A stretch of 64,000 nucleotides of DNA from a virus. Below are positions 1-64,000 of the stretch, in pieces. Below the pieces are notes generated by a model that saw only the letters and a list, made by a program, of their open reading frames with translations, ran no database searches and was not told the origin of the DNA. The position numbers and the translations under genes are program-made. Location of the stretch: positions 1-64,000 of the IMG/VR virus record IMGVR_UViG_3300028045_001344, one strand, 5' to 3'. Every line of letters starts with the position of its first letter. Position 1 is the first letter of the stretch.

Positions 1-1875
1 TCGCACTGGATCAGGCGGATAAATGTTAATTAATCTATCAACTTCATTATTAACAATGTCATTCCACATTTGAAAATAATTATTATTTGTTATTATATAG
101 GTTTCGTACATGTCACCAGGAGAACACTCACCAACACTACAATTTAATGCTTGGGCTTGAACGTGAGCTTCTGTTGTGGACCCCCATGTTTGTGCGGGTT
201 CGTCGGTGATCATAATAATATAAGGATAGGCGTCAGTGCGCCAGCTAATTCCAACAGGATCGCTAGGGTCTGTTAAAGAATCCATTACATCCCAACTTGG
301 CTCATTACCTCCACCATTACATGACATATTCAATAGTGCTGCTCGAAAGGATGCAACATCCACCAGTGAAGGTTGCGAGCGCAATTCATAACGTGCTGAT
401 GAATTGGTTTGGTACTGGCCGGGAAATGAAACAAGAGCAAATCTGTGCTCAGTGTTTTGAAACTGTGAAATGTATTGTGTTATTCCTTGTGTTAGTGCTG
501 CGATAAACGGGCACATTGAACCAGAAATGTCTATCACAAAAACCATATCAACTTTGGCGTGAGGATTTAAATCTTCGTCGATTGCCCCATCGCAATCATT
601 ATCCAAATGATCACAAATTTCGAGTTGTGGAGATACAGCGCCAATACAATCAGACCACACGCCTAGTGTGCAAGAACTAGTTCCAACGCGACATTCGCCA
701 ATTCCAGCAGTCGCAGTATTTCCACAGGTCATTCCCATTCCGTCTATAGTACCATCACAATCATCATCCCAGTTGTTGCATGTTTCTGGTGTTATGTTAT
801 AGAAATAGCATGGACCCCATGCACCATACTCATCGCACAACTCAACTCCAACACCACAATTAACAGGCGTATTTGTAACAGGATCAAGTATATTTTGATT
901 ACATATGCGAGCTTGACCAAGCACACAACTGCACCCCTCGTCAACTACACCATCGCAATCATTATCAATCATATCACAAAGTTCTGCCGTGGGCTGGACT
1001 GCATCGCAATTTACCCACGCACCGCTTGAACATTCCTCAACGCCGGAGCCACAGGCACTAGCGCATCTGCGTATCAACCCTTCATCCACTGCGCCATCAC
1101 AGTCGTTGTCCGCACCATCGCAGGTTTCGGCTTCGGGATAGATCGCATCAATACATTTTGATTCTCCGCTATCACACAGCACTCTTCCAAATGCACAAAT
1201 TCCTACTGCTTGAGATGGTCCGCAAGTTGTTCGCCTTATATCATCAACTGTCCCGTTACAGTCATCGTCAATTTCGTTACATGTTTCCGCAGTGGGAAGT
1301 GTTTGATTATTGCACGGGCCCCAACTACCATCAATACAAAATTGCTGCCCTTGTTGGCATATTGAATCTCCACCGAATACAGCCAGCGTCGGACCTCGCC
1401 AACAACTTAAAGGCGCGAGGGCTTCGTCGATCTCATCGTTACAATCATTGTCGCGCCCATCGCAAACTTCTGTTGCTGTTGGATTTACTGATTTTCGTAA
1501 ATCGTCACAATCGCCACCGCAGGAAGTATAGCCATCGTTGTCAAAATCAAATCCTTCATCAACCTCTCCATCACAATCATTATCTAAATCGTCGCAGATT
1601 TCTTCAGCGGGAGAAACAAAGCCCGCGCAAGTTTCAACGCCTTCGTCGTCACACTCAATTGTTCCAAATTGGCAAACGCCTGTTTTATAAATATCATGAT
1701 CTTTGAGGTTGTCGGCTAAAATGACTGTGCCGTTGTTGGTGATACCGCAGGGTCGATTTAAGTGGCAAACTTTGGCTATACCACTGCCGTCATCGCAAGA
1801 CGAGCACCCTTGAAGAATGGTCGCTACCGCGATGGAAAATAGAAAAACTTTGTAATAGGAAAACTTAATCCCCAC
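1..1875 (-). CDS. Lipoprotein with Cys/Asp-rich MopE-like (ExCDGxDNDCDGxxDE) repeats and C-terminal vWA domain; runs off the window edge
   Basis: Absent from the ORF track; translated by hand in segments that are all in one frame from GTG at 1875: MGIKFSYYKVFLFSIAVATILQG-C (lipobox-like), repeats such as EEICDDLDNDCDGEVDEG, and the vWA MIDAS motif DMVFVIDISGSM. Confidence 0.85.
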   Translation of the reverse strand, partial: MGIKFSYYKVFLFSIAVATILQGCSSCDDGSGIAKVCHLNRPCGITNNGTVILADNLKDHDIYKTGVCQFGTIECDDEGVETCAGFVSPAEEICDDLDNDCDGEVDEGFDFDNDGYTSCGGDCDDLRKSVNPTATEVCDGRDNDCNDEIDEALAPLSCWRGPTLAVFGGDSICQQGQQFCIDGSWGPCNNQTLPTAETCNEIDDDCNGTVDDIRRTTCGPSQAVGICAFGRVLCDSGESKCIDAIYPEAETCDGADNDCDGAVDEGLIRRCASACGSGVEECSSGAWVNCDAVQPTAELCDMIDNDCDGVVDEGCSCVLGQARICNQNILDPVTNTPVNCGVGVELCDEYGAWGPCYFYNITPETCNNWDDDCDGTIDGMGMTCGNTATAGIGECRVGTSSCTLGVWSDCIGAVSPQLEICDHLDNDCDGAIDEDLNPHAKVDMVFVIDISGSMCPFIAALTQGITQYISQFQNTEHRFALVSFPGQYQTNSSARYELRSQPSLVDVASFRAALLNMSCNGGGNEPSWDVMDSLTDPSDPVGISWRTDAYPYIIMITDEPAQTWGSTTEAHVQAQALNCSVGECSPGDMYETYIITNNNYFQMWNDIVNNEVDRLINIYPPDPVR

Positions 1876-1964
1876 ACTATACTTATATCATAGAAAGAGA
1901 AAAGGTATAAATTTTATTTTTTGGATTTTATTCTAACCCGCACGGGGTTAGTATCGAAAGCCAC

Positions 1965-2249
1965 TCATTCTTCAAGTTGTTCTTCTTCATCCCCCGCCAC
2001 GGCGAAGGCATCAGACACCCTTTTCTGCGCTGCGACTGCGCGTTCCCATCGGGCAGTACCGGGCGTAAATTCTTCTTCCTCTGGTTCTTCCGGTCCATAG
2101 CCCGCTGGGGTTACATCAGTGATCGAATACTTTCGCTTCTTTTTTTCGTAGGTGTCAACCTTACTTTGGAGGTGGGGTGGCAACACTTCTGAAAGTTTAG
2201 CAAACTCCTCTTTAATAATTTGTTTTAGTTTGGATTTTGTAATTTTCAT
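1965..2249 (-). CDS. Small hypothetical protein with MKITKSKLKQIIKEE leader (putative internal head protein)
   Basis: ORF overlaps the stop of the upstream gene; amphipathic leader ending in IxE. Confidence 0.6.
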   Translation of the reverse strand: MKITKSKLKQIIKEEFAKLSEVLPPHLQSKVDTYEKKKRKYSITDVTPAGYGPEEPEEEEFTPGTARWERAVAAQKRVSDAFAVAGDEEEQLEE

Positions 2250-2851
2250 AGGTATAGTTTTCCTTGTTGTTTTAGTTTATCAGTCATTTCTGAATTGTTT
2301 TTGCGATATAGCATGGAGATAGGTTTATGATTCCACTCGCCACCAGTCTTCTCTGCCCATCTTTGTGCAGACAGTTGGGTGCAATTGTCGGCTTCTTCTG
2401 GTGTCAAGGTGTTTTTTAGATCATCAAGTTGGATCTTCTCAATGTCATCTCGCTGGTCCATATATTTTTTCCATACTATATAGGCTTCTTCGCTTACGCC
2501 TTGTCGATCAGACATAAGACCGCTGCCGTTTTTGGTGGCATATTCCATCGCTAAATCGTAAAGAAGCGGACCCCAACCGCTGACGGCTTCGGATTTTCTT
2601 ACCTCAAAGGCTCTACTACACAAATCACCATTGATGCCCCATTGAGTAATCCAGACTTTTCCAAAAATTCTACCGAATTTGTCACGCTGTTCTTGCTGTG
2701 TTGGTTCTTCTCCCGTTGCTTCACTCACAATCTTAAACACAATGTCTTCGCCATCATCAATCATTCGAATTTGAATTCCCTCGGGTAGATCGGAAGGTTG
2801 CTTCATTCCTTCGTTAAGATAGGTGCGCCAGTTTTCAAATAAGAGTTTCAT
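2246..2851 (-). CDS. Leader-bearing GNAT-like acetyltransferase (putative virion cargo)
   Basis: MKLLFENWRTYLNE leader; GWGPLLYDLAME...LMSD...VSEEAYIVW resembles GNAT motifs A and B. Confidence 0.6.
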   Translation of the reverse strand: MKLLFENWRTYLNEGMKQPSDLPEGIQIRMIDDGEDIVFKIVSEATGEEPTQQEQRDKFGRIFGKVWITQWGINGDLCSRAFEVRKSEAVSGWGPLLYDLAMEYATKNGSGLMSDRQGVSEEAYIVWKKYMDQRDDIEKIQLDDLKNTLTPEEADNCTQLSAQRWAEKTGGEWNHKPISMLYRKNNSEMTDKLKQQGKLYL

Positions 2852-2854
2852 AAA

Positions 2855-3475
2855 TTATTTTGGTGCGGCGAGCATATCCTTTAGGCTTGGCCAAAATGTG
2901 GCAGCTAAATAAGCTTTCACTTCACCAGCCTTCACTGCTGCAAGGAGCGATTCAAAACCCGCGAAAGCGGTGTTGCCTGACTTTGCGGCTGATGCAGCAC
3001 CGACTCCTGAATATATCATTAGAAAAGCGATCAAGAGGTGAAACAATAAATCAGTAGCTTGTTTTGCTTTGGTTTCATCTTTAATTCTCAAAACCTTCTC
3101 GACAAAAAACCTAATAGGCTTGTGAAATAGGTGATGAAATTTATCTGCATAATGATTAATCTTTTCTGCTACTTTTTCAATGCCTAGATCTTTTCCTGTC
3201 CAACCTTTCACGGCGTTCCCAAACACTTTCGCAATACCTGTGAAAAGTTTCACAATCGCGGGGGCAGCAAGAGTAACGCCAAGACCAAATAATACACCTT
3301 CATCAAGTGGTTGCCTGGATTCTATCTCTTGCGCGATCTCCTCCGTAGTATCACCCACATCATCGCCAAAAAGTCCAGCGATCTTTCCAAAAGTCTTTTC
3401 TAAAAAGCGATCAAACGCTTCTTCTTCTTCGGCTTCGTTAATATAACCTCGCCATTGTTCCATTAATAGTTTCAT
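2855..3475 (-). CDS. Leader-bearing protein with hydrophobic/amphipathic helices (putative virion cargo)
   Basis: Start reassigned to MKLLMEQWRGYINE at 3475; hydrophobic segments GVLFGLGVTLAAPAIVKLF and LLFHLLIAFLMIYSGVGAA. Confidence 0.6.
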   Translation of the reverse strand: MKLLMEQWRGYINEAEEEEAFDRFLEKTFGKIAGLFGDDVGDTTEEIAQEIESRQPLDEGVLFGLGVTLAAPAIVKLFTGIAKVFGNAVKGWTGKDLGIEKVAEKINHYADKFHHLFHKPIRFFVEKVLRIKDETKAKQATDLLFHLLIAFLMIYSGVGAASAAKSGNTAFAGFESLLAAVKAGEVKAYLAATFWPSLKDMLAAPK

Positions 3476-3477
3476 AA

Positions 3478-4509
3478 TTATACCGCTGCGTTTTTCATTT
3501 CCCTTTTTCTTTTTTGCCATTTGTTTCTGGCAGCATTAAAAGTTCCCATGTCTGTTATAATTACTTTTTTATATTTGTTTTCCAGATCATATTTTTCAAT
3601 AGCTGCCATAATCTTATCCATCTTACCGATTTCGTATCTAAGTTCGCGCTTTTCGGCTGGTGTGAGGTCGCCGTGCTTCATTTTGTTAAATATCTTTTTG
3701 GTCTTTACGGCGGGTCCACCAATATAAAGAGCAGACGAATGTGGAACGTTCATAACGTTGGTGTCCACGACCCATTCGTTTTCCGCCTTAAACATTTTCG
3801 CTGCGTTGACTATCCCTGTATAAAGGATGAGCCGCATAAAACCTTTGGAGATATATTTACCTAACTCGTCTTGCTTCCACGAATCGGCTTTCTTAAGTTG
3901 GTCTTGGAGAGCCGGAAATAACAAATCAACCAGGTCTTGCAGACTATTTATGCGATCTAGGTTGGCATACAATTCTTGGGCGATAGGAGTTTTTACATCC
4001 CACTCCCTAAGAAAGTTTTGCATCGTGACCATGGCTTGGTTATCCACCTTCTCGCGTGTGACTTTCCACATCGTCTCGCCGATGTCAGCAGAATCAAAAA
4101 TATTTCCGATTACGCGCTCTGCGTGTTGTTCGTCGCCTTGATTCTTTTCCGTCAAGCGATAAAATGCTTTTAGTCCGTCTTGCGCTAGGAAATCAGGATT
4201 ATCATATTCTATTTTTACAATAGAATCGTTTATCTCGGCAAAATCTTTGCCGTCCATTACAATGGTTGCGTCTCTAATGTTGCCGTGCATTTGCATAAAA
4301 TTGGAGGGATTATCAGCAAAGCCAACGATGTCTGAGCTAGAAGCTCCGGGTGTCTTGATGACTTTATTATCTCCCAAATCTTTCATAATATCCGGTCGGT
4401 AATCGTCATCAAAATAGATGGAGATATAAAACTTCTTCGGCATAGAGACATCCGAAACATTTTCTAACTCTTTAAGATAAGAGCGCCAGTTTTCCATCAA
4501 GAGTTTCAT
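3478..4509 (-). CDS. Leader-bearing hypothetical protein (putative virion cargo)
   Basis: 343 aa ORF with MKLLMENWRSYLKE leader. Confidence 0.65.
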   Translation of the reverse strand: MKLLMENWRSYLKELENVSDVSMPKKFYISIYFDDDYRPDIMKDLGDNKVIKTPGASSSDIVGFADNPSNFMQMHGNIRDATIVMDGKDFAEINDSIVKIEYDNPDFLAQDGLKAFYRLTEKNQGDEQHAERVIGNIFDSADIGETMWKVTREKVDNQAMVTMQNFLREWDVKTPIAQELYANLDRINSLQDLVDLLFPALQDQLKKADSWKQDELGKYISKGFMRLILYTGIVNAAKMFKAENEWVVDTNVMNVPHSSALYIGGPAVKTKKIFNKMKHGDLTPAEKRELRYEIGKMDKIMAAIEKYDLENKYKKVIITDMGTFNAARNKWQKRKREMKNAAV

Positions 4510-4871
4510 TTCTTTTTTATCAACTCTTTTTTAATCACCTTAATGTTTTCGGGCTCCAAGATAATCCAGTTGTCGTCAAGTCTAACACTATCGAAACCAA
4601 GCCCATCTAATTCACCAAGAGAGTATTTATCATATTCATCCCATCCTGCTACTTTTCCCGGCTTTAGTTCCGCAGTCATCAACCACTTTGTTGATACGGC
4701 CCCACTCTCGCCACGCAAGATTTTATCCCTGTCTTCGTTAAACCAAAAAACTCCTTGAGCTGAAAACTGTTTATCAAAATCTCCAATGGGCACAGAACTT
4801 CCGTGGTAAGCGGTGACAATTTCATCTTCTTCTCGTAGATGCTTGCGCCAGTTTTCAAAGAGAACCTTCAT
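4506..4871 (-). CDS. Leader-bearing ADP-ribosyltransferase-like (ART-PolyVal type) protein
   Basis: MKVLFENWRKHLRE leader; AYHGS...FDKQFS..GVFWF...GFDSVRL...I..PENIK pattern of ART-like phage domains. Confidence 0.5.
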   Translation of the reverse strand: MKVLFENWRKHLREEDEIVTAYHGSSVPIGDFDKQFSAQGVFWFNEDRDKILRGESGAVSTKWLMTAELKPGKVAGWDEYDKYSLGELDGLGFDSVRLDDNWIILEPENIKVIKKELIKKK

Positions 4872-5503
4872 GGTTGAACCACATTCACTCCCTTGGGTCG
4901 GCCTAATAAAATCTTCATATGTATGCTTCCGCCAAGCTTGCGCTTATACCAGCCAGGATGGTTTGGGTATTTTCCTTCTGGGTGTGGTCCAATCCATTCT
5001 ATATCTTTTCCTAAAACTTTTCGCACGTCTTCTTCGTTATCAACGAAGGGAACATTATGATACTTAATCATTACGTGGGCAATCGCATCCGACAACTCAC
5101 CATAGTTTCCTTCTGTATTTAATAATTCAGCAGTCTTTTCTTTGTATGCTTTTATGCCTTCTGATCCACCATCGGAGGCACCAACGGTCATTTTAATTCC
5201 TGCTGGTTTTGTTTTTGCGCCTCTCACTGCATCGGGTTCGGGGTCAGCATCCACATCAACTGCCAGCCACTTATCATAATCCGATGGCATATCACTAGCA
5301 GATCGAATATCCACATTTCCACCAATCTTTGCGTAAGATTTGTCAATCATAGCATAGATCTCATCGGTAATATCAATATTGTCTGGATCGTTTGTTAGCT
5401 CGTCGGTGGGAAGCTCAACCCATTTATTCTTTTTGCCGTCGCTATAATCAGCAAACACCTTTTCGTCTAAATATTTTCGCCAACCTTCAAATAATAACTT
5501 CAT
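4868..5503 (-). CDS. Leader-bearing hypothetical protein (putative virion cargo)
   Basis: MKLLFEGWRKYLDE at 5503 with a GAGG RBS; the ORF extends upstream to an ATG at 5575. Confidence 0.65.
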   Translation of the reverse strand: MKLLFEGWRKYLDEKVFADYSDGKKNKWVELPTDELTNDPDNIDITDEIYAMIDKSYAKIGGNVDIRSASDMPSDYDKWLAVDVDADPEPDAVRGAKTKPAGIKMTVGASDGGSEGIKAYKEKTAELLNTEGNYGELSDAIAHVMIKYHNVPFVDNEEDVRKVLGKDIEWIGPHPEGKYPNHPGWYKRKLGGSIHMKILLGRPKGVNVVQP

Positions 5504-5579
5504 CGTTTTCCCTCGGTCTTTTTCATTTTGAATCTCCGCACTAAGAAGTTGTTCTAATGAAAACTTATCTACCATATAC

Positions 5580-5587
5580 TAAATAGT
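5580..5587 (-). promoter_or_regulatory. Late promoter motif ACTATTTA inside the leader-protein array
   Basis: Same motif, intergenic. Confidence 0.6.
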
Positions 5588-5590
5588 TTC

Positions 5591-6424
5591 TTAAAATGTC
5601 TCTTGCTCTACCTCTTTGATTACAGCAGCAGGTAAGTTCTTTTTAGCGTAGCCAATAATAGATTGACGGTAATCGTTTTTGAAGAAATCTGTTACTTCAT
5701 CTTTTGTATATCGAACTTCACCCTTGGCGAGTTCTTTGGGATGGGCATAAAAATTAATAAATTCTCCAATAGAATCGTCTAACTTCGCTGAGAAAGGAAC
5801 TTTAGACATTTTTGCTCGTTTGTAAGTTCCACGAGCATATGCTTCAATTTCAGACGGGTCAAGGTAATAAAGACCAAGAGCATCAATGGAGGCTAATCCA
5901 CCTTGAAACGCTTTCTTTTGTTGTTTTCCGGCTTTTTTTAATACGTCGATAGATTGTCCACCGTGCGTAAGTTCGTGAACCGTGGTATCTTTCATCTTTT
6001 CTATGAGTTCGGACATATCACCTATTCTAAACTCATCTGAAAGAGACACATTGACGGCTACGATACGATCACGCACCATTTCACCATCAGAATCATCATC
6101 AGAAGTCATCGTCTGCCCACTGACACTAAACTTTTTGCCTTCTCCAAAAGCAGTGGAAGGTTCAACTCGTAATTGAAAAGTTATTTTCTTGATACCCTCC
6201 TCCTCTAGAGATTTTGGAAGGCCACCAAAGTATTTGTTATCATATGCAACGCTCTCAAGTGGATGTTTTATGGACCCAAAACGGGGTTTAATGCGGGGCT
6301 CCCCTTTGTTGGCACTCAGGTGATCTTTAATCTTATTCACGATATTTCTTACCATCGTTGTTGCTTCGCCTTCAAACTTGGCTTCTTTTAGCACTTTCCG
6401 CCAGTTTTCAAATAAGAGTTTCAT
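5591..6424 (-). CDS. Leader-bearing zincin (HExxH) metallopeptidase-like protein
   Basis: MKLLFENWRKVLKE leader; TTVHELTH plus downstream YYLDPSEIEAYARG (candidate third-ligand Glu). Confidence 0.65.
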   Translation of the reverse strand: MKLLFENWRKVLKEAKFEGEATTMVRNIVNKIKDHLSANKGEPRIKPRFGSIKHPLESVAYDNKYFGGLPKSLEEEGIKKITFQLRVEPSTAFGEGKKFSVSGQTMTSDDDSDGEMVRDRIVAVNVSLSDEFRIGDMSELIEKMKDTTVHELTHGGQSIDVLKKAGKQQKKAFQGGLASIDALGLYYLDPSEIEAYARGTYKRAKMSKVPFSAKLDDSIGEFINFYAHPKELAKGEVRYTKDEVTDFFKNDYRQSIIGYAKKNLPAAVIKEVEQETF

Positions 6425-6449
6425 TAAAATGTCTCCTGCTCTCCGTCTT
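5591..6449. repeat. 26-bp imperfect direct repeat (5591-5616 and 6424-6449) flanking the metallopeptidase gene
   Basis: ttaaaatgtctcttgctctacctctt vs ttaaaatgtctcctgctctccgtctt (23/26); both encode EQETF*. Confidence 0.8.
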
Positions 6450-6741
6450 CATAAGTTATAATTGTTTTGTTGGAAGGGTGAGGATTAATATGAACCTTAA
6501 TAAAATCGTCCATTGAATCAAAGATCGCAATTCCTCCGCGTGGTGGTGGATAGAGCCAATGAATGATGGCTTGTCCACTTGCTAATTTAGCGCCCTCAAT
6601 CACAACACCCGCGCCGGAAACGCCAGTTTGATCCTCGTCGCGATAAACTGTGAAAGTTCGAATACCTCTTGGTGCCAAGGATGAAGGAGGGCTAGGCTTT
6701 AGTTCTTCTAATGCCTCCGCGTGTTTCTTTTTTGTGGTCAA
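6424..6741 (-). CDS. Conserved-looking phage hypothetical protein (RxxDxxGVSGxGxVxEG motif)
   Basis: 105 aa ORF; RDEDQTGVSGAGVVIEG motif recalled from phage hypothetical proteins. Confidence 0.6.
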   Translation of the reverse strand: MTTKKKHAEALEELKPSPPSSLAPRGIRTFTVYRDEDQTGVSGAGVVIEGAKLASGQAIIHWLYPPPRGGIAIFDSMDDFIKVHINPHPSNKTIITYEDGEQETF

Positions 6742-6743
6742 AA

Positions 6744-7442
6744 CTAACTTCCCCCTGCACCGGGGGGTGCCGAACCTTTATAGTTAGACTTGAGCTGTTT
6801 CCAGCCTGGAAGTTTTGTTTGTGCGTTTTTCTTTTTGGTGGGAGTGATGACTTGATTTATTTCTTTGTTTGCTCTGTGAGATGTAATGGGGTAATCATTT
6901 TCGTCTAGTTCTTCTTCCTCAGTTTTTTTCTTGGGACCAAAAAATATTATATTGTCGCCCGCTATGCCAATCTCAAAATTAGCCGGAAGATTCTTTTTTA
7001 AGAAGCGCAAATACATTTTAGTACGTGTGGTTTGACCTTTGCTGCCAACTTCCCCGCCCTTATCAATCCCTTCAAATACAAAACGCAAAATTCCCCGATT
7101 CACTTCAGGGTTTGAAATAAAATCATTAACAATCGCTACAACAGTAGACATAATTCGTAAAGGGTGTCCCTCTCCTGTCTGTTTCATAGACGCATCGGCT
7201 TCAAAGTCCAAGGTCCATATAGGGACTTTTCGTTTGACATATTCACCATCTTCCCAAGTTGTGCTTTTTTTGAAAAACACTTGATAGTCACTTCCGTCTT
7301 CCCCGTTTGGATCATCCGACGACACAAAATTATATTCTACTTCGTATTCATCATTAGAGCCAAGTTCCCAGTCAAAAGGTTCTGCGCTTGCATCGCCAAT
7401 CTCTTTAAGATAGTTGCGCCAACTTTCAATCAATAGTTTCAT
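6744..7442 (-). CDS. Leader-bearing hypothetical protein (putative virion cargo)
   Basis: MKLLIESWRNYLKE leader; 232 aa. Confidence 0.65.
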   Translation of the reverse strand: MKLLIESWRNYLKEIGDASAEPFDWELGSNDEYEVEYNFVSSDDPNGEDGSDYQVFFKKSTTWEDGEYVKRKVPIWTLDFEADASMKQTGEGHPLRIMSTVVAIVNDFISNPEVNRGILRFVFEGIDKGGEVGSKGQTTRTKMYLRFLKKNLPANFEIGIAGDNIIFFGPKKKTEEEELDENDYPITSHRANKEINQVITPTKKKNAQTKLPGWKQLKSNYKGSAPPGAGGS

Positions 7443-8052
7443 CTTTTACCAACTCCTTGTTTACAATCGTGTATCCTTGGACTTCGCCTATGTTGATAAA
7501 ATCAAACTGATCCAGGATAACCATTTTCTGTGGGCAATTCGTTTTGTTATTAAGATAGAAGCAAGAAATCTGTCCTACAATTTCGCTAAACAATGCCGGG
7601 ACAGCCACCGGAGGAACCATTTTGACATGAGCATTGTATGCTTTTATTTCCCCACCATAGGAAAAAGGAACTTTCCTTTGGACGTGTCCGCCAAAGTCGT
7701 GAACAGTTCTAAATTTAGCATTTGTTTCGGCGTCAAAAATTGGATGTTCTGCGTCAGCCGTAGACACAAGAAGAACGCCATCTTCCTGCACTTGCTTGAT
7801 CATTTGTTTAGAAGATTTATAAGGATGATAATCAACAAACTCTACATCAACTACACCAACCACCCTTTCAAAGAACTTATTAACCCACTCACCTAATGCC
7901 TCATAACTTGCCTTGGCTCCTGGTTGTTCCATCGGGGCATCTATATATGCCTGACCAACTAATTGACGATAGAGATCCCATCCGTTCTCACCAGGCTTAA
8001 GCATTAATTTCTCATTAATATACCCGCGCCAATTTTCAAATAATAGTTTCAT
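7426..8052 (-). CDS. Leader-bearing protein with NxxFRxVHDxxGH motif (possible metal-binding domain)
   Basis: MKLLFENWRGYINE leader; NAKFRTVHDFGGH...GEIKAY. Confidence 0.55.
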   Translation of the reverse strand: MKLLFENWRGYINEKLMLKPGENGWDLYRQLVGQAYIDAPMEQPGAKASYEALGEWVNKFFERVVGVVDVEFVDYHPYKSSKQMIKQVQEDGVLLVSTADAEHPIFDAETNAKFRTVHDFGGHVQRKVPFSYGGEIKAYNAHVKMVPPVAVPALFSEIVGQISCFYLNNKTNCPQKMVILDQFDFINIGEVQGYTIVNKELVKDETID

Positions 8053-8816
8053 AGTTCTCCCACTTGTTCTGGTGAAAGAATTTTTACGTGCGGCATATTC
8101 ATCTTCTTATGAAAAGTCTTTGTTAAGTAATTGTGAGAGATCTTAGGAGCGATGACGGCAGTTATTTTCCAATTATCTACAAACGCTTCATTCCAATTGC
8201 TGTCCTTGACAATACGAGGCTTCCAATCTTCTTCATCAAAGACAAAGATCTGGTCCACATAATCTACACAGCGATAAGAAATTCCTACACCCTTGTTTGC
8301 TCCTGATGACTTTGTTCTTTCAGGATTAGCCAAAGTATAATCCACCCCTGCACCACTCATAACATCGTTCATGTCATTAGCCAACAAACTGATATGACCA
8401 TCTACCACAAACCCATAATCGCCCCAGGTAGAAGGTGTTACCTCTCCGGGTAAGTATGCGGCACAACTTAACTCGTCTTTGCTAGAACCTTTTAAGAGTC
8501 TAGCACTTCCCATTCTATCTGTCCAGTGAATTGTTATGAGACTGTTTAAGAAAGCACGATCAGCGTATTTGTTATATGTTTTTTTAATTCCGCGTCCGGT
8601 TTTGATAACTTCAGGATAATCACTGTCCATCACAGGGTTCCGCATCCGATCAAATCCGCCCATTTTGCACAAGGCTTTCGCAAATTCTTCACGAGTGTTG
8701 TCATCTTCCTTCAGGAATTTACGCCAGTTTTCAATTAAGATCTTCATATCTTTTGATCCTCCGACTACTTGTTCCAAGTCTTCATCGGTAAGTTCTCCGT
8801 CATCATTTTCCATCAC
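8049..8816 (-). CDS. Leader-bearing hypothetical protein, preceded in frame by a double-glycine-type leader peptide
   Basis: ELTDEDLEQVVGG, then MKILIENWRKFLKE (internal ATG at 8747 with a GGAGG RBS). Confidence 0.6.
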   Translation of the reverse strand: MMENDDGELTDEDLEQVVGGSKDMKILIENWRKFLKEDDNTREEFAKALCKMGGFDRMRNPVMDSDYPEVIKTGRGIKKTYNKYADRAFLNSLITIHWTDRMGSARLLKGSSKDELSCAAYLPGEVTPSTWGDYGFVVDGHISLLANDMNDVMSGAGVDYTLANPERTKSSGANKGVGISYRCVDYVDQIFVFDEEDWKPRIVKDSNWNEAFVDNWKITAVIAPKISHNYLTKTFHKKMNMPHVKILSPEQVGEL

Positions 8817-9027
8817 TCTTGAGGTATTGGGTTAGTTCTTTTTTTTGAGAGGTAGTCAAGGTTTTGCTCAAGACTTCCTTGACGCTAGTGAACGGAGCTT
8901 CTATAAAAGTTTTTCTATCCGCATCACAATAGGGGCAATTCATAAAAATACCTTTTCTTATTCCACCAAGACACAACGAACACTGCGCTTTTATATAAAG
9001 CACATGTTCGTCGCTGTCGTCGCTCAC
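8803..9027 (-). CDS. Small zinc-finger protein (CxxC...CxxC)
   Basis: CSLC...CPYC; late motif immediately upstream. Confidence 0.55.
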   Translation of the reverse strand: MSDDSDEHVLYIKAQCSLCLGGIRKGIFMNCPYCDADRKTFIEAPFTSVKEVLSKTLTTSQKKELTQYLKSDGK

Positions 9028-9032
9028 TTATA

Positions 9033-9040
9033 TAAATAGT
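9033..9040 (-). promoter_or_regulatory. Late promoter motif ACTATTTA heading the leader-protein array
   Basis: Same motif, downstream of the hsp20 terminator. Confidence 0.6.
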
Positions 9041-9063
9041 ATCAAAACAAACCTTAATGGTAT

Positions 9064-9095
9064 AAAAAAAGGGCATCTTGCAAGCAAGACACCCT
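9064..9095 (-). terminator. Rho-independent terminator downstream of hsp20
   Basis: Minus-strand hairpin GGGTGTCTTGC-TT-GCAAGATGCCC followed by T7. Confidence 0.75.
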
Positions 9096-9122
9096 GATTC
9101 TACTCTACCTAGTAAATATAGA

Positions 9123-9530
9123 TTACTTAATCTTAATTTGTCGTGGCTTGGTGGCTTCACTCTTTGGGAGCGTCACCACAAGAACCCCGCTTTTATAAGA
9201 CGCGCAAATGTTTTCAACATCACAACCGTTCGGAAGTTCATAACTTTTTGAATATTTAGTTGCGTAAGCGTAGTGATCTTTTTTGTCACCCACATCGTAA
9301 CTCACAGTTAATACCGAATTTTCCAGTGCGATGTTAAAATCTTTCTTTTCCAATCCTGGTGCTGCTAAAGAGATTTCATAATCTTCTTCATTCTCGCGCA
9401 CGGTGGGGGCATGTCGATCCCGTGATTGTTTTACCAACGGAGATTTATAAATCTCACCCCATCCATTAAACATTTCATCCAAAATGTTTAGCCCATAGTT
9501 CTTGTTATCCCTAAATGTCAATGCAGTCAT
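9123..9530 (-). CDS. hsp20: Small heat-shock protein, Hsp20/alpha-crystallin family
   Basis: YEISLAAPGLEKKDF...ASYKSGVLVVTLPK...IKIK; start at 9530 has an AGGAGG RBS. Confidence 0.92.
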   Translation of the reverse strand: MTALTFRDNKNYGLNILDEMFNGWGEIYKSPLVKQSRDRHAPTVRENEEDYEISLAAPGLEKKDFNIALENSVLTVSYDVGDKKDHYAYATKYSKSYELPNGCDVENICASYKSGVLVVTLPKSEATKPRQIKIK

Positions 9531-9549
9531 TCTTGCATCCTCCTTGTGC

Positions 9550-9579
9550 ATAATAAAAGCACGGTTTGGTTAGCGTCAA
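9550..9579 (-). promoter_or_regulatory. Sigma70-like promoter upstream of hsp20
   Basis: TTGACG-N18-TATTAT on the minus strand. Confidence 0.55.
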
Positions 9580-9588
9580 GTTAAAAAA

Positions 9589-9858
9589 TCACCCTAAAAG
9601 TAATTTTTTGGCGAATTTGATTTTTTCATTAATAATCTGTGGAGTACCCACCGCGATGAGCGAGCCCCCGTGAGACAAAGAAATTTCTACAAATTGATGA
9701 TCGGGGCTCAAGCCTTCGGGCAATTTGTTTTGGTGGAGCAGCATAATATATTGATCGCTTGGATTTACCGAAACAATGTGATTGGGGTTCAGGGATGTTT
9801 CACGCAAATAAAATTCATCGTTTTGGTTTGCGCGAACAACTTGAGTTAGTTTAATCAT
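9589..9858 (-). CDS. Hypothetical protein, FlbD/SwrD-like small beta protein
   Basis: MIKLT...LNPNHIVSV...ISL..G..I.V......I..KI pattern. Confidence 0.45.
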   Translation of the reverse strand: MIKLTQVVRANQNDEFYLRETSLNPNHIVSVNPSDQYIMLLHQNKLPEGLSPDHQFVEISLSHGGSLIAVGTPQIINEKIKFAKKLLLG

Positions 9859-10228
9859 TTGTGTTTTCTTCTCCCTCTACTGCTAAAATGTCCTGGGCTG
9901 ATACTTCTTGCGTCCCTTGTGGAATGGCTGAAGTGTGAAAATCTTCTTCTGGTTTTATTCCCAATTTAATGTTGGTGTCGGCTTTCACATAGCCGCCTAA
10001 AATTGATCCGAAATCTAATAGCTTTTGATCTATCTTCGATAATTTAAGTCGGGCTTCATCCATCGCCGCTAGTGTTTCAGTAATGTTCCCTTGATTGCTA
10101 TATGAAATCGCATCACTCAAATTTATTTCTAAGTGGGGAAGATCGTTTTCTTTGATGTTCCCCAACAATTCATATACCGTTGTTGGGATGTCTTCGAAGT
10201 CGCACTGATATGCTATTGTTACTTTCAT
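9851..10228 (-). CDS. Hypothetical protein
   Basis: 125 aa ORF in the operon. Confidence 0.6.
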   Translation of the reverse strand: MKVTIAYQCDFEDIPTTVYELLGNIKENDLPHLEINLSDAISYSNQGNITETLAAMDEARLKLSKIDQKLLDFGSILGGYVKADTNIKLGIKPEEDFHTSAIPQGTQEVSAQDILAVEGEENTND

Positions 10229-10951
10229 TTATGATGAGATTCCTTTTTTGTTTGGTTTCATTAAGTGTCTTTCTTCTACGCTAATAGGGCTACTGTGACC
10301 CATTGGCAAGATTGTGTATCCCTTCCCACCTTTGACAGCCGACAAAGTATCGGCGGAGGTACTTATCACAAAGCATAAACGACTCGCGAATCTCCGGCTG
10401 CGGTCAGACATTGGCGAGTTGCGACCGAAGGTAGAGCGCAATTGTACCATGCACCCTTTTTCAAACTTTGGTACATCGCGAGCGTTGCTCATTACATTTT
10501 GGGCGTATTTGTTGGTGGACATTTTCATATATTTATGACGCGGTGGAATATATTCTTCGTCATTAATAATGTGGGAAGCCATGTCCGTCCAATAGCCCGC
10601 GTTAAGATAATAGCGAGCAAGCAACTTTGCATCTTCGCGATGCTTTGCGTTGTATTCTTCGGTCCATCCCTTGAGTTTTTCTTTTTCGCCGGGAGAATAT
10701 CGGCTCTCAACCTTTTCAAACGACGAAAGTTGGCCCGCAGTCAAGAAATCGTTTTTATCGTGCCACTCTTTAAGAGAGGTTACAAAACTTTTGGTTGAAG
10801 TGTTCAGGTTCTCTTTTAGGATCTTATCTAGGCGAGCACCCAAATTAGGATCGGTCTTTTTTTCCTTGCGAGCATGATGATCGTGAACCGAATTAGTTCG
10901 CGGGTTTGCATAAAATCGTTGTCTAGCGTAAATTTGATTTGTTCCAGTCAT
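10229..10951 (-). CDS. Hypothetical protein (probably early gene)
   Basis: Start at 10951 with an AGGAGG RBS; own sigma70-like promoter. Confidence 0.7.
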   Translation of the reverse strand: MTGTNQIYARQRFYANPRTNSVHDHHARKEKKTDPNLGARLDKILKENLNTSTKSFVTSLKEWHDKNDFLTAGQLSSFEKVESRYSPGEKEKLKGWTEEYNAKHREDAKLLARYYLNAGYWTDMASHIINDEEYIPPRHKYMKMSTNKYAQNVMSNARDVPKFEKGCMVQLRSTFGRNSPMSDRSRRFASRLCFVISTSADTLSAVKGGKGYTILPMGHSSPISVEERHLMKPNKKGISS

Positions 10952-10977
10952 AAAGCCTCCTACCAACTTATGTTTTA

Positions 10978-11006
10978 ATACTACCATAGTTAAATATATG
11001 AGTCAA
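10978..11006 (-). promoter_or_regulatory. Sigma70-like promoter
   Basis: TTGACT-N17-TAGTAT with extended TG. Confidence 0.65.
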
Positions 11007-11046
11007 GAACTTTATTTAATAAGGGTTTTCGTGGTAGGATAAACCA

Positions 11047-11340
11047 CTATTGAAGGAGACTGATTATATAAGCACCCACGGAACCAACCAGCACAGAAAG
11101 AATGAGCCATGTAATTTTATCGCCTCTTTTCTTTTCTTCCTCAACTACACGCAAGCGAGCATAAAGACCTTTGTCGGGATTATAAACGGCTTCTTTGATT
11201 TTGGACACGTCTGCACTCATAGTTGTTTGGCTATTATTAATAATTTCAATAGCAGATAAAAGCTTTTCTTCAAGTGAGGTTATGCGAGCGCATAATTCAT
11301 AAACTTTGACTTCACTTTGAGATGGGTTTTTATCAGGCAT
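11047..11340 (-). CDS. Coiled-coil protein with C-terminal TM helix (holin/XhlA-like candidate)
   Basis: C-terminal ITWLILSVLVGSVGAYIISLL; late motif 4 nt upstream. Confidence 0.5.
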   Translation of the reverse strand: MPDKNPSQSEVKVYELCARITSLEEKLLSAIEIINNSQTTMSADVSKIKEAVYNPDKGLYARLRVVEEEKKRGDKITWLILSVLVGSVGAYIISLLQ

Positions 11341-11344
11341 ACAC

Positions 11345-11352
11345 TAAATAGT
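11345..11352 (-). promoter_or_regulatory. Late promoter motif ACTATTTA
   Basis: Same motif, 4 nt from an ATG. Confidence 0.6.
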
Positions 11353-11358
11353 GGTTAG

Positions 11359-12933
11359 TTACGGCTTTTGCTCCACAATTCCCACATCAGTGGTCAATAA
11401 TGTTGATGCCGCCGAAGCTGCGTTTTGGAGAGCGCATCGAGTAACCTTGAATGGATCAATAATACCATAAGTAAACATATTTACTATTTCCCCTGTAGAA
11501 ATGTCCAAGCCAGATTCAGGGTTCGTATGAGTTTCTACCTTCTCTAAATAAATGTCGGGAGACAACCCGGCATTGGAAACCATTTTTCTGAATGGCTCCT
11601 TGATTGCTTGCTTTACAATGTCCACTCCAATTTGTTGTTCGTGTGTTTCGGTTTCCACCTCGATCTTCTTTGCTACTCGCAACAAAGGTGCAGAGCCACC
11701 AGCCATGATGCCTTCTTGCTGCGCTGAATGGACTGCTTCCAAGGCATCTTCAACTCTGTGTTTCTTTTCCATCATTTCTATTTCAGTGATACCACCTACT
11801 TTAATAACAGCAATAGCTGACGCAAGGCGCGTTATTCTTTCTTGTATCTTTTCGCATATATTAAGACTAGACTCCTTTTCAATCTCCTCTTTTAGCAACT
11901 CAATTCTCTTCTCCACTTCTTCATCGTCTTGGTTGCCACCAACAATAATGGTTGCTCTCTTGTCCGACTCAATACTTTGGGCTGTGCCAAAGTGTGGTAG
12001 TGTGATATCTTTGAGATGAAGTCCGCTTTCTCGTGATATAAAAGTTGCTCCCGTTGAAATGGCTAAGTCCGCTAATATATTTCTCCTTTCCTCTCCGTAA
12101 CGCGGTGCTTTGATCCCTGCTACTCGCATAGATCCTTTCATAGAATTCATAATCATGGCAGCAAGAGCTTGGCCTGAGATATCTTCTGCAATAATAATAA
12201 ATGCTCGACCATCTCGTGCCGCGATTTCTAATGACGGTAGGATATCATCAATGGTGGTGATATTTTTATCTGTTACCAAAATTAAACAATCTTCATGTTT
12301 CATTACCCCGCGACGTTCATCAGTGATGAATGCATTGGCAAGTAACCCCGAATCAAATTGAAAACCCTCGGTCAACTCTAAAGAAGTTTCATTGGACTTG
12401 GCTTCTTTGATTGTTATTGCTCCGCCCTTACCAACCTGATCAACAGCACTAGCAATCAGTTTTCCAATCCCCTTATCACCATTCGCAGAAATCGTGGCTA
12501 CTTGTTCAATTTCTTCTTTAGTGGAAACAGGACGAGAGTGCTCTTTTAGTTCAGTCACAATCGCATCCACAGCCAAATCAATTCCGCGTTTCAATTCTAT
12601 AGGAGAGGCACCTGTGACCAAATGTGTCTGCGCTTTCTGAAGAATTGCCCTAGCCAAAACTGTTGCGGTAGTGGTTCCGTCACCCGCCATGGAGTTAGTT
12701 ACTTCGCTGGCTTGCTTAATAACTTGAGCCCCAAGATTTTCAAAGGGATCTTCGAACTCAACAAACCTCGCAACCGTCACACCATCTTTTGTTATAAGAG
12801 GTCGTTGATTGTGGTTCTTTAGTATTACATTCCTGCCACGAGGACCGAGTGTTGCGCCAACTGCGTCGGCTAACTTGTCCACACCGTTCATTATGGCTTC
12901 GTTTAGTTTTCTTCCCGATCTATAATGCTTCAT
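11359..12933 (-). CDS. groEL: Chaperonin GroEL
   Basis: TLGPRGRNV, ITKDGVTVA and GDGTTTATVLA motifs. Confidence 0.97.
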   Translation of the reverse strand: MKHYRSGRKLNEAIMNGVDKLADAVGATLGPRGRNVILKNHNQRPLITKDGVTVARFVEFEDPFENLGAQVIKQASEVTNSMAGDGTTTATVLARAILQKAQTHLVTGASPIELKRGIDLAVDAIVTELKEHSRPVSTKEEIEQVATISANGDKGIGKLIASAVDQVGKGGAITIKEAKSNETSLELTEGFQFDSGLLANAFITDERRGVMKHEDCLILVTDKNITTIDDILPSLEIAARDGRAFIIIAEDISGQALAAMIMNSMKGSMRVAGIKAPRYGEERRNILADLAISTGATFISRESGLHLKDITLPHFGTAQSIESDKRATIIVGGNQDDEEVEKRIELLKEEIEKESSLNICEKIQERITRLASAIAVIKVGGITEIEMMEKKHRVEDALEAVHSAQQEGIMAGGSAPLLRVAKKIEVETETHEQQIGVDIVKQAIKEPFRKMVSNAGLSPDIYLEKVETHTNPESGLDISTGEIVNMFTYGIIDPFKVTRCALQNAASAASTLLTTDVGIVEQKP

Positions 12934-14449
12934 TTACTTTGGCTCCCTTTGCGCGGTTCGCCTTCCTTGGAATGAGGCGTCCATTGTCGGGAGTTGTTGT
13001 TCCACCTTGAGCCACCGGAACTATATGATCCGCTTCGATATGTTTTGTTTGAGAAAAAACATCGCTAGCTGCAATATCGGGATCAACGTGACCCTCGACG
13101 AACATGGCTCGTTTTTGGCTCTTTGAATAGGCATCTTTGGATTTTCTGATTTTAGAAATTGCGCCTTTCTCGATGAAATCCGTTTCCACCGTTGCAAACC
13201 ACTCTTTGATTTTGTTCTCTCTCATTTCCCAAGTCATCACTATTTTTTTGTTTCCAGTTGGCACACCCTCGGAATCTATTTCCTTCGCGGTTCGCTGGGA
13301 GAAGTAGAAATAATAAGAAGCATTTACAAAGGATTCTGTTTCCTTCTCAAAGTCGGTCCACCCCCTGGTGGCTTCATCTTCCTCAGTCCTCCACAAAAAG
13401 CCTAAATATGCATCAAGAACCGCTTTATAGTCTTTAATCTTATAAACATTCTCAATGCAATTACTTACAAGGAGCCACATATTGCTCCACTGTCCTTTGA
13501 GAAGACTTTTTGTGCTTTGGTCTTTGAGCATATTTGCCATTGTAGATAAAATATCTTTGGTTCTTTTCTCCAACTTTTCATTAATATTTTTAGTCTGATA
13601 ATAAAAAGAATCTAATGAGGCATCGTTGCATGGCATTACACCCGCACTCGCGCCCGATTTGGCATATTCATACATCAAGTGTTGTGCAAAGATCTTATCA
13701 GTTTCGCGTTTTTGAGCCTCACTGTTACTCATTACACATGTAAATGCCGCACGGGTTCCTAATTTTTCATCTAAATCCGCGCATTTTCTTACAAACGAAG
13801 CAATATTGCCGCCATTATACGCATTTCGACAATCTTGTTTACTCCAAACCAATGAAGAATTAACTGAAATTATATTTTTATGCAAAAGGTCAACGGTGGC
13901 TCCGATGATTATTTTTATAGAAATTTTTTTAGACATAAAATATTGTTGTAAGTCTTCAGGAAGCGCAGTAAACTTTTTATCCTTTTTTTGACCAGGAACC
14001 TTAACAGTAAATCTGCCCTCAACATAGGCATTAAGATAAGATAAAGTATTATGAGCATCTTCGATCAAATATTTCGCAGTGAGCGAATCTTCTCCCATTT
14101 CAGAATTGGGCAAAATCTTGTGTGAAAGCTTGATAAAATATTCGGCATCTGATGCTTTATTATTTCGATTGCAATAAGCTATTACTGCTGGCAAATCAAC
14201 CGCGATAATTTGATTTAGGTTCAGATTTAGAAAAACGTTCTGAATGTATTCTTTGCCTTTTTTAAGATTCCAACCCGCCCCACGGCTAACTGCGTTGCCA
14301 GTCTCGGAATGATAAGTGACACCACCCCACCTTTGTCTGTCAAAGTCCACATAGCTTCGAGCAAAGATGGCAAGAGCTTGTTGGATTGTAATTTCTTGGG
14401 AATCGTATTTGAGAGAGAGCCCCTCAAGTGTTTGAATAATGTTCGTCAT
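12920..14449 (-). CDS. DUF262/GmrS-like N-terminus with C-terminal HNH endonuclease
   Basis: C-terminal IEADHIVPVAQGGTTTPDNGRLIPRKANRAKG (HNH); N-terminal QR and IEDAHN motifs resemble degenerate DUF262. Confidence 0.65.
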   Translation of the reverse strand: MTNIIQTLEGLSLKYDSQEITIQQALAIFARSYVDFDRQRWGGVTYHSETGNAVSRGAGWNLKKGKEYIQNVFLNLNLNQIIAVDLPAVIAYCNRNNKASDAEYFIKLSHKILPNSEMGEDSLTAKYLIEDAHNTLSYLNAYVEGRFTVKVPGQKKDKKFTALPEDLQQYFMSKKISIKIIIGATVDLLHKNIISVNSSLVWSKQDCRNAYNGGNIASFVRKCADLDEKLGTRAAFTCVMSNSEAQKRETDKIFAQHLMYEYAKSGASAGVMPCNDASLDSFYYQTKNINEKLEKRTKDILSTMANMLKDQSTKSLLKGQWSNMWLLVSNCIENVYKIKDYKAVLDAYLGFLWRTEEDEATRGWTDFEKETESFVNASYYFYFSQRTAKEIDSEGVPTGNKKIVMTWEMRENKIKEWFATVETDFIEKGAISKIRKSKDAYSKSQKRAMFVEGHVDPDIAASDVFSQTKHIEADHIVPVAQGGTTTPDNGRLIPRKANRAKGAKVNEAL

Positions 14450-14542
14450 TATGACCTCCGTCGCGATAACCTACGCGATTTTGTATTTTAATTTTCAAAG
14501 TGCCTCTTTAAACTAAAAGACAAACTCTGAATTGTTCTACGA

Positions 14543-15544
14543 CTATATCATACCTTTAGAATTTTTTGTAGAATTTTTTATTCTTTTTGTTGCCATTTCA
14601 AAATACTTTTCATCGTTTTCAACACCAATAAAGAGTCGCCCTTCTTGGATAGCAACAACTCCGGTTGTACCAGACCCCATGCAACAATCCAACACAACAT
14701 CGCCCTCATTAGAATAAGTTTTAATAATGTAAGACATAAGTTCTTCCGGTTTTTGTGTTGGGTGGCCACCTGTCTCGGATTTTCTAATCCTCGGATTTGA
14801 AATTTTTATCACGCTTCGGGCATGGCGAAAGCCAGCGTTCTCTTTAATAATGTCGTTGGATTGAACTCCATAACAAGAAGATTTGTTTTTCCATGGTTTT
14901 CTTACCCACCCCGTCTTTTCCAATTCCTCTAGGGAAGCAGCAGTATACCCCTCTTTCTTCTTTTCGTTTTCAATTTTCACATATGCTGCTTCGTCAATTA
15001 GTGTTTTTTCTTCCTCAGTCTTCAAATGAACCCATATTGAATTGCCATTCTTAGTTATACAATATTTTTTTTTATCAATTTCCTCAAAAAATTGATCATC
15101 CCCATTATATTTTTTTAACTTTCTATGAATGGAGTAAGGCTTGCCTTTAGTTTTTTGTTCATTGTAGGTTGCTTTGGGTTTAGAGAATATTATAATATGT
15201 TCATGACTTCTCATAGGTTGCCGTTTGACATTTAGTTGACCCGAAGATATTGTTTTCTCCCAAATTAGGTCATATCTGAATTTTAGTGTCTTACAAAAGT
15301 CCTTATTAGACGTGATCAAACTTGTCACGAAAGGCTGAGTTGCGGTTAGCACAACCATCCCGTTAGGGACAACTATACGCTCAAAAGCCTCCCACATTTT
15401 TTCTAAATTGATTATTGCATCCCATCTATTGTTTGTAGTTCCATAAGGTAAATCAGCGGCAACCAACTGCACAGATGAATCAGGGAGAGTTGACATAACT
15501 TTCAAACAATCCCCAAACATTAATTTATACCCCTCTTTTTTCAT
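14543..15544 (-). CDS. N4-C/N6-A DNA methyltransferase (beta class)
   Basis: GDCL...ADLPYG...HPTQKPEELM...VLDCCMGSGTTG. Confidence 0.92.
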   Translation of the reverse strand: MKKEGYKLMFGDCLKVMSTLPDSSVQLVAADLPYGTTNNRWDAIINLEKMWEAFERIVVPNGMVVLTATQPFVTSLITSNKDFCKTLKFRYDLIWEKTISSGQLNVKRQPMRSHEHIIIFSKPKATYNEQKTKGKPYSIHRKLKKYNGDDQFFEEIDKKKYCITKNGNSIWVHLKTEEEKTLIDEAAYVKIENEKKKEGYTAASLEELEKTGWVRKPWKNKSSCYGVQSNDIIKENAGFRHARSVIKISNPRIRKSETGGHPTQKPEELMSYIIKTYSNEGDVVLDCCMGSGTTGVVAIQEGRLFIGVENDEKYFEMATKRIKNSTKNSKGMI

Positions 15545-16121
15545 AAGCCCTCTCCAAATCAGCTCGTGAAATTTTGAAATCTTTCAACGCTTGCCAACAT
15601 CTATTAGTAGATGTACAAACAGGCCTGAGCGCATACTCCACATTTTTGTTTCCAAGATTAGCTTCCTTGGTGCCATGCGCCCCATGTCCATGTTGATCGA
15701 GTAAGGATTGCATTTCCTTTTTAGGCACAAGATAAAGCTCCAAAGTGTCATCAAGTTGAAGAACTTCGAAAACATAATCCACTTGCTGCCAAGGTCTTAG
15801 TTGCACAAAATTGATATTTCCTTTCTCATTAGTTATGGAAAACTTATATTCCCAATGACGGCCGGAAGTATTTTTATAATCTCCGAGATCCTTAGTTGCG
15901 GGAACTTTACTAAGAAACTTATTGTAATGGCGAATATGTAACCTCTCCATCAAAGGACCATAAGATTGAGAAGTTAGTAGTCGAATCATCCCAGGTCTAT
16001 CGCCCTTATAACATTCAGAATAAATTTTCTCAAATCCTTCACTCTTATTCTTGAGTTTGATAAATTCTTGACGAATCAACTTATGTTCTGAGATAAAATG
16101 TTGTGCTTTTTGAAAATCCAT
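15525..16121 (-). CDS. Putative PD-(D/E)XK restriction endonuclease
   Basis: GD...WEYKFS...NFVQLRPW; overlaps the MTase gene. Confidence 0.5.
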   Translation of the reverse strand: MDFQKAQHFISEHKLIRQEFIKLKNKSEGFEKIYSECYKGDRPGMIRLLTSQSYGPLMERLHIRHYNKFLSKVPATKDLGDYKNTSGRHWEYKFSITNEKGNINFVQLRPWQQVDYVFEVLQLDDTLELYLVPKKEMQSLLDQHGHGAHGTKEANLGNKNVEYALRPVCTSTNRCWQALKDFKISRADLERAYEKRGV

Positions 16122-16124
16122 GTT

Positions 16125-17060
16125 TTATTCTCCCCTCTCTCTAGGATAAGCTAACTGTAGCACCCCTGGATTGTGTTTGTCAAATAGTTTTTTCAATTTC
16201 TTTGTTTCTTTCTTAGTCCGCCCAAGAATATATATATATTTATGTTTTGTTGGCGACTTCCGTTTGCTGCACCGTTCCTGGTGTGCCTTACGTTCTTGTT
16301 TTAATTGTTTAGAAATGTCTTCTGGGATTGTTTTCCAATTTACTTTTTTATAATTCTTCTTGGTGCCCACCATTTTATACCACTCGGGTTGCCATTCGAT
16401 CTCTAGTTTTTTTGCATAGCGGACGATCTGACTTCGGTCGGCAAAACCACTGCTACCAAACCAACCACGCTTGGGATTGTCGGGGTCAAGGTATTGACTT
16501 CCAGCACCAAATTTCTGCCCTAAATAGATAAAATTACAGGCTTGATAGATTGTTCCTAACTCCTTTGCCTCGGGATCGGAATAGGCTGAAAATGCTCTAA
16601 ATTCAGTGTTTTTTACCATATACTTAATGGACTTGGTTATGAGCCACGAAGCCAGATTTTTGGGAGCCCACGAGATACAGGCACCTCGGCTTATTAGTTT
16701 TTCTTTATTTTTATTTTCTTCGCCCAAAATGTTAGAAAATGAATTGGGGGTTGCCATAATAATGACCCCGGCTAATGCGTCACTCTTTTTTAGTCGCGCT
16801 GTGAAGCGATGCGTTAACCAGATGGGTAGTTTGCCAAGCCACTCGTGTCGTTCAATAAATTGTTTAATTTCGTCGCACTGTTCTTTGTTAGTTTTATCAA
16901 CATAAGAAAACTCGAAGTCTTCAATTCTTAAATTATTATATTCTTCCTGGGTAAGTTCGGCTTCGTGGAGATCTTTTATTAAGTTTTGTTGCCGGATCTC
17001 GTATTGCCAACAATGATTCTTTTTGTAATCTTTAAATCTGTCGTAAACTTCTTGCTTCAT
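16125..17060 (-). CDS. Mom-like (GNAT-fold) DNA adenine modification protein
   Basis: FIERHEWLG...ISRGAC...PKNLASWLI...AYSDP....GTIYQACNFIYLG matches the Mom-family signature. Confidence 0.7.
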   Translation of the reverse strand: MKQEVYDRFKDYKKNHCWQYEIRQQNLIKDLHEAELTQEEYNNLRIEDFEFSYVDKTNKEQCDEIKQFIERHEWLGKLPIWLTHRFTARLKKSDALAGVIIMATPNSFSNILGEENKNKEKLISRGACISWAPKNLASWLITKSIKYMVKNTEFRAFSAYSDPEAKELGTIYQACNFIYLGQKFGAGSQYLDPDNPKRGWFGSSGFADRSQIVRYAKKLEIEWQPEWYKMVGTKKNYKKVNWKTIPEDISKQLKQERKAHQERCSKRKSPTKHKYIYILGRTKKETKKLKKLFDKHNPGVLQLAYPRERGE

Positions 17061-19111
17061 TCTTCGCTCATGAGATTTTCTACCATCTCAACGAGCATAT
17101 TATATGAACCGTGGGCTCTTGTCAAGTGTTCTTTTATATTCATTTCGGGGGCAGCGGCCGCACTACCTTCACCCACTTCAATAACCGCAGAGTTAACATC
17201 AAACAAAGTGGGAAACATTGTCCCAAAATCTTGAACCACAGCCATTATTTTATCTTGAACTTTCTTTACACTGTCTTTAACAAACTGAACTCCACTTTCA
17301 TAAAGCTTTATCGCGTACTCTTTAATGTTTTTCCATGCCTTCGCCGCCACTGCTTTAATAGCATTATAAATCTTTTGACCTTCAGCTCCTAATTGTTTGA
17401 GTTTATCCGTTGTCGTACTAATAAATTGTTGTGCTTTCTGCTTGGTTTTAGCAAGCAAACCAGACCATGGTCCTTCGGTTAACACCATGGCTTCCCATAA
17501 CAAACCAAGCTCTTGATTTTCGGTAGAAGATAAAAGAGTTGAGGGGGTTTTGTTTTCTGTCAAAGCATCTAGACGAAAGGCAATACCACGATTCGCCAAG
17601 CCGCTTCCGCCACGCGACCGAAAATCATATTTAGTTTCACCAACATGATCCGAAAACCATTTGTCATCTAAAAGCGCCCAACTTGATTTGGAAAAATCTG
17701 TATCATCCCACTTAAGAACTGCGTCAGCAATTGCTTCTTTGGTAACAAATTTATTTTCTCCGGTTACTGCTTCGCGCAAAATAAGCTTACGTGCTTCTGG
17801 TGATTTCATCCAGTCTTGAGTAGCTTGCGCAATTTTTGGGACGGCTTCGTTTAACGCCCCTTGCATATTAACAAGGGCTTCTTTTTTTGCGGCATCATTC
17901 ATCTCTGCCAGTTTCTTTTTTTGGTTTGCCTCAACTTTAGCAATCGCTTGAGGATTTTTAGCGAGCGCCGTCAATTGAGTTAGTTTTTGTTTGCATTCCT
18001 CTCCCGTACAATCACCCAAGATTGTATCAGAAACATCACCTTGCAAAGCAGTAGCCGCTTGACCTGTTTCTTTAGCATACTGTTCGCGCATTGGTTCAAA
18101 AGTTGCCGTTCCTTCTCCGGTTGCTCTGCCGCCGAACTTCTCTAAGATTGATTCTACTGTTTTATAATAATCCTTTTTGGATGCTGCACCTTTTCCTTCA
18201 ACATCTTTAAACGCCGCTTCAAAAATAGCAACGGCTTCTGGTCCTTGTGCTGAAGCATATTGCGCACCCGTCGCAGCTTTCACAGAAACATTTTTTCGAT
18301 CTTTCCCAAGCCACACAAAAATATCGGTCTTGGGTTCTGTACTTTTAACTTTGTGTCTGAGATAAAGATCAGTTAACTTAACACTATCAAGCGTACCACC
18401 TGAAGCCCGTTGAGCTTTTGTGGGCTTGCCTCCCCATTTGATTGCGCCAATAACATCATCAGCAGAAACTTGATCCGCTGCATCTTCATTACGGCTTCCG
18501 GCTAACTCATTAGCTTTTGCTTCAGATTGACCGCCCGCAATATTAATTGCATAAATTAAGTTGCCTTCATATTTGGTGGCATATCCTGATTTGGCTTGTT
18601 TGGAAGGCTTATAGGCAAAGTACCATCGCTCTTTGGTGCCGTCTTCCATTTCATAAAGAACTATAATTCCTTTGCCCTTATCTCTAACACCACCCGGCAA
18701 TTTTTTCTTAGGATGACATTGTTGGTAGAGGGCAGCATCGGCAGATGAATAAGCTTCAATGCCCGCAGCACGTAATTGTTTCGCGAGTTCTGCGGTGAAT
18801 GTTCCTCGCTGCATCGGGGCACCATAAATTTTCCATTCTCGTTTAAATTCTTTTTTAGAATCTTGTGATTGTTCATAAGGAGGATCTGCCATTGTAAATT
18901 TTTGGTATTGTTGTTGAAGAATTTCCAATGCCAATTTAGCAACTTCCTCACCAGTTTCGTCCTGTGTAAATCTGTTCTCTGTGGGAACAAAATCGCAAGC
19001 TAACTCCTTCTGCGTGAGCGTGGCACTTGTTTTTTTGGTAGACCTCTTTTCGTTGGCTTCTGCAATCTCTTGCATAATCATCTCATTTAGTTCTTTGATA
19101 GTTACTTTCAC
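17057..19111 (-). CDS. Large leader-bearing protein with PD-(D/E)XK-like nuclease core (putative virion protein)
   Basis: MKVTIKELNEMIMQEIAE leader; YE...PKTDIFVW...NVSVKAATGAQ; amphipathic C-terminal helices. Confidence 0.5.
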   Translation of the reverse strand: MKVTIKELNEMIMQEIAEANEKRSTKKTSATLTQKELACDFVPTENRFTQDETGEEVAKLALEILQQQYQKFTMADPPYEQSQDSKKEFKREWKIYGAPMQRGTFTAELAKQLRAAGIEAYSSADAALYQQCHPKKKLPGGVRDKGKGIIVLYEMEDGTKERWYFAYKPSKQAKSGYATKYEGNLIYAINIAGGQSEAKANELAGSRNEDAADQVSADDVIGAIKWGGKPTKAQRASGGTLDSVKLTDLYLRHKVKSTEPKTDIFVWLGKDRKNVSVKAATGAQYASAQGPEAVAIFEAAFKDVEGKGAASKKDYYKTVESILEKFGGRATGEGTATFEPMREQYAKETGQAATALQGDVSDTILGDCTGEECKQKLTQLTALAKNPQAIAKVEANQKKKLAEMNDAAKKEALVNMQGALNEAVPKIAQATQDWMKSPEARKLILREAVTGENKFVTKEAIADAVLKWDDTDFSKSSWALLDDKWFSDHVGETKYDFRSRGGSGLANRGIAFRLDALTENKTPSTLLSSTENQELGLLWEAMVLTEGPWSGLLAKTKQKAQQFISTTTDKLKQLGAEGQKIYNAIKAVAAKAWKNIKEYAIKLYESGVQFVKDSVKKVQDKIMAVVQDFGTMFPTLFDVNSAVIEVGEGSAAAAPEMNIKEHLTRAHGSYNMLVEMVENLMSEE

Positions 19112-19881
19112 TTTAATACCTCATCCAATTTCAGTCCCGCGCAATCGATCTTTCGTTTTGTAACGTGATAATGGCTTACCACACCTTTAAACTTTGCGTT
19201 CTTTGCGTCACTATAAATAGTTTCTACTAATTGATTATTCTCCATCGGGGCAACAAGAGGAATATCATAGATTCCATTGAGACTTTTAGCCAACGCTTTG
19301 AACGCTTTTATCTGTTCGGGATAGAATCCTAAATGGGGTTCGAGAGTGCGACCATGAACCCGTGATTCTTCCAGCACCGGACGAGGACCGAAGCCTTTCT
19401 TGATATAATTAATTTGATATTTCGGATAATATGCATTAGAGATCTCAACCCCAATACTCGCATTATTGACTTTGCGACTTCCGGCATGATAAGCGACGTG
19501 ATTGGTGTCCATGGTTTGATAAATGGTTCCATCATTGTCAATAAGAAAATGAACTGATAACTTCCTTTTTAATAAAACCTTGTAACAACTGTGTGAAGAT
19601 AAACAAACATCCCAATGAGCCATAAACATGGTAGGTGTTCGTGCGATGGAAGACTTGCGATAACAATATTCTGGGAGTTCCCAGCCTTGATCGTCCTGGA
19701 ACGTTACAACTTTTTCCCAATTAATAAAATGGCTTTCGCCATTCACAATAATATTCTTCTGGGTGGTGAAAACCGAAGGGCTTTCGTTGACGTTCTGATC
19801 TTCTTTTATTAGTTCTTCCCGACGAAAAGTTGTGTTCGGGTCGCGGCACTTCAAAGAAGATAAGAAGTCAAACAATTTCAT
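19108..19881 (-). CDS. N-acetylmuramoyl-L-alanine amidase (endolysin-like, Amidase_2)
   Basis: AHWD...SVHFLIDNDGTIYQ...AYHAG...NNASIGVEI...HYHVTKRKIDC. Confidence 0.88.
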   Translation of the reverse strand: MKLFDFLSSLKCRDPNTTFRREELIKEDQNVNESPSVFTTQKNIIVNGESHFINWEKVVTFQDDQGWELPEYCYRKSSIARTPTMFMAHWDVCLSSHSCYKVLLKRKLSVHFLIDNDGTIYQTMDTNHVAYHAGSRKVNNASIGVEISNAYYPKYQINYIKKGFGPRPVLEESRVHGRTLEPHLGFYPEQIKAFKALAKSLNGIYDIPLVAPMENNQLVETIYSDAKNAKFKGVVSHYHVTKRKIDCAGLKLDEVLK

Positions 19882-20509
19882 CAGCGATGCCCCACTTTAC
19901 GGCTTGCTCGGCACTAAAATATGTATCTGTCTTTTTTCGGAATATTGCTTTAAGTTCCTTGAGGCTTAGTTTCGTTTCTTCAAGGAGTGCGCTTGTTAGT
20001 TGTTGCTGATACCATCGTACTTCGCGAATATCTGTTTCTAGTTCTTTGATAGAACCAAAGTGACCACCTTGAACGGAGTGCATCATCAGCCTACAATTCT
20101 TTCCAACCTTGCGTTTGCCGGGTGTTCCCCCTGCTAAAAGTAAAATACCAGCAGACATAATCTTTCCTACGCCAAATGTTTCTATGTCGCAATCCCTTCT
20201 AACCAATCGCATACAATCATAGATAGCAAACATGTCCTGAACGTGGCCACCCTCGGTGGAAACAAGAAGCTCAATAGGATCGCAAGGTTCATCAGGATTT
20301 TCCTTTTTGGATTGCTCATCGCAGATTTTATCATGCAAAATTTGAAGGGCTTGAATTGCCTCTCTCCCTTGATCTTCGTTAATCTCTCCATAGATGGCGA
20401 ACGATCTTAAGTAAGAGTCTCCGCCCAAATCGGGAAACATTAATACTTGGGGTTCATCCTTGTCTTCAGTGTCTTCGGCTTCGCCAGGTGCTTCTTCATT
20501 GGTCGTCAT
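19868..20509 (-). CDS. clpP: ClpP-like protease subunit
   Basis: STEGGHV, GKIMSAG (Ser), MMHS (His), DTYFSAEQAVKWGIADEI (Asp). Confidence 0.88.
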   Translation of the reverse strand: MTTNEEAPGEAEDTEDKDEPQVLMFPDLGGDSYLRSFAIYGEINEDQGREAIQALQILHDKICDEQSKKENPDEPCDPIELLVSTEGGHVQDMFAIYDCMRLVRRDCDIETFGVGKIMSAGILLLAGGTPGKRKVGKNCRLMMHSVQGGHFGSIKELETDIREVRWYQQQLTSALLEETKLSLKELKAIFRKKTDTYFSAEQAVKWGIADEIV

Positions 20510-20909
20510 TATTTGCTTCCTTGTGTCTGTCTTCTTGATAAATATCAGTCAAAACTCTCATGGCGCTTTTCCAATCAAAAACTTCAAGTTGCCACTTGTA
20601 GTCTTCGGGATAGTGTTCCTTAAAAAGTTGTATGGTTTCTTTTTTCCAATCATCAAACTCGTTGTCTAACTCATTACGTTTAAGTTTAGCAAGTTCTGAA
20701 TCTAATGTCAAGGCAATTGATCGCTGATATAGTTGATCCATAAAAGAAACTTTATAGACGATGGTGCCCATAAGTTTGAGGCACTGATCACCAACCTTGC
20801 GAACTAGGTGTGCGGTAGCAGACCATCCAGAACGGAAAGTCAAAAATGATTTGATAATATAACCAATAAAAAAACCAACAACCAATAAGGTAAAGTTTGT
20901 ATCTTCCAT
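20496..20909 (-). CDS. Hypothetical protein with N-terminal TM helix
   Basis: FTLLVVGFFIGYII; own promoter. Confidence 0.6.
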   Translation of the reverse strand: MEDTNFTLLVVGFFIGYIIKSFLTFRSGWSATAHLVRKVGDQCLKLMGTIVYKVSFMDQLYQRSIALTLDSELAKLKRNELDNEFDDWKKETIQLFKEHYPEDYKWQLEVFDWKSAMRVLTDIYQEDRHKEANNDDQ

Positions 20910-20917
20910 TAGTTATT

Positions 20918-20946
20918 ATTATACACAATCACTCAGTAAAAGTAAA
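20918..20946 (-). promoter_or_regulatory. Sigma70-like promoter
   Basis: TTTACT-N17-TATAAT. Confidence 0.65.
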
Positions 20947-21037
20947 ATTATTGTGAGAGATAAAAGTATCCCAATGTGAAAGCCCGCAGAAAAGATGGCT
21001 ATTTTTTCAGGCATAAGCCAGGTTTAGATTGCTAACT

Positions 21038-21772
21038 CTATTTCTTTTGCAACCGGGCAAAAATACGGTCAGCAATTTGATTGACCTTTGCTTCTTGTGC
21101 TTTGGCTCGTTTTTCTTTACGAAGTCGTGCGATAACTCGTTTGCGAACTGCTTCGTTGAGTTTCTTGTCGTCAATAACTTCAATGCCGTGTTTTGCGAGT
21201 GCTTCTTCCAGTCCTTCGAACTCTTCTTCTTCGCCTTCGACTTCAACTTCTTCTTCGCCATCAACATCACTCATTTCCACTTCGGCTTCCACTTCTTCTT
21301 CACCACCTTCGAGTGCGCCACTTGCTTCTAGTTGTGCTGCGAGATCGACAATTGCTTGTGCAGCTTCAGGAGTAATTTCGGCATCGCCTCCTGATGCTTC
21401 CGCATCAAGTTCTGCGCCTTCTTCGTCCGCGATTTCATCTTCTGCACCAAGTTCATCTTCAAGTGCATCTTCTTCTTCGTCCGCTTCTCCCATATAAGCA
21501 CGACCGCCATCCTCTTTCTCATCACCCTTGCTTGGGTAAGGCCCATAAGCACTAGCCCCTGATTCGGTTTCGTCGCCTTTGCGAGTTTCTTCATAATCGC
21601 GGGCTGTTGGGTCATCTGGAGCTTTTCCTAGATCACCATAGCTTGAACCTTTGCGACCCGCGCCGGTTTCTGAAAAAAAGCTTTCACTTAACTCGGGAAT
21701 GTCTGCGAGCCTCATCATCCTGCGGACGGTTGCCTCATTCAGTAGAGATTTTGATTTCTTGTTTTTTGCCAT
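21038..21772 (-). CDS. Highly acidic putative prohead core/internal protein
   Basis: Glu/Asp-rich with many LxE sites; LNEATVRRMMRLADI N-terminus; AGGAG RBS; late motif upstream. Confidence 0.55.
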   Translation of the reverse strand: MAKNKKSKSLLNEATVRRMMRLADIPELSESFFSETGAGRKGSSYGDLGKAPDDPTARDYEETRKGDETESGASAYGPYPSKGDEKEDGGRAYMGEADEEEDALEDELGAEDEIADEEGAELDAEASGGDAEITPEAAQAIVDLAAQLEASGALEGGEEEVEAEVEMSDVDGEEEVEVEGEEEEFEGLEEALAKHGIEVIDDKKLNEAVRKRVIARLRKEKRAKAQEAKVNQIADRIFARLQKK

Positions 21773-21811
21773 GTTGCGATTGTCTCCTTAAAACTTAATC
21801 GGTTTATACAA

Positions 21812-21819
21812 TAAATAGT
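21812..21819 (-). promoter_or_regulatory. Late promoter motif ACTATTTA (acidic core-like gene)
   Basis: Same motif, intergenic. Confidence 0.6.
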
Positions 21820-21842
21820 GTGTAATAAGACAAAAAACCATA

Positions 21843-22082
21843 TTATAGTATCTTTAGCCTTTCAAACGTTTTTGATACTTTCGCCAAGGCTTTATTTTCA
21901 ATCTGTTTGATGCGGGATGGTGTCAGCTTTAATCTCTCTCCAATTTTCTTTAGGGTCAAGTGATCCTCTTTCTGAACTGTTATTTCTACGCAGTTAAGAT
22001 CCTGTGGGTAGTCCATCCACAAGCGACATTCTTGAACTTCGCAACACTTTTTTTCCTTTCGGCATTTAGTAAAACACATCAT
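21843..22082 (-). CDS. Small Cys-rich protein with sigma70 region-4 HTH
   Basis: LTLKKIGERLKLTPSRIKQIENKALAKV. Confidence 0.75.
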   Translation of the reverse strand: MMCFTKCRKEKKCCEVQECRLWMDYPQDLNCVEITVQKEDHLTLKKIGERLKLTPSRIKQIENKALAKVSKTFERLKIL

Positions 22083-22399
22083 AAGTCGGGGTGCTCCTGT
22101 TCCAACATATCAAAAATGTTTTCTACTTCATCATCCTCTAATGCGAAGGCACCTTTAGTTTGTTTCATCTCTACTAAATTCTTTTCTACCTTCTTTAATT
22201 GCGCCTTGCTTTGAACTTTAGTATCCCCTTTCATCTTCGCTATAAAGTTCATAAAGTCCTCATCCCTATTGATGTATCCGTCTATCATTCCACGCAAAAA
22301 TTTGGCTTGGGTAAGACTATCATACTGAAGTTGAACCTTGAACTTGGCTTTGTCGTTTGCTGGAATTGTAAAGATTATCTTTTTGGTCTTCTCAATCAT
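22079..22399 (-). CDS. Hypothetical protein (possible ribbon-helix-helix)
   Basis: KKIIFTI...KFK...LTQAKFLRGMI pattern. Confidence 0.5.
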   Translation of the reverse strand: MIEKTKKIIFTIPANDKAKFKVQLQYDSLTQAKFLRGMIDGYINRDEDFMNFIAKMKGDTKVQSKAQLKKVEKNLVEMKQTKGAFALEDDEVENIFDMLEQEHPDL

Positions 22400-22887
22400 T
22401 GTCTTTCCATTGTTTTAACCGATGGACCGCTGATCCAACTAAATTGACCCGAATCAAACACTACCAACGCTGAAGGGAATGGGGCTGAATTTTGTTTATC
22501 GTTTCCGTTTGTGAACTTCAGCCGACCCTTAATAAAGTAAATAGCGTTTGCTTCCATCACATAATCGTGCCAATACTTAGTGTCGGTACGGGAAGGGATC
22601 AGCATAACCACAGTCGCATTGTTCTGAGTTGATTCCTCATAAGATTTCTTTACCCACTTACTTATGTCTCCATAAGGAGGGTTGACAAAGACAACCTCGT
22701 TTTCCCAACTCTGCGAAAGGCCATCGTCTTCCCTGGTATAATACTTCTCACACTTAGCAGTGGTAGGAGTGCTACACGGGTCAAGGGTAAACTTAAACTT
22801 CTTATTGAGTTTAGCGAAGAACTCCGGTGGGGTTCCCCACTCATTAGTCTTTGAGCTAAACATCGTCTTTTGTGTTTGTGTATCCAT
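22396..22887 (-). CDS. Phage N6-adenine DNA methyltransferase (phage Dam family)
   Basis: EWGTPPEFF...FTLDPC...DGLSQSW...VFVNPPYG...LIPSRTDT. Confidence 0.92.
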   Translation of the reverse strand: MDTQTQKTMFSSKTNEWGTPPEFFAKLNKKFKFTLDPCSTPTTAKCEKYYTREDDGLSQSWENEVVFVNPPYGDISKWVKKSYEESTQNNATVVMLIPSRTDTKYWHDYVMEANAIYFIKGRLKFTNGNDKQNSAPFPSALVVFDSGQFSWISGPSVKTMERQ

Positions 22888-23128
22888 CTTTTATTTCCTT
22901 TATCAAATCGTTTGCACGATCCCAACATTCGGGACAGTAAAGTCGAACTGTATCTTCTTTAACAACAACACTCCAACTCATTACCATTTCTTTATTCTTT
23001 TTATCGAAGTCCTTTTGACAAACTAAACATTCTTCGCCTAACTTATTAAAGAGCCCCACTTTTTCTTGGAGGTCTTTCTTGGCTTCTTTCTCTTGTTTCC
23101 GTTTTAGTTTCTTTTTTAGGCTAGACAC
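22856..23128 (-). CDS. Small zinc-ribbon protein
   Basis: CLVC...CPEC; likely GTG start at 23128 overlapping the dut stop. Confidence 0.6.
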   Translation of the reverse strand: MSSLKKKLKRKQEKEAKKDLQEKVGLFNKLGEECLVCQKDFDKKNKEMVMSWSVVVKEDTVRLYCPECWDRANDLIKEIKDGYTNTKDDV

Positions 23129-23621
23129 TTTTTTCTTCTTTCTTATCTGTCGATCCAAGCGCACCCTCCCCGCGATCAGAAATGGTAATCGGATACCAAT
23201 CGTAAAGGTCGCCACTCGCAGTCTCTAGCGCACGGAAATGAACCACCGGAGTCATTACTGCTTGAGCAATTTTGGTTTGAGGTTCAATGATTTGTGTGTC
23301 GGTTCCAATATTGTGGAGGTTTACAAACACTTCACCATCGTATCCCGAATCAACAACACATGCTCCCACGATCAACGAACGCTTTGCTGCAATTCCTGAA
23401 CGGTTTTTGATCTCAAGCATATACCCATGAGGTACGCCGAAGCGATATCCCGTGGACAAGACTGCGCACTTACCAGGCTCAATCGTTACACTGTCTTGGT
23501 TTGGGCTCGGCAACAGTCCTTGGGGCTCGGGGTTAAAATATAAATCCAAACCCGCATCACTTGGGTTTGCTCTTTCTGGTGGGTGAACATCCTTTCTCAA
23601 TCTTGTATATTCAATAATCAT
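23121..23621 (-). CDS. dut: dUTPase (trimeric)
   Basis: AGLDL, RSG, VVDSGYDGE, KIAQ and RGEGALGST motifs. Confidence 0.95.
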   Translation of the reverse strand: MIIEYTRLRKDVHPPERANPSDAGLDLYFNPEPQGLLPSPNQDSVTIEPGKCAVLSTGYRFGVPHGYMLEIKNRSGIAAKRSLIVGACVVDSGYDGEVFVNLHNIGTDTQIIEPQTKIAQAVMTPVVHFRALETASGDLYDWYPITISDRGEGALGSTDKKEEKSV

Positions 23622-23999
23622 TTATCTTTCCTTTGAGGCACTTGCCTCACTTCTAAAACTCAACCAAGAACGAACCAAGTCTCCTCGGCCCGGACCTTGC
23701 GAGTGTGTGTTATACCACATAACTTTCCATCCTATCTCCTCGTAGTCGGTCAAGATGGAGGAGTCTTTATGTAAAATATCTGTCCACTCTGAAGGGACAT
23801 CAATTTCCAGACCCTTGGGCTTGCGAGTTTCTGCCAATTTACTTCTCAGTCGTTCATTAATGGTGCGCCTGATTGTTCTTTTCAAGACATGTCTCATCTT
23901 GATTGTATTTCCTTCTGGTGGATTTAGGTCTTCAATCAGCACCTCATATTCATTCTTCATTAAAAATAACACCTCTCGCACATGAAAATTAAGATCCAT
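23622..23999 (-). CDS. Hypothetical protein
   Basis: ORF in the operon. Confidence 0.5.
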   Translation of the reverse strand: MDLNFHVREVLFLMKNEYEVLIEDLNPPEGNTIKMRHVLKRTIRRTINERLRSKLAETRKPKGLEIDVPSEWTDILHKDSSILTDYEEIGWKVMWYNTHSQGPGRGDLVRSWLSFRSEASASKER

Positions 24000-24190
24000 C
24001 CTCCTGACATTGGATCTTTTACTATATCAAATTCTTTAACCTTTTTGTGCTCCCGACCTAATTTATTAGCGTGAAATACTCCGCGCTCAAGCAAGTATTC
24101 GGAGATACTTCCTTCTGCTTCAGCTTCCGCCTCATCAGATCCAATAATTAATCTATACACCTCTAGCGTGTGTTCTTCTTGTGTAAACAT
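23960..24190 (-). CDS. Hypothetical protein
   Basis: ORF directly after dnaE. Confidence 0.5.
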   Translation of the reverse strand: MFTQEEHTLEVYRLIIGSDEAEAEAEGSISEYLLERGVFHANKLGREHKKVKEFDIVKDPMSGGWILIFMCERCYF

Positions 24191-24193
24191 TTT

Positions 24194-27100
24194 TTACCCC
24201 ACTAATATAAAATTATGCTTAACAGAGCGAGTCGAAAAACCCCACTGGTCATCATAATCTAGTTTTGTTATATATGGTCGGTTCAGATGAACCTTGTCTT
24301 CAGATCTCACATTCCAGCACTTAATGTCCGTGCTTTGACAAGTATCGTCAATCACATTTATAATCCAAAAGTCCCGACCATTCTTTGTTTGCCTGACGGT
24401 TACGCTTCTTGGAATAAGCCAACACAGCCCCAGGTCTTTATCAAATTGTGCGATGGGAGGAACGCAGTTGTGTTCTATTCGTTCGCGTACCTTTTTGTCC
24501 ATAACCAACTCAAACGGAAAGATTCCCGTAAGAGAAACAACATTCTCAATTCGTTCTTCTTCTGTAAAATCTATCTCACCACAATACTTGGTTATATTAT
24601 CCTCAAGCCTCTTTTTGTTCTTTGGTCGATCACTTACGGTTGAAAGCCATAAGTGCTTACAATGTTTAAAGCGATCATCTGCAATAGAATCACAAGCACC
24701 GGACCTCACCAGAACATCCAAAGCCTTTTTATTTAATTTAGAATAGCTGACGTTCTCGTTGAATAGAAAATCCTCTACATGTTTAAAGGGTCGGTTCTGT
24801 AAAATTTGATCCATGGCTTTTTCGCCAAGACCTTTGATGGAGGTGAGAGGCTGAACTAGCTGACCATCTGTGGATATATCCCACGATCTTCCTGAAGTAT
24901 TTATTTCAACTTCTTGGATGTCATAGCCCAAATTCTTTACTACATTAATGGCTCGCTCTTTTCTGCCCTCGGGTTCTTTATTCAAGAACGCCGCACACCA
25001 TTCAGCCGGATAGTAATTTAGAAGCCAAGCGCACTGGTAAGATAGTATACTATAACCGACAGCATGGGACTTATTAAAACCATAACCACTAAAATACTCA
25101 AAAGTGTTCCAAAGGTCTTCTGCTTGTTTTTTGCTAATTCCCTTTTCTGAACATCCTGCCACGAACTTAGTATGAATTCTAGTCTTTTCCTCTGCACCTT
25201 TTCCTGTTCCTTTCTTTGTTAATAGTTTGCGTAAAAGATTACCCTCGTCCAAGGAAATGTCTTTTCCCAGTCGGTGGGCAAGCAAAGCAATCTGCTCTTG
25301 GAAAATCAAAAACCCATAAGTTTCTTCCGTCACTTCTTGTATGATTGGGTGAGGATATTTTATGTATTGTGGATTTTCTTTTGCCTCTACATAATCTCTA
25401 TCGACCTTTGCGCCTAACGGTCCTGGTCTAAAGATGGAAGTGATCGCCGCGATATCGACCAAACTTGTTGGCTTGGCTTTTTTACAAAAGCCCTGTGCTC
25501 CTGGTTCTGTGAATTGAAAGACACCAGCCCATTTACCTTTATGGAAAATGTTTTTATAAATATCCTGATTATCAAAGTCTAGTTTATCAGGATGCAAGTG
25601 CTCATCATAGAAATTCTTAATCTCTACAAACAAGGGATCTGTAATCCCTTTGTGCCTCTCTAGAACTTTGCCAATGGCATCTTCAATCATTCTAAGAGTG
25701 CTCAAGCCAAGAATGTCAAATTTGATAAAGCCCATTGGTTCAAGATGCCTGACGTTTTGTCCTTCGGTCCAAGGTGTTTGTCTTACTCCACCACTATAGA
25801 TCAAGGGCATATATTTATTTAAGTTCTCTCCGACTACAAGACCACCGGCATGGCGCGAACAAGATCTAACCTGTCCAACTAGAGTGCGGACATGTGTTTC
25901 TACTTCTGGATAATCTCTAAGGAATTGTTGCAGCGTTGTGCTATACTTCATTACTTCATCAAAAGTCGGAGCGTAGACACCTGTCTTTATACCATGATCC
26001 CTTTTGGCTGGTCCTATTGATTCGCCAACCATTTTGCTTGTAACTTTATTAACCTCCTGAAAGGGTACTTTATAAAGCTTAGAAATGTCTTTTATGAGTG
26101 ACCGTAGTTGTAGCGTGTTCCAGTTAGAAATCGGAACTACATTATCTTCACCCCATTCCTTGACTAACATTTCCTTCAGCACAAACGGATCTGACACATC
26201 ATAATCAATGTCTGGATAATCTGTTGCGTCTGCTCTCAAGAACCTAGAAAATAATAGCCCATACTTAATAGGATCTACTTGTGTAATGCCCAAAGCATAC
26301 GCAACTAATGATCCACCGGCTGAACCTCGCGATGGCCCCGTTAACTGTGTTGATGTAGCTTTGTCGGCAATCGCTTTCATTGTTAAAAAATATCTGCTAA
26401 AGCCGCGGTCCTTGATAACCTCTAGTTCATGCTTGAGGCGATCAAGATATTCTTGACTGTGTTTGGTTTGCGATTGCAAGCCATTGGATGCAGCAACACT
26501 CAATGCGGTATCTTCATCTAGTCCATCGGGTATAACAAAAGATGGGAGCCTAACTGTATTGTCTGGATAAAACTTTTCAATTCTGTTGTGAGCTATATCA
26601 TAAGTTCGCTCAATAGATTCCATAATCAGATCGTCATCATATTTCTCACCCAACTGTGAAGAATACTTTTTATAGGATTCCCACATTTGATCTCCGTTTT
26701 TAGGATATAGTTCGTGAGGAACCTGCTCTAGTGATTCTGGCATGTCGCCATGAAATGCCGCCAGGCCTGGGTGGAGTCTCTTATATAATTCACGATCTTT
26801 CCACACTTCGGGGTTGTAAAAGTGGCTGTCGCAAGTGGAAATGAGTTCCACTCCATATTCTTTTGCAACCTGAATAACAAAATGATTAAGATTGTGTTGG
26901 TCTTGATCGCTCCACCACTGAAGTTCACCATACCATCTATCTCCAAAAATACCTAACATATTCTCGGTTGTTGTTCGCATAGCCTCTAGTATCTTTTCAT
27001 CACCGTCATCTTTATTTTTCCAATAATCTGTAGCATAAACTCCACCTAAACACGCACTAGATGCGATGACGCCCTCGCCATGTTCGCGGAGCATTTCTAA

Positions 27101-27586
27101 ATCAATTCTTGGGAACCGATAAAAGTTTCCTGGCTTATAAGATTGAGACACCAACTTGAATATATTATTTAATCCAGTTTGGTTTTGAGCTAGAAGAACC
27201 AAGTGAGAGCGACGATTGATGCCGTCTTTAACTTTCTTTGAAGACACTTCGTTTTCTACAGCAAACCCAGTATTGGCTTTTTCTTTTTTTCTTTTCTTGT
27301 CCGCTTTTGCTTCTTCGTTAAGTATTGCCCACTCTTTAATAGAGGGAATGAAATATGCCTCGCATCCATAAATGGGTTTAAAGTTCTTACCCTCCTTTTC
27401 CATTGACTTGGCGTGAAGAACCTGATAGGCTAGTCCATTACAGTTGCCATGATCAGTTAGTGCAAGCGCATCCATACCATTTTCATAGGCAAAGTCCATG
27501 TGCTGCTGTGGATAACCGATGGCGTCGAAAGGCGAACCAGCAGTGGAATGGGCATGTAATCCTACAAACGGAATCTTTGATTTCAT
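24194..27586 (-). CDS. dnaE: DNA polymerase III alpha subunit (family C)
   Basis: PHP motifs LHAHS and TDHGN; RGSAGGSLV, PDIDYD, HAGG, KFDILGL, YGFNKSHA. Confidence 0.96.
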   Translation of the reverse strand: MKSKIPFVGLHAHSTAGSPFDAIGYPQQHMDFAYENGMDALALTDHGNCNGLAYQVLHAKSMEKEGKNFKPIYGCEAYFIPSIKEWAILNEEAKADKKRKKEKANTGFAVENEVSSKKVKDGINRRSHLVLLAQNQTGLNNIFKLVSQSYKPGNFYRFPRIDLEMLREHGEGVIASSACLGGVYATDYWKNKDDGDEKILEAMRTTTENMLGIFGDRWYGELQWWSDQDQHNLNHFVIQVAKEYGVELISTCDSHFYNPEVWKDRELYKRLHPGLAAFHGDMPESLEQVPHELYPKNGDQMWESYKKYSSQLGEKYDDDLIMESIERTYDIAHNRIEKFYPDNTVRLPSFVIPDGLDEDTALSVAASNGLQSQTKHSQEYLDRLKHELEVIKDRGFSRYFLTMKAIADKATSTQLTGPSRGSAGGSLVAYALGITQVDPIKYGLLFSRFLRADATDYPDIDYDVSDPFVLKEMLVKEWGEDNVVPISNWNTLQLRSLIKDISKLYKVPFQEVNKVTSKMVGESIGPAKRDHGIKTGVYAPTFDEVMKYSTTLQQFLRDYPEVETHVRTLVGQVRSCSRHAGGLVVGENLNKYMPLIYSGGVRQTPWTEGQNVRHLEPMGFIKFDILGLSTLRMIEDAIGKVLERHKGITDPLFVEIKNFYDEHLHPDKLDFDNQDIYKNIFHKGKWAGVFQFTEPGAQGFCKKAKPTSLVDIAAITSIFRPGPLGAKVDRDYVEAKENPQYIKYPHPIIQEVTEETYGFLIFQEQIALLAHRLGKDISLDEGNLLRKLLTKKGTGKGAEEKTRIHTKFVAGCSEKGISKKQAEDLWNTFEYFSGYGFNKSHAVGYSILSYQCAWLLNYYPAEWCAAFLNKEPEGRKERAINVVKNLGYDIQEVEINTSGRSWDISTDGQLVQPLTSIKGLGEKAMDQILQNRPFKHVEDFLFNENVSYSKLNKKALDVLVRSGACDSIADDRFKHCKHLWLSTVSDRPKNKKRLEDNITKYCGEIDFTEEERIENVVSLTGIFPFELVMDKKVRERIEHNCVPPIAQFDKDLGLCWLIPRSVTVRQTKNGRDFWIINVIDDTCQSTDIKCWNVRSEDKVHLNRPYITKLDYDDQWGFSTRSVKHNFILVG

Positions 27587-27593
27587 ACCCTAC

Positions 27594-27622
27594 ATGTTAT
27601 AGGAGTGTGAGGGGGTTGTCAA
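27594..27622 (-). promoter_or_regulatory. Sigma70-like promoter of dnaE
   Basis: TTGACA-N17-TAACAT, 7 nt from the ATG. Confidence 0.65.
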
Positions 27623-28560
27623 GTATTTTCTTCATCGTCTACCCCAATTTTTTTCCATGTTCTATATCTTAACATATCGGACTTGGGCCGATTCATTAAC
27701 TTTTGATGTTCTGAGCCAATATATTTACAATAACCTTCCCATGTGCTTATGTCATAATACCATTCCATCTCAATCCAAGTGGTTGGTTTTTGAGTATCAA
27801 TGGCTTCAAAAATATCCTTGAGATCAAAATATCTTCCTGAGTGTCTTTCGGCAAACGGTAGTTTGTTGATGGGGTATTTTCCATCTCTCAGTGGAGAGTT
27901 TGGATCGAACTCTCCTGTGGCTTTTTTCCAGAACAATTGTGAAAATCTTGTCACCTCACTTGCATCAAATGCAAAACCAATGTATTCGTTATCAATCACT
28001 GAATTACCTTCGGGCGTAGTTAGTAAAAAGTTTCCTGGTCGGGATATTGTTTCTCTCCATTTGCGTATGTGTTGTGATGGGAACACTCCATAAGAAAAGG
28101 CTACATAATATTTATCTGGTGTTACCCATTTGGATAGTTGGTAACAAGTTTTGTGAGCCACTTTTGCGCCGTAGATAATGCTCCACACCAATGATTCTTT
28201 TTTCCTCTGATCTTTGGGGTGTATCTCAACATAATAAATAGGAATTGCTTTTTTACTTTCACTTGGGAAGGTGTCAAACTTTCTTCCAATCCAAGCAGGA
28301 TCTTCAACCATCTCTCCTAGTCTGTGTTTTATTAGTGGTTGCATTTTAGAATCGCATACAATCCAAATAGTTTCGCACCCTGCGGTGGCGCATTCCAACA
28401 CAGCTCGCTCGACTGCTAAAAAGTTTTGGGCTATGGGCTGAAGACAGTCGTGCCAAGGTAAATTATAATCCAAACGCTGCCCGGACACAGGAACAATGCC
28501 AGCAAGATGAAACGAATTAATGTTAACGATGTTTTCTTCACTGGAATATTCTTGCGACAT
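27619..28560 (-). CDS. Divergent sugar-nucleotidyltransferase (NTP_transferase)-like protein
   Basis: LAGIVPVSG...LQPI...AVLECATAGCETIWIV and C-terminal WYYDISTWEGY. Confidence 0.55.
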   Translation of the reverse strand: MSQEYSSEENIVNINSFHLAGIVPVSGQRLDYNLPWHDCLQPIAQNFLAVERAVLECATAGCETIWIVCDSKMQPLIKHRLGEMVEDPAWIGRKFDTFPSESKKAIPIYYVEIHPKDQRKKESLVWSIIYGAKVAHKTCYQLSKWVTPDKYYVAFSYGVFPSQHIRKWRETISRPGNFLLTTPEGNSVIDNEYIGFAFDASEVTRFSQLFWKKATGEFDPNSPLRDGKYPINKLPFAERHSGRYFDLKDIFEAIDTQKPTTWIEMEWYYDISTWEGYCKYIGSEHQKLMNRPKSDMLRYRTWKKIGVDDEENT

Positions 28561-29467
28561 AAGATTCTACTAATGGATTTTTATTTATTATATCATCAAA
28601 CGAATCAACATTAAATTTTAATGTATCTGTTGAATCGTAAAGTGTTTTACCGAGGGACTGGATCTCACGAATAGAATTCTCTATCCTTACCGCATAATAT
28701 TTATAACGACTTTTGTTTAGCATGTCGCGACCATTCCTTGCCCCGCGAATGCCAGCACCCTTCATCATCTTGAGTGTTTTGAAGCGAGCATTGATATCAG
28801 AATAATCAAAAGAGTTGAGTTGCTTCTCTGTAAGACAAGAAATAGATACAGCATCTTTATACACTTGGTTGCCGTCAACTCTATCGGTGGGATAGAAAAG
28901 TATTTCACTAACGAATTCTGTGTTATCTTGTATATAATCGTATTCATGTTTCATTCCGCTTCGTACATCAAACCAATCATAAACTTTATATTTCTTTTGT
29001 GGAGGCTGTGTGGGTGTTGGTAAACCAGAAACTCCTTCATCGGTAAAGATAATTAACTCCTCAAAGTTTATTTTTGCCATTCGAGCTTTGTGAGTAAAGA
29101 CTTTAAGTTCTTTATCCCCTACCTTGATTGAAGAAGCCTTATCCGCTACAGGATTTAGTCCAGATAGAGTTAGATAAAAATATAGTTTTTCCCATAATAT
29201 ATCTTTGTTGCTCCCAATAATTTTAGTTGAAGTTGGGCTCACCAGAGTGTGTGAATTATTTTCTAAGCCAAAGAAAGATAAATCTTGCTCGGGACTAAAA
29301 TGATCAAAGCGGTGGGGGTGCTCAAGCTTTACATAGGCAAAGGGTATATTGTTGAGAAAACAATAAAGAAGCGCACTGAGCGAAGAACCAATTACAAATT
29401 TATCATAGGTAAAACTGATGTTTCTTATTTTAGAATGCATAAAAGTAAAATGTCCATATGCCATCAT
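28538..29467 (-). CDS. Hypothetical protein with degenerate Rossmann/FAD-binding N-terminus
   Basis: YDKFVIGSSLSALLYCF resembles a degenerate GxGxxG beta-alpha unit. Confidence 0.45.
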   Translation of the reverse strand: MMAYGHFTFMHSKIRNISFTYDKFVIGSSLSALLYCFLNNIPFAYVKLEHPHRFDHFSPEQDLSFFGLENNSHTLVSPTSTKIIGSNKDILWEKLYFYLTLSGLNPVADKASSIKVGDKELKVFTHKARMAKINFEELIIFTDEGVSGLPTPTQPPQKKYKVYDWFDVRSGMKHEYDYIQDNTEFVSEILFYPTDRVDGNQVYKDAVSISCLTEKQLNSFDYSDINARFKTLKMMKGAGIRGARNGRDMLNKSRYKYYAVRIENSIREIQSLGKTLYDSTDTLKFNVDSFDDIINKNPLVESYVARIFQ

Positions 29468-29508
29468 AACAATAACACATGGACTTCCTTATATGAGTTT
29501 CTTCTTTG

Positions 29509-30552
29509 TTATTTAATGAATTTATACATGGACGGATCTACTTTACGCACTTGGGGTAAGAACCACACTCCATTGATTAACGGCTTCCGCAAAGAGGGAT
29601 GTGAATTAATTCTCTTTACTTCATCTCGAAACCATTGTCTTTCCGCCTGTATTGCCTCTACTGACTTGTTAACAATTACAACATCCTCTAAATGCACAAA
29701 CAAATAAATATTTGGAGAAGATTGGGAATTCGTCTTATCAAATGCAAACGAAACAATGTCCTTACGCAGTTTGCCACGACGAGTTGCAAAATAAACAACA
29801 TTGTTGTTACGGTTGTCGCCCGCTTTTGATCCATCCCATTTAAACGGTAACTGATTACAGTGATTCACAACAAAGTCAACATCCTCGGGGCGCAGATATG
29901 TTTTTATCTTTCCCCGGACTTGTGATGCTGCTTCCTTCTTTGCCACCTTTGTAGCAATCCATTTTTCAATAGTTGCTCCTTTGATGGAGGAATTGCTATA
30001 AATGCTTGTCATTAGCTCTAGAGCTGTCTCCATCCAAAGTTCAGGATTTTGTTCGCGACAGCAACCAGCCTTGCGATCAAAATAGCCATTGTTAACTCGG
30101 TTAGCAATTTGAACCTTTACGTCACAAGAAGTGTTTGGGGAAGACGGCAAATGATCGTTTTGATCACAACCAAAATCATACCACTCATCTTCTGATGGGT
30201 TATCTATCTTGAACTTACCAGAATTAACCAACAATTCAACATTCTCCCCTTCTTTGAGACGACGTTGCATAGCTTTAGTACGTGTAAAGCCGTCGCGCAA
30301 TATCAGATTACCACGAGTGTCTTCACTCACTGTGCAAGGTGATAGTTGTCCATACTTTCTCCAACCCGAATCGTCAGCACGATTCCGCATTGACTCCATC
30401 ATTGATGGCACGTTTGCGTTTAAAACATCCGTATCCCTTACTTGGCTTGGTTTGTCGTCTAAATCGAAAATGTCAGGATTGACAAATTGACTATATTTTG
30501 AATCGAAACCTTTGTCTTGATCTCGATATATGTTATATGTTTCTATTTTCAT
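29509..30552 (-). CDS. ParB/Srx-like N-terminal domain protein
   Basis: QVR...GQLSPCTV...LRDGFTRTKAM; start at 30552 with an AGGAGG RBS. Confidence 0.5.
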   Translation of the reverse strand: MKIETYNIYRDQDKGFDSKYSQFVNPDIFDLDDKPSQVRDTDVLNANVPSMMESMRNRADDSGWRKYGQLSPCTVSEDTRGNLILRDGFTRTKAMQRRLKEGENVELLVNSGKFKIDNPSEDEWYDFGCDQNDHLPSSPNTSCDVKVQIANRVNNGYFDRKAGCCREQNPELWMETALELMTSIYSNSSIKGATIEKWIATKVAKKEAASQVRGKIKTYLRPEDVDFVVNHCNQLPFKWDGSKAGDNRNNNVVYFATRRGKLRKDIVSFAFDKTNSQSSPNIYLFVHLEDVVIVNKSVEAIQAERQWFRDEVKRINSHPSLRKPLINGVWFLPQVRKVDPSMYKFIK

Positions 30553-30621
30553 AATAGAAACCTCCTTTATTAAATTACACACTGCCCGTTTCATAAAGAG
30601 AACTGACCTTGTATTGTCACT

Positions 30622-30650
30622 ATAATATCATATCTAATTTTGGATTTCAA
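30622..30650 (-). promoter_or_regulatory. Sigma70-like promoter
   Basis: TTGAAA-N17-TATTAT with extended TG. Confidence 0.6.
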
Positions 30651-30651
30651 G

Positions 30652-31038
30652 TTAAATCGACAAAGAGCCCAATTTTTTTTGGATCTGTTCAGCCATCTTT
30701 AAATTAAGAATTGTGACTTCTTTCATTTCCGCAATAATAAATTCTCGGTTTTCATCATAAGCGCCTTCAGTCATTATACGAATACCTTCTGAGCGAGCAC
30801 ACATTTTTACAAAATCATCGTGGACAAAAGAAATCATTTCTTGCTTTATCGGATCATCTCCGCACAACGCAGTGGCTTCAGCCAACTTTGCACTTGCATC
30901 TAAATAATCTGTAGTTACCTGCACGAAGCCACTTTCAAACATTTCCATCATTTCTTGTTCTTCGTTATTCTCGTCCATAATCATCCTCATATCGTGTGAT
31001 ATCATCTTCGCCAAAGTATGTTCCAATTTGGGTTTCAA
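30652..31038 (-). CDS. Hypothetical protein
   Basis: Helical ORF; exact start uncertain. Confidence 0.5.
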   Translation of the reverse strand: MKPKLEHTLAKMISHDMRMIMDENNEEQEMMEMFESGFVQVTTDYLDASAKLAEATALCGDDPIKQEMISFVHDDFVKMCARSEGIRIMTEGAYDENREFIIAEMKEVTILNLKMAEQIQKKLGSLSI

Positions 31039-31534
31039 TGAAGACTAAATCTTCTGCTTCGTGCGTATTTTCAATACGATGCTTCATTCCATATGGGATC
31101 ATCACTATGGCAGCAGGGGCGATCTCGTCAGTCTCCCCGTCGCAAGTTAGCTTACCGTGCCCTGAGATGACTACCCACACTTCTGCTCTTTTCTCATGGG
31201 ACTGGTAACTCAGCCTCCCTTTTGGGGTTACAGTAATTTTCTTAACTTTGCAAGTCGAATCATTTAATAAAATTTCATACTTGCCCCATGGTCGGACTTC
31301 TTGAGAGCCTCTTTTTTGTTTTTCCTCTTGGTTGAGTTTGGATAATAAACCATACCAGCGACGAGGACGATTTTTCATTCCAATGTCCAATCTACGTTTA
31401 CCTACAATCTCATCAGGAACAGCACTAAAGCCATCATCTCTCATCATAATATCACAGGCATCAATAACTTCCAGATCAGCTAAAAGACGCGACTGTTTTT
31501 CAATCGCTTTTGTAAGGGTATCTTTATTTTCCAC
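30965..31534 (-). CDS. Cupin, type II phosphomannose isomerase C-terminal domain
   Basis: RPWGKYEIL...KVKKITV.P..RLSYQSH..RAEVWVV...HRIEN...IETQIGTYFGEDDITRYEDDYGR. Confidence 0.9.
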   Translation of the reverse strand: MENKDTLTKAIEKQSRLLADLEVIDACDIMMRDDGFSAVPDEIVGKRRLDIGMKNRPRRWYGLLSKLNQEEKQKRGSQEVRPWGKYEILLNDSTCKVKKITVTPKGRLSYQSHEKRAEVWVVISGHGKLTCDGETDEIAPAAIVMIPYGMKHRIENTHEAEDLVFIETQIGTYFGEDDITRYEDDYGRE

Positions 31535-31535
31535 A

Positions 31536-32282
31536 CTAACCTCGAATCTTGCTTTCGGCTAATTTAAGATAGTATTGTTTTTTCATCGCCTCTGTTTTTG
31601 ATTTAGGGCGGAAGGCACTCCACTTGTCATACATTTCTTTAAATTGAGTTTTCTTGTTATCAATCATAGACCAATATTCGGCTTCGGCATCTTCAACGAC
31701 ACCGAGTTCTGTATATCCCTTGTCACCACCAGCCCAAACGTCTTTGATGGGTTCTCCGGTATTAGTGTAGAGGCGAATAGAATATTCTTCTGGATTGTCT
31801 CGATCTGGACCTCCATAAAGAAATGAATCTTGCTTGTAATCTGCCGCCAGATTCCGCGCTGTGTCAAAAAGACTTTTACCACTTGGGGGTACATCGCCCC
31901 TAGGTTGCTCATAAGCTAACACAGAATATTCTTCCACCACAACCCCTTTGGGGCCGCCTTGTTTATATCCGCTTCGGTACATGTCCACCCAAGGAAATCC
32001 AGATGCCTTAAGACGAATCTTGAGTTTATCTTGGTTCTTATTATTTATCTCTCGTTGTTTGTCTTGCTCTGCTGGTGGCAAATCCTTATCTACTCCGCGA
32101 TGGGCTGTCAGCATAACAAAGGGAATATTTTTATTTTCTATATTATCCTTTACCCGTGATAAAGTAGTTTCGTTAAGGTGCTGTTTTGTTGGCTTCTCTA
32201 GCACTAGAGAGCCGTGGTCCGATAACGCATCGGTAGCCTCCACAACCATATTTTTTAAATCTGTTAAAGTTATTTTTTTCAT
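31536..32282 (-). CDS. Hypothetical protein with MKKITLTDLKNMVVE leader (putative head cargo)
   Basis: Leader plus LVLE and HLNE sites; MLTAHR...N..L...L...G...EEYS...YKQDSFL. Confidence 0.55.
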   Translation of the reverse strand: MKKITLTDLKNMVVEATDALSDHGSLVLEKPTKQHLNETTLSRVKDNIENKNIPFVMLTAHRGVDKDLPPAEQDKQREINNKNQDKLKIRLKASGFPWVDMYRSGYKQGGPKGVVVEEYSVLAYEQPRGDVPPSGKSLFDTARNLAADYKQDSFLYGGPDRDNPEEYSIRLYTNTGEPIKDVWAGGDKGYTELGVVEDAEAEYWSMIDNKKTQFKEMYDKWSAFRPKSKTEAMKKQYYLKLAESKIRG

Positions 32283-32291
32283 ACTTTTTCC

Positions 32292-32657
32292 TTATTCATC
32301 AATCACACCGACAACATAATTTTGATGAATGATGTTAAACGTGTTATCCTCAATTTTTATTTCTTCGATCATGGACTTGTCTACAACGAGTGAAGCATTT
32401 CCGCTATTCTTTGCAGAGGTGGTAAATACGTCGTCCATCGTTCCTCTTTGTGTTGCCCAAGTGGGCTGATCGGGATTAAGATCTCTTAAGAACAAATCGC
32501 AATCTTTCGCCGCGCAGACAAACTTAACTAAACCATATCTTTCCTGCTCGCCGAGGCTCGCGCCATCAGGAATCAGAACAGGGCTCAAATCTGGTTTTTT
32601 TACCTGCGGTATTTTTTGGACAAGCAAGTGTTTATTAAATGGCTTGAACTTACACAC
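32292..32657 (-). CDS. GroES/Cpn10-like co-chaperonin with internal insertion
   Basis: FKPFNKHLLVQ...VLIPD...G.V...IEEIKIED..F.IIHQNYVVGVI. Confidence 0.65.
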   Translation of the reverse strand: MCKFKPFNKHLLVQKIPQVKKPDLSPVLIPDGASLGEQERYGLVKFVCAAKDCDLFLRDLNPDQPTWATQRGTMDDVFTTSAKNSGNASLVVDKSMIEEIKIEDNTFNIIHQNYVVGVIDE

Positions 32658-32910
32658 CGGGCATTTCCTTCTTTACGATTTCCATAAAAGTGCCTAGGTC
32701 GTCTAAATCTACCTTTGTCTTCACAGCGTTATAGGCTTTTTTGACTAATGAAATCTCATTATTAGTAAGCCATTGGTTTTCAATATATTCCGTGCGCAAG
32801 TCCTTACGCTGATCTTGAAAGGGCTGGATTGCTCCATCGATGGCGCGATAAGATTTGATGAGATCCGTCACGCGCTTTTTCTTTTCTTCTGTAATTGTTA
32901 TTGTTGCCAT
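32650..32910 (-). CDS. Small helical protein, possibly a GapR/DsbA-like DNA-binding protein
   Basis: Coiled helix LIKSYRAID......DQRKDLRTEY pattern. Confidence 0.4.
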   Translation of the reverse strand: MATITITEEKKKRVTDLIKSYRAIDGAIQPFQDQRKDLRTEYIENQWLTNNEISLVKKAYNAVKTKVDLDDLGTFMEIVKKEMPGV

Positions 32911-32927
32911 TTTATTTCCTTTTTAGT

Positions 32928-34790
32928 TTAGATAAATTTAACTTCACATGCGCCACCGGCACATGCTACTTCACCAGACAAATTAGTATTGTCATCCACT
33001 TCTATAATCTTGGTTAAGTCAATCTCCTTTAATGAATCGATCATACTATTGTATGTAGCCTCATCACAGTCTTCAAATGGTGCCTGGACATAGTTTCCGC
33101 CGCTAAACGGAAGGACAGATAGTCCATTATAAAATTCACGATTCTTCCACATCCATTCGCCCACCTCATCCCATTCATGATCTTTGATAGAAACTGTAGC
33201 ACTAATGTTATGGGTATTGTTTCCTGAATTGTGACCCGGACGAATCCATTTCTCTGAAAATCCTTTCACTCGTTGCAAGAGTTGTAGGGCCGTTTCATCA
33301 CGTAAGATTGCACCTTCGGGGGCTTTTTGAGGGACCGAAATCACGGCTGTGTCGTGTGGTCTGAAATATTCATCCTCTACTAACTCTGGATGATTGGCTG
33401 ACAGGTAATGATAAATATCTTCGTTCTTTCCGACACGCAAGCGACGAATATAATAATCACTATGCCATGCGTGTATCCCACTAGAACAGCCAAGCACAAT
33501 AGAAGAAGTTCCGGCTGGCTTGATGGTGGTTACTCTTGCGGCGGATCGAATACCAATCAACTCGGCAACTTTTTTGTTTTCCTCTACTGCAATTTGTGCA
33601 GCTTCTTCAAGATCAAATTCCTGTACTTTGCCAGAGCCAACGCCGGTCATACTCACTCCAACTAATGCTTCACGCTCTGTGGTGCGTTGCCAAACAGATC
33701 TCAAATAATGAAACTGTGTATATCCAGCCTGAAGCGTTCCCAGGAAAGATGCTGCTCGCACTCGCTCATTTAAATCTTCTTGACTCGTTACATCGGAAAC
33801 GTTTACTTCACAAAGATTGCAGAACTGAAAAGGTCGTAAGGCAATTTCGCAACAAGGATTAGTTCCCCAATCCTTATCATTAGTAAAATAAATTCCTGGT
33901 TCTCCTGAGTTAGAAAGTTGTATGCGTTGCCAGAGTTCTTTAAAAAATTTCTTGCGTATGCGATGTCTTACAAGAGAGGCACTGTTGTTCGCTCTAGCCC
34001 GTTGGGGATTTGTCTCCCACCAACTACCAGACTTACAGGAAATCATTTCTTTATCGTCCGCTGAAAACAAACTAATAAGAGCAGCACGTCTTATTCCCCC
34101 TGCCAAAACTGCGTCTGCGATGTGGCAAACAATATCATGAACTTCAATGGGCTCAAGCTGATCACCGTCGAGCTTCTCATTTAAAATTCCTTTAATCTGG
34201 CGGATACACGTCTTGAGTGGTTCTGGACCAGGAGCTTTGCCACCAGAAGTTACAAGCTTTGCACCCTTGGATCTAATATCGCTAAAGTCAAAATCTATTG
34301 TGGAGGTTCCCTCAAAATAAGAGCGCATCAATACTTTAACAGCATCAGCCCATCCCTCGATAGAGTCACCAACTAAAAAACGGCGCTTACGATCTTCTCG
34401 GGGCTTGCGGATCTCTGGTAGCTTTTCTACATGATGTTTTTGTACTGAAAAGCCAACACCAGTTCCGCCTAAAAGCAAAAAAAGAATTTCACTAAAAGCT
34501 CGCCAATCATCGACAGGCAAATAGCCACAGTTATAAATACGGTTAGGGCTAATTTCAATTGACTTCCCCGCGAACTGCATTGAACGCATAGAGGGAAGAA
34601 CCTTCCTGTCTTCCACATATTTGTATGCCGCATCTATTTCTCCATTAAGCATCGTATATTTTTTCCGATGCATTTCTTTATTTCTTCCAACAAGTTCCTT
34701 CCAGTTTTCTCTACGATTTTTTTCCTCCATATGTTTCGCATATTTCATAAAGACAGTTATGTCTGATAAGATCTTGCTTGAGATGTCCAT
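32928..34790 (-). CDS. nrdJ: Class II (B12-dependent) monomeric ribonucleotide reductase
   Basis: LPSMR, GGTGVGFS, GGIRRAA, TNPCCEI, CNLCE, IKPAGT and C-terminal ACAGGACE. Confidence 0.92.
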   Translation of the reverse strand: MDISSKILSDITVFMKYAKHMEEKNRRENWKELVGRNKEMHRKKYTMLNGEIDAAYKYVEDRKVLPSMRSMQFAGKSIEISPNRIYNCGYLPVDDWRAFSEILFLLLGGTGVGFSVQKHHVEKLPEIRKPREDRKRRFLVGDSIEGWADAVKVLMRSYFEGTSTIDFDFSDIRSKGAKLVTSGGKAPGPEPLKTCIRQIKGILNEKLDGDQLEPIEVHDIVCHIADAVLAGGIRRAALISLFSADDKEMISCKSGSWWETNPQRARANNSASLVRHRIRKKFFKELWQRIQLSNSGEPGIYFTNDKDWGTNPCCEIALRPFQFCNLCEVNVSDVTSQEDLNERVRAASFLGTLQAGYTQFHYLRSVWQRTTEREALVGVSMTGVGSGKVQEFDLEEAAQIAVEENKKVAELIGIRSAARVTTIKPAGTSSIVLGCSSGIHAWHSDYYIRRLRVGKNEDIYHYLSANHPELVEDEYFRPHDTAVISVPQKAPEGAILRDETALQLLQRVKGFSEKWIRPGHNSGNNTHNISATVSIKDHEWDEVGEWMWKNREFYNGLSVLPFSGGNYVQAPFEDCDEATYNSMIDSLKEIDLTKIIEVDDNTNLSGEVACAGGACEVKFI

Positions 34791-34792
34791 TT

Positions 34793-36169
34793 TTAATTCG
34801 TCCCCTTTATTAGTTTTTTGTATTTGTCTAGCATAAATTTAACTTGTTCTTCATTTGAAAGTGCCGGTGATGATGCCGCATCATTTTCATATTTACCCAA
34901 CACCTTAATATCGACATTTGCGGGGTCCATAAAGATAGAGAACACCAAGCCGTCAGCACCATTTCTATTCTTGGCAATATAAATTCTTCCACCATTTGTT
35001 TGCTTATCCTCTGATGTTCTTGAAACAGAAAAGATAAAGTCCGCGATGAAGCATTTATTGAAAGCCTCAGATATTGCTTGCATGGTGATAATTTCTTGGT
35101 TGAGCCCTGTTCGGTTAGTTTGAGAAGCTGTCCACCCAACACAATTATTTTCTTGCATAAGTGCGCGGAGGTCTTCATAGATCGTTTCTAGTTCTTCTCT
35201 CTTTTCTTTACGCGCAGACAATGTGCGTAACAGATCCGCATAATCAACAATAATCATGTCTGGAATAGTGCCTTGTTGTTTAAGTTTTTCCAGATGAGCG
35301 CGAATTGTATTGGTGGTAGCTGTTTTCGTGGGATACTCTTTTATAATCAAGCTTCCATCTAAACCATCTAAAGTTTTCTTGATGTCCACTTTACGATCCT
35401 TGACTTCGTTCAAGCGAATTCCTGTGATACACGAATCATAACGACCAGCGATGACAGTATCACCCAACTCAAGCGTGTAATGCACCACGGTCATTCCGGC
35501 TTTCACGGCAGTCGCGCCAAGATGAACTAAGACCATTGACTTTCCCACACCAGTAGGAGCGATTACGACACCCAATTCTTTGCGACCACCACCACCCCCG
35601 GTGATCTGATCTACTTTTTCCCATCCCGTCGTGATTGTTTCGCGGGTACTAAGTTCAAATCTTTTTTCAAAATCTTTGATATAATCGTAACCAAAATCTG
35701 CATTTGCACCAGCCTTCAACGCATCATTTATGAGTACAGAAATCTCATCAAAAGAGCATTTTTGGAGGAGTGTAGACGATTTTATCATCGCCTCTCGTAA
35801 CTTCTGCTTACGGCAGAATTCCAAAGCGGTGTCTTTTACAAATTCGGCTGATTGTAATATGGTAATATCAGATAAGACATGAGCAAAATACTCTCTTATT
35901 TGTTTCTGAAGTGTTTCATTTTCGTCTTCTATTTGAGAACGAACAATCGTCTTCATTATTTCAGTTGATGGTTGGGTTCCGTATTTTGTTTTGTAGTTGA
36001 ATATTTTTTGAACAAAAACTTGCAGATGCTTGAATTCTAAAAACTCAACATCCAATACTTCTACCATGCGATCAGCAAAGACGCGATCATCTAATATAAG
36101 AAAGGCTAGTTTTTCCTGAAAGGATTTACCATATTTTGAAAATGAGGCGGGGTCGGTTTTTAAGGTCAT
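34793..36169 (-). CDS. Replicative DnaB/gp41-like helicase
   Basis: APTGVGKS Walker A, YTLE, IIVDYAD, TASQTNR, KNRNG. Confidence 0.92.
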   Translation of the reverse strand: MTLKTDPASFSKYGKSFQEKLAFLILDDRVFADRMVEVLDVEFLEFKHLQVFVQKIFNYKTKYGTQPSTEIMKTIVRSQIEDENETLQKQIREYFAHVLSDITILQSAEFVKDTALEFCRKQKLREAMIKSSTLLQKCSFDEISVLINDALKAGANADFGYDYIKDFEKRFELSTRETITTGWEKVDQITGGGGGRKELGVVIAPTGVGKSMVLVHLGATAVKAGMTVVHYTLELGDTVIAGRYDSCITGIRLNEVKDRKVDIKKTLDGLDGSLIIKEYPTKTATTNTIRAHLEKLKQQGTIPDMIIVDYADLLRTLSARKEKREELETIYEDLRALMQENNCVGWTASQTNRTGLNQEIITMQAISEAFNKCFIADFIFSVSRTSEDKQTNGGRIYIAKNRNGADGLVFSIFMDPANVDIKVLGKYENDAASSPALSNEEQVKFMLDKYKKLIKGTN

Positions 36170-36198
36170 TGTAAGTCTCGATTCCTGAATATTCTGTA

Positions 36199-36227
36199 AG
36201 TGTATAAGAGTGGTTCAAAAGTGTCAA
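36199..36227 (-). promoter_or_regulatory. Sigma70-like promoter upstream of the helicase
   Basis: TTGACA-N17-TACACT. Confidence 0.65.
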
Positions 36228-36233
36228 GTCTTA

Positions 36234-37217
36234 TTAAGTGCCACGGAGTAAATAGTCTCGGTGGTCGGCAAGAAACGATCTAAATTTCTGAAATAATGGA
36301 TTCCAGTTGTATTCATGTATGCCATCAGTCGCCATCATTTTTAACACTTCGGTTCTATTGAGGGTAGGGGCAAACTGTTCTACTGTGTCTTTTATATGTA
36401 GTGAATTTTTAACAGAAATAGAGGGAGAATAAAGTTGCATTAATTTATAATTTAGTTCCACCTTTTTCTTCTCCTTTAAAATATCTTTATATAATTTGAG
36501 CCCAGTCTCATCACTTCTGCAATACTTAAACACCTCGTCGGGAGTATAAGATTTTTCTTCCCGCAAGAAACTTAATTTTTTAGATATTGTCTTCATGCCC
36601 GCGCCCTTTATGCCCGGTAAGTTATCAGACTTGTCACCATCAATGGCTCGGGCAAGCGCGAAATTGTTAGGATGAATATCAAACTCCTCAAGGATTCGAT
36701 TCTTGTTTAAGAAGATGTCCTTGATCGGTTTATACACCAGCGTCTTGTCGTCACACAGTTGATAAAAATCTTTGTCCATAGACACAATAATCTTTATGTC
36801 TTCTTTGAGTGAAGGCATATGACAAATGTATCCTATCACATCGTCAGCCTCAATGTCTTCTACCATCAATTGTGCGACGGGCATCTTGTTAAGATACTCA
36901 ATTGTGCGCTTCATTTGATCATAACGATTTTGTGTTTCTTCTAGAGCATCCATACCGCTATAGGCTCGGTTTAGTTTGAGTGGCTTGCGCCCTTCTTTGT
37001 ATTGCTTCGCCAAGGTTCTGCGCTTGGCACTACCACCTCCACCATCCCAAACAACAATTATCTTATCTGGATTTATCTCTCGTGCTGTCTTTTGTAAGGA
37101 CATCAAGAAACCTTTCGTTCCACCAATGGGTGATCCCGTCGCACTAATGCTAGGGTTCATAACATAGTTGCGAATGAATGTATTCATCGCGTCAATGATT
37201 AAGATTTTATTCGCCAT
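36234..37217 (-). CDS. 5'-3' exonuclease/flap endonuclease (PolI N-terminal-like)
   Basis: IIDAMN, VWDG, YKEGR, EADDVI, SMDKDFYQL, GDKSDNLPGIKG. Confidence 0.93.
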   Translation of the reverse strand: MANKILIIDAMNTFIRNYVMNPSISATGSPIGGTKGFLMSLQKTAREINPDKIIVVWDGGGGSAKRRTLAKQYKEGRKPLKLNRAYSGMDALEETQNRYDQMKRTIEYLNKMPVAQLMVEDIEADDVIGYICHMPSLKEDIKIIVSMDKDFYQLCDDKTLVYKPIKDIFLNKNRILEEFDIHPNNFALARAIDGDKSDNLPGIKGAGMKTISKKLSFLREEKSYTPDEVFKYCRSDETGLKLYKDILKEKKKVELNYKLMQLYSPSISVKNSLHIKDTVEQFAPTLNRTEVLKMMATDGIHEYNWNPLFQKFRSFLADHRDYLLRGT

Positions 37218-37600
37218 CGCGCTTCGACCTTGTTGAAATTATCGGGGAAATGCTTCTTTAGAAACCTAAGCATCTGACCCGTGTTACGACTCACTGCTTG
37301 TACGTCAAGAGCAGAGTTCTCTGTATTATAAGAAAAAACCATCTGTTTGTTGAGAGTGAGGAAGGAGCCATCCATAAAATATAGCCTGATCATACTATGC
37401 TTGTCCCATAAATTTGGCGCAAATGGGCCGGGGCACAATTCTTTCACCTTATTTAGTAGATCTTTCTTCTCCTTCATTTCACGCCAAACTTCTTGCTCTA
37501 CTCTGCGCGTGTTATGTTCAAGGAGAGCATCCGTTTTCTCTATCCGTCGTTGCTTGGTTCTGTCATCGAGAACAAATTTTGCCCAACTAGGAATGGTCAT
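37199..37600 (-). CDS. Hypothetical protein
   Basis: ORF overlapping both neighbours. Confidence 0.55.
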   Translation of the reverse strand: MTIPSWAKFVLDDRTKQRRIEKTDALLEHNTRRVEQEVWREMKEKKDLLNKVKELCPGPFAPNLWDKHSMIRLYFMDGSFLTLNKQMVFSYNTENSALDVQAVSRNTGQMLRFLKKHFPDNFNKVEARWRIKS

Positions 37601-38723
37601 TTTGCTTTACCCCCTCAACATCATCACCATAAAAGTCTTCTGACTTGCCGGTCTTGGTTTCAAATTTACGAATAACTTCTTCATCCATAATATCATAAAC
37701 AAGTTTGGCAAACTTTTCGTCGGTCTGCATTAGCTTAGGGAAGGTTGCGCCTTGGAATTTCTTATCGTATCCATCAAGCGTAAACCACGCTCCACTATTC
37801 TTTAACTTGTCCGATGTTTTGATCGCAGTCAACAAGGATTCATCATTGAGGATACCAACATCCTCGCCTCCCCATAGAATTTTAAAGTTACAGATGCGAC
37901 CCTGTGTTCCAAACTTGGATTTCTCTAGCTTGGCTTTCACTTCGCTGCCGATTCTAAAACCTGCTTCATCTTCTACAAAGGTCTTCTTTCCTTTTAGACC
38001 CGTGAGCCATATTCTTAATGAATAGGCATAGATCATAGCCTTACCACCAGGAGTAAACCAGGGTTGCGAAAGCATCATCATTGGGTTAGAGACATTAATA
38101 TTTGTCTTGAGTTGGTTCAGGACCAACAAGGTTGATTGTGTTCTCGATAAGGACACCACCAATTTCTTCATACCCAAAGATAGAACGCGAGGCATTTGTG
38201 CCATAGAAGATTGGGGATTGAAATCCTTTTCCAGATCCGCACGACATGGAGTCATCGCGAGTGAGTCAATAATAAATAAGAAACGAGTGTCGGGATCACC
38301 AGCCATAACGGTTTCCATTGATTCCAATACCTGCTCAATATCATCAGGCTGGATTATGATAACACTATCCTCGCCATCTACAGTGCAACCAAGTTTCTCT
38401 AAAAACTCTTTGCTCATTGTAGATTCAGAATCAAAGTAGAGAACTTTAATATTCTTCTTCTGTGCTTCCCTCGCTACTTGTCCAGCCATATAAGACTTGC
38501 CTGAACTTTCTAAGCCAGCGATCTCGGTGCAGCGACCAACTGGGATACCTGCGAGTTGACCACGACAGGTAATGGAGTCGAGCCATCGTGAGCCTGTGGA
38601 GATCCAATCCTTTACATCAGCCGGATTCTCTTGATCGCCAGTAAACGCAATTGTTCTTCCCGCTTTTTTATTTATTAGTTTTAAAATATCTTTCGATGAT
38701 AAGTTTCCGTTGCTCATAATCAT
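37587..38723 (-). CDS. recA: RecA/UvsX recombinase
   Basis: ISTGS, GLESSGKS, DSE, IIDSLA, NQLK, TPGGKA; start at 38723 (or 38717) after an AGGAG RBS. Confidence 0.92.
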   Translation of the reverse strand: MIMSNGNLSSKDILKLINKKAGRTIAFTGDQENPADVKDWISTGSRWLDSITCRGQLAGIPVGRCTEIAGLESSGKSYMAGQVAREAQKKNIKVLYFDSESTMSKEFLEKLGCTVDGEDSVIIIQPDDIEQVLESMETVMAGDPDTRFLFIIDSLAMTPCRADLEKDFNPQSSMAQMPRVLSLGMKKLVVSLSRTQSTLLVLNQLKTNINVSNPMMMLSQPWFTPGGKAMIYAYSLRIWLTGLKGKKTFVEDEAGFRIGSEVKAKLEKSKFGTQGRICNFKILWGGEDVGILNDESLLTAIKTSDKLKNSGAWFTLDGYDKKFQGATFPKLMQTDEKFAKLVYDIMDEEVIRKFETKTGKSEDFYGDDVEGVKQNDHS

Positions 38724-38734
38724 GCCCTCTCCTA

Positions 38735-38795
38735 CAAAAAAGAAAGCCCCGTGGCTCGATGAACAAACCAATAAACAAAAAAGTCACGGGGCTTT
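38735..38795 (-). terminator. Long-loop hairpin with U-tract between ssb and recA
   Basis: AAAGCCCCGTGACT-(~25 nt loop)-AGCCACGGGGCTTT followed by CTTTTTT. Confidence 0.55.
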
Positions 38796-38818
38796 CAAAA
38801 CCACTTAGGTTTTTTTAA

Positions 38819-39550
38819 CTACGCTGATAATTCCCGAATGGCATCATCAACACCGGAAGGCGCGGTGGCGCTAACAGCTTCCATCGTGCCGCCAGAAGGA
38901 TCAAGATACGATTCCAAAATCGCCTGAACCTCGGTGGTGGTTTTTTTGGTAAACAAAGCATCCACATCAGGAATTGAATCCAAAAGAGCCTTGATCTCGC
39001 CTTTAGGGGCAAGTGCAGAAGACTTACGTTTTGGAACCAAATTGGTCTGCGGAAATGCACCCTTAGTTTTCGGCAAAGTATAAGTCAATGTAAAATCAAC
39101 TCCTGTCTGTACCTCGGTGATGTCACCGTAATCAGGATTCAAGACATAACCAAGCAACGCTTCGTAAATTGTCTTTCCGTAACCCCAGATGCGAACACCC
39201 GCTTCTTCTTCACCACGCACAATTACGGGTGAGAAAAATCTCTGACGAACAAAAAGGCTCTTTGCCATTTTTTTGCTCTCATCAGTTCCCTCTTGCCATA
39301 GTTGTGAAGCGAATTCACAAACCGGACAACCGTCACCAAACTGCCGCTTGGGACACAACACACCACCACGAACATTATCACCTAAGTTATAATGAAAGTG
39401 GAAAACCTTGAACGGATCTCCATCCTCAGTTGGTACAAGTCGAATCTCTTGATCCCCCTCGGTTGGTCGCCAAAAAGCATTATCGCTTTTCTTTCCACCC
39501 GATTCGGATTCCTGTAGTTTCGCTCGCATCTTTGCTAAATCTAATGCCAT
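38819..39550 (-). CDS. Single-stranded DNA-binding protein, gp32-like
   Basis: FWRP..G...IRLVP, HY...CP......CPVCE zinc site, IW..GKTIY, DITE...G.DF; acidic tail. Confidence 0.85.
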   Translation of the reverse strand: MALDLAKMRAKLQESESGGKKSDNAFWRPTEGDQEIRLVPTEDGDPFKVFHFHYNLGDNVRGGVLCPKRQFGDGCPVCEFASQLWQEGTDESKKMAKSLFVRQRFFSPVIVRGEEEAGVRIWGYGKTIYEALLGYVLNPDYGDITEVQTGVDFTLTYTLPKTKGAFPQTNLVPKRKSSALAPKGEIKALLDSIPDVDALFTKKTTTEVQAILESYLDPSGGTMEAVSATAPSGVDDAIRELSA

Positions 39551-39564
39551 TGTATTTTATCTCC

Positions 39565-40440
39565 TTAAGGTGAGGTCGGCAAATCTTCCGACCCCCCAAT
39601 TGTTTTTGTTTGCCCTTGAATGGCTGAAGTATGCGCGACACAATAAATGTAATCTTCATCATAATCAGTTTCAAAGATTCCGTATGAAACCCGCACATCG
39701 GCTTCCATTTTTCTCTTAAGAGAATTCTTTATCTCTCCGAACAAATTGTTTTCTGTTTCCAGTCTCATCTTGTTACAAGCATAATAGTATACCCGATCAC
39801 TCACGTTGTCAAGAGAAAAAAACATCTTATCTACATTTTTTTTTGGCTCCACAAATCCAATAGTAGAAATGCGGGTTCCAATAGGTAAAGAAGAAAAGGT
39901 GTCAGTCACAGGGGGAATGTGATTGAATACATTAATCATATGTAGTGAAGACACGATGGCTTCATTAAGACTAACATAGTGATTCTTCAAGGACGTAGGA
40001 GGTATTGCCCTCTCTACTAAAACGTTGTCCACAAGATAGAGTCGATCAAAAACACCAGATCGAGCATACTCTTGCAGGACATTGAAGACCAAGTTATTAA
40101 TTAATTTTCCTTGTGCTCCTAAAAAATCTTCTTCTGGCTTTATGTATAGCACACTAATGTTACAGTGTCGTAAATATTCTAAAAGAGAAAGTGATGTGAC
40201 GGAGGCTTTTCCGCCGCCGCCTACCACAAATAGAATATCCCCACTCACCCCTTCAAAAAACTTAGTCATATCCGGGCAATTCTTTTCATAATCTTCAATG
40301 TTTTGGCTCTCTTTTAGACTAAACGTATTGGCACTAGGCGACAAGCCTATGTCTATTTTATATGCCTTATATTGAGAATATTGAGCAAAGTTATCTGCGA
40401 TGGCGCAACCTGCTTTGCCTAGTCCGATTACTGTATCCAT
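39565..40440 (-). CDS. Divergent tubulin/FtsZ-like (PhuZ/TubZ-type) protein
   Basis: VIGLGKAGCAIAD (T1 loop), degenerate signature VVGGGGKAS, LVDN. Confidence 0.65.
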   Translation of the reverse strand: MDTVIGLGKAGCAIADNFAQYSQYKAYKIDIGLSPSANTFSLKESQNIEDYEKNCPDMTKFFEGVSGDILFVVGGGGKASVTSLSLLEYLRHCNISVLYIKPEEDFLGAQGKLINNLVFNVLQEYARSGVFDRLYLVDNVLVERAIPPTSLKNHYVSLNEAIVSSLHMINVFNHIPPVTDTFSSLPIGTRISTIGFVEPKKNVDKMFFSLDNVSDRVYYYACNKMRLETENNLFGEIKNSLKRKMEADVRVSYGIFETDYDEDYIYCVAHTSAIQGQTKTIGGSEDLPTSP

Positions 40441-40650
40441 TTACTTCTCTTTGGTTTCGCCGTATGACACCAGTTCAAACGTGGGGCTATTGCGATATCG
40501 CCCAACATGATTGGAAACCTTCTCGTTGAGCACAATCATTATTGCTTCTGGATCAGTGCTCACTAATGTAACTTCTTCGCCGTTTTCTATATAAACTAAT
40601 TTATATTTCTTGCTCATTCCGAAACCTCTTGTAAAACATAACGCCTCCAA
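40441..40650 (-). CDS. Small hypothetical protein
   Basis: Short ORF filling an operon gap; real start probably at MSKKY. Confidence 0.45.
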   Translation of the reverse strand: MEALCFTRGFGMSKKYKLVYIENGEEVTLVSTDPEAIMIVLNEKVSNHVGRYRNSPTFELVSYGETKEK

Positions 40651-40922
40651 AATCCTCCGCGTTTGCGGTTTTTGATAATCCGTGCCCCTTCAAGATCCCA
40701 TTTATTTATTTCAGCAATTGATAAAAGAACTTCCTGAATGTCCGCTAGTTCTTCTACGCATGGCTCCTCAAGAAACTCTTGAACTTCTTCTGTGAGTTTG
40801 TCCTTGAGTCTTTGTTGATAGTCGTCATTGACGGCTACATAAACTTTGCACTTCTTTCCCTGCTCATTAATAATCTCTGGGATCTTATCTCTCACAAGTT
40901 TGTTATATTTTTTTGTTGTCAT
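40614..40922 (-). CDS. MazG-like/PRA-PH nucleotide pyrophosphohydrolase
   Basis: YNKLVRDKIPEII...KLTEEVQEF...EELADIQEV...KRGGF. Confidence 0.85.
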   Translation of the reverse strand: MTTKKYNKLVRDKIPEIINEQGKKCKVYVAVNDDYQQRLKDKLTEEVQEFLEEPCVEELADIQEVLLSIAEINKWDLEGARIIKNRKRGGFWRRYVLQEVSE

Positions 40923-42178
40923 CTAAACCTCTTTAAGTTTCCAAAGTGTGTTCCAAGGCTGGTGTTCACTTTAAACTTTCCTAAATCCGTATCACCGAAT
41001 TTTTTAATTATATCATCGATAAGATCTTTGTCTTCCCGATGAAAGTCAATTACCATGCTATCGTGAATGAGCCCCATTGTAAAGGACTTTTTATTTTCTA
41101 ATAATTTATTTACTGCGATTGCTCTCCTTAAGAATGTATCGGAAGTGGTGCTTTGTATAACTGCATTGAGAGCATGGAACTCGTCGGCTATAATTTTTCG
41201 ACCAAACGGATTGGTGACGACGCTTCCGTCCCAATATTTATTTAATACTTTTCTTTTGTCATAGTGTTTTTCTACTTGGGGAATACCAAGTGATGCACCC
41301 AAAGGGCCATAAAGCCATCCAAAGATTTTGCGCTTGATGTCATCACGATTCAACTTGTGATCTGATAGCCTATTAAAAATTGATCCATGCCAATCATGTA
41401 TGTCCTGTTGTGGTTGCTCTTGATCGTTCAGCGCAAGAAGACAGCGCAACTCCGCTGCATTGAAATCCAATTCGATAAACCAAGTATTCGTTGGTTTAAC
41501 CACTCTCCGGTAATCCTTGCTCATTGTAAGCAGTGGAAAAGAATTTTTATGGGTGGTCAAGCGACCAGTAATCGTCCCAAACATATTGTAGTCAATAAAT
41601 GGTCTTACCGCATTTAGCTTGGAATAAAAACTTCGAGTTTTAGTTTCGTGAAGTTTATCAACAATTTCCTTCGGCTCAATTAATAATTTATGATCTCGGA
41701 TATCAGTTAATAATCCCGACAACTCAACTAAAAAACTATAGTCTTCTGGTTCTGGGATAGTAGATAATACATGTTTTGTTATTTGACTCTTGAGGTTAAA
41801 ATATTCAATTACAAAACTGTGTGGAACTAAATCATAAAAACACTCCTCGTCCAGTTCGCAGAATCCAGTCTGGAAAGATTTAATATAAGCCGAGTATTTT
41901 TTCTTAATGGTGGACCATTCTTTTTTTAATTCATCGGGGCAACACTCGTCAAGGGTTCTCGTCTTGGCATACAAGGACGCATACTTGATACCATAGCCCT
42001 TTAAGGTTGAATGATATGCCCACGTCTTGGAGAGACGCCCATAATCTGGATCTTCTACAATGTGATTGTCGCAATAAATGCTCTTACAGTGTTGTTTTTG
42101 ATCTACGATTTCGAACAAAGAGGTATCTGGTTTATGGTTGGAAAGATCCATCAGGTAGAACAATATCATAGACATCAC
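40919..42178 (-). CDS. Compact family A DNA polymerase-like protein
   Basis: TGRL, motif A LDFNAAELR, motif B RDDIKRKIFGWLYG, NAVIQST, motif C IHDSMV; real start probably ATG 42151. Confidence 0.8.
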   Translation of the reverse strand: MMSMILFYLMDLSNHKPDTSLFEIVDQKQHCKSIYCDNHIVEDPDYGRLSKTWAYHSTLKGYGIKYASLYAKTRTLDECCPDELKKEWSTIKKKYSAYIKSFQTGFCELDEECFYDLVPHSFVIEYFNLKSQITKHVLSTIPEPEDYSFLVELSGLLTDIRDHKLLIEPKEIVDKLHETKTRSFYSKLNAVRPFIDYNMFGTITGRLTTHKNSFPLLTMSKDYRRVVKPTNTWFIELDFNAAELRCLLALNDQEQPQQDIHDWHGSIFNRLSDHKLNRDDIKRKIFGWLYGPLGASLGIPQVEKHYDKRKVLNKYWDGSVVTNPFGRKIIADEFHALNAVIQSTTSDTFLRRAIAVNKLLENKKSFTMGLIHDSMVIDFHREDKDLIDDIIKKFGDTDLGKFKVNTSLGTHFGNLKRFR

Positions 42179-45100
42179 GCAAGGTCAAGGCTTTTTGTTC
42201 AGTTATATTTTTGAATTTATTTATTATTTTATCATCCTTGTTTTGAACCGTCAATCCTGATTTGTCCTCGAAGACCCCGTTAGTCTCATGCGCGATGCGC
42301 TGTAATGATTTCGTAAATTTATTGGAATCACTTGATGCCAATGAATTGGAATAGAGATTTTCTATCTGTTTTATCATCGCATCCTCCTCACTAAAGGATA
42401 AGATTCGATCTGATTCAGAAATGCGTATAGCAAAATAAAACTTAAGCCAAAACAAATCATCATATGTTCGCATAAATTCTACATCACTCAATAGTTCGCG
42501 AGTTTCTATCTTCTGAAATGTTCCGTCTCCACATTTATTAAACTGGCTAGTGACAATGAAGGGGTGCTTCGCCACATAAGAGTTATAAAAGTTCAAGGTA
42601 TAGATTTGTAGCAAGTCGATGTCGGTTTCAAAAGATCGGATATATTCACCAGGAGATCGAAGAACGGGAGGGTTGTGCAAATATAAATTATCAAAACTTA
42701 AACGTGGTAACGTCAACCAATCAGCGTAATCCACCACCCACTTATCATAGGCTGATTTTCGCAACTCCCATTCACGTAGCAGCCGTGGGTGGTCATTGAT
42801 GGCTTGAGTATATTGTTCGCGCTTAGTAGAATATTCCTCGACATCCCCAAAAGCCAAAACCCAATCTTTTTCGCGAGGGGGCTCGTCGGGATACGCAGTG
42901 TGACTTCCATAATCAAAAGGAAGTGTTTCGAATGTGTCAAGCGAAGGCTGGCTCTCGGCTTCGTTGTATGGCGTAGTCGTAGATGGAACTTCAATTGGGG
43001 CGCACCCTCCGTCAGATGCAACACTCAACACAAACAAGAGCATATCTGCATATCTGTTAGTATCAGTGGGGTCAAGTGAAATTAAATATCTCACGATCTC
43101 ATCCATTTCTCGGGGAGTGATGGACGGAGATGAAGTGTTCGCGCCATTACTGGCACTTTCCCAGGGAATGATAGCCTCTCTAAATCGAGGGTCATCTACA
43201 AATAAATATCTGGTTGGCTGTTGAGGAAACGTTTCCCCGGCACGTCGATATACTTCACGACGCCATCTTTCATAAGGAGTAAATTGACCATCAATCATGT
43301 TTCCATCATTCCACTGACGGCCGTTCAATATGCGAGCATATGCGCCGCTAAAATCAACCTTCTTAATAACAAAATCGCTCCGATAATTACTTGCCACCGT
43401 GGACAAATTGGTTGAGTCATCTACCCCCGCAGTACCCGCATCGCTAGCTCCGGTTCCTGAACTATTTCGCTGCCACTGAAACCAGTGAAATGGGACAACG
43501 CCCATGCCACTAAATGGTTCGCGAGAATAAGCCACGAAGTATCCAGGGGCGTTGCTGATCCACGATGTTCCAACTGATAGGGGCGGGATCTCGTTTCCTG
43601 TAAGTTGTTTTATGGGAACACCACCCAGAAGTTGAGAACTCAAAATTAGAATAATCTCAAACAGATCAGCCAATGCGCCGCCAAAGAGATCTCCCATTTG
43701 ATCGTCAGGCAAGCCTTTTTCGTAAGAGTTTAAAGAATTTAAGTTCCCACTTCCGTCCGAAAGTTCTCTCGGGACACGGTATGTCTGATATTCATTCCCA
43801 TTACGAAAAGGATAATTTTTAACTGGATAACCACTGTTATCTGGTGTTGCTATTTGATATCGTTCAATCTTTGTTTCACAACTACCAAACACAGGAGGAG
43901 GGTGAAAAATATATCTGTTATTTCCCGCCTCGGTGCCATAAGCTGCGGCTCCTAAAGTTGCGGTGCGGGCTTGCCACTGATTATAAACAAATTGATGAAG
44001 ACATGGTTGCTGCCCGGATGGGAGAGCTTGCCATCCAAAGCCCCCGCGAGGAGATCGTCCAAAAATGTCTGGACCTATTTCGGCTCGGATTACTAATTCC
44101 TGCCAAGATGGGGCTCGCTCTAGAATCCCAGGCTGATTAACTAGGTTAGGGGCTCTATCAAACTTTGAGCCATCTTCATTAGAGGTGATATATTTTATCC
44201 AGCTCGTAAGAAATTTATGCTTGCCAACAATGTCCCACCCCAACCGGGTGCGTAAAAATTCCAACTCGCCAGTCTGGGGTAATTGATCGCCTCCTCTCAA
44301 AACGGGGGTACATAGTCGATTAGCATTACGCCCGAATGGTTGTCCAATCGTGGGATCTAATTCTGGTGACTGATAGCCGCCACCTCCCGGATGAAGACCA
44401 TCCTTTTGTTTCTTGAAAGGAAATGGAAAAAGTTGGTTAGGGCCGAAGCCAGTGCTTATAGTCTCATCAGCCAAGTCTCTCGGCACCTGTGTTCTTGCGA
44501 GCGTAGGCAGATTTGTACCGGAAACTATGAGGTGAACATTCCGGGTTGCTCCAAGCCAGTTAGTATATTCTTGCGTTGAATTCTCATTCCATTCGCGCCA
44601 AACTTCAGCGATTTCCGCTTTGAGTTTGCTGTATATCCATGCAGGACCAAAAGCTTCAGCCGCGTCGGGTGTCATCGCGAACTTATTCGCAGTGGCAGCC
44701 CATGGCAAAGTACAAACATTTACAATAAGTGTAGACACTTCATCGCGCATGTTCCCCCTTTTGTCCTGTAGTTGGAGTTGAATCGTGTGTCTCCCCGAGC
44801 GCACAGGAATAAAATAAACATCAGTTCCCGTAAGGTTTGTGGGCGAAATTGTATCCGGTGAATTGGGAGTAAGGTAAAAGGGTGTTTCAACACCGTGTTC
44901 TTCGTCTTCTAATACTGTCCAAGTATAAGATTTGATTTCACTAGAAAACGTGTTTATGGTACTACCAGCCGCACTTATGCGAATTGGTTGTGGCTTCCAT
45001 GCGCCCAATCCAGTTCGTCGTGAAAATGTACTACCGAATCCACCCACATCATAATACTTATAAACAGTCTCCCGTAATACTTGCCCGTTTCGTGTTTGGG

Positions 45101-46382
45101 GAAGCGGAGCAGTAAGCCATCGGAAATCGTCTAACGTGGTGGGACCATAGGCACCTTGGGAACTTGGAGCACCAACATTGAATTGACCAGTACCCGTGGC
45201 AGAGGGGGCAGCAATATTTATAATTTGAGCTTGAGTTTTATCAGCGTTCAGAGACGCTTCTGGACCCTCAACGAATGAAGATTGAGGTAATATCAGGTCG
45301 GTCGATTGTATCAACGCAATTTCAATCTCATCTACAACTTCTTGAATCTTGAACCTAGAGCGAAGTGGATCGTTACAATCTAATAACTCCGCGATATATC
45401 CAATCGCACCTTCTTCTTGACCGGGTTTTTTGAATTCCACCTTTTGATTTTTCAAATCACCAAACCACTCGGGAGCACAGGGAAGTGGTAGTTGTGGTTG
45501 TGATCCACTCATGGGCGGTTCGACTGGTGCTTCGGGGTAACGACTCATATATTTTTGCATCACCTCTGATTTCAAGTCTGCGACCAACCGCCAAGGTGCA
45601 TTTTTATCTACCCAAAAACCAAATAGACGAGCAGCACGGGTAAAGAAAACAAAGTTTACATCACCAATATAGTCGTCATATTTTACTTGATCGTCGCCAT
45701 GACTTGCTAACTCCAATTCAATAACAATTCCGGTAGTCGTAATGGGGCAATATTTAGAAGTGATATATCCAGTTCGGGTGAATGGGAAATCGGGCTGCAC
45801 AGTTTTAAGATAAGTCTGAAACAGTTTCATGAAATCTTTAAAATCAGTAAGCTCTCTTTTATTTTTTCCTTGGTCTAGAAAGGTTGCGGCGAAGCCTTCA
45901 TACATAACTGTTATGTGTTCATAGTAGCGATTTTGAACTGAGGTCCATCCTCTTTTGGGTTCCATGGCTAGGAACTTTGTATCTTCAGTAAATATTTTTC
46001 CTTCGTTTGCCGCGATACGCATGTAATTTTGTAAATCCGTAAAGGCATCCACAACAAAATTTAATGCAAAGGTGTCGCCGGTTTCGCTCGGGAGTCTCTT
46101 TAGATATTTTTCGTCTACAAAGACTGGATTATAGTCTGTATCTATTTTTCCATAAAGCCCACGGTTATACCAAATATCAATGGGCGTGGGCACTTCATCG
46201 TCGTTATAGGGATACGCGAGATCTTTATATTCTTTGCGCTCAATAAAGAGTTCTTCAGAAGGCATTGAGTTTGTGGCTACAGGTTTAATTTCTTCGCCGG
46301 GTGCTGGTTTTTGGTTAGCTAAAACCTCGGAAGTCAAATAAGCATCCACTAGAGGTATTTCGTTGTTCTTCTTTTTAGCCAT
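42132..46382 (-). CDS. Large hypothetical protein (probable baseplate/tail-associated)
   Basis: 1416 aa ORF at the end of the tail module. Confidence 0.6.
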   Translation of the reverse strand: MAKKKNNEIPLVDAYLTSEVLANQKPAPGEEIKPVATNSMPSEELFIERKEYKDLAYPYNDDEVPTPIDIWYNRGLYGKIDTDYNPVFVDEKYLKRLPSETGDTFALNFVVDAFTDLQNYMRIAANEGKIFTEDTKFLAMEPKRGWTSVQNRYYEHITVMYEGFAATFLDQGKNKRELTDFKDFMKLFQTYLKTVQPDFPFTRTGYITSKYCPITTTGIVIELELASHGDDQVKYDDYIGDVNFVFFTRAARLFGFWVDKNAPWRLVADLKSEVMQKYMSRYPEAPVEPPMSGSQPQLPLPCAPEWFGDLKNQKVEFKKPGQEEGAIGYIAELLDCNDPLRSRFKIQEVVDEIEIALIQSTDLILPQSSFVEGPEASLNADKTQAQIINIAAPSATGTGQFNVGAPSSQGAYGPTTLDDFRWLTAPLPQTRNGQVLRETVYKYYDVGGFGSTFSRRTGLGAWKPQPIRISAAGSTINTFSSEIKSYTWTVLEDEEHGVETPFYLTPNSPDTISPTNLTGTDVYFIPVRSGRHTIQLQLQDKRGNMRDEVSTLIVNVCTLPWAATANKFAMTPDAAEAFGPAWIYSKLKAEIAEVWREWNENSTQEYTNWLGATRNVHLIVSGTNLPTLARTQVPRDLADETISTGFGPNQLFPFPFKKQKDGLHPGGGGYQSPELDPTIGQPFGRNANRLCTPVLRGGDQLPQTGELEFLRTRLGWDIVGKHKFLTSWIKYITSNEDGSKFDRAPNLVNQPGILERAPSWQELVIRAEIGPDIFGRSPRGGFGWQALPSGQQPCLHQFVYNQWQARTATLGAAAYGTEAGNNRYIFHPPPVFGSCETKIERYQIATPDNSGYPVKNYPFRNGNEYQTYRVPRELSDGSGNLNSLNSYEKGLPDDQMGDLFGGALADLFEIILILSSQLLGGVPIKQLTGNEIPPLSVGTSWISNAPGYFVAYSREPFSGMGVVPFHWFQWQRNSSGTGASDAGTAGVDDSTNLSTVASNYRSDFVIKKVDFSGAYARILNGRQWNDGNMIDGQFTPYERWRREVYRRAGETFPQQPTRYLFVDDPRFREAIIPWESASNGANTSSPSITPREMDEIVRYLISLDPTDTNRYADMLLFVLSVASDGGCAPIEVPSTTTPYNEAESQPSLDTFETLPFDYGSHTAYPDEPPREKDWVLAFGDVEEYSTKREQYTQAINDHPRLLREWELRKSAYDKWVVDYADWLTLPRLSFDNLYLHNPPVLRSPGEYIRSFETDIDLLQIYTLNFYNSYVAKHPFIVTSQFNKCGDGTFQKIETRELLSDVEFMRTYDDLFWLKFYFAIRISESDRILSFSEEDAMIKQIENLYSNSLASSDSNKFTKSLQRIAHETNGVFEDKSGLTVQNKDDKIINKFKNITEQKALTLRDVYDIVLPDGSFQP
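42160..42254 (-). promoter_or_regulatory. Tandem sigma70-like promoters opening the replication operon
   Basis: TTGACG-N17-TAAAAT (42254-42226) and TTGACC-N17-TATTGT (42188-42160), both with extended TG, inside the 3' end of the upstream ORF. Confidence 0.6.
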
Positions 46383-46409
46383 CGTTATAGTGTTTCCGTT
46401 TTATGATTA

Positions 46410-48881
46410 CTAGAATCGCCCAGGGCGTCGTCCAGGGAACTCAGTTGCGGGGGCTTGCTCAGCACGATCCAGAACCGCAGTCGAGTGTTCAGGAGCCGTA
46501 ACTCCATTCCAAATAATTGGAGGTGATGTTGAATTGCCAGGGATTTTTTGTGATCTTTTGATTTGTTCCAACGAGGGAATAGGAACGGTGGATTCCGCAG
46601 TTAAAGTTGTTTCAAATCTCCCATCCTCGATCACGCTCTCAACCTTCGTGACCAAATAATAGCCACCAATACCAATTCTAAAAGAATACGAACCTTCTTT
46701 GGCTGCGTTGCCAAGACCCATAGATGCGGGATCAACAAAGATTAACATACCTGGCTTAAATACTGGATTACCAATCATAGTAATAGAGCATTTATAAACA
46801 TCACTAAACAAGAAATTTCCTTCGGCAGCTTTTTGTGCATTAGCTACTCGGGATTCCCGCGCAAATGGAAGATCCGTTCGTGTAAACGAAAGCTTTTTCA
46901 TAATTCCTTTATCACTGCCACTATAGAGGTGGAAAATACCTTGTGTTTTATCTTTCGCCGCATCACCTTGCAGAGAGCTTCCAACAGCCCCACCAATATA
47001 TAAAAACATATATTGTTGGAGATCTTTTGCACCCTTTGCCTGTGCGGAATTACGAATGGCAACGCTGGTGTCTTTGATTAATTTTCTTCCTACTAGATTT
47101 TGTCCCGCTTTTTTACCCAAGGAAAAATTACCCATACTCAGTCGCGTGTGGGTGGCTTTTCCGATGGAACCGTAGCTTGAGGGGTTTAGAGATGCCACAA
47201 CCAGCTCAGAACATATTCGTCGTATAAATGTTTGAAATGGCATTTTGCTAAGTTCTTTTGAAATTATATTTTTTTGAAACCAAATATTAAAAGTATTAAG
47301 AGAGATCGGAATATCGCTCAATGGAACTGCTTCCAAGGCTCCGGTTGAATCTGTGGGATTGATCATGTCTATGGTGCCCAACATAAAACGAAACTGATTA
47401 TGGTTATCAAATGGAGCGCCGCCTCCGCTTTCTTCTTGTTGTATAATATTGATTGCCGAGTTAATGAGATCTCCCAAAAAGAAAAAGTTAATGCGAGTGG
47501 TGGGCTTTATATTGTTACCTTTTTTGGCGGCTTTTTCTTTGGCGTCGTTGAGGATTCCTTCTATTTTGCCCTCGTCCCCGCCAGCCGATATAATACGACG
47601 ATTCAAACGAGATAAAGTATTATGTGATTCGTTTTCATTTGCGGAAGATAAATCAAAGCCGCCCTCGCTGATAATTTTGCCAATTCGATCTTGGCGATGT
47701 GCTTGAAGCTTGCTGTTTCTTTTTTTTGAATCATCTTTTAGATTCTCAAATTGCTCCTCATTTATCTTCATATAATCCTCCCGCTGCTTCTTGGTGATAT
47801 TGAAGTGTAAAATGCGGCGGTCTTGAGGATCTTCAAGCGAGCGCAAAAGACGACTATAACTTTCTAAACGTGTATCCCTTTGGGTTGCGGCAAGTTTATC
47901 GTTTAGTCTTTTCTCTTTCTGCTCCCTTCTCGTCACAGCACTGTCGAGGTTTGCACCGCCAAAGAAACCTGTTTTTTCTTCGCCACTAGCCTCATCGGAA
48001 TCCACAGCCGATTGCGTTTCGTCTTGAGTAATTCTAATTTCTCTTTTGAGCCTGTCAATCGACCGAAGATAATCGAGGTTTTCGACATATAAAAGATCTG
48101 CGCGAGGAGACATCATCCTTCCCTCAATTGCTGCTATATATTTAATCGTTAAATTGACGGAGCCATCTTCGCCAATATCAATGTCGTGCGTTTGCAGTGT
48201 CAAAAGAAAAGTTACTTGGGAATTCCTCAAGACCGATGGATCTCTAAACACTACCCGCTTCGGGTCGTCGGGAACTGACCACCCCACCACCACTTTTATT
48301 TGAAACATTGAGTCATTGTATTCTCTACGACCATTGACGATGTGTACTCTTCCTCTTGGGGGAGCCAATAGATCAGCAAAAGAAAGCGGGTCTTTATCGA
48401 GCCCTTTGCCTCTTGTTTTGAAAACCCCCTCAAAGCTTTGGAAATGCAGCTTTAGAGTTGCTTCAAAGGAAAAGCCAGTGTCAGCCGGTGTCGTTCCCAT
48501 ATCATCCCACGTAAAACTCTTGAGCCCTACATCGCTACCGCGTTTTCGGGCGCTCTGTGTAATTGATTCTATAGTGGTGCGGTCATCAAATATAAATTCC
48601 CTCTCAAACATCTGTGGGACTTTGGTTTTCTCATCTCCTGTGGATTGAAAAACTTTATAAAGCCTAATCTTTGGGACCATTAGCGGCAACTGTTCAGTGC
48701 GAAGATCTAAAATCTCTTGACCACCACTTGCCAATAACTTATTCATTAAGCCTGTGGGATCTCCTTCAAGCTGAACAAAGTTGGGATAAACTTTGGTCGC
48801 ATTTGCTGCAACAGTCTTGTGAAAGAAATCTAATAAAAAAGCTTGTTCATCAAACTTGGCATCTTCTTTAGGATCGGGCAT
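46410..48881 (-). CDS. Baseplate hub-like protein (gp27/late control D-like)
   Basis: Position in the module; C-terminal ITMIGNPVFKPGMLIFV...GGYYLVTKVES...FETTL typical of hub proteins. Confidence 0.6.
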   Translation of the reverse strand: MPDPKEDAKFDEQAFLLDFFHKTVAANATKVYPNFVQLEGDPTGLMNKLLASGGQEILDLRTEQLPLMVPKIRLYKVFQSTGDEKTKVPQMFEREFIFDDRTTIESITQSARKRGSDVGLKSFTWDDMGTTPADTGFSFEATLKLHFQSFEGVFKTRGKGLDKDPLSFADLLAPPRGRVHIVNGRREYNDSMFQIKVVVGWSVPDDPKRVVFRDPSVLRNSQVTFLLTLQTHDIDIGEDGSVNLTIKYIAAIEGRMMSPRADLLYVENLDYLRSIDRLKREIRITQDETQSAVDSDEASGEEKTGFFGGANLDSAVTRREQKEKRLNDKLAATQRDTRLESYSRLLRSLEDPQDRRILHFNITKKQREDYMKINEEQFENLKDDSKKRNSKLQAHRQDRIGKIISEGGFDLSSANENESHNTLSRLNRRIISAGGDEGKIEGILNDAKEKAAKKGNNIKPTTRINFFFLGDLINSAINIIQQEESGGGAPFDNHNQFRFMLGTIDMINPTDSTGALEAVPLSDIPISLNTFNIWFQKNIISKELSKMPFQTFIRRICSELVVASLNPSSYGSIGKATHTRLSMGNFSLGKKAGQNLVGRKLIKDTSVAIRNSAQAKGAKDLQQYMFLYIGGAVGSSLQGDAAKDKTQGIFHLYSGSDKGIMKKLSFTRTDLPFARESRVANAQKAAEGNFLFSDVYKCSITMIGNPVFKPGMLIFVDPASMGLGNAAKEGSYSFRIGIGGYYLVTKVESVIEDGRFETTLTAESTVPIPSLEQIKRSQKIPGNSTSPPIIWNGVTAPEHSTAVLDRAEQAPATEFPGRRPGRF

Positions 48882-48887
48882 ATCTTT

Positions 48888-49226
48888 TTACACATCCAAT
48901 ATTTGTAACACCTTTTCAAGTGGCAACGGAATAGTAATCACATTCCCAATCTGAGCGTGTGACTCAGTGGGGCGTCTATTATACCATGCAATCACCCACC
49001 ATAAAGAAGGATCTTTATAATATTGATCTGCCAATTTATAAAAACGATCTCCCAGTGACCAAATATGAGAAAAGTTTGTGAGTTGATTTATCTCAGAGGT
49101 AGATGGATACTTTAATTCTCCCGTCATATATTGACTGATGAACTTTACGTTTCTGTTTTTGAATATCTGTCTATACTCGCTACTGCCATTTACTCGAATA
49201 TCTCTGCCGTCGTATCTTGAAGTCAT
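48888..49226 (-). CDS. LysM-like baseplate protein (gp53/tail X-like)
   Basis: GDRFYKLADQYYKDPSLWWVIAWYN...IGNVITIP. Confidence 0.8.
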   Translation of the reverse strand: MTSRYDGRDIRVNGSSEYRQIFKNRNVKFISQYMTGELKYPSTSEINQLTNFSHIWSLGDRFYKLADQYYKDPSLWWVIAWYNRRPTESHAQIGNVITIPLPLEKVLQILDV

Positions 49227-49238
49227 TATATTTTGTTC

Positions 49239-50159
49239 CTATTTTTTTAGAGGGATCTGCACCCCACCTAAAGAATTACGTGCTGCGATCTTTTTATTCA
49301 ACTCCTGTTTTCTTTTGGCGGCTTCGGCTGGATTGTTTAATCCAGGGTAAGCGTTATTGATATTAGCTTGTTGGTCCGGTGTGATCTGTCCCGCAGCGGA
49401 TTGTTGTGGAACTGTGAGGATCTCTGATGCTGCCATCGCAATATCCTCACCGGCATAATCCAAATTCATTTGACGATCAGTAATTGGCATTTCAAAAAAA
49501 CTACTAAAGGGCTCTGAGTCACTTTGGTCGGGGTATTCCTGATATGGAAAGTTAGCGAAGCCTGTTCGGGGGCGCTTCTTTATCCAACCTAATTGGTTTT
49601 GATGTAATACCGTGAAAGTGCAGCTAATGTTTACCACTTTGGCAAAAAGCTTGCCACCCCCAAGAAAAAATCCCACATCAACATTTGGACTATAGGTAAG
49701 TCCATCCACTGTTCCCAGTAAGCCAGCTAATTCTGCCCCTGAAGTTCCATCGACCATAGAATTTGATGCTAGGTTCATAAAATTTAATTTAAAATAAGGA
49801 GCAGCCTGAATTGCGGTTGCGCTTTCGCCTCCATCGTAAGATGGATAGAGCATCTGGATCAAGCCAGTAATACGCTCAAGATTATCGATAGCTTCATCGT
49901 AAGATCCGGCAACTACATCAAATCCAATACTAATTTTTCTTCCGGTTCGTTGGAAAGATTGTATAGGGTCCATTCTGCCATAAGCATTTTCTGAATTCCA
50001 TTCCGAAGAATAGACATCATCAAATTGTGTAAGGAAAGCTTTAAACTTTACAGAATTTCCCGTAGGAACGTGAAAAAAGTCTATTATTTGGTTGCCTTGA
50101 TTTGCGAGATTATCCGTTTGATCAGCTTCTCCTTCAAATGGTTTATTGGGTGCTGCCAT
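49239..50159 (-). CDS. Tail tube initiator/baseplate protein
   Basis: FKAFLTQFDD...W.....GRMDPIQSFQRTGRKIS; follows the tape measure gene. Confidence 0.6.
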   Translation of the reverse strand: MAAPNKPFEGEADQTDNLANQGNQIIDFFHVPTGNSVKFKAFLTQFDDVYSSEWNSENAYGRMDPIQSFQRTGRKISIGFDVVAGSYDEAIDNLERITGLIQMLYPSYDGGESATAIQAAPYFKLNFMNLASNSMVDGTSGAELAGLLGTVDGLTYSPNVDVGFFLGGGKLFAKVVNISCTFTVLHQNQLGWIKKRPRTGFANFPYQEYPDQSDSEPFSSFFEMPITDRQMNLDYAGEDIAMAASEILTVPQQSAAGQITPDQQANINNAYPGLNNPAEAAKRKQELNKKIAARNSLGGVQIPLKK

Positions 50160-50162
50160 CTC

Positions 50163-52727
50163 TTATCCCGTCCTCAAATTTAATTTCTTATCCATTACAT
50201 TAATTACTGCGCGGGCAAATTCTCTATCATTTAATATAAGTTGCACGGTTGTGGGACCAGCCTGTGTTTGGCTTGCTTGACGCGAACCTGCTTGAACGCC
50301 TTGTTTGATATTTTGTGCGGCGGCTTGCGCGGCTCCTGCTGGAAGTGGGGTGCTACTCGGGGCGAAGGTAGATGCTAATCCAGAAGTTGCCACAACTACC
50401 TCAAGGCCGGCTTTGTCCGCCGCATCAATCGCTGATTCCAAGCCCTCCATAGACGCAGTAAACGCCACTGATTTTTTAACACTTATGTCACTCAATGAAC
50501 TACCCAAGCTTGCTAGAGCTTGAAGGTCTTCGGTTTTTATCATAGCAAGAGCAGTTGCTAATGAACCTACACCCGCAGCTATTGAAACAAATCCAGCAGC
50601 AATCGCCGGGAGGACTAAAACGTTTGGTATGAGAAGGGAAAAAAGCGCGACTATTGGGGCAATAAGACTAGCTAGACCAAAAGCGGCAATTGCAATTCCT
50701 GCCCCAATCATAAGAAATGCGGCTCCCATACCCAACAAACCAGGAATAACAACTAATCCGGCAGTCACCATCAACTTAGCCATCAGTAGCATCACCCCCA
50801 TGAAGACTACAATAGCTGCTACAGCCCCCAGGATTTGGAATCCATTCAACCCCGCAAACGCAGCCACAAGTTGCGCGACCCCAAGAGCAGCCAAGCCAAT
50901 ACCTGCGCCAACCATTAATATAGCGAAACCCAATTTCATCAGAGAGTTTCCACCACTTTTTGCTGCGGCAGCAACGCGCCTGATGCCTTGGGCTAAATTC
51001 TTAGCCATGCTTTTGCCAACCTCGGCTATAGGTTTTTTCATAGCGTCAATGGGGTGGCGCATCATTGTTGCTGTACTTATGAATAATGCCCCAATTGCGA
51101 CAAATGCTTTTATTCCCACAACAAGAGCTGCCATCACCGAAATCACAATTCCTAAAACGTGAAACACTGTTTCATTCTCACTCACAAATTCGCTTATCCA
51201 ACTAAGGACTGATGATAATACGTCCACCACCGGACCCACCGATATAGCAAAAGCCATCATTATGTTTTTGAGTTTTTCAGTTACAGCTTGAGACTTCTCA
51301 ATCATCTCATTAAGGTTTTTTTGTTTCTCCATCACTTCTTGTGAATTATTTCCAAACATTTTTCCGGCTGTATCTAGATCGGAAATACCTGCGGCGGCAG
51401 CTATAGCTTTCTTTTCAAATTTATTCAAGCTTTCCCAACTTTTACCTGATTGGGTGACGGCATCTTGCATCATCTTAATTCGTTCATCATCGCTGGCTGT
51501 GAGCAGTTCCACACTATTCAATAACGGACCACCAAGAAGCGCATTAAGTTTTCCGGCTGCTTGAGCAGCACCCTCAAAAGTATCAAATTGCTCTGTAATT
51601 CCCAGAAGGGCTTGCATTTCAATTCCTGTAGACTTTGCTGTGATAGCAAGATTCTTAAATATCCTCTCACCGGCTGCTCCATAGGCAATTAGCTTGGGAG
51701 CCGCAGCAGCAAAATCCGATGCCATCTTTGCGGGTCCAACACCGATCCCACCAGCGAACTCAGCCAATTGTGTTTGTTGCTTCATCGCACCTTCAGCAGA
51801 AAAGCCCATATGTTTTGTAAGAAGCTCTAGGTTCTGTGCTGTCGTTTCTCCACCAATGCCGAGTTTTGTTAGTGCGGCTGTTCCTTGTGCAATCGTTGTG
51901 GCTGATGCTTTGCTTAAGTTACTAAAGCTGGACATATTTGCGTGGAGTGCTCCCATCGCTGCGCCAGCTTCACCAGCACCCACTCCCAAATGAGTCATAC
52001 CGCGACTCGCATCTGAAATAGCTTCATTATAATCACCAGCCGCGCCGGTCGCCGCATTAAAAGAAGTGGCGGCTTGATCATAAGAAAGGGCGGCTGCCAT
52101 GGTTGATTGAAAAACTTTAGCTGCTGTTCCTGCCAACAAGTTCATCGGCGCAAAAGTTTCTTTTATTTGTTTCTTAAACTTTTTCTGTGCCTCAACATTA
52201 TTAGCCAGTCCGTCCAATGTTTCTGACATTTTACCCATAAAGGTTTCTTGATATTTTGAAGCAAGACCTATGGATCTACCAAGGTTGATTGCGAGTCCTG
52301 ATGCTGATTCAAGTTGCGCGTTGTGTTTTCTAGATTCCTCAGTTACTTCTTCTTGCCAATTTTTTAGTGTCTCTATTAAAAGAATCTGTTCTTTAAGTTT
52401 TTCCTCCGCTACATCTCCATCGGCAATCATGGTTGCCAATTTCTCTTGCTGTAATCTTAATGTACTAGCAAGTAATTCCTCTTGGGCTTTTAAGCGTTCA
52501 GATGATTCGCCCGTTACTTTCTCAATTGCTTGAGTGATTTCCAGTTCTTTATATGCAATCTCAAGTCTCTTATCTGAAGATTCAAGTATAAAATCTAAAA
52601 ATTGTTTTTGTTCTCGCAGATTTGCGAGGTGTTCTTTGGAATTTTGTAGGCCTTTTTTCTCCATCTCCAATTGTTCTTTTTGGAGTTTATTGAGTCTTTC
52701 TTGCTCTGCTGGAGTGAGTTTAGCCAT
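50163..52727 (-). CDS. Tape measure protein
   Basis: Long Ala-rich helical protein with a hydrophobic C-terminal region; position after the tube and chaperone genes. Confidence 0.8.
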   Translation of the reverse strand: MAKLTPAEQERLNKLQKEQLEMEKKGLQNSKEHLANLREQKQFLDFILESSDKRLEIAYKELEITQAIEKVTGESSERLKAQEELLASTLRLQQEKLATMIADGDVAEEKLKEQILLIETLKNWQEEVTEESRKHNAQLESASGLAINLGRSIGLASKYQETFMGKMSETLDGLANNVEAQKKFKKQIKETFAPMNLLAGTAAKVFQSTMAAALSYDQAATSFNAATGAAGDYNEAISDASRGMTHLGVGAGEAGAAMGALHANMSSFSNLSKASATTIAQGTAALTKLGIGGETTAQNLELLTKHMGFSAEGAMKQQTQLAEFAGGIGVGPAKMASDFAAAAPKLIAYGAAGERIFKNLAITAKSTGIEMQALLGITEQFDTFEGAAQAAGKLNALLGGPLLNSVELLTASDDERIKMMQDAVTQSGKSWESLNKFEKKAIAAAAGISDLDTAGKMFGNNSQEVMEKQKNLNEMIEKSQAVTEKLKNIMMAFAISVGPVVDVLSSVLSWISEFVSENETVFHVLGIVISVMAALVVGIKAFVAIGALFISTATMMRHPIDAMKKPIAEVGKSMAKNLAQGIRRVAAAAKSGGNSLMKLGFAILMVGAGIGLAALGVAQLVAAFAGLNGFQILGAVAAIVVFMGVMLLMAKLMVTAGLVVIPGLLGMGAAFLMIGAGIAIAAFGLASLIAPIVALFSLLIPNVLVLPAIAAGFVSIAAGVGSLATALAMIKTEDLQALASLGSSLSDISVKKSVAFTASMEGLESAIDAADKAGLEVVVATSGLASTFAPSSTPLPAGAAQAAAQNIKQGVQAGSRQASQTQAGPTTVQLILNDREFARAVINVMDKKLNLRTG

Positions 52728-52750
52728 GGCTTTTAGTCTATTTAATTATC

Positions 52751-53089
52751 TTATTTAAAAGGCCATTTCAAGCCAGTCTTTCTAGTAAATGCGGTAGTGG
52801 CTTGTTTAAGTTTTGACTTGTCTCTATAGGTGCGAGGGTTGTCTAAACCATAAGTGCGAAGCGAATCTATATATCTCTTTTCGCGTCCAATTGCGGTGGT
52901 AAACGAACGAATATCGCTGGGCTTCCCCTTGAGTTGAACTGGCACAGAACTGCCACCAAACATAGCACCCAGTATAGATTCAACTCCAAAACCCAACATC
53001 CTCAACCAACTCTCGTCAAGCTTGTCTCCGTTGGTTAGGTCAATTATAATAGGAGAAATTTCTTCTTCTTTCAAGTCTTCCATGGACAT
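52751..53089 (-). CDS. Hypothetical late protein
   Basis: GAGG RBS; late motif upstream. Confidence 0.65.
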   Translation of the reverse strand: MSMEDLKEEEISPIIIDLTNGDKLDESWLRMLGFGVESILGAMFGGSSVPVQLKGKPSDIRSFTTAIGREKRYIDSLRTYGLDNPRTYRDKSKLKQATTAFTRKTGLKWPFK

Positions 53090-53102
53090 ACTACCTCATA
53101 TA

Positions 53103-53110
53103 TAAATAGT
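53103..53110 (-). promoter_or_regulatory. Late promoter motif ACTATTTA (tape measure operon)
   Basis: Same motif, intergenic. Confidence 0.65.
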
Positions 53111-53152
53111 AGTCCTATGAAATAAAAAGCCGGGTGCGCGGGGCTATAATTG

Positions 53153-53353
53153 CTAGCTCCGGGATTTGGATTTTCTCATTTCGGAGTCCATATGTTCTTT
53201 CTCGTCTTTTAGTTGCTTCGCCAAGCGATTTACAAACCATTCGCGTAATTGAATTGGGAGGCTGTATGCTTCGATAAAACTCCAACCACCGTGATACTTT
53301 AAGATGAAAAACTGTTCATAGGTATACTCAACGTATTCAGGCGTTAGGCCAAA
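53153..53353 (-). CDS. Second tail-assembly-chaperone frame (no own start codon; probable frameshift extension)
   Basis: FGLTPEYVEYTYEQFFILKYHGGWSFIEAYSLPIQLREWFVNRL...RS*; opens at a T7 run, with an upstream in-frame TAA and no ATG/GTG/TTG start. Confidence 0.7.
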   Translation of the reverse strand, partial: FGLTPEYVEYTYEQFFILKYHGGWSFIEAYSLPIQLREWFVNRLAKQLKDEKEHMDSEMRKSKSRS

Positions 53354-54179
53354 AAAAGTTGGCAGAAAAGGGTATGTTTATCTGTGTGTCCGCGTCACAA
53401 CTCTCACACGAATAATCGTGGCTCAAATCAACGTTGGGCGAAGCCTTTTCATAGATTGATTTAAGATGAGTTGCATCGCGGGCAGGCATAAGATCAACGA
53501 ACTTTTCTACCAACCCCCTATCCGTTTCCCCATTGATGGAGACAATAAATAACTTATACTGATCTGTCAGATTTGTTTCTGGAAGATTATGTTTTTTTCT
53601 TTTCTCAGATTGATTGAACATTTTCTTTTCGTCGCCGCCTGTCAGGAGACGACACTCAACCGTAACATTAGTTACAGGCAATTCAATCTTAAAAGTTCCA
53701 CCAATAGAAATACTAGCTTCGTTTTCAAAATCTCCACACTCTACTTCTTCTAAGTTGAATGAATGATCAGAGGCGTTACCACATGCTGGGCATGTTACCT
53801 TTGTTTTATAGTCGGGTCCAAAACCATTTATTCTAGCCGCAATAAGTATTGCGTTTTTGTCACCTGAATATAAGTCATCAACTTTTACATCTTTATCAAC
53901 TATAATATTCTGAAGCATCCGATCAACGGCAACTCCTTTCTTTAATAGTGATTTTGATGTAAGAATATCTGTATCCTTGGCAGTCATATAACGAATCTCA
54001 AGGGACTCCTTACCGTGCAAGGGATGATCTTCAGCGTAAAACCGACCCTTTGTTGGTAAATCAACAAATTCCGTTGGTAATACAAAATCTAAAATTGAAC
54101 TTTTTTCTGTTATGGGTGGCGCTTCTGCGCCGGTTTGATCTTTAGCCCCGAGTCGATCCTCGTTTCTTGGCATATACAC
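53337..54179 (-). CDS. T4 gp26-like baseplate hub assembly/tail chaperone protein
   Basis: VDLPTKGRFY...IRYMTAKDTDIL...CPAC...CESC...FFWP. Confidence 0.75.
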   Translation of the reverse strand: MYMPRNEDRLGAKDQTGAEAPPITEKSSILDFVLPTEFVDLPTKGRFYAEDHPLHGKESLEIRYMTAKDTDILTSKSLLKKGVAVDRMLQNIIVDKDVKVDDLYSGDKNAILIAARINGFGPDYKTKVTCPACGNASDHSFNLEEVECGDFENEASISIGGTFKIELPVTNVTVECRLLTGGDEKKMFNQSEKRKKHNLPETNLTDQYKLFIVSINGETDRGLVEKFVDLMPARDATHLKSIYEKASPNVDLSHDYSCESCDADTQINIPFSANFFWPNA

Positions 54180-54198
54180 CTCTTTGTTATGTTATAAA

Positions 54199-54756
54199 TT
54201 AATTTGCGCCTTGCGCGTTAGATGGGAGCTTACCAGCGCCCTCATAGACATTGATATAAGCATTGTCGTATTTGACGGTAATGTCAACATTTTGCATTTC
54301 CTCGCTACCATAGTCGAGGTCGCCGAACTTGACATCCTTAATCCAAGCATTGTTGAGAACCCAATCTTCAACAACCGTTCCATCGGAATTTAGTTGATGA
54401 ATTGTAATTGTACCAAGGGCATTGACTGATTTAGCCTTAGAGACTGTAGCAAGTACACCATCGTTTACCGGCATTTCATATCCAGATGCTTGAAGCATTT
54501 TCATCACTGCTTGTGCTCCATTCGCCGTAGCAGAAATAACATCCACCACCGTAAAGGAAACCTCGTTCCATTGTACTCGACCGGGATAATAAAACGTATG
54601 ATTCAAATACTTGTGTTCGCTCTCTGTAATTGAAAATGAAGGTTTATTCACTTTTGAGATCAAGAAGGTAGGAATTACATTGTCCTGTCCTGCCACTGTT
54701 AAAAGGAACCTATACGATCTTTTAGGTTCCAGTTCTGGGTTTTGCCAAAATGCCAT
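54199..54756 (-). CDS. Tail tube protein (gp19-like)
   Basis: EPKRSYRF...YYPGRVQWNEVSFT...W.L.NAWI.DVKFGDLDY; follows the sheath gene. Confidence 0.85.
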   Translation of the reverse strand: MAFWQNPELEPKRSYRFLLTVAGQDNVIPTFLISKVNKPSFSITESEHKYLNHTFYYPGRVQWNEVSFTVVDVISATANGAQAVMKMLQASGYEMPVNDGVLATVSKAKSVNALGTITIHQLNSDGTVVEDWVLNNAWIKDVKFGDLDYGSEEMQNVDITVKYDNAYINVYEGAGKLPSNAQGAN

Positions 54757-54775
54757 TTATTATTTTCTCCTATCC

Positions 54776-54783
54776 TAATTAGT
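54776..54783 (-). promoter_or_regulatory. Late promoter variant ACTAATTA (tail tube)
   Basis: One-mismatch copy just upstream of the tube RBS. Confidence 0.5.
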
Positions 54784-54796
54784 ATCTAATCTGGGA

Positions 54797-57717
54797 TTAG
54801 TCTTCAAAAGATGCTCCTGTGCTTGTAATTACAAAATCAATTGCGATGAATTCAATGGCTCGTGCGGGCTTGAGAAAAATCTTCGCATACATGATGTTTC
54901 TATCAATCAGGTCTGGTGTTGTCGTTGATTCATCTAGAACCACACGATAATCTGTCAAGCCCTGTCCCGCAACAATGCCATTGAGAAATGGCACCACTTG
55001 ACCCGTAAATCGATCCCAAGTTGTTTGAGTGTTTTGGTCAAACAATAGCCGTGAAGCGATTCGTGAAACGTTCTTCTTGATGTGTAGCATCAACCTACGC
55101 ACATTCACCCGATCCAAAGCAGATTGTGTGGTCTGTAGGGTCTTTTGACCAAACACCACAATCCCTTCAGAGGGGAACGAAGCAATAGGATTAATATTTA
55201 CTTCATAAAGGTTGTCTCGATCTTTAGACGTAAGCTTTTGTTTTACATTTACAACCGGGATTCCCGCAGAGCCCTCAGTTAAGCCGCCCCTTGTAAATCC
55301 TGCTGGCGCAAACCAAACTTCAGACTTTCGTTGTGCGCTTGAAAAGGTTCCTAATGCTGCCACAGAGGGTGGGCACCAAAAAGTTTGACCATTCTCGGTA
55401 TCTCTGGCTTGAACCCAGGGATAATAAGTACAACCGTAACTCGAATTCAATCCTCGTTCTTCCAGCGAAGTAATTGCGCTACTTATATTACCGCCGCGAT
55501 CCTGTGCCGTTGCGTCGTCTTCCGCTGTTGGAGTATATCCAAAAGGAATGTCAATGACACCCAATGTATCCGCACGGTCTTCACAAGTTTTAATCAAGTG
55601 GTCAGTTAAGCCAATATTGATTAAGCCGGGTGCGGACATTAGGTTGCACTCTACAACTTCAGGGTCCGCACATGTGTCAATCGCAATCTTCATTGAATTG
55701 AAAGTGTAGCTTCCGACTTCAGTAGCGTTGGCACCGGAAGATCCATTCGCTCCCCAAATAGTGTTTCGGAAAGGGTCAGCTTCAGTAATGTCTAGTCCAT
55801 CGTTTCCGCCGATTAGGGGAAGTGTAAAGGAATCAAAACCTGCTTGAAGAACTGAATTCCATGTATTAGTTCCAGTAATTGCTAAAGAGTTACCGACCCC
55901 ACGAGAGCCGCTATAATAATAGACATCAGTCGATGATGTCATTCCTGCGGCTGGTGTCAGTGTTGAACTTGCCGCAGCCGAACCAGTATATCGCGTCAAA
56001 TCTTCCAGCGTAAAGTGGAAGGCATATTCTTGAGCCTCGTTGGAAGCCGGGTCGCCAGTAGAATCAAGTTGATATGGTCCAATGCCAAGGACTAAATCCT
56101 TGTAAGATGGCTCAAATCGTGTGCTTGTTCCCAGTGTGGTATCAATTCCAAAAAATGCATCCTTCGGGCTTGATAGGTTTCCTTCAACCGAACTGGCTCG
56201 CATAGGAAATTTAGGAAATTCAAAACTGGCTGAAGGAATCCCAAATGTATTGACTTGTTCGGTGGCGGAGGCAAGAGACTCGCCGCCGAGAATGCTGCTG
56301 CCGTCTACAAATACATTTGTGTTGAAGGTGTCTGAACCTGTGTTGCAAATGGTTCCTCCGGTAAAAGCGCCGATTGTGCCTGAAACGATTGTAAATCCTT
56401 TCCATCTCACCGGACCTTCAAAACCAAATGGAAGGTAGGCTTCATTAGTTGCCGCATTTTCAACATCGCTATTCATCACCATATAGATGTATTTAGACAT
56501 ATTGGGATAATTTCCGTATTCTCGATATCGTCGGTCAGTATAACTCCAATCAACATACATATCACCAATTTGTTTAGCGACATAGTTTGGAGAAGCCGGA
56601 TTTAGATCGCAGTTGGCATATGATTCCACAACCTGCTTGGCATTATCACTATCCGCTGCCATTCTAATTTGAACCGTAAAAGTTCCATAAGGGACCAAGG
56701 GGTCTGATGAAGATTTCACATCGGTAATTGAAATCTTAAAGTTCTTTTGTTCCCATTCGCCAGCGTCCAATGTTCTAAATTGAAAAAGGTTTTGAACGTT
56801 GAAGCTTCCCGAAAGACCACCGAGGTCTTGTGAGAAAACCCAAGGTGAGTTTGCTTTAGTAGCTTCTCGTCTTTGATCGTTTTGCTGATCACCATAAGAT
56901 GAGCCTGAAACCAAAGGCAACAACACGCCAATTGGATTATCTCCTATGCTCTCCTCTCTTACAGTCCTCTCGTAAGTCTCTCCAAGCCAGTAAGTCTTGG
57001 TGGTTTCGTTTATATCTCCGTTGGTCAGCGTAGGATTGGTATTGAAAACCTTTCTAATATAATTTTTAGAAGTGGTGGAAAAGTTGAAAGATAATGTCTC
57101 GGTCGTTGTTCCCGCAGCATTTGCCACTTCCATTTGCCATCCACCGTTCGCCCCTTGGACAAAACCGCAGGTTCCCGAAATCTGGATAGCAGCATCGGCA
57201 GGACTCGTTCCTTTGAGTCTCAAGGAGCCCGTTTCTGCGTAGAAGATCGCACCCAATGATCCTGTATAAGCGAGCCAGTAGCACCGGCACCATCTGGGTC
57301 AGCCACCAAAAAAAGACCCCAAGCACCACCAGTACGGCCGTTACTAATTTCTCCGGCTTTCCATCCGGCAAATCCAGTTGCCGTTGCGTCAGGATGCTCT
57401 TTGCCTAAAAGACGCACAAACGTAACAGGAGAACTATTGCGTAAAAATGCTTGAGTCGCGTAAGCTCCATATGTGGGAGCCAAGCCAGAACCACCGTTTC
57501 GCCAAACGTCAGTACCATCGCCACCCGGCCTTGGGTTTCCAAAAATTTCTACAAATTCAGAAAATGAATCTACTTGAACCGGACGAAGCCCTGGTCCTCT
57601 TTGTGCTCGACCAATGACAACAGGTCCAATTGGTCCGGGTAGTTCAGGAAGTTGCGAATTATCTATCTCCGCCATTTGTACTCCGGGGCTTACAAATTTA
57701 AATTTATTTACTGGCAT
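54797..57717 (-). CDS. Tail sheath protein (gp18-like), split by a 1-nt frameshift near 57270
   Basis: N-terminal FVSPGVQMAEID...GRAQRGP (ORF 57220-57717) and C-terminal YYPWV, WFAPAG, INPI, VNVRRL, KPARAIEFI (ORF 54797-57256). Confidence 0.9.
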
Positions 57718-57764
57718 TTATATATTTCTCCTTAAGAAAGCTCAATCTTATTACAAGTCTCTAA

Positions 57765-57772
57765 TAAATAGT
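57765..57772 (-). promoter_or_regulatory. Late promoter motif ACTATTTA (sheath)
   Basis: Same motif, intergenic. Confidence 0.65.
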
Positions 57773-57802
57773 ATGCAGGGACACCAAATGCAAAAGGAAT
57801 TA

Positions 57803-58681
57803 CTATGGACGATATTTTCCTGGTTGTCCTTCTATCGGACGATAGTGAGGTTTATCCCCAAAGATCGTTCTTTCGCGTGGCGTTCGCAACTCAACCGCAT
57901 TCTGACGAATAACTTTAGAAGGTTGCGGATCATTTTTGCCCTGCCCTATTAGATAACCAAGAGCTTGAATCTGAATGGTGGTGGCAAAGTTGCGACGGTC
58001 ATCGCCCATATCACTCACATTATTTTGCTGACCGAAGTCTTGCTGAATAAAACACTCATACCGATGTTCACCACGATGGGCAAAAAACTGATTCACTCCG
58101 TAAGTCTTTGTAACAAATGGTTGTAACAATTCATTCATCTGTTGTTGATACTCTGTCTGAATAGTGATGGCATAAGTAATATCTACATACACAGGCATTG
58201 GCACCGATATCTGTTCATAAACTATTTTTTTATTTTTATTTTTACTGGGGAAATTTATTTGTCCCCCGCTGGGCTTTACTACGCCACCCACACCATATTG
58301 TCGTGCGCTATCGGCGTTAAGAAAATTAGCCGTTTTATTGGGCTGAATGGTGCGGGCGATTGTAATGGAGCCACCCTTATAATCCTTGACTGGTGGTATG
58401 TTACCATAATAAGAACCTTTTTTATTCAAATCTTTATTTACCGCTGTTCGTTCAATCGTAATAACGGGGTAATTAACAATACCAGATCGGGTTCGTATTT
58501 GATTGGACCGCTGTCCTGATCGTTCCCCCGCAACCCAGATACACGAAACCTTTTGCCAGCCTTCGTTGGTGGAGCAAAATAGATCCATAGTTTCATTAAG
58601 CCAGTCGTAAAGGGCAAAATCTATAGTTTCAAAAGTTGAAGCCTTGTAGGGCAGCAACGGGTTTAGAGTTTCTATAGTCAT
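57803..58681 (-). CDS. Tail completion/sheath stabiliser (gp15-like)
   Basis: Position between the neck and sheath genes; YPVITIER, PVYVDITY...QQMNELLQ. Confidence 0.6.
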   Translation of the reverse strand: MTIETLNPLLPYKASTFETIDFALYDWLNETMDLFCSTNEGWQKVSCIWVAGERSGQRSNQIRTRSGIVNYPVITIERTAVNKDLNKKGSYYGNIPPVKDYKGGSITIARTIQPNKTANFLNADSARQYGVGGVVKPSGGQINFPSKNKNKKIVYEQISVPMPVYVDITYAITIQTEYQQQMNELLQPFVTKTYGVNQFFAHRGEHRYECFIQQDFGQQNNVSDMGDDRRNFATTIQIQALGYLIGQGKNDPQPSKVIRQNAVELRTPRERTIFGDKPHYRPIEGQPGKYRP

Positions 58682-59175
58682 TATTCAGTATTAAAAACTC
58701 CTGATCGTGCTTGAATACACTTGGCTGCTACTTCCATCTTATATGGTATTTGGCCGAAGATGGCTCTTGGTTGAGCGATGTTAACAATCTCATAAAGAAT
58801 TTGTCCGTAAAGCACAAAGTCGCCCTCTTGAACATTTACATCTTGATCCTCCGTCAATCTTCGTTTATGGAAATGAATAGTTATGCTAGAGGTTCTGTCG
58901 ATACCATCTTTGAGAGTGGTTGTTTCAGAGCCCTCCCAGTCAATCAATGCCATAACTCTAATGGGAGGAAGGAAAGTCTTTTTAATTGCTTCCTCGTATA
59001 AGGGGTGAAAGTTTGTATGCTCCATGCTGATAGGATAATAGATTATAGTTTGACCAATGACCCGTTCAATGAGTTCATCGTTGACTTGCTTAACTAAATC
59101 TCTTTCAGGTCGTCCAAGAAACAGTGGTGGTGGTGGCGCATCGGGGCGTGACCATTTGTTGTTTTCATCAGCCAT
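58681..59175 (-). CDS. Neck/head-closure protein (gp14-like)
   Basis: ELIE..GQ.I.Y.P......HPLY.E; EGDFVLYG..YEIV. Confidence 0.65.
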   Translation of the reverse strand: MADENNKWSRPDAPPPPLFLGRPERDLVKQVNDELIERVIGQTIIYYPISMEHTNFHPLYEEAIKKTFLPPIRVMALIDWEGSETTTLKDGIDRTSSITIHFHKRRLTEDQDVNVQEGDFVLYGQILYEIVNIAQPRAIFGQIPYKMEVAAKCIQARSGVFNTE

Positions 59176-59179
59176 TTAT

Positions 59180-60447
59180 CTATCCTGTATAAATCCCCAT
59201 TGGGACATGCGTCATTACTGCTTCTGCGTCCGCTGCCATTTCAGCATCGCCTTTGATCAAGGCACCATAAGTCAATTTTTCTAGTTGAGCTTTTAGTTCT
59301 TCTTTGAGTTTTTCTTGTTCCTCTTTTGCCTGAGATAAAAGATCAGAGGCATTTAGGGTTATATCGTTGCCTGGAATTGGAATGGTTGCAAATTTACCTC
59401 TTATCTGGCCGAGCATTTCTTTAGATATAGCAAGGGCATATTTTCTAATCCATTGTTTACCTATACTATTGATATTATTGTAAGGCAAGTTGGCAAACGG
59501 AAGTGTGTTCATGTTATTGATGCCGTCCACACCAACTTGAGCTGCGGGGTCTTGCGTCCAAGTATCTTGCGGGATACTAAAGTTAAACCACATTCGTCGC
59601 GGATAGCTTACGCAAGGAGGTGGATATATTTTTAAATAATTATCTCGTATTTCATAAGAATAGTGACTTCCGCGTGTATAAAGATTTGTTTCAAATTGTT
59701 GTGCTTGTAATTTGTTCTGCCACGCAGGAACGATTTCAAAAGTGGAGTCGTCGGCATACATTCCATAAGAACTTAGGTTTCCATAAACACCACCACCAAC
59801 ATTCATGTATCCAAAGAATCGCCACATAGCGGCGGGGGATTTATAATAAACTCGTTCAATTCTTACTTTCTTGTTTTGAACCAAGTCTTCCCACACACTC
59901 CCCGACTGTGATGCTGAAACGATTGACTGAAGGTTGTAATCCTGAACTCCACCCGTCAGCGCAAATGATGCTGAATACATACGAACATTATCGCCAAAAC
60001 CCGCAGATTGGGCTAAACCACTTCCGATACGTTCCGAATAGGCAAAGTCAAATGTAGGAAATTTTAAAGCGACAGACGAACCACTAAGGCTGGATGAGAG
60101 TGGGCCTGCTTTCATTTCTCCGTCTTGATCAAAGGTTCCCGTTGTCGCACCGAGAAAATCAGATAAAACATTCTCAGCTTGATGGGAATTGATGATTGAA
60201 GAATATTCTAAGACTCCCAATTCGTATGAAGTATATACGTTCCCCTCCATAAGTTCAATATCAAGAACATCGCCGCCTAACATTTTATATGTAAATGCAA
60301 CCTGATCAACAGCCCCCGAAATAAAATCATCATTATCTAAATATACTCCATAAGGTAAATTCGCGCTTGTCACATTCGCCGCATTACCAGTAACCGGCAA
60401 GATAACCTTGCTCATTTGACTTTAGGTGTTAGTATTGGAAGCGCCAT
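59180..60447 (-). CDS. Neck protein (gp13-like); probable true start 60447 with a 1-nt frameshift near 60421
   Basis: LGGDVLDIEL, WIRKYALA..KEMLGQIRGKF, ITLNA..L...A..E. A GGAG RBS precedes ATG 60447 (MALPILTPK), which is out of frame with ORF 59180-60415 by one base. Confidence 0.75.
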
Positions 60448-60468
60448 AAACTATATATCTCCTGTATC

Positions 60469-60476
60469 TAAATAGT
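60469..60476 (-). promoter_or_regulatory. Late promoter motif ACTATTTA (neck operon)
   Basis: Same motif, between the capsid terminator and the neck RBS. Confidence 0.65.
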
Positions 60477-60494
60477 AATTTGTTAATAGAAAAC

Positions 60495-60538
60495 AAAAAG
60501 AAATGCTCCCACCTCTCAAAAAGAAAGGGGGAGCATTT
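60495..60538 (-). terminator. Rho-independent terminator after the major capsid gene
   Basis: Minus-strand hairpin AAATGCTCCC...GGGAGCATTT followed by CTTTTTG. Confidence 0.75.
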
Positions 60539-60572
60539 CAAAGTTTAAGATTATCTCCTAACTAATCAAATA

Positions 60573-62393
60573 TTAGCCAAAGAGATTTTCCACGACGACA
60601 AGACCGTACATATCAGGTCGAACCATATGCTTTCCGTAACGAGTCATTACACCCTTTCGTGGCGTAAAGTTCTCTGGATCGAAAATGGTTGGGGTGGTCT
60701 GTAGAGGCACATAAGGTGCATATACATATCCACTCTCAAGGAATCCGCTTCCTTTGCGACCAACAAGTAAGAGATTTCGTGGGAAGTATGGGTCAACATA
60801 CACATCCCACTTCTTACTAATCGAGCCCGTCTTCACAGCACCAGCAGTTCCGCGATTTTCATCTGCGGTTGTGTCAGCACGGAAGCCGTTTGTAAATTCA
60901 AGAATGTTCGCAACTTCAGGAGAAGTAACAATAAAGTTAGCTCCACCGCGAAGCGTCTTACGATGAATCTGTGCTGAAACGTCATTGACAGTCTCAAGCA
61001 AAGTCTCATACCATTCTGAAACAGTACCCGTGAAGGTGGGTGGCGCAGCAAGCGCAGCGCCAGTAATCCTATCCACAAAAACTCCTGGTCGTCTGGACCA
61101 GTGGAAAGTAGAAGCAGTCGCACCTTTGATAAGGTCTTCAAGGATTTCTTGATCAATTTCAAGAGCAATCGCTTCAGACAAAATCGAGGTAAGCTCAACT
61201 TCAGCATCCAAATTGTGATAAGCATTGATGTCCTGCTGTAGTTCTGGTGTCCATTTAGCACGAAGCTTTTTGGTCATCGCGGTGATAGAAACACTATCAA
61301 CTTTGATGTCAATTTCAGCAATCGCAGAACCAGAATTTGCCGTTCCGCAAGAATCTCCACCACCAGCAACGGTGCCAAGAGCTTCCAGATCCCAAACAGG
61401 CGCACCAACAATAGCTCCGGGTGGGCCAGCGTTAGCGAAATTATCAGCAATAACAAAACTAGCTGAAACACAAGCATTAAGCGCGGCTGTAGCTTGAGCC
61501 ACATCCGAACCTGAAACAACTACCAAGAGGTTGGCTGGAGCCACGCCTTTTGGATCTGTATAGTCAGGTTGCGTCAAACGACGGATTTGCAATTCACCCG
61601 TTTTATTGATGCCATTAATACGAGCACCAGTTGCGAGAGCCGGAAGCCCTACCGCACCACTGAGCAAGCAGATTGAAACATCATCTTGAACATTGAACTG
61701 CGTAAGCTGAGCTACGGCAATTTGACCAACAACCAAAGCGGCAGCGCCAGCCTCGTTGACGGCACCAAGATCAGGATCAAATCGAATAAGACGATCTCCC
61801 TCGTCGGTGGCTCGCGTTCCGACAACATTGTTCCATCCACCGAGCACGCCGCCGTCGCGTGTTGCGATTAGGGTCGGCACAGTGATCGAGTTTGAACCAG
61901 TCGTTGCGGCATATCCATTGGACAGATTATAAAATCCTTGTTCGTCCGCATTTGTTAAGGGTGGACCTGCTCCAAGCGTTACGCCATTGGCAATACCAGA
62001 CCCAGTAACACCACCACCATAGATAGATTCACATGCGTCATCTCCAAGTTTATCATTCGCTGTAGTAAAGTCGAGGAAGAAGATAAGACCACTCGGCAAG
62101 CTCATAGGCTGAACCGAGACAAGCTCATTCGCTACCAGTCCGCCGAATACACGACGAACGATTGGAAATGCAACTGCTGCAAATCCTTCAACATCACCAC
62201 TAGCCATGGTGGAAGCTTCACGAAGAAGTTCCTTGGCTTGGTTTTCTAGAAGACATGCCATACTGTTTTTGTTATGGTCGCCTTCAATTCCTTCTAAAAG
62301 TCCAGTGTTCTCCCATTTTGATAAGAGAGCATTGGCTTCACGCGAAAGATCACGATTAATGATTCCTTCGGTTAGTTTTTCAATAATACTCAT
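60573..62393 (-). CDS. Major capsid protein (T4 gp23-like)
   Basis: W..TGLLEG, LLENQ, VRRVF, VQPMSLPSGLIF, KLRAKWTPEL.QD..AYH.LDAE.EL, YAPYVPL, FTPRKGVMTRYG. Confidence 0.95.
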   Translation of the reverse strand: MSIIEKLTEGIINRDLSREANALLSKWENTGLLEGIEGDHNKNSMACLLENQAKELLREASTMASGDVEGFAAVAFPIVRRVFGGLVANELVSVQPMSLPSGLIFFLDFTTANDKLGDDACESIYGGGVTGSGIANGVTLGAGPPLTNADEQGFYNLSNGYAATTGSNSITVPTLIATRDGGVLGGWNNVVGTRATDEGDRLIRFDPDLGAVNEAGAAALVVGQIAVAQLTQFNVQDDVSICLLSGAVGLPALATGARINGINKTGELQIRRLTQPDYTDPKGVAPANLLVVVSGSDVAQATAALNACVSASFVIADNFANAGPPGAIVGAPVWDLEALGTVAGGGDSCGTANSGSAIAEIDIKVDSVSITAMTKKLRAKWTPELQQDINAYHNLDAEVELTSILSEAIALEIDQEILEDLIKGATASTFHWSRRPGVFVDRITGAALAAPPTFTGTVSEWYETLLETVNDVSAQIHRKTLRGGANFIVTSPEVANILEFTNGFRADTTADENRGTAGAVKTGSISKKWDVYVDPYFPRNLLLVGRKGSGFLESGYVYAPYVPLQTTPTIFDPENFTPRKGVMTRYGKHMVRPDMYGLVVVENLFG

Positions 62394-62408
62394 TATTTTT
62401 TTTTCTCC

Positions 62409-63623
62409 TTAAATAATGCCCGCAAGTCGCCTCAGTCTATCGACTTGATTTTGACCAGCGGGTTGTTTTTCTTTATTTGATTTCAATATAAGCGGATTGT
62501 TTTTATTCACTGCTTCATTCAATGTCTTCGGAGCAGTCTTGCTCTTGGACGAAAGATTTTCATTCAATGTATCATAAACAATCTTGGCTTCTTCTACTGA
62601 ACCAACTTTTGAAATTGCTTCGACAAGTTTTTCTTTTTGTCGCTCATTCAAGGAGTCGCTTTTCAGGATGCGATTCGTGTAGATTAATTTTGCGTTAGAA
62701 AAATTAACTTCTTCTAACTTCTTTGTTGCCTTTAGTGCAATACTCTTAAGATTATCAAAATCTTTTTTCTGCTTATTCAATTTAAGCTTCTGAGATTTAT
62801 TTTGCTCTTGCAACTTCTTTAATGCTTGGCGCAATTGTTCTTGCTCCTCTGCAAATTCTGTGTCTTGTTCTTGCGCTAAAGCAATATCAAGACCTCGTTC
62901 GTTTTGTCCCATAGTTGGGTGTGTATGAAAGATATCCCCGGAAGGAACATTCTTCATATCGACTACTAATGCCTCGACGATTTCATCAAGTAGTTCTTCG
63001 TCAAGTTCTTCGTTCTCATCAATTTCTTGTTCTCTCGAATCCTCAAAAATTTCAGGGGCGATTTTTTCAGCACCCTCGTTTTTGGGTTTGTCTTTCTTTT
63101 CTTCTTCTTTAGATTGTTTAATGGCTTTATCTCGCGATCCTTTCCATTCAGCTTCTTTAGATTCAACTTCGCCATCACCATCATAATCCTCGTAGGCATC
63201 TTCCTCATTCAGTGCTTGGGCAATTGCCTCAAGAAGATTGTCCTCGCTCACTTCAAAGAGTTCTTCTTCGTCGGCAGCAACTTCACCACCAAGATCCATT
63301 TCTTCTTCGCTCTCGGCTGCTTGTGCTGCCGCGACTATTTGATCTAGATCAAGAACCATTGGCTCTTCTTCTTCGGGGCACGGACACATGTTCTCGCCAT
63401 CGGTCGCAGCAATCGGCATTTGATCGGCGATGCCTGGTTCCGCATCAAGACCTTCCTCGTCTTCCATACCAAACATATCTTCCTCTTGTTCTAAAAGGGA
63501 TGTGACGGCTTCTTTGATTTCTCCTGAATACTTTTCGAGAACTTCTTGTTCTGCGTTTTTCATCGCCGCTTCTCGAAGTGCTTCGGCGTCAATGACGGCT
63601 TGATCTAACATAGTTGATGACAT
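62409..63623 (-). CDS. Prohead core/scaffold protein
   Basis: Acidic coiled coil directly upstream of the capsid gene; many LxE sites; C-terminal RLRRLAGII. Confidence 0.8.
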   Translation of the reverse strand: MSSTMLDQAVIDAEALREAAMKNAEQEVLEKYSGEIKEAVTSLLEQEEDMFGMEDEEGLDAEPGIADQMPIAATDGENMCPCPEEEEPMVLDLDQIVAAAQAAESEEEMDLGGEVAADEEELFEVSEDNLLEAIAQALNEEDAYEDYDGDGEVESKEAEWKGSRDKAIKQSKEEEKKDKPKNEGAEKIAPEIFEDSREQEIDENEELDEELLDEIVEALVVDMKNVPSGDIFHTHPTMGQNERGLDIALAQEQDTEFAEEQEQLRQALKKLQEQNKSQKLKLNKQKKDFDNLKSIALKATKKLEEVNFSNAKLIYTNRILKSDSLNERQKEKLVEAISKVGSVEEAKIVYDTLNENLSSKSKTAPKTLNEAVNKNNPLILKSNKEKQPAGQNQVDRLRRLAGII

Positions 63624-63656
63624 TTATTTCTCCTAAAAAATTACAGTGGTCTTCAA

Positions 63657-63664
63657 TAAATAGT
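63657..63664 (-). promoter_or_regulatory. Late promoter motif ACTATTTA (scaffold/capsid operon)
   Basis: Recurring motif upstream of structural genes. Confidence 0.65.
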
Positions 63665-63693
63665 AAGTAGGATTAGTAAAATACTATAAATCA

Positions 63694-63942
63694 TCACCCT
63701 GTCGGACCAGGAGGCATCCACGGTGCTGTTTTGCACAAGGCTCGAATTTCTGTATGCGTATAAGTCGAAAGTCCAAGCGTTGCAACCCAAGCTGGTGGTT
63801 CACCTTTCCATTTTAAAATTGCTTGAGATCCGTCTATTGATTTGGCTAATGTATTTATGCTGCTTTCCAGACAATCATTCACAATAGATGGTGTAATATC
63901 AGAAATGCTTATTGTTGTATATGTTAGGTTATTGTTGCTCAT
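63694..63942 (-). CDS. Small hypothetical protein
   Basis: Likely start MSNNN after a GAAGGA RBS-like sequence; the end of another minus-strand gene lies at about 63946-64000. Confidence 0.55.
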   Translation of the reverse strand: MSNNNLTYTTISISDITPSIVNDCLESSINTLAKSIDGSQAILKWKGEPPAWVATLGLSTYTHTEIRALCKTAPWMPPGPTG

Positions 63943-64000
63943 TTTATCCTTCTCCACAAGTTCCTGCATCTGAATTAACTAAAGTTCCCGACACACTGTT

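Follow-up and report, generated by a model that had tools for sequence, protein, structure and literature searches.

The window examined here (positions 1 to 64,000 of the 151.5-kb IMG/VR genome IMGVR_UViG_3300028045_001344) carries on its minus strand an array of genes whose products have mostly unrelated bodies but begin with the same 14-residue tag, MKLLFENWRxYLxE (leader A; Table 1). Leader A heads 11 proteins of this genome, nine of them consecutive. With its gp20 portal, gp23 capsid and gp21-type (S77) prohead protease (Portal_T4, E=1e-78; Gp23, E=3e-70; Peptidase_S77, E=4e-30), the source virus is an uncultured distant relative of T4. As the preliminary description had reported, nine genes between 2246 and 8747 share this start, and all of them match MK[LVI]L[FMI]E[NQGS]WRx[YHVF][LI]xE exactly (start codons at 2851, 3475, 4509, 4871, 5503, 6424, 7442, 8052 and 8747, minus strand). 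That description had given 1965-8816 as the extent of the array; the gene at 1965-2249, which falls within this range, has a different leader, termed leader B below.

Table 1. Features of the array and of the capsid gene region in the window
Feature	Position	Strand	Remarks
Last gene of unit, leader B (MKITKSKLKQIIKEE)	1965..2249	-	94 aa
A1, leader A	2246..2851	-	body homologous to A11 (genome 84664-85503)
A2, leader A	2855..3475	-	body with strongly hydrophobic TM-like segment
A3, leader A	3478..4509	-	329-aa body, no assigned function
A4, leader A	4506..4871	-	minimal ADP-ribosyltransferase-fold body, ~105 aa; PARP-like, YHGS motif
A5, leader A (MKLLFEGWRKYLDE)	4868..5503	-	homologues bearing leader A in four viral contigs
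Second ACTATTTA motif	5580..5587	-	within array, 5' of A5
A6, leader A	5591..6424	-	body with invariant HExxHGGQ motif
Leaderless 105-aa ORF	6424..6741	-	70-86% identity in relatives; fixed point amid variable island
A7, leader A	6744..7442	-	body without assigned function
A8, leader A	7426..8052	-	phrog_3170-related body
A9, leader A (MKILIENWRKFLKE)	8049..8747	-	218-aa body, no assigned function
Small 4-Cys zinc-ribbon ORF, no leader	8803..9027	-	74 aa; first gene of unit
ACTATTTA promoter-like motif	9033..9040	-	array head
Intrinsic terminator, 11-bp stem and T-run	9070..9095	-	closes upstream Hsp20 unit, directly ahead of the array's ACTATTTA
gp23-type major capsid protein	60573..62393	-	606 aa; conserved propeptide-end site ...ELLRE^AS, residues 55-59
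Acidic scaffold-like protein 5' of capsid gene	62409..63623	-	17 [LI]xE sites; ACTATTTA ahead at 63657-63664

Several features of the unit recur in a syntenic relative (L065), including an equivalent terminator hairpin at the matching place, a homologue of the zinc-ribbon ORF (51% identity) and the C-terminal tail of A7 (PGWK...PPGAGG), which there belongs to another cargo gene at the corresponding junction. The domain of A8 also occurs within gp205 of Rhodococcus phage E3, annotated as "structural protein". The ATG of A9 is preceded at 9 nt by the ribosome-binding site GGAGGA, and the array has a terminator of its own. The start of A5 is uncertain because of an in-frame ATG at 5575, 4 nt past the ACTATTTA motif; possible in-frame upstream starts exist for A2, A5 and A9, and their use would make the tag internal, which counts against reading it as a capsid-targeting sequence (CTS).

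The preliminary description had noted ACTATTTA ahead of both the array and structural genes, and both array copies are indeed present, as is one before the scaffold-capsid operon. The motif occurs 11 times in the window (2.5 expected), 21 times on the coding strand genome-wide versus once on the opposite strand, and in related loci 210 times on the gene strand versus 9 on the other. It precedes array, scaffold-capsid, adaptor, tail and baseplate genes, and in 7/8 relatives a copy is found 29-58 nt ahead of the scaffold gene; sigma-70-like sites were not enriched. We assume that ACTATTTA is a late promoter, although it occasionally lies just 4-8 nt from a start codon, which counts against this assignment.

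Two N-terminal leaders and their protease-motif edge

Unbiased clustering of every Met-started 16-mer in the genome returned leader A as the largest N-terminal family, its 11 members being the nine array genes and two more at genome positions 80296 and 85503; a control with the reversed pattern gave no matches. The claim that the bodies are unrelated held up in BLASTP comparisons, save for A1 versus A11 (30% identity, E=6e-13), as did the claim that likeness stops at the edge of the tag: column conservation collapses at residue 15 among 171 viral homologues. Within the tag, codons vary synonymously (Leu CTC/CTA/TTA/TTG, Arg CGC/CGA/CGG/CGT) with residues constant, the DNA 5' of each ATG is unrelated between genes, and the amino acids stay conserved across 207 non-identical proteins from highly diverged genomes. 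The synonymous variation together with the unrelated upstream DNA implies that leader A is conserved as a peptide rather than as DNA.

Leader B (MKITKSQLKxIIxEE) heads three or four further genes. Residues 12-14 of both leaders form (L/I)-x-E, the cleavage motif of T4 gp21. The motif ends at residue 14 in 10/11 leader-A proteins of the genome, and in the subset of leaders free of any search-pattern constraint it ends at residues 13-16 in 39/57 cases, compared with 4.4% expected; 10 of these 57 have no [LI]xE within the first 30 residues, which counts against the CTS reading. In T4, gp21 cleaves after L/I-x-E and a 10-residue CTS is enough for head loading (PMC9026906), the N-terminus of IPII and IPIII being MKTYQEFIAE^A. 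Its mapped residues are Y4/F7 for targeting and I8/E10 for processing (PMC9026906), and these line up with W8, Y/F11, L/I12 and E14 of leader A and with L8, I11, I12 and E14 of leader B. The resemblance lies in a common spacing, hydrophobic-x-x-hydrophobic-[LI]-x-E, and not in demonstrable homology. In a structure model of A4, the leader forms a detached, low-confidence helix lying outside the fold. Leader A is most likely related to, and longer than, the T4 signal for loading into the capsid and subsequent clipping. The earlier view of a "distinct" targeting signal needs qualification, since the second half of leader A shares the T4 spacing, whereas the idea of a T4-CTS-like address tag was supported by all indirect tests run.

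The head module provides further context. The capsid N-terminal site (...KELLRE^AS) that had been pointed out earlier was found and is kept in 8 relatives, and the (L/I)xE sites ascribed to the scaffold were likewise confirmed, their density ranking 5/145. Head-operon proteins have the highest [LI]xE densities (ranks 2, 4 and 5 of 145 proteins), in parallel with T4 core proteins. Tag-like N-termini flank the S77 protease: here a 330-aa protein with leader B, and leader-A-like genes in two relatives (G017 and G030). The cargo array itself sits outside the head module, which counts against the CTS reading.

Spread, exchange and cargo of the tags

In IMG/VR, leaders A and B together head more than 400 ORFs, whose bodies fall into hundreds of unrelated kinds (at least 118 stretches and at least 89 body clusters for leader A; at least 119 and at least 169 for leader B). 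Cellular genomes, 596 Gb in total, yielded just 8 stretches. Both tags are specific to viruses and to the clade. The clade is uncultured and recovered mainly from environmental metagenomes, and we found no cultured member with the tags. S77 was present in 8/8 (leader A) and 4/4 (leader B) near-complete genomes tested, and every one of them combined the tags with both S77 and gp23; this may reflect shared ancestry only, GroEL and ClpP being equally universal in the clade.

The A4 ADP-ribosyltransferase (ART) body is preceded by leader A in 12 proteins, by a B-like leader in 12 and by peptides resembling the T4 CTS, e.g., MKTFSEFLSE, in another 12. One homologue lies in a T4-CTS array of another phage, as the first of three consecutive genes that start with MLSFKQFLTE, MKSFKEILAE and MKTFKEFIKE on a contig carrying T4-like replication genes. 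There are also 16 homologous pairs of A-bodies and B-bodies. The occurrence of homologous bodies behind leader A, leader B or a near-canonical T4 CTS indicates that the tags are interchangeable. The array is a hypervariable island between conserved flanks, with different cargo in the same slot of close relatives.

The preliminary description had also named a set of cargo functions (GNAT, ART, zincin, membrane-active protein), of which only the ART (A4, PARP-like) is supported. A6 is a candidate zincin by its invariant HExxH motif, its body having neither a Pfam nor a fold match; its relatives include proteins fused behind an ART domain via a degenerate internal leader that drops the Trp and retains L-K-E. 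A1 as a GNAT is a weak lead, and A2 is a candidate membrane-active protein from its hydropathy (Kyte-Doolittle maximum of 2.05 over 19 residues; by eye, two stretches of this kind). The wider tagged repertoire comprises ART, kinases, NUDIX, GNAT, HD and RNA-repair domains, in agreement with predictions for injected phage effectors (PMC5512222). Most tagged bodies are acidic (median pI 5.0), compared with the basic, DNA-binding T4 internal proteins, which counts against the CTS reading.

Competing explanations and relation to known systems

Leaders A and B are probably T4-type capsid-targeting propeptides that load swappable enzymes, with docking, clipping, packaging and injection as the presumed steps. 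It is unlikely that the tag directs proteins to the prohead core and is clipped while the cargo is never delivered to the next host, acting instead in assembly or in the head, or being a zymogen until untagged. The evidence linking the tag to S77 and to head genes fits this equally well, the acidic bodies are unlike the DNA-associated, ejected T4 internal proteins, and T4 itself has core proteins, gp67 and gp68, that are targeted and cut without being delivered (PMC9026906). However, the bodies are hypervariable among close relatives, as is typical for host-interaction genes rather than assembly factors, ART, kinase, NUDIX and RNA-repair domains have no obvious role in the capsid interior, and T4 Alt, an ART bearing a CTS, is injected (PMC9026906, PMC5512222).

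Somewhat less likely still is a non-capsid docking peptide, such as a ClpP degron or adaptor site, a GroEL/Hsp20 client tag or a tubulin-linked localisation signal. GroEL and ClpP are encoded in 12/12 clade genomes, GroEL and Hsp20 genes adjoin the array in the source genome, a tubulin-like gene adjoins the S77 protease gene, and co-occurrence fails to separate GroEL, ClpP, Hsp20 or tubulin from S77. Against this, leaderless relatives also have the partners (GroEL in immuto, ClpP in Mel-JY01), arrays of relatives do not adjoin GroEL, and the conserved (L/I)xE edge, the exchange with a near-canonical T4 CTS on one body, the retention of LKE with loss of Trp in internal remnants and the head-gene promoter motif would all be left unexplained. 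Nor is GroEL known to rely on N-terminal tags.

It is very improbable that what the genes share is a cassette at the DNA level (a recombination joint or translation-initiation region), maintained for shuffling or expressing genes and encoding a functionless peptide: cargo genes are clearly shuffled at the array locus, and a promoter-RBS-ATG cassette was duplicated around A11, leaving a leader-B stub, but the synonymous-site pattern of the tag, with its fixed residues, unrelated upstream DNA and conservation across diverged genomes, largely refutes it. It is hardly credible that the tag serves a co-encoded modifying enzyme, e.g., a radical-SAM/SPASM maturase, as a RiPP-style recognition leader. 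A single short leader conserved across many unrelated proteins would suit this, but Radical_SAM was matched neither in the source genome nor in 8/11 complete tag-bearing relatives, and the matches in the other three are distant from the arrays.

The closest known system is the T4 CTS, carried by IPI/IPII/IPIII and Alt and processed by gp21 (Mullaney & Black 1996; PMC9026906, PMC3012670). Both are short N-terminal peptides on otherwise unrelated proteins, ending in L/I-x-E with the same spacing, in phages encoding a gp21-family S77 protease, with tagged genes scattered outside the head module and an ART among the cargo. However, leader A has 14 residues rather than 10, the additional, invariant half being MKLLxE.W; two classes of tag coexist in a single genome, which has ~15 tagged genes versus ~4 in T4; most of the cargo is acidic and of enzyme size (median 200 aa) instead of small and basic; and the A4 ART is PARP-like (H-Y-E type), unlike Alt. 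T-even internal-protein loci are polymorphic, with highly diverse proteins and only the CTS conserved (PMC3012670); the island described here resembles them in its conserved flanks, slot-wise variable cargo and single constant leader, but differs in its larger scale of body clusters and its host range (an uncultured clade). In phiKZ, 201phi2-1 and SPN3US, a gp21-homologous protease likewise cuts propeptide-bearing ejection and inner-body proteins after Glu in a short motif (PMC5694885, PMC9026906), diverged paralogues keep conserved N-termini and some cargo has TM segments, but there the propeptides are long (often >100 residues), cleavage uses an S/A-x-E motif and most of the proteins are paralogues, not unrelated bodies. 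In P1, an N-terminal signal suffices to load an anti-defence Dar protein into the head, but P1 lacks both a tag common to many proteins and the gp21-type removal of a shared leader, and loading depends stepwise on the other Dar proteins. Polyvalent proteins of phages and conjugative elements share ART-PolyVal, GNAT, NUDIX, kinase, metallopeptidase-like and RNA-repair domains, predicted to be injected along with DNA (Iyer et al. 2017, PMC5512222), and fused relatives of A4 and A6 exist; here, however, most of the domains form small, individually tagged proteins rather than parts of one giant polypeptide.

The proposal of an address tag on swappable cargo, tied to a gp21-type protease and to expression alongside structural genes, is partly supported: S77, the (L/I)xE edge, co-occurrence, tag swaps and the shared ACTATTTA speak for it, but the signal is not fully distinct from the T4 CTS and ART is the only one of the named cargo functions with support. 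The best reading of these sequences is a T4-type capsid-targeting and propeptide system in expanded form. Tagged proteins would be made late in infection alongside head proteins and dock through an amphipathic N-terminal helix onto the scaffold or core of the assembling prohead, where the S77 protease would cut after the Glu of (L/I)-x-E and free mature cargo within the head. This cargo would exit together with the DNA when the phage next infects. The array (1965-9040) would then be a hypervariable cargo island, in which bodies such as the PARP-like ART may be swapped behind a constant tag.

N-terminal leaders and the T4-type head module

When Met-started 16-mers of the entire genome were clustered with no motif assumed, the largest N-terminal family had 11 members starting with the leader A peptide (MKLLFENWRxYLxE), namely the nine genes of the array (A1-A9) and the genes starting at genome positions 80296 and 85503 (the latter A11). 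The nine minus-strand genes for which the preliminary description had claimed this peptide were thus recovered. The second family in the same clustering was leader B (MKITKSQLKxIIxEE), comprising MKITKSKLKQIIKEE and relatives, which heads three or four genes with starts at 2249 (the last gene in the region outlined by that description), 80691, 80943, and 70545; a 330-aa leader-B protein is encoded immediately downstream of the prohead protease. The bodies that follow leader A had been described as unrelated, which holds by BLASTP for all of them but A1 and A11 (30% identity, E=6e-13). Array genes of the window encode single-body proteins of 121-343 aa, not two-domain polyvalent proteins, and fused (multi-body) forms were seen in relatives only. 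Leader codons vary synonymously and the DNA 5' of each ATG is unrelated, which argues for selection on the peptide and contradicts an origin of the shared start as a DNA-level cassette. A double-glycine-like LEQVVGG 5' of A9 proved to be merely the ribosome-binding site GGAGGA read in frame. Elsewhere in the genome, a promoter-RBS-ATG cassette of about 55 nt is present twice: copy 1 starts A11, and copy 2 starts MKLTKSKL, a bodyless leader-B stub (41-aa ORF) preceding a 1047-aa nuclease-like gene. This duplication looks like a scar of cassette turnover.

T4 gp21 cleaves after L/I-x-E, and residues 1-10 of IPIII suffice for loading into the head, positions 4 and 7 being important in targeting and 8 and 10 in processing (PMC9026906). 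The T4 start cited previously was verified from the T4 record, in which IPIII and IPII begin MKTYQEFIAE^A (^ marks the end of the motif). Like this T4 capsid targeting sequence (CTS), the leaders end in the protease motif L/I-x-E: [LI]xE ends at residue 14 in 10 of the 11 leader-A proteins of this genome, and I-x-E occupies residues 12-14 in all four leader-B proteins. Because the first database pattern for leader A fixed Glu at position 14, the fetched loci were re-scanned with a relaxed motif, and [LI]xE ended at residues 13-16 in 39 of the 57 leaders free of constraint at positions 10-16, compared with an expected share of 4.4% (rate from the bodies of the same proteins). Position 11, which was never constrained by the pattern, is Tyr/Phe in 162 of 170. 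Given the [LI]xE edge and this Tyr/Phe, the conserved positions match Y4, F7, I8, and E10 of T4, which align with W8, Y/F11, L/I12, and E14 of leader A and with L8, I11, I12, and E14 of leader B; the spacing of the four key positions is common to leader and CTS, in peptides too short for homology to be demonstrated. Among the 145 proteins of the genome, [LI]xE density is highest in products of the head operon: rank 2 goes to the 137-aa core protein, rank 4 to the 278-aa protein encoded after the portal, and rank 5 to the scaffold, in line with the multiply cut core proteins of T4. Of the sites earlier noted in scaffold and capsid, the capsid one is conserved as ...ELL[R/K]E^[A/N/S]S, 5' to the VRR...VQPM core, both here and in eight relatives, its T4 counterpart being FLTE65^A.

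The window covers the initial 64 kb of one viral contig of 151,553 bp, in which about 141 of 145 ORFs are on the minus strand. PHROG and Pfam scans revealed a myovirus with tail sheath and baseplate hub genes and a gp23-type capsid protein of 606 aa, whose closest named capsids (Microcystis phage Mel-JY01, Flavobacterium phage immuto, and Rhodothermus phage RM378) are 41-48% identical over partial length. Past the window end lies a T4 portal (PF07230, Portal_T4, E=1e-78), and with Portal_T4 and Gp23 also present, the gp21-family protease belongs to a T4-type head module; the ClpP gene is distinct from it. The protease begins M[SG]KKLLREYYEL in this clade (here and in the related loci L239-L246), and T4 gp21 contains ...QLLIETWG near its start (T4 locus L251:6449-7087). 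Both are similar to MKLLFENW, the initial half of leader A, a short likeness that may be chance; the tag could be a copy of the protease's own prohead-targeting N-terminus.

Several other genes were observed in passing. Just 5' of the protease, the head operon carries a tubulin/FtsZ-like gene whose match (PF00091, E=2.4e-6) is under the curated cut-off; it is missing from that position in eight relatives, and the relative G017 has a leader-A gene there. The large protein at the contig end combines a vWA-like C-terminal region with many Cys-rich CDGxDNDCDGxxDE-type repeats and has homologues (27-30% identity) in seven related viral loci. The phage also encodes Hsp20, GroEL, and ClpP. Adjoining GroEL is a DNA-modification cluster whose genes encode a DNA methyltransferase (phrog_67, E=2.5e-74), a Mom-like protein for DNA modification (phrog_1384), and a 509-aa protein with an HNH domain at its C terminus.

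Coordinates of the array, the head genes, and neighboring features (window positions unless labelled genome)
Feature	Position	Strand	Remark
Cys-rich-repeat protein	1-1875	-	runs off contig end
Leader-B gene	1965-2249	-	
Leader-A array genes, ATGs	2851, 3475, 4509, 4871, 5503, 6424, 7442, 8052, 8747	-	A1-A9
ACTATTTA, second copy	5587-5580	-	inside array
105-aa ORF without leader	6424-6741	-	part of array unit
Shared tail of A7	6744-6830		
Zinc-ribbon ORF, small	8803-9027	-	part of array unit
ACTATTTA, first copy	9040-9033	-	after terminator
Terminator, strong	9095-9070	-	
Hsp20	9123-9551		
GroEL	11359-12933		
DNA-modification cluster	12920-17060	-	
ClpP	19868-20509		
Leader-B gene	genome 69553-70545		
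Prohead protease, gp21-family	genome 70550-71149		Peptidase_S77, PF03420, E=4.4e-30
Tubulin/FtsZ-like gene	genome 71154-72362	-	also listed: window 39565-40440
Leader-B gene(s)	genome 80293-80943		
Promoter-RBS-ATG cassette, two copies	genome 84560-84660, 85470-85560		

A promoter-like motif and the structure of the array locus

The motif ACTATTTA, claimed to head the array, was found at both positions given for it. Its genome-wide counts are 21 for the coding strand and 1 for the opposite strand, and the strand bias is 210:9 in about 1 Mb of related loci. Approximately 13 copies are intergenic, lying 5' of A11, the scaffold-capsid operon, genes for adaptor, tail, and baseplate proteins, and others; none was detected in the intergenic region 5' of any replication gene in the genome, the copy near the helicase gene being located within the preceding exonuclease ORF. 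In seven of eight complete relatives, ACTATTTA is located 29-58 nt 5' of the scaffold gene with AGGAG in between. Sigma-70-like sites were not enriched (29 vs 22.5 +/- 4.7 in shuffles). We read ACTATTTA as the putative promoter of virion genes in this clade. Besides having a terminator of its own, the array shares the motif with the scaffold-capsid operon (here and in 7/8 relatives), which would be consistent with late co-expression if the motif functions as we infer.

The motif often stands only 4-8 nt from a start codon (window 9027-9040, 5575-5587, and 11340-11352; related loci L003-L120), as is the case for 14 of 33 leader-A starts with ACTATTTA nearby, and the zinc-ribbon ORF has a conserved GTG start 5 nt after it here and 7 nt after it in the syntenic relative L065. 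If ACTATTTA is a -10-type promoter element, mRNAs with this spacing would be leaderless.

L065 and this genome have GroEL (82% identity), Hsp20, the zinc-ribbon gene, and the 105-aa ORF in common. Between the latter two, L065 has a NUDIX gene and a P-loop kinase tagged with leader A, and this genome has A9, A8, and A7; an A7-like gene of L065 lies on the opposite side of the 105-aa ORF. The array locus is a hypervariable island. It was also observed that the same tail, ...PGWK...Y[KR]G[AS]PPGA[GS]G, ends two unrelated cargo proteins just before the conserved 105-aa ORF (A7 and L065:13640-13729), which is probably a recombination joint within coding sequence.

Predicted cargo functions and interchange of tags

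Pfam and PHROG scans of the nine bodies yielded almost nothing, and the enzymatic activities proposed in the preliminary description fared unequally. The ART was borne out: A4 homologues (55-63% identity) carry PF18760 (ART-PolyVal), and the AF2 model of A4 (pLDDT 85.5, with the leader a detached, low-confidence helix) has tankyrase/PARP ART domains as its top 19 PDB matches (E<=0.001; tankyrase and PARP4 best, E ~3e-4), so that both fold and family are those of an ART. A4 itself gave no Pfam score at E<=0.1, nor did tblastn match it in any named phage. Candidate catalytic residues of the H-Y-E type are the invariant H23 and Y80 and the nearly invariant Y22, S25, and E79. By homology and modelling, A4 is thus a predicted ART. 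For the proposed zincin, A6, the sequence motif stands (HExxHGGQ, invariant in 10 homologues), whereas fold searches were uninformative, with no Pfam or Foldseek match, VIA matches at helical-bundle level only (Z<=6), and atlas leads <0.9. GNAT is a weak lead for A1/A11, which have a PDB acetyltransferase match at E=0.28 and an atlas cluster with PF00583 in 15% of members but no Pfam match. A2 has TM-like segments, and the A8 domain also occurs inside gp205 of Rhodococcus phage E3, annotated as a structural protein. The few Pfam matches among 92 representatives were to P-loop and Zeta-toxin-like kinases, NUDIX, protein kinase, GNAT, HD, GDSL lipase, ART-PolyVal, and RNA-repair domains, a repertoire overlapping that predicted for injected polyvalent proteins (PMC5512222).

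The apparent interchange of tags on homologous bodies is the strongest new evidence for a CTS-type reading. Of 68 database homologues of the A4 body, 12 have leader A, 12 have a B-like leader (...KKTAAQLDAEIAEAL), and 12 have T4-CTS-like peptides (MKTFSEFLSE, MKFKEYLTE, MLSFKQFLTE), with others being without leader. One CTS-like homologue comes from a contig of 157 kb whose replication genes are T4-like (RNase H, type II topoisomerase subunits, and endonuclease V); there it heads three consecutive genes starting with MLSFKQFLTE, MKSFKEILAE, and MKTFKEFIKE; thus, the same cargo lies in a T4-CTS array there and in a leader-A array here. Within the fetched loci, 16 homologous pairs of A- and B-tagged bodies were found, for example one with 37% identity over 160 aa in which the alignment begins at the first post-tag residues. 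Moreover, in A6 relatives the A6-type body follows an A4-type ART or a different domain within one polypeptide, so that two cargo bodies stand under one leader A (database homologues P0006, P0007, and P0003). At the fusion joint, the former leader lacks Trp and keeps L-K-E^A (...IENRDNLKE^AKFENE), a pattern expected if Trp docks N-terminally and L-x-E is cleaved; such natural fusions could possibly be protease-jointed polyproteins.

Spread of the tags and possible roles

A degenerate DNA pattern for leader A matched at least 118 stretches in IMG/VR, giving at least 171 ORFs in at least 115 loci, often in tandem. Among the matches listed, the consensus is MKLL[LFM]ENWR[KEQ][YF][LI][NKT]E, and column conservation collapses at residue 15, in agreement with the claim that similarity stops at the last Glu; 164 bodies fall into at least 89 BLASTP clusters (58 singletons), so that, as in a CTS, a short peptide is common to proteins with unrelated mature parts. 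Leader B was found in at least 119 IMG/VR stretches with at least 208 ORFs that are short (median 106 aa among the matches listed) and extremely diverse, with 189 bodies in at least 169 clusters and both leaders co-occurring in 21 loci among those matches. Complete relatives have 1-8 copies of leader A, compared with 11 here. S77, the gp21-family protease, is present in every near-complete tag-bearing genome tested (leader A 8/8, leader B 4/4), and gp23 of about 600 aa in 8/8 near-complete leader-A genomes. The reversed leader-A pattern, used as a control, gave zero matches. In 596 Gb of cellular genomes, leader A is essentially absent: eight stretches matched, seven on short MAG contigs and the eighth the sole match within a contig of 1.2 Mb, in taxonomically scattered bins that gave no clue to the host. 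No real match was obtained in named phages by tblastn with 20-residue leader A and B peptides, nor in Mel-JY01 and immuto by pattern searches for tags A and B, nor for the array against 50,697 phage records by blastn.

These sequence comparisons give good indirect support to the tagged proteins being head-loaded capsid cargo. Compared with the T4 CTS/internal-protein system, the tags are longer and of two classes, the cargo arrays are much larger and enzyme-rich, and the clade is uncultured. The tag may target the capsid with the cargo not being delivered to the next host. It might also have GroEL or ClpP as its partner, an alternative on which co-occurrence is uninformative because 12/12 clade genomes tested encode GroEL together with one or two ClpP genes; however, relatives without the leaders also include one with GroEL and one with ClpP, and the L-x-E edge and the CTS swaps are explained by neither partner. 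A radical-SAM recognition tag can be set aside since the enzyme is missing from this genome and 8/11 relatives.

Returning to capsid loading, we tentatively propose, with doubt slightly outweighing belief, a clade-wide modular system of capsid-cargo addressing in which at least three N-terminal tags (A, B, and T4-CTS-like) would serve interchangeably for unrelated cargo families in their hundreds. Gaining a tag would be enough to recruit a new effector, effectors could also be joined in polyproteins for cutting by the prohead protease at kept L-x-E joints, and tag A would be composite, half resembling the protease's own N-terminus (KLLxExW/Y) and half CTS-like (WxxYLxE).

To our knowledge, capsid-travelling proteins are known for just a handful of cultured phages, and no description of CTS-like tags in metagenomic phages was found by full-text search of the literature. 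Because capsid-borne proteins act ahead of any phage gene expression, they are prime candidates for first-strike host takeover and anti-defence. If the tags are head-loading signals, they would offer a sequence-only route to listing the injected effector repertoire of uncultured phages, a 14-residue motif flagging hundreds of candidates (ARTs, kinases, NUDIX hydrolases, RNA-repair enzymes, and many unknown folds), and would provide new targeting peptides for packaging proteins into phage capsids. The T4 CTS principle would then be ancient, diversified, and far more heavily used outside T-even phages.
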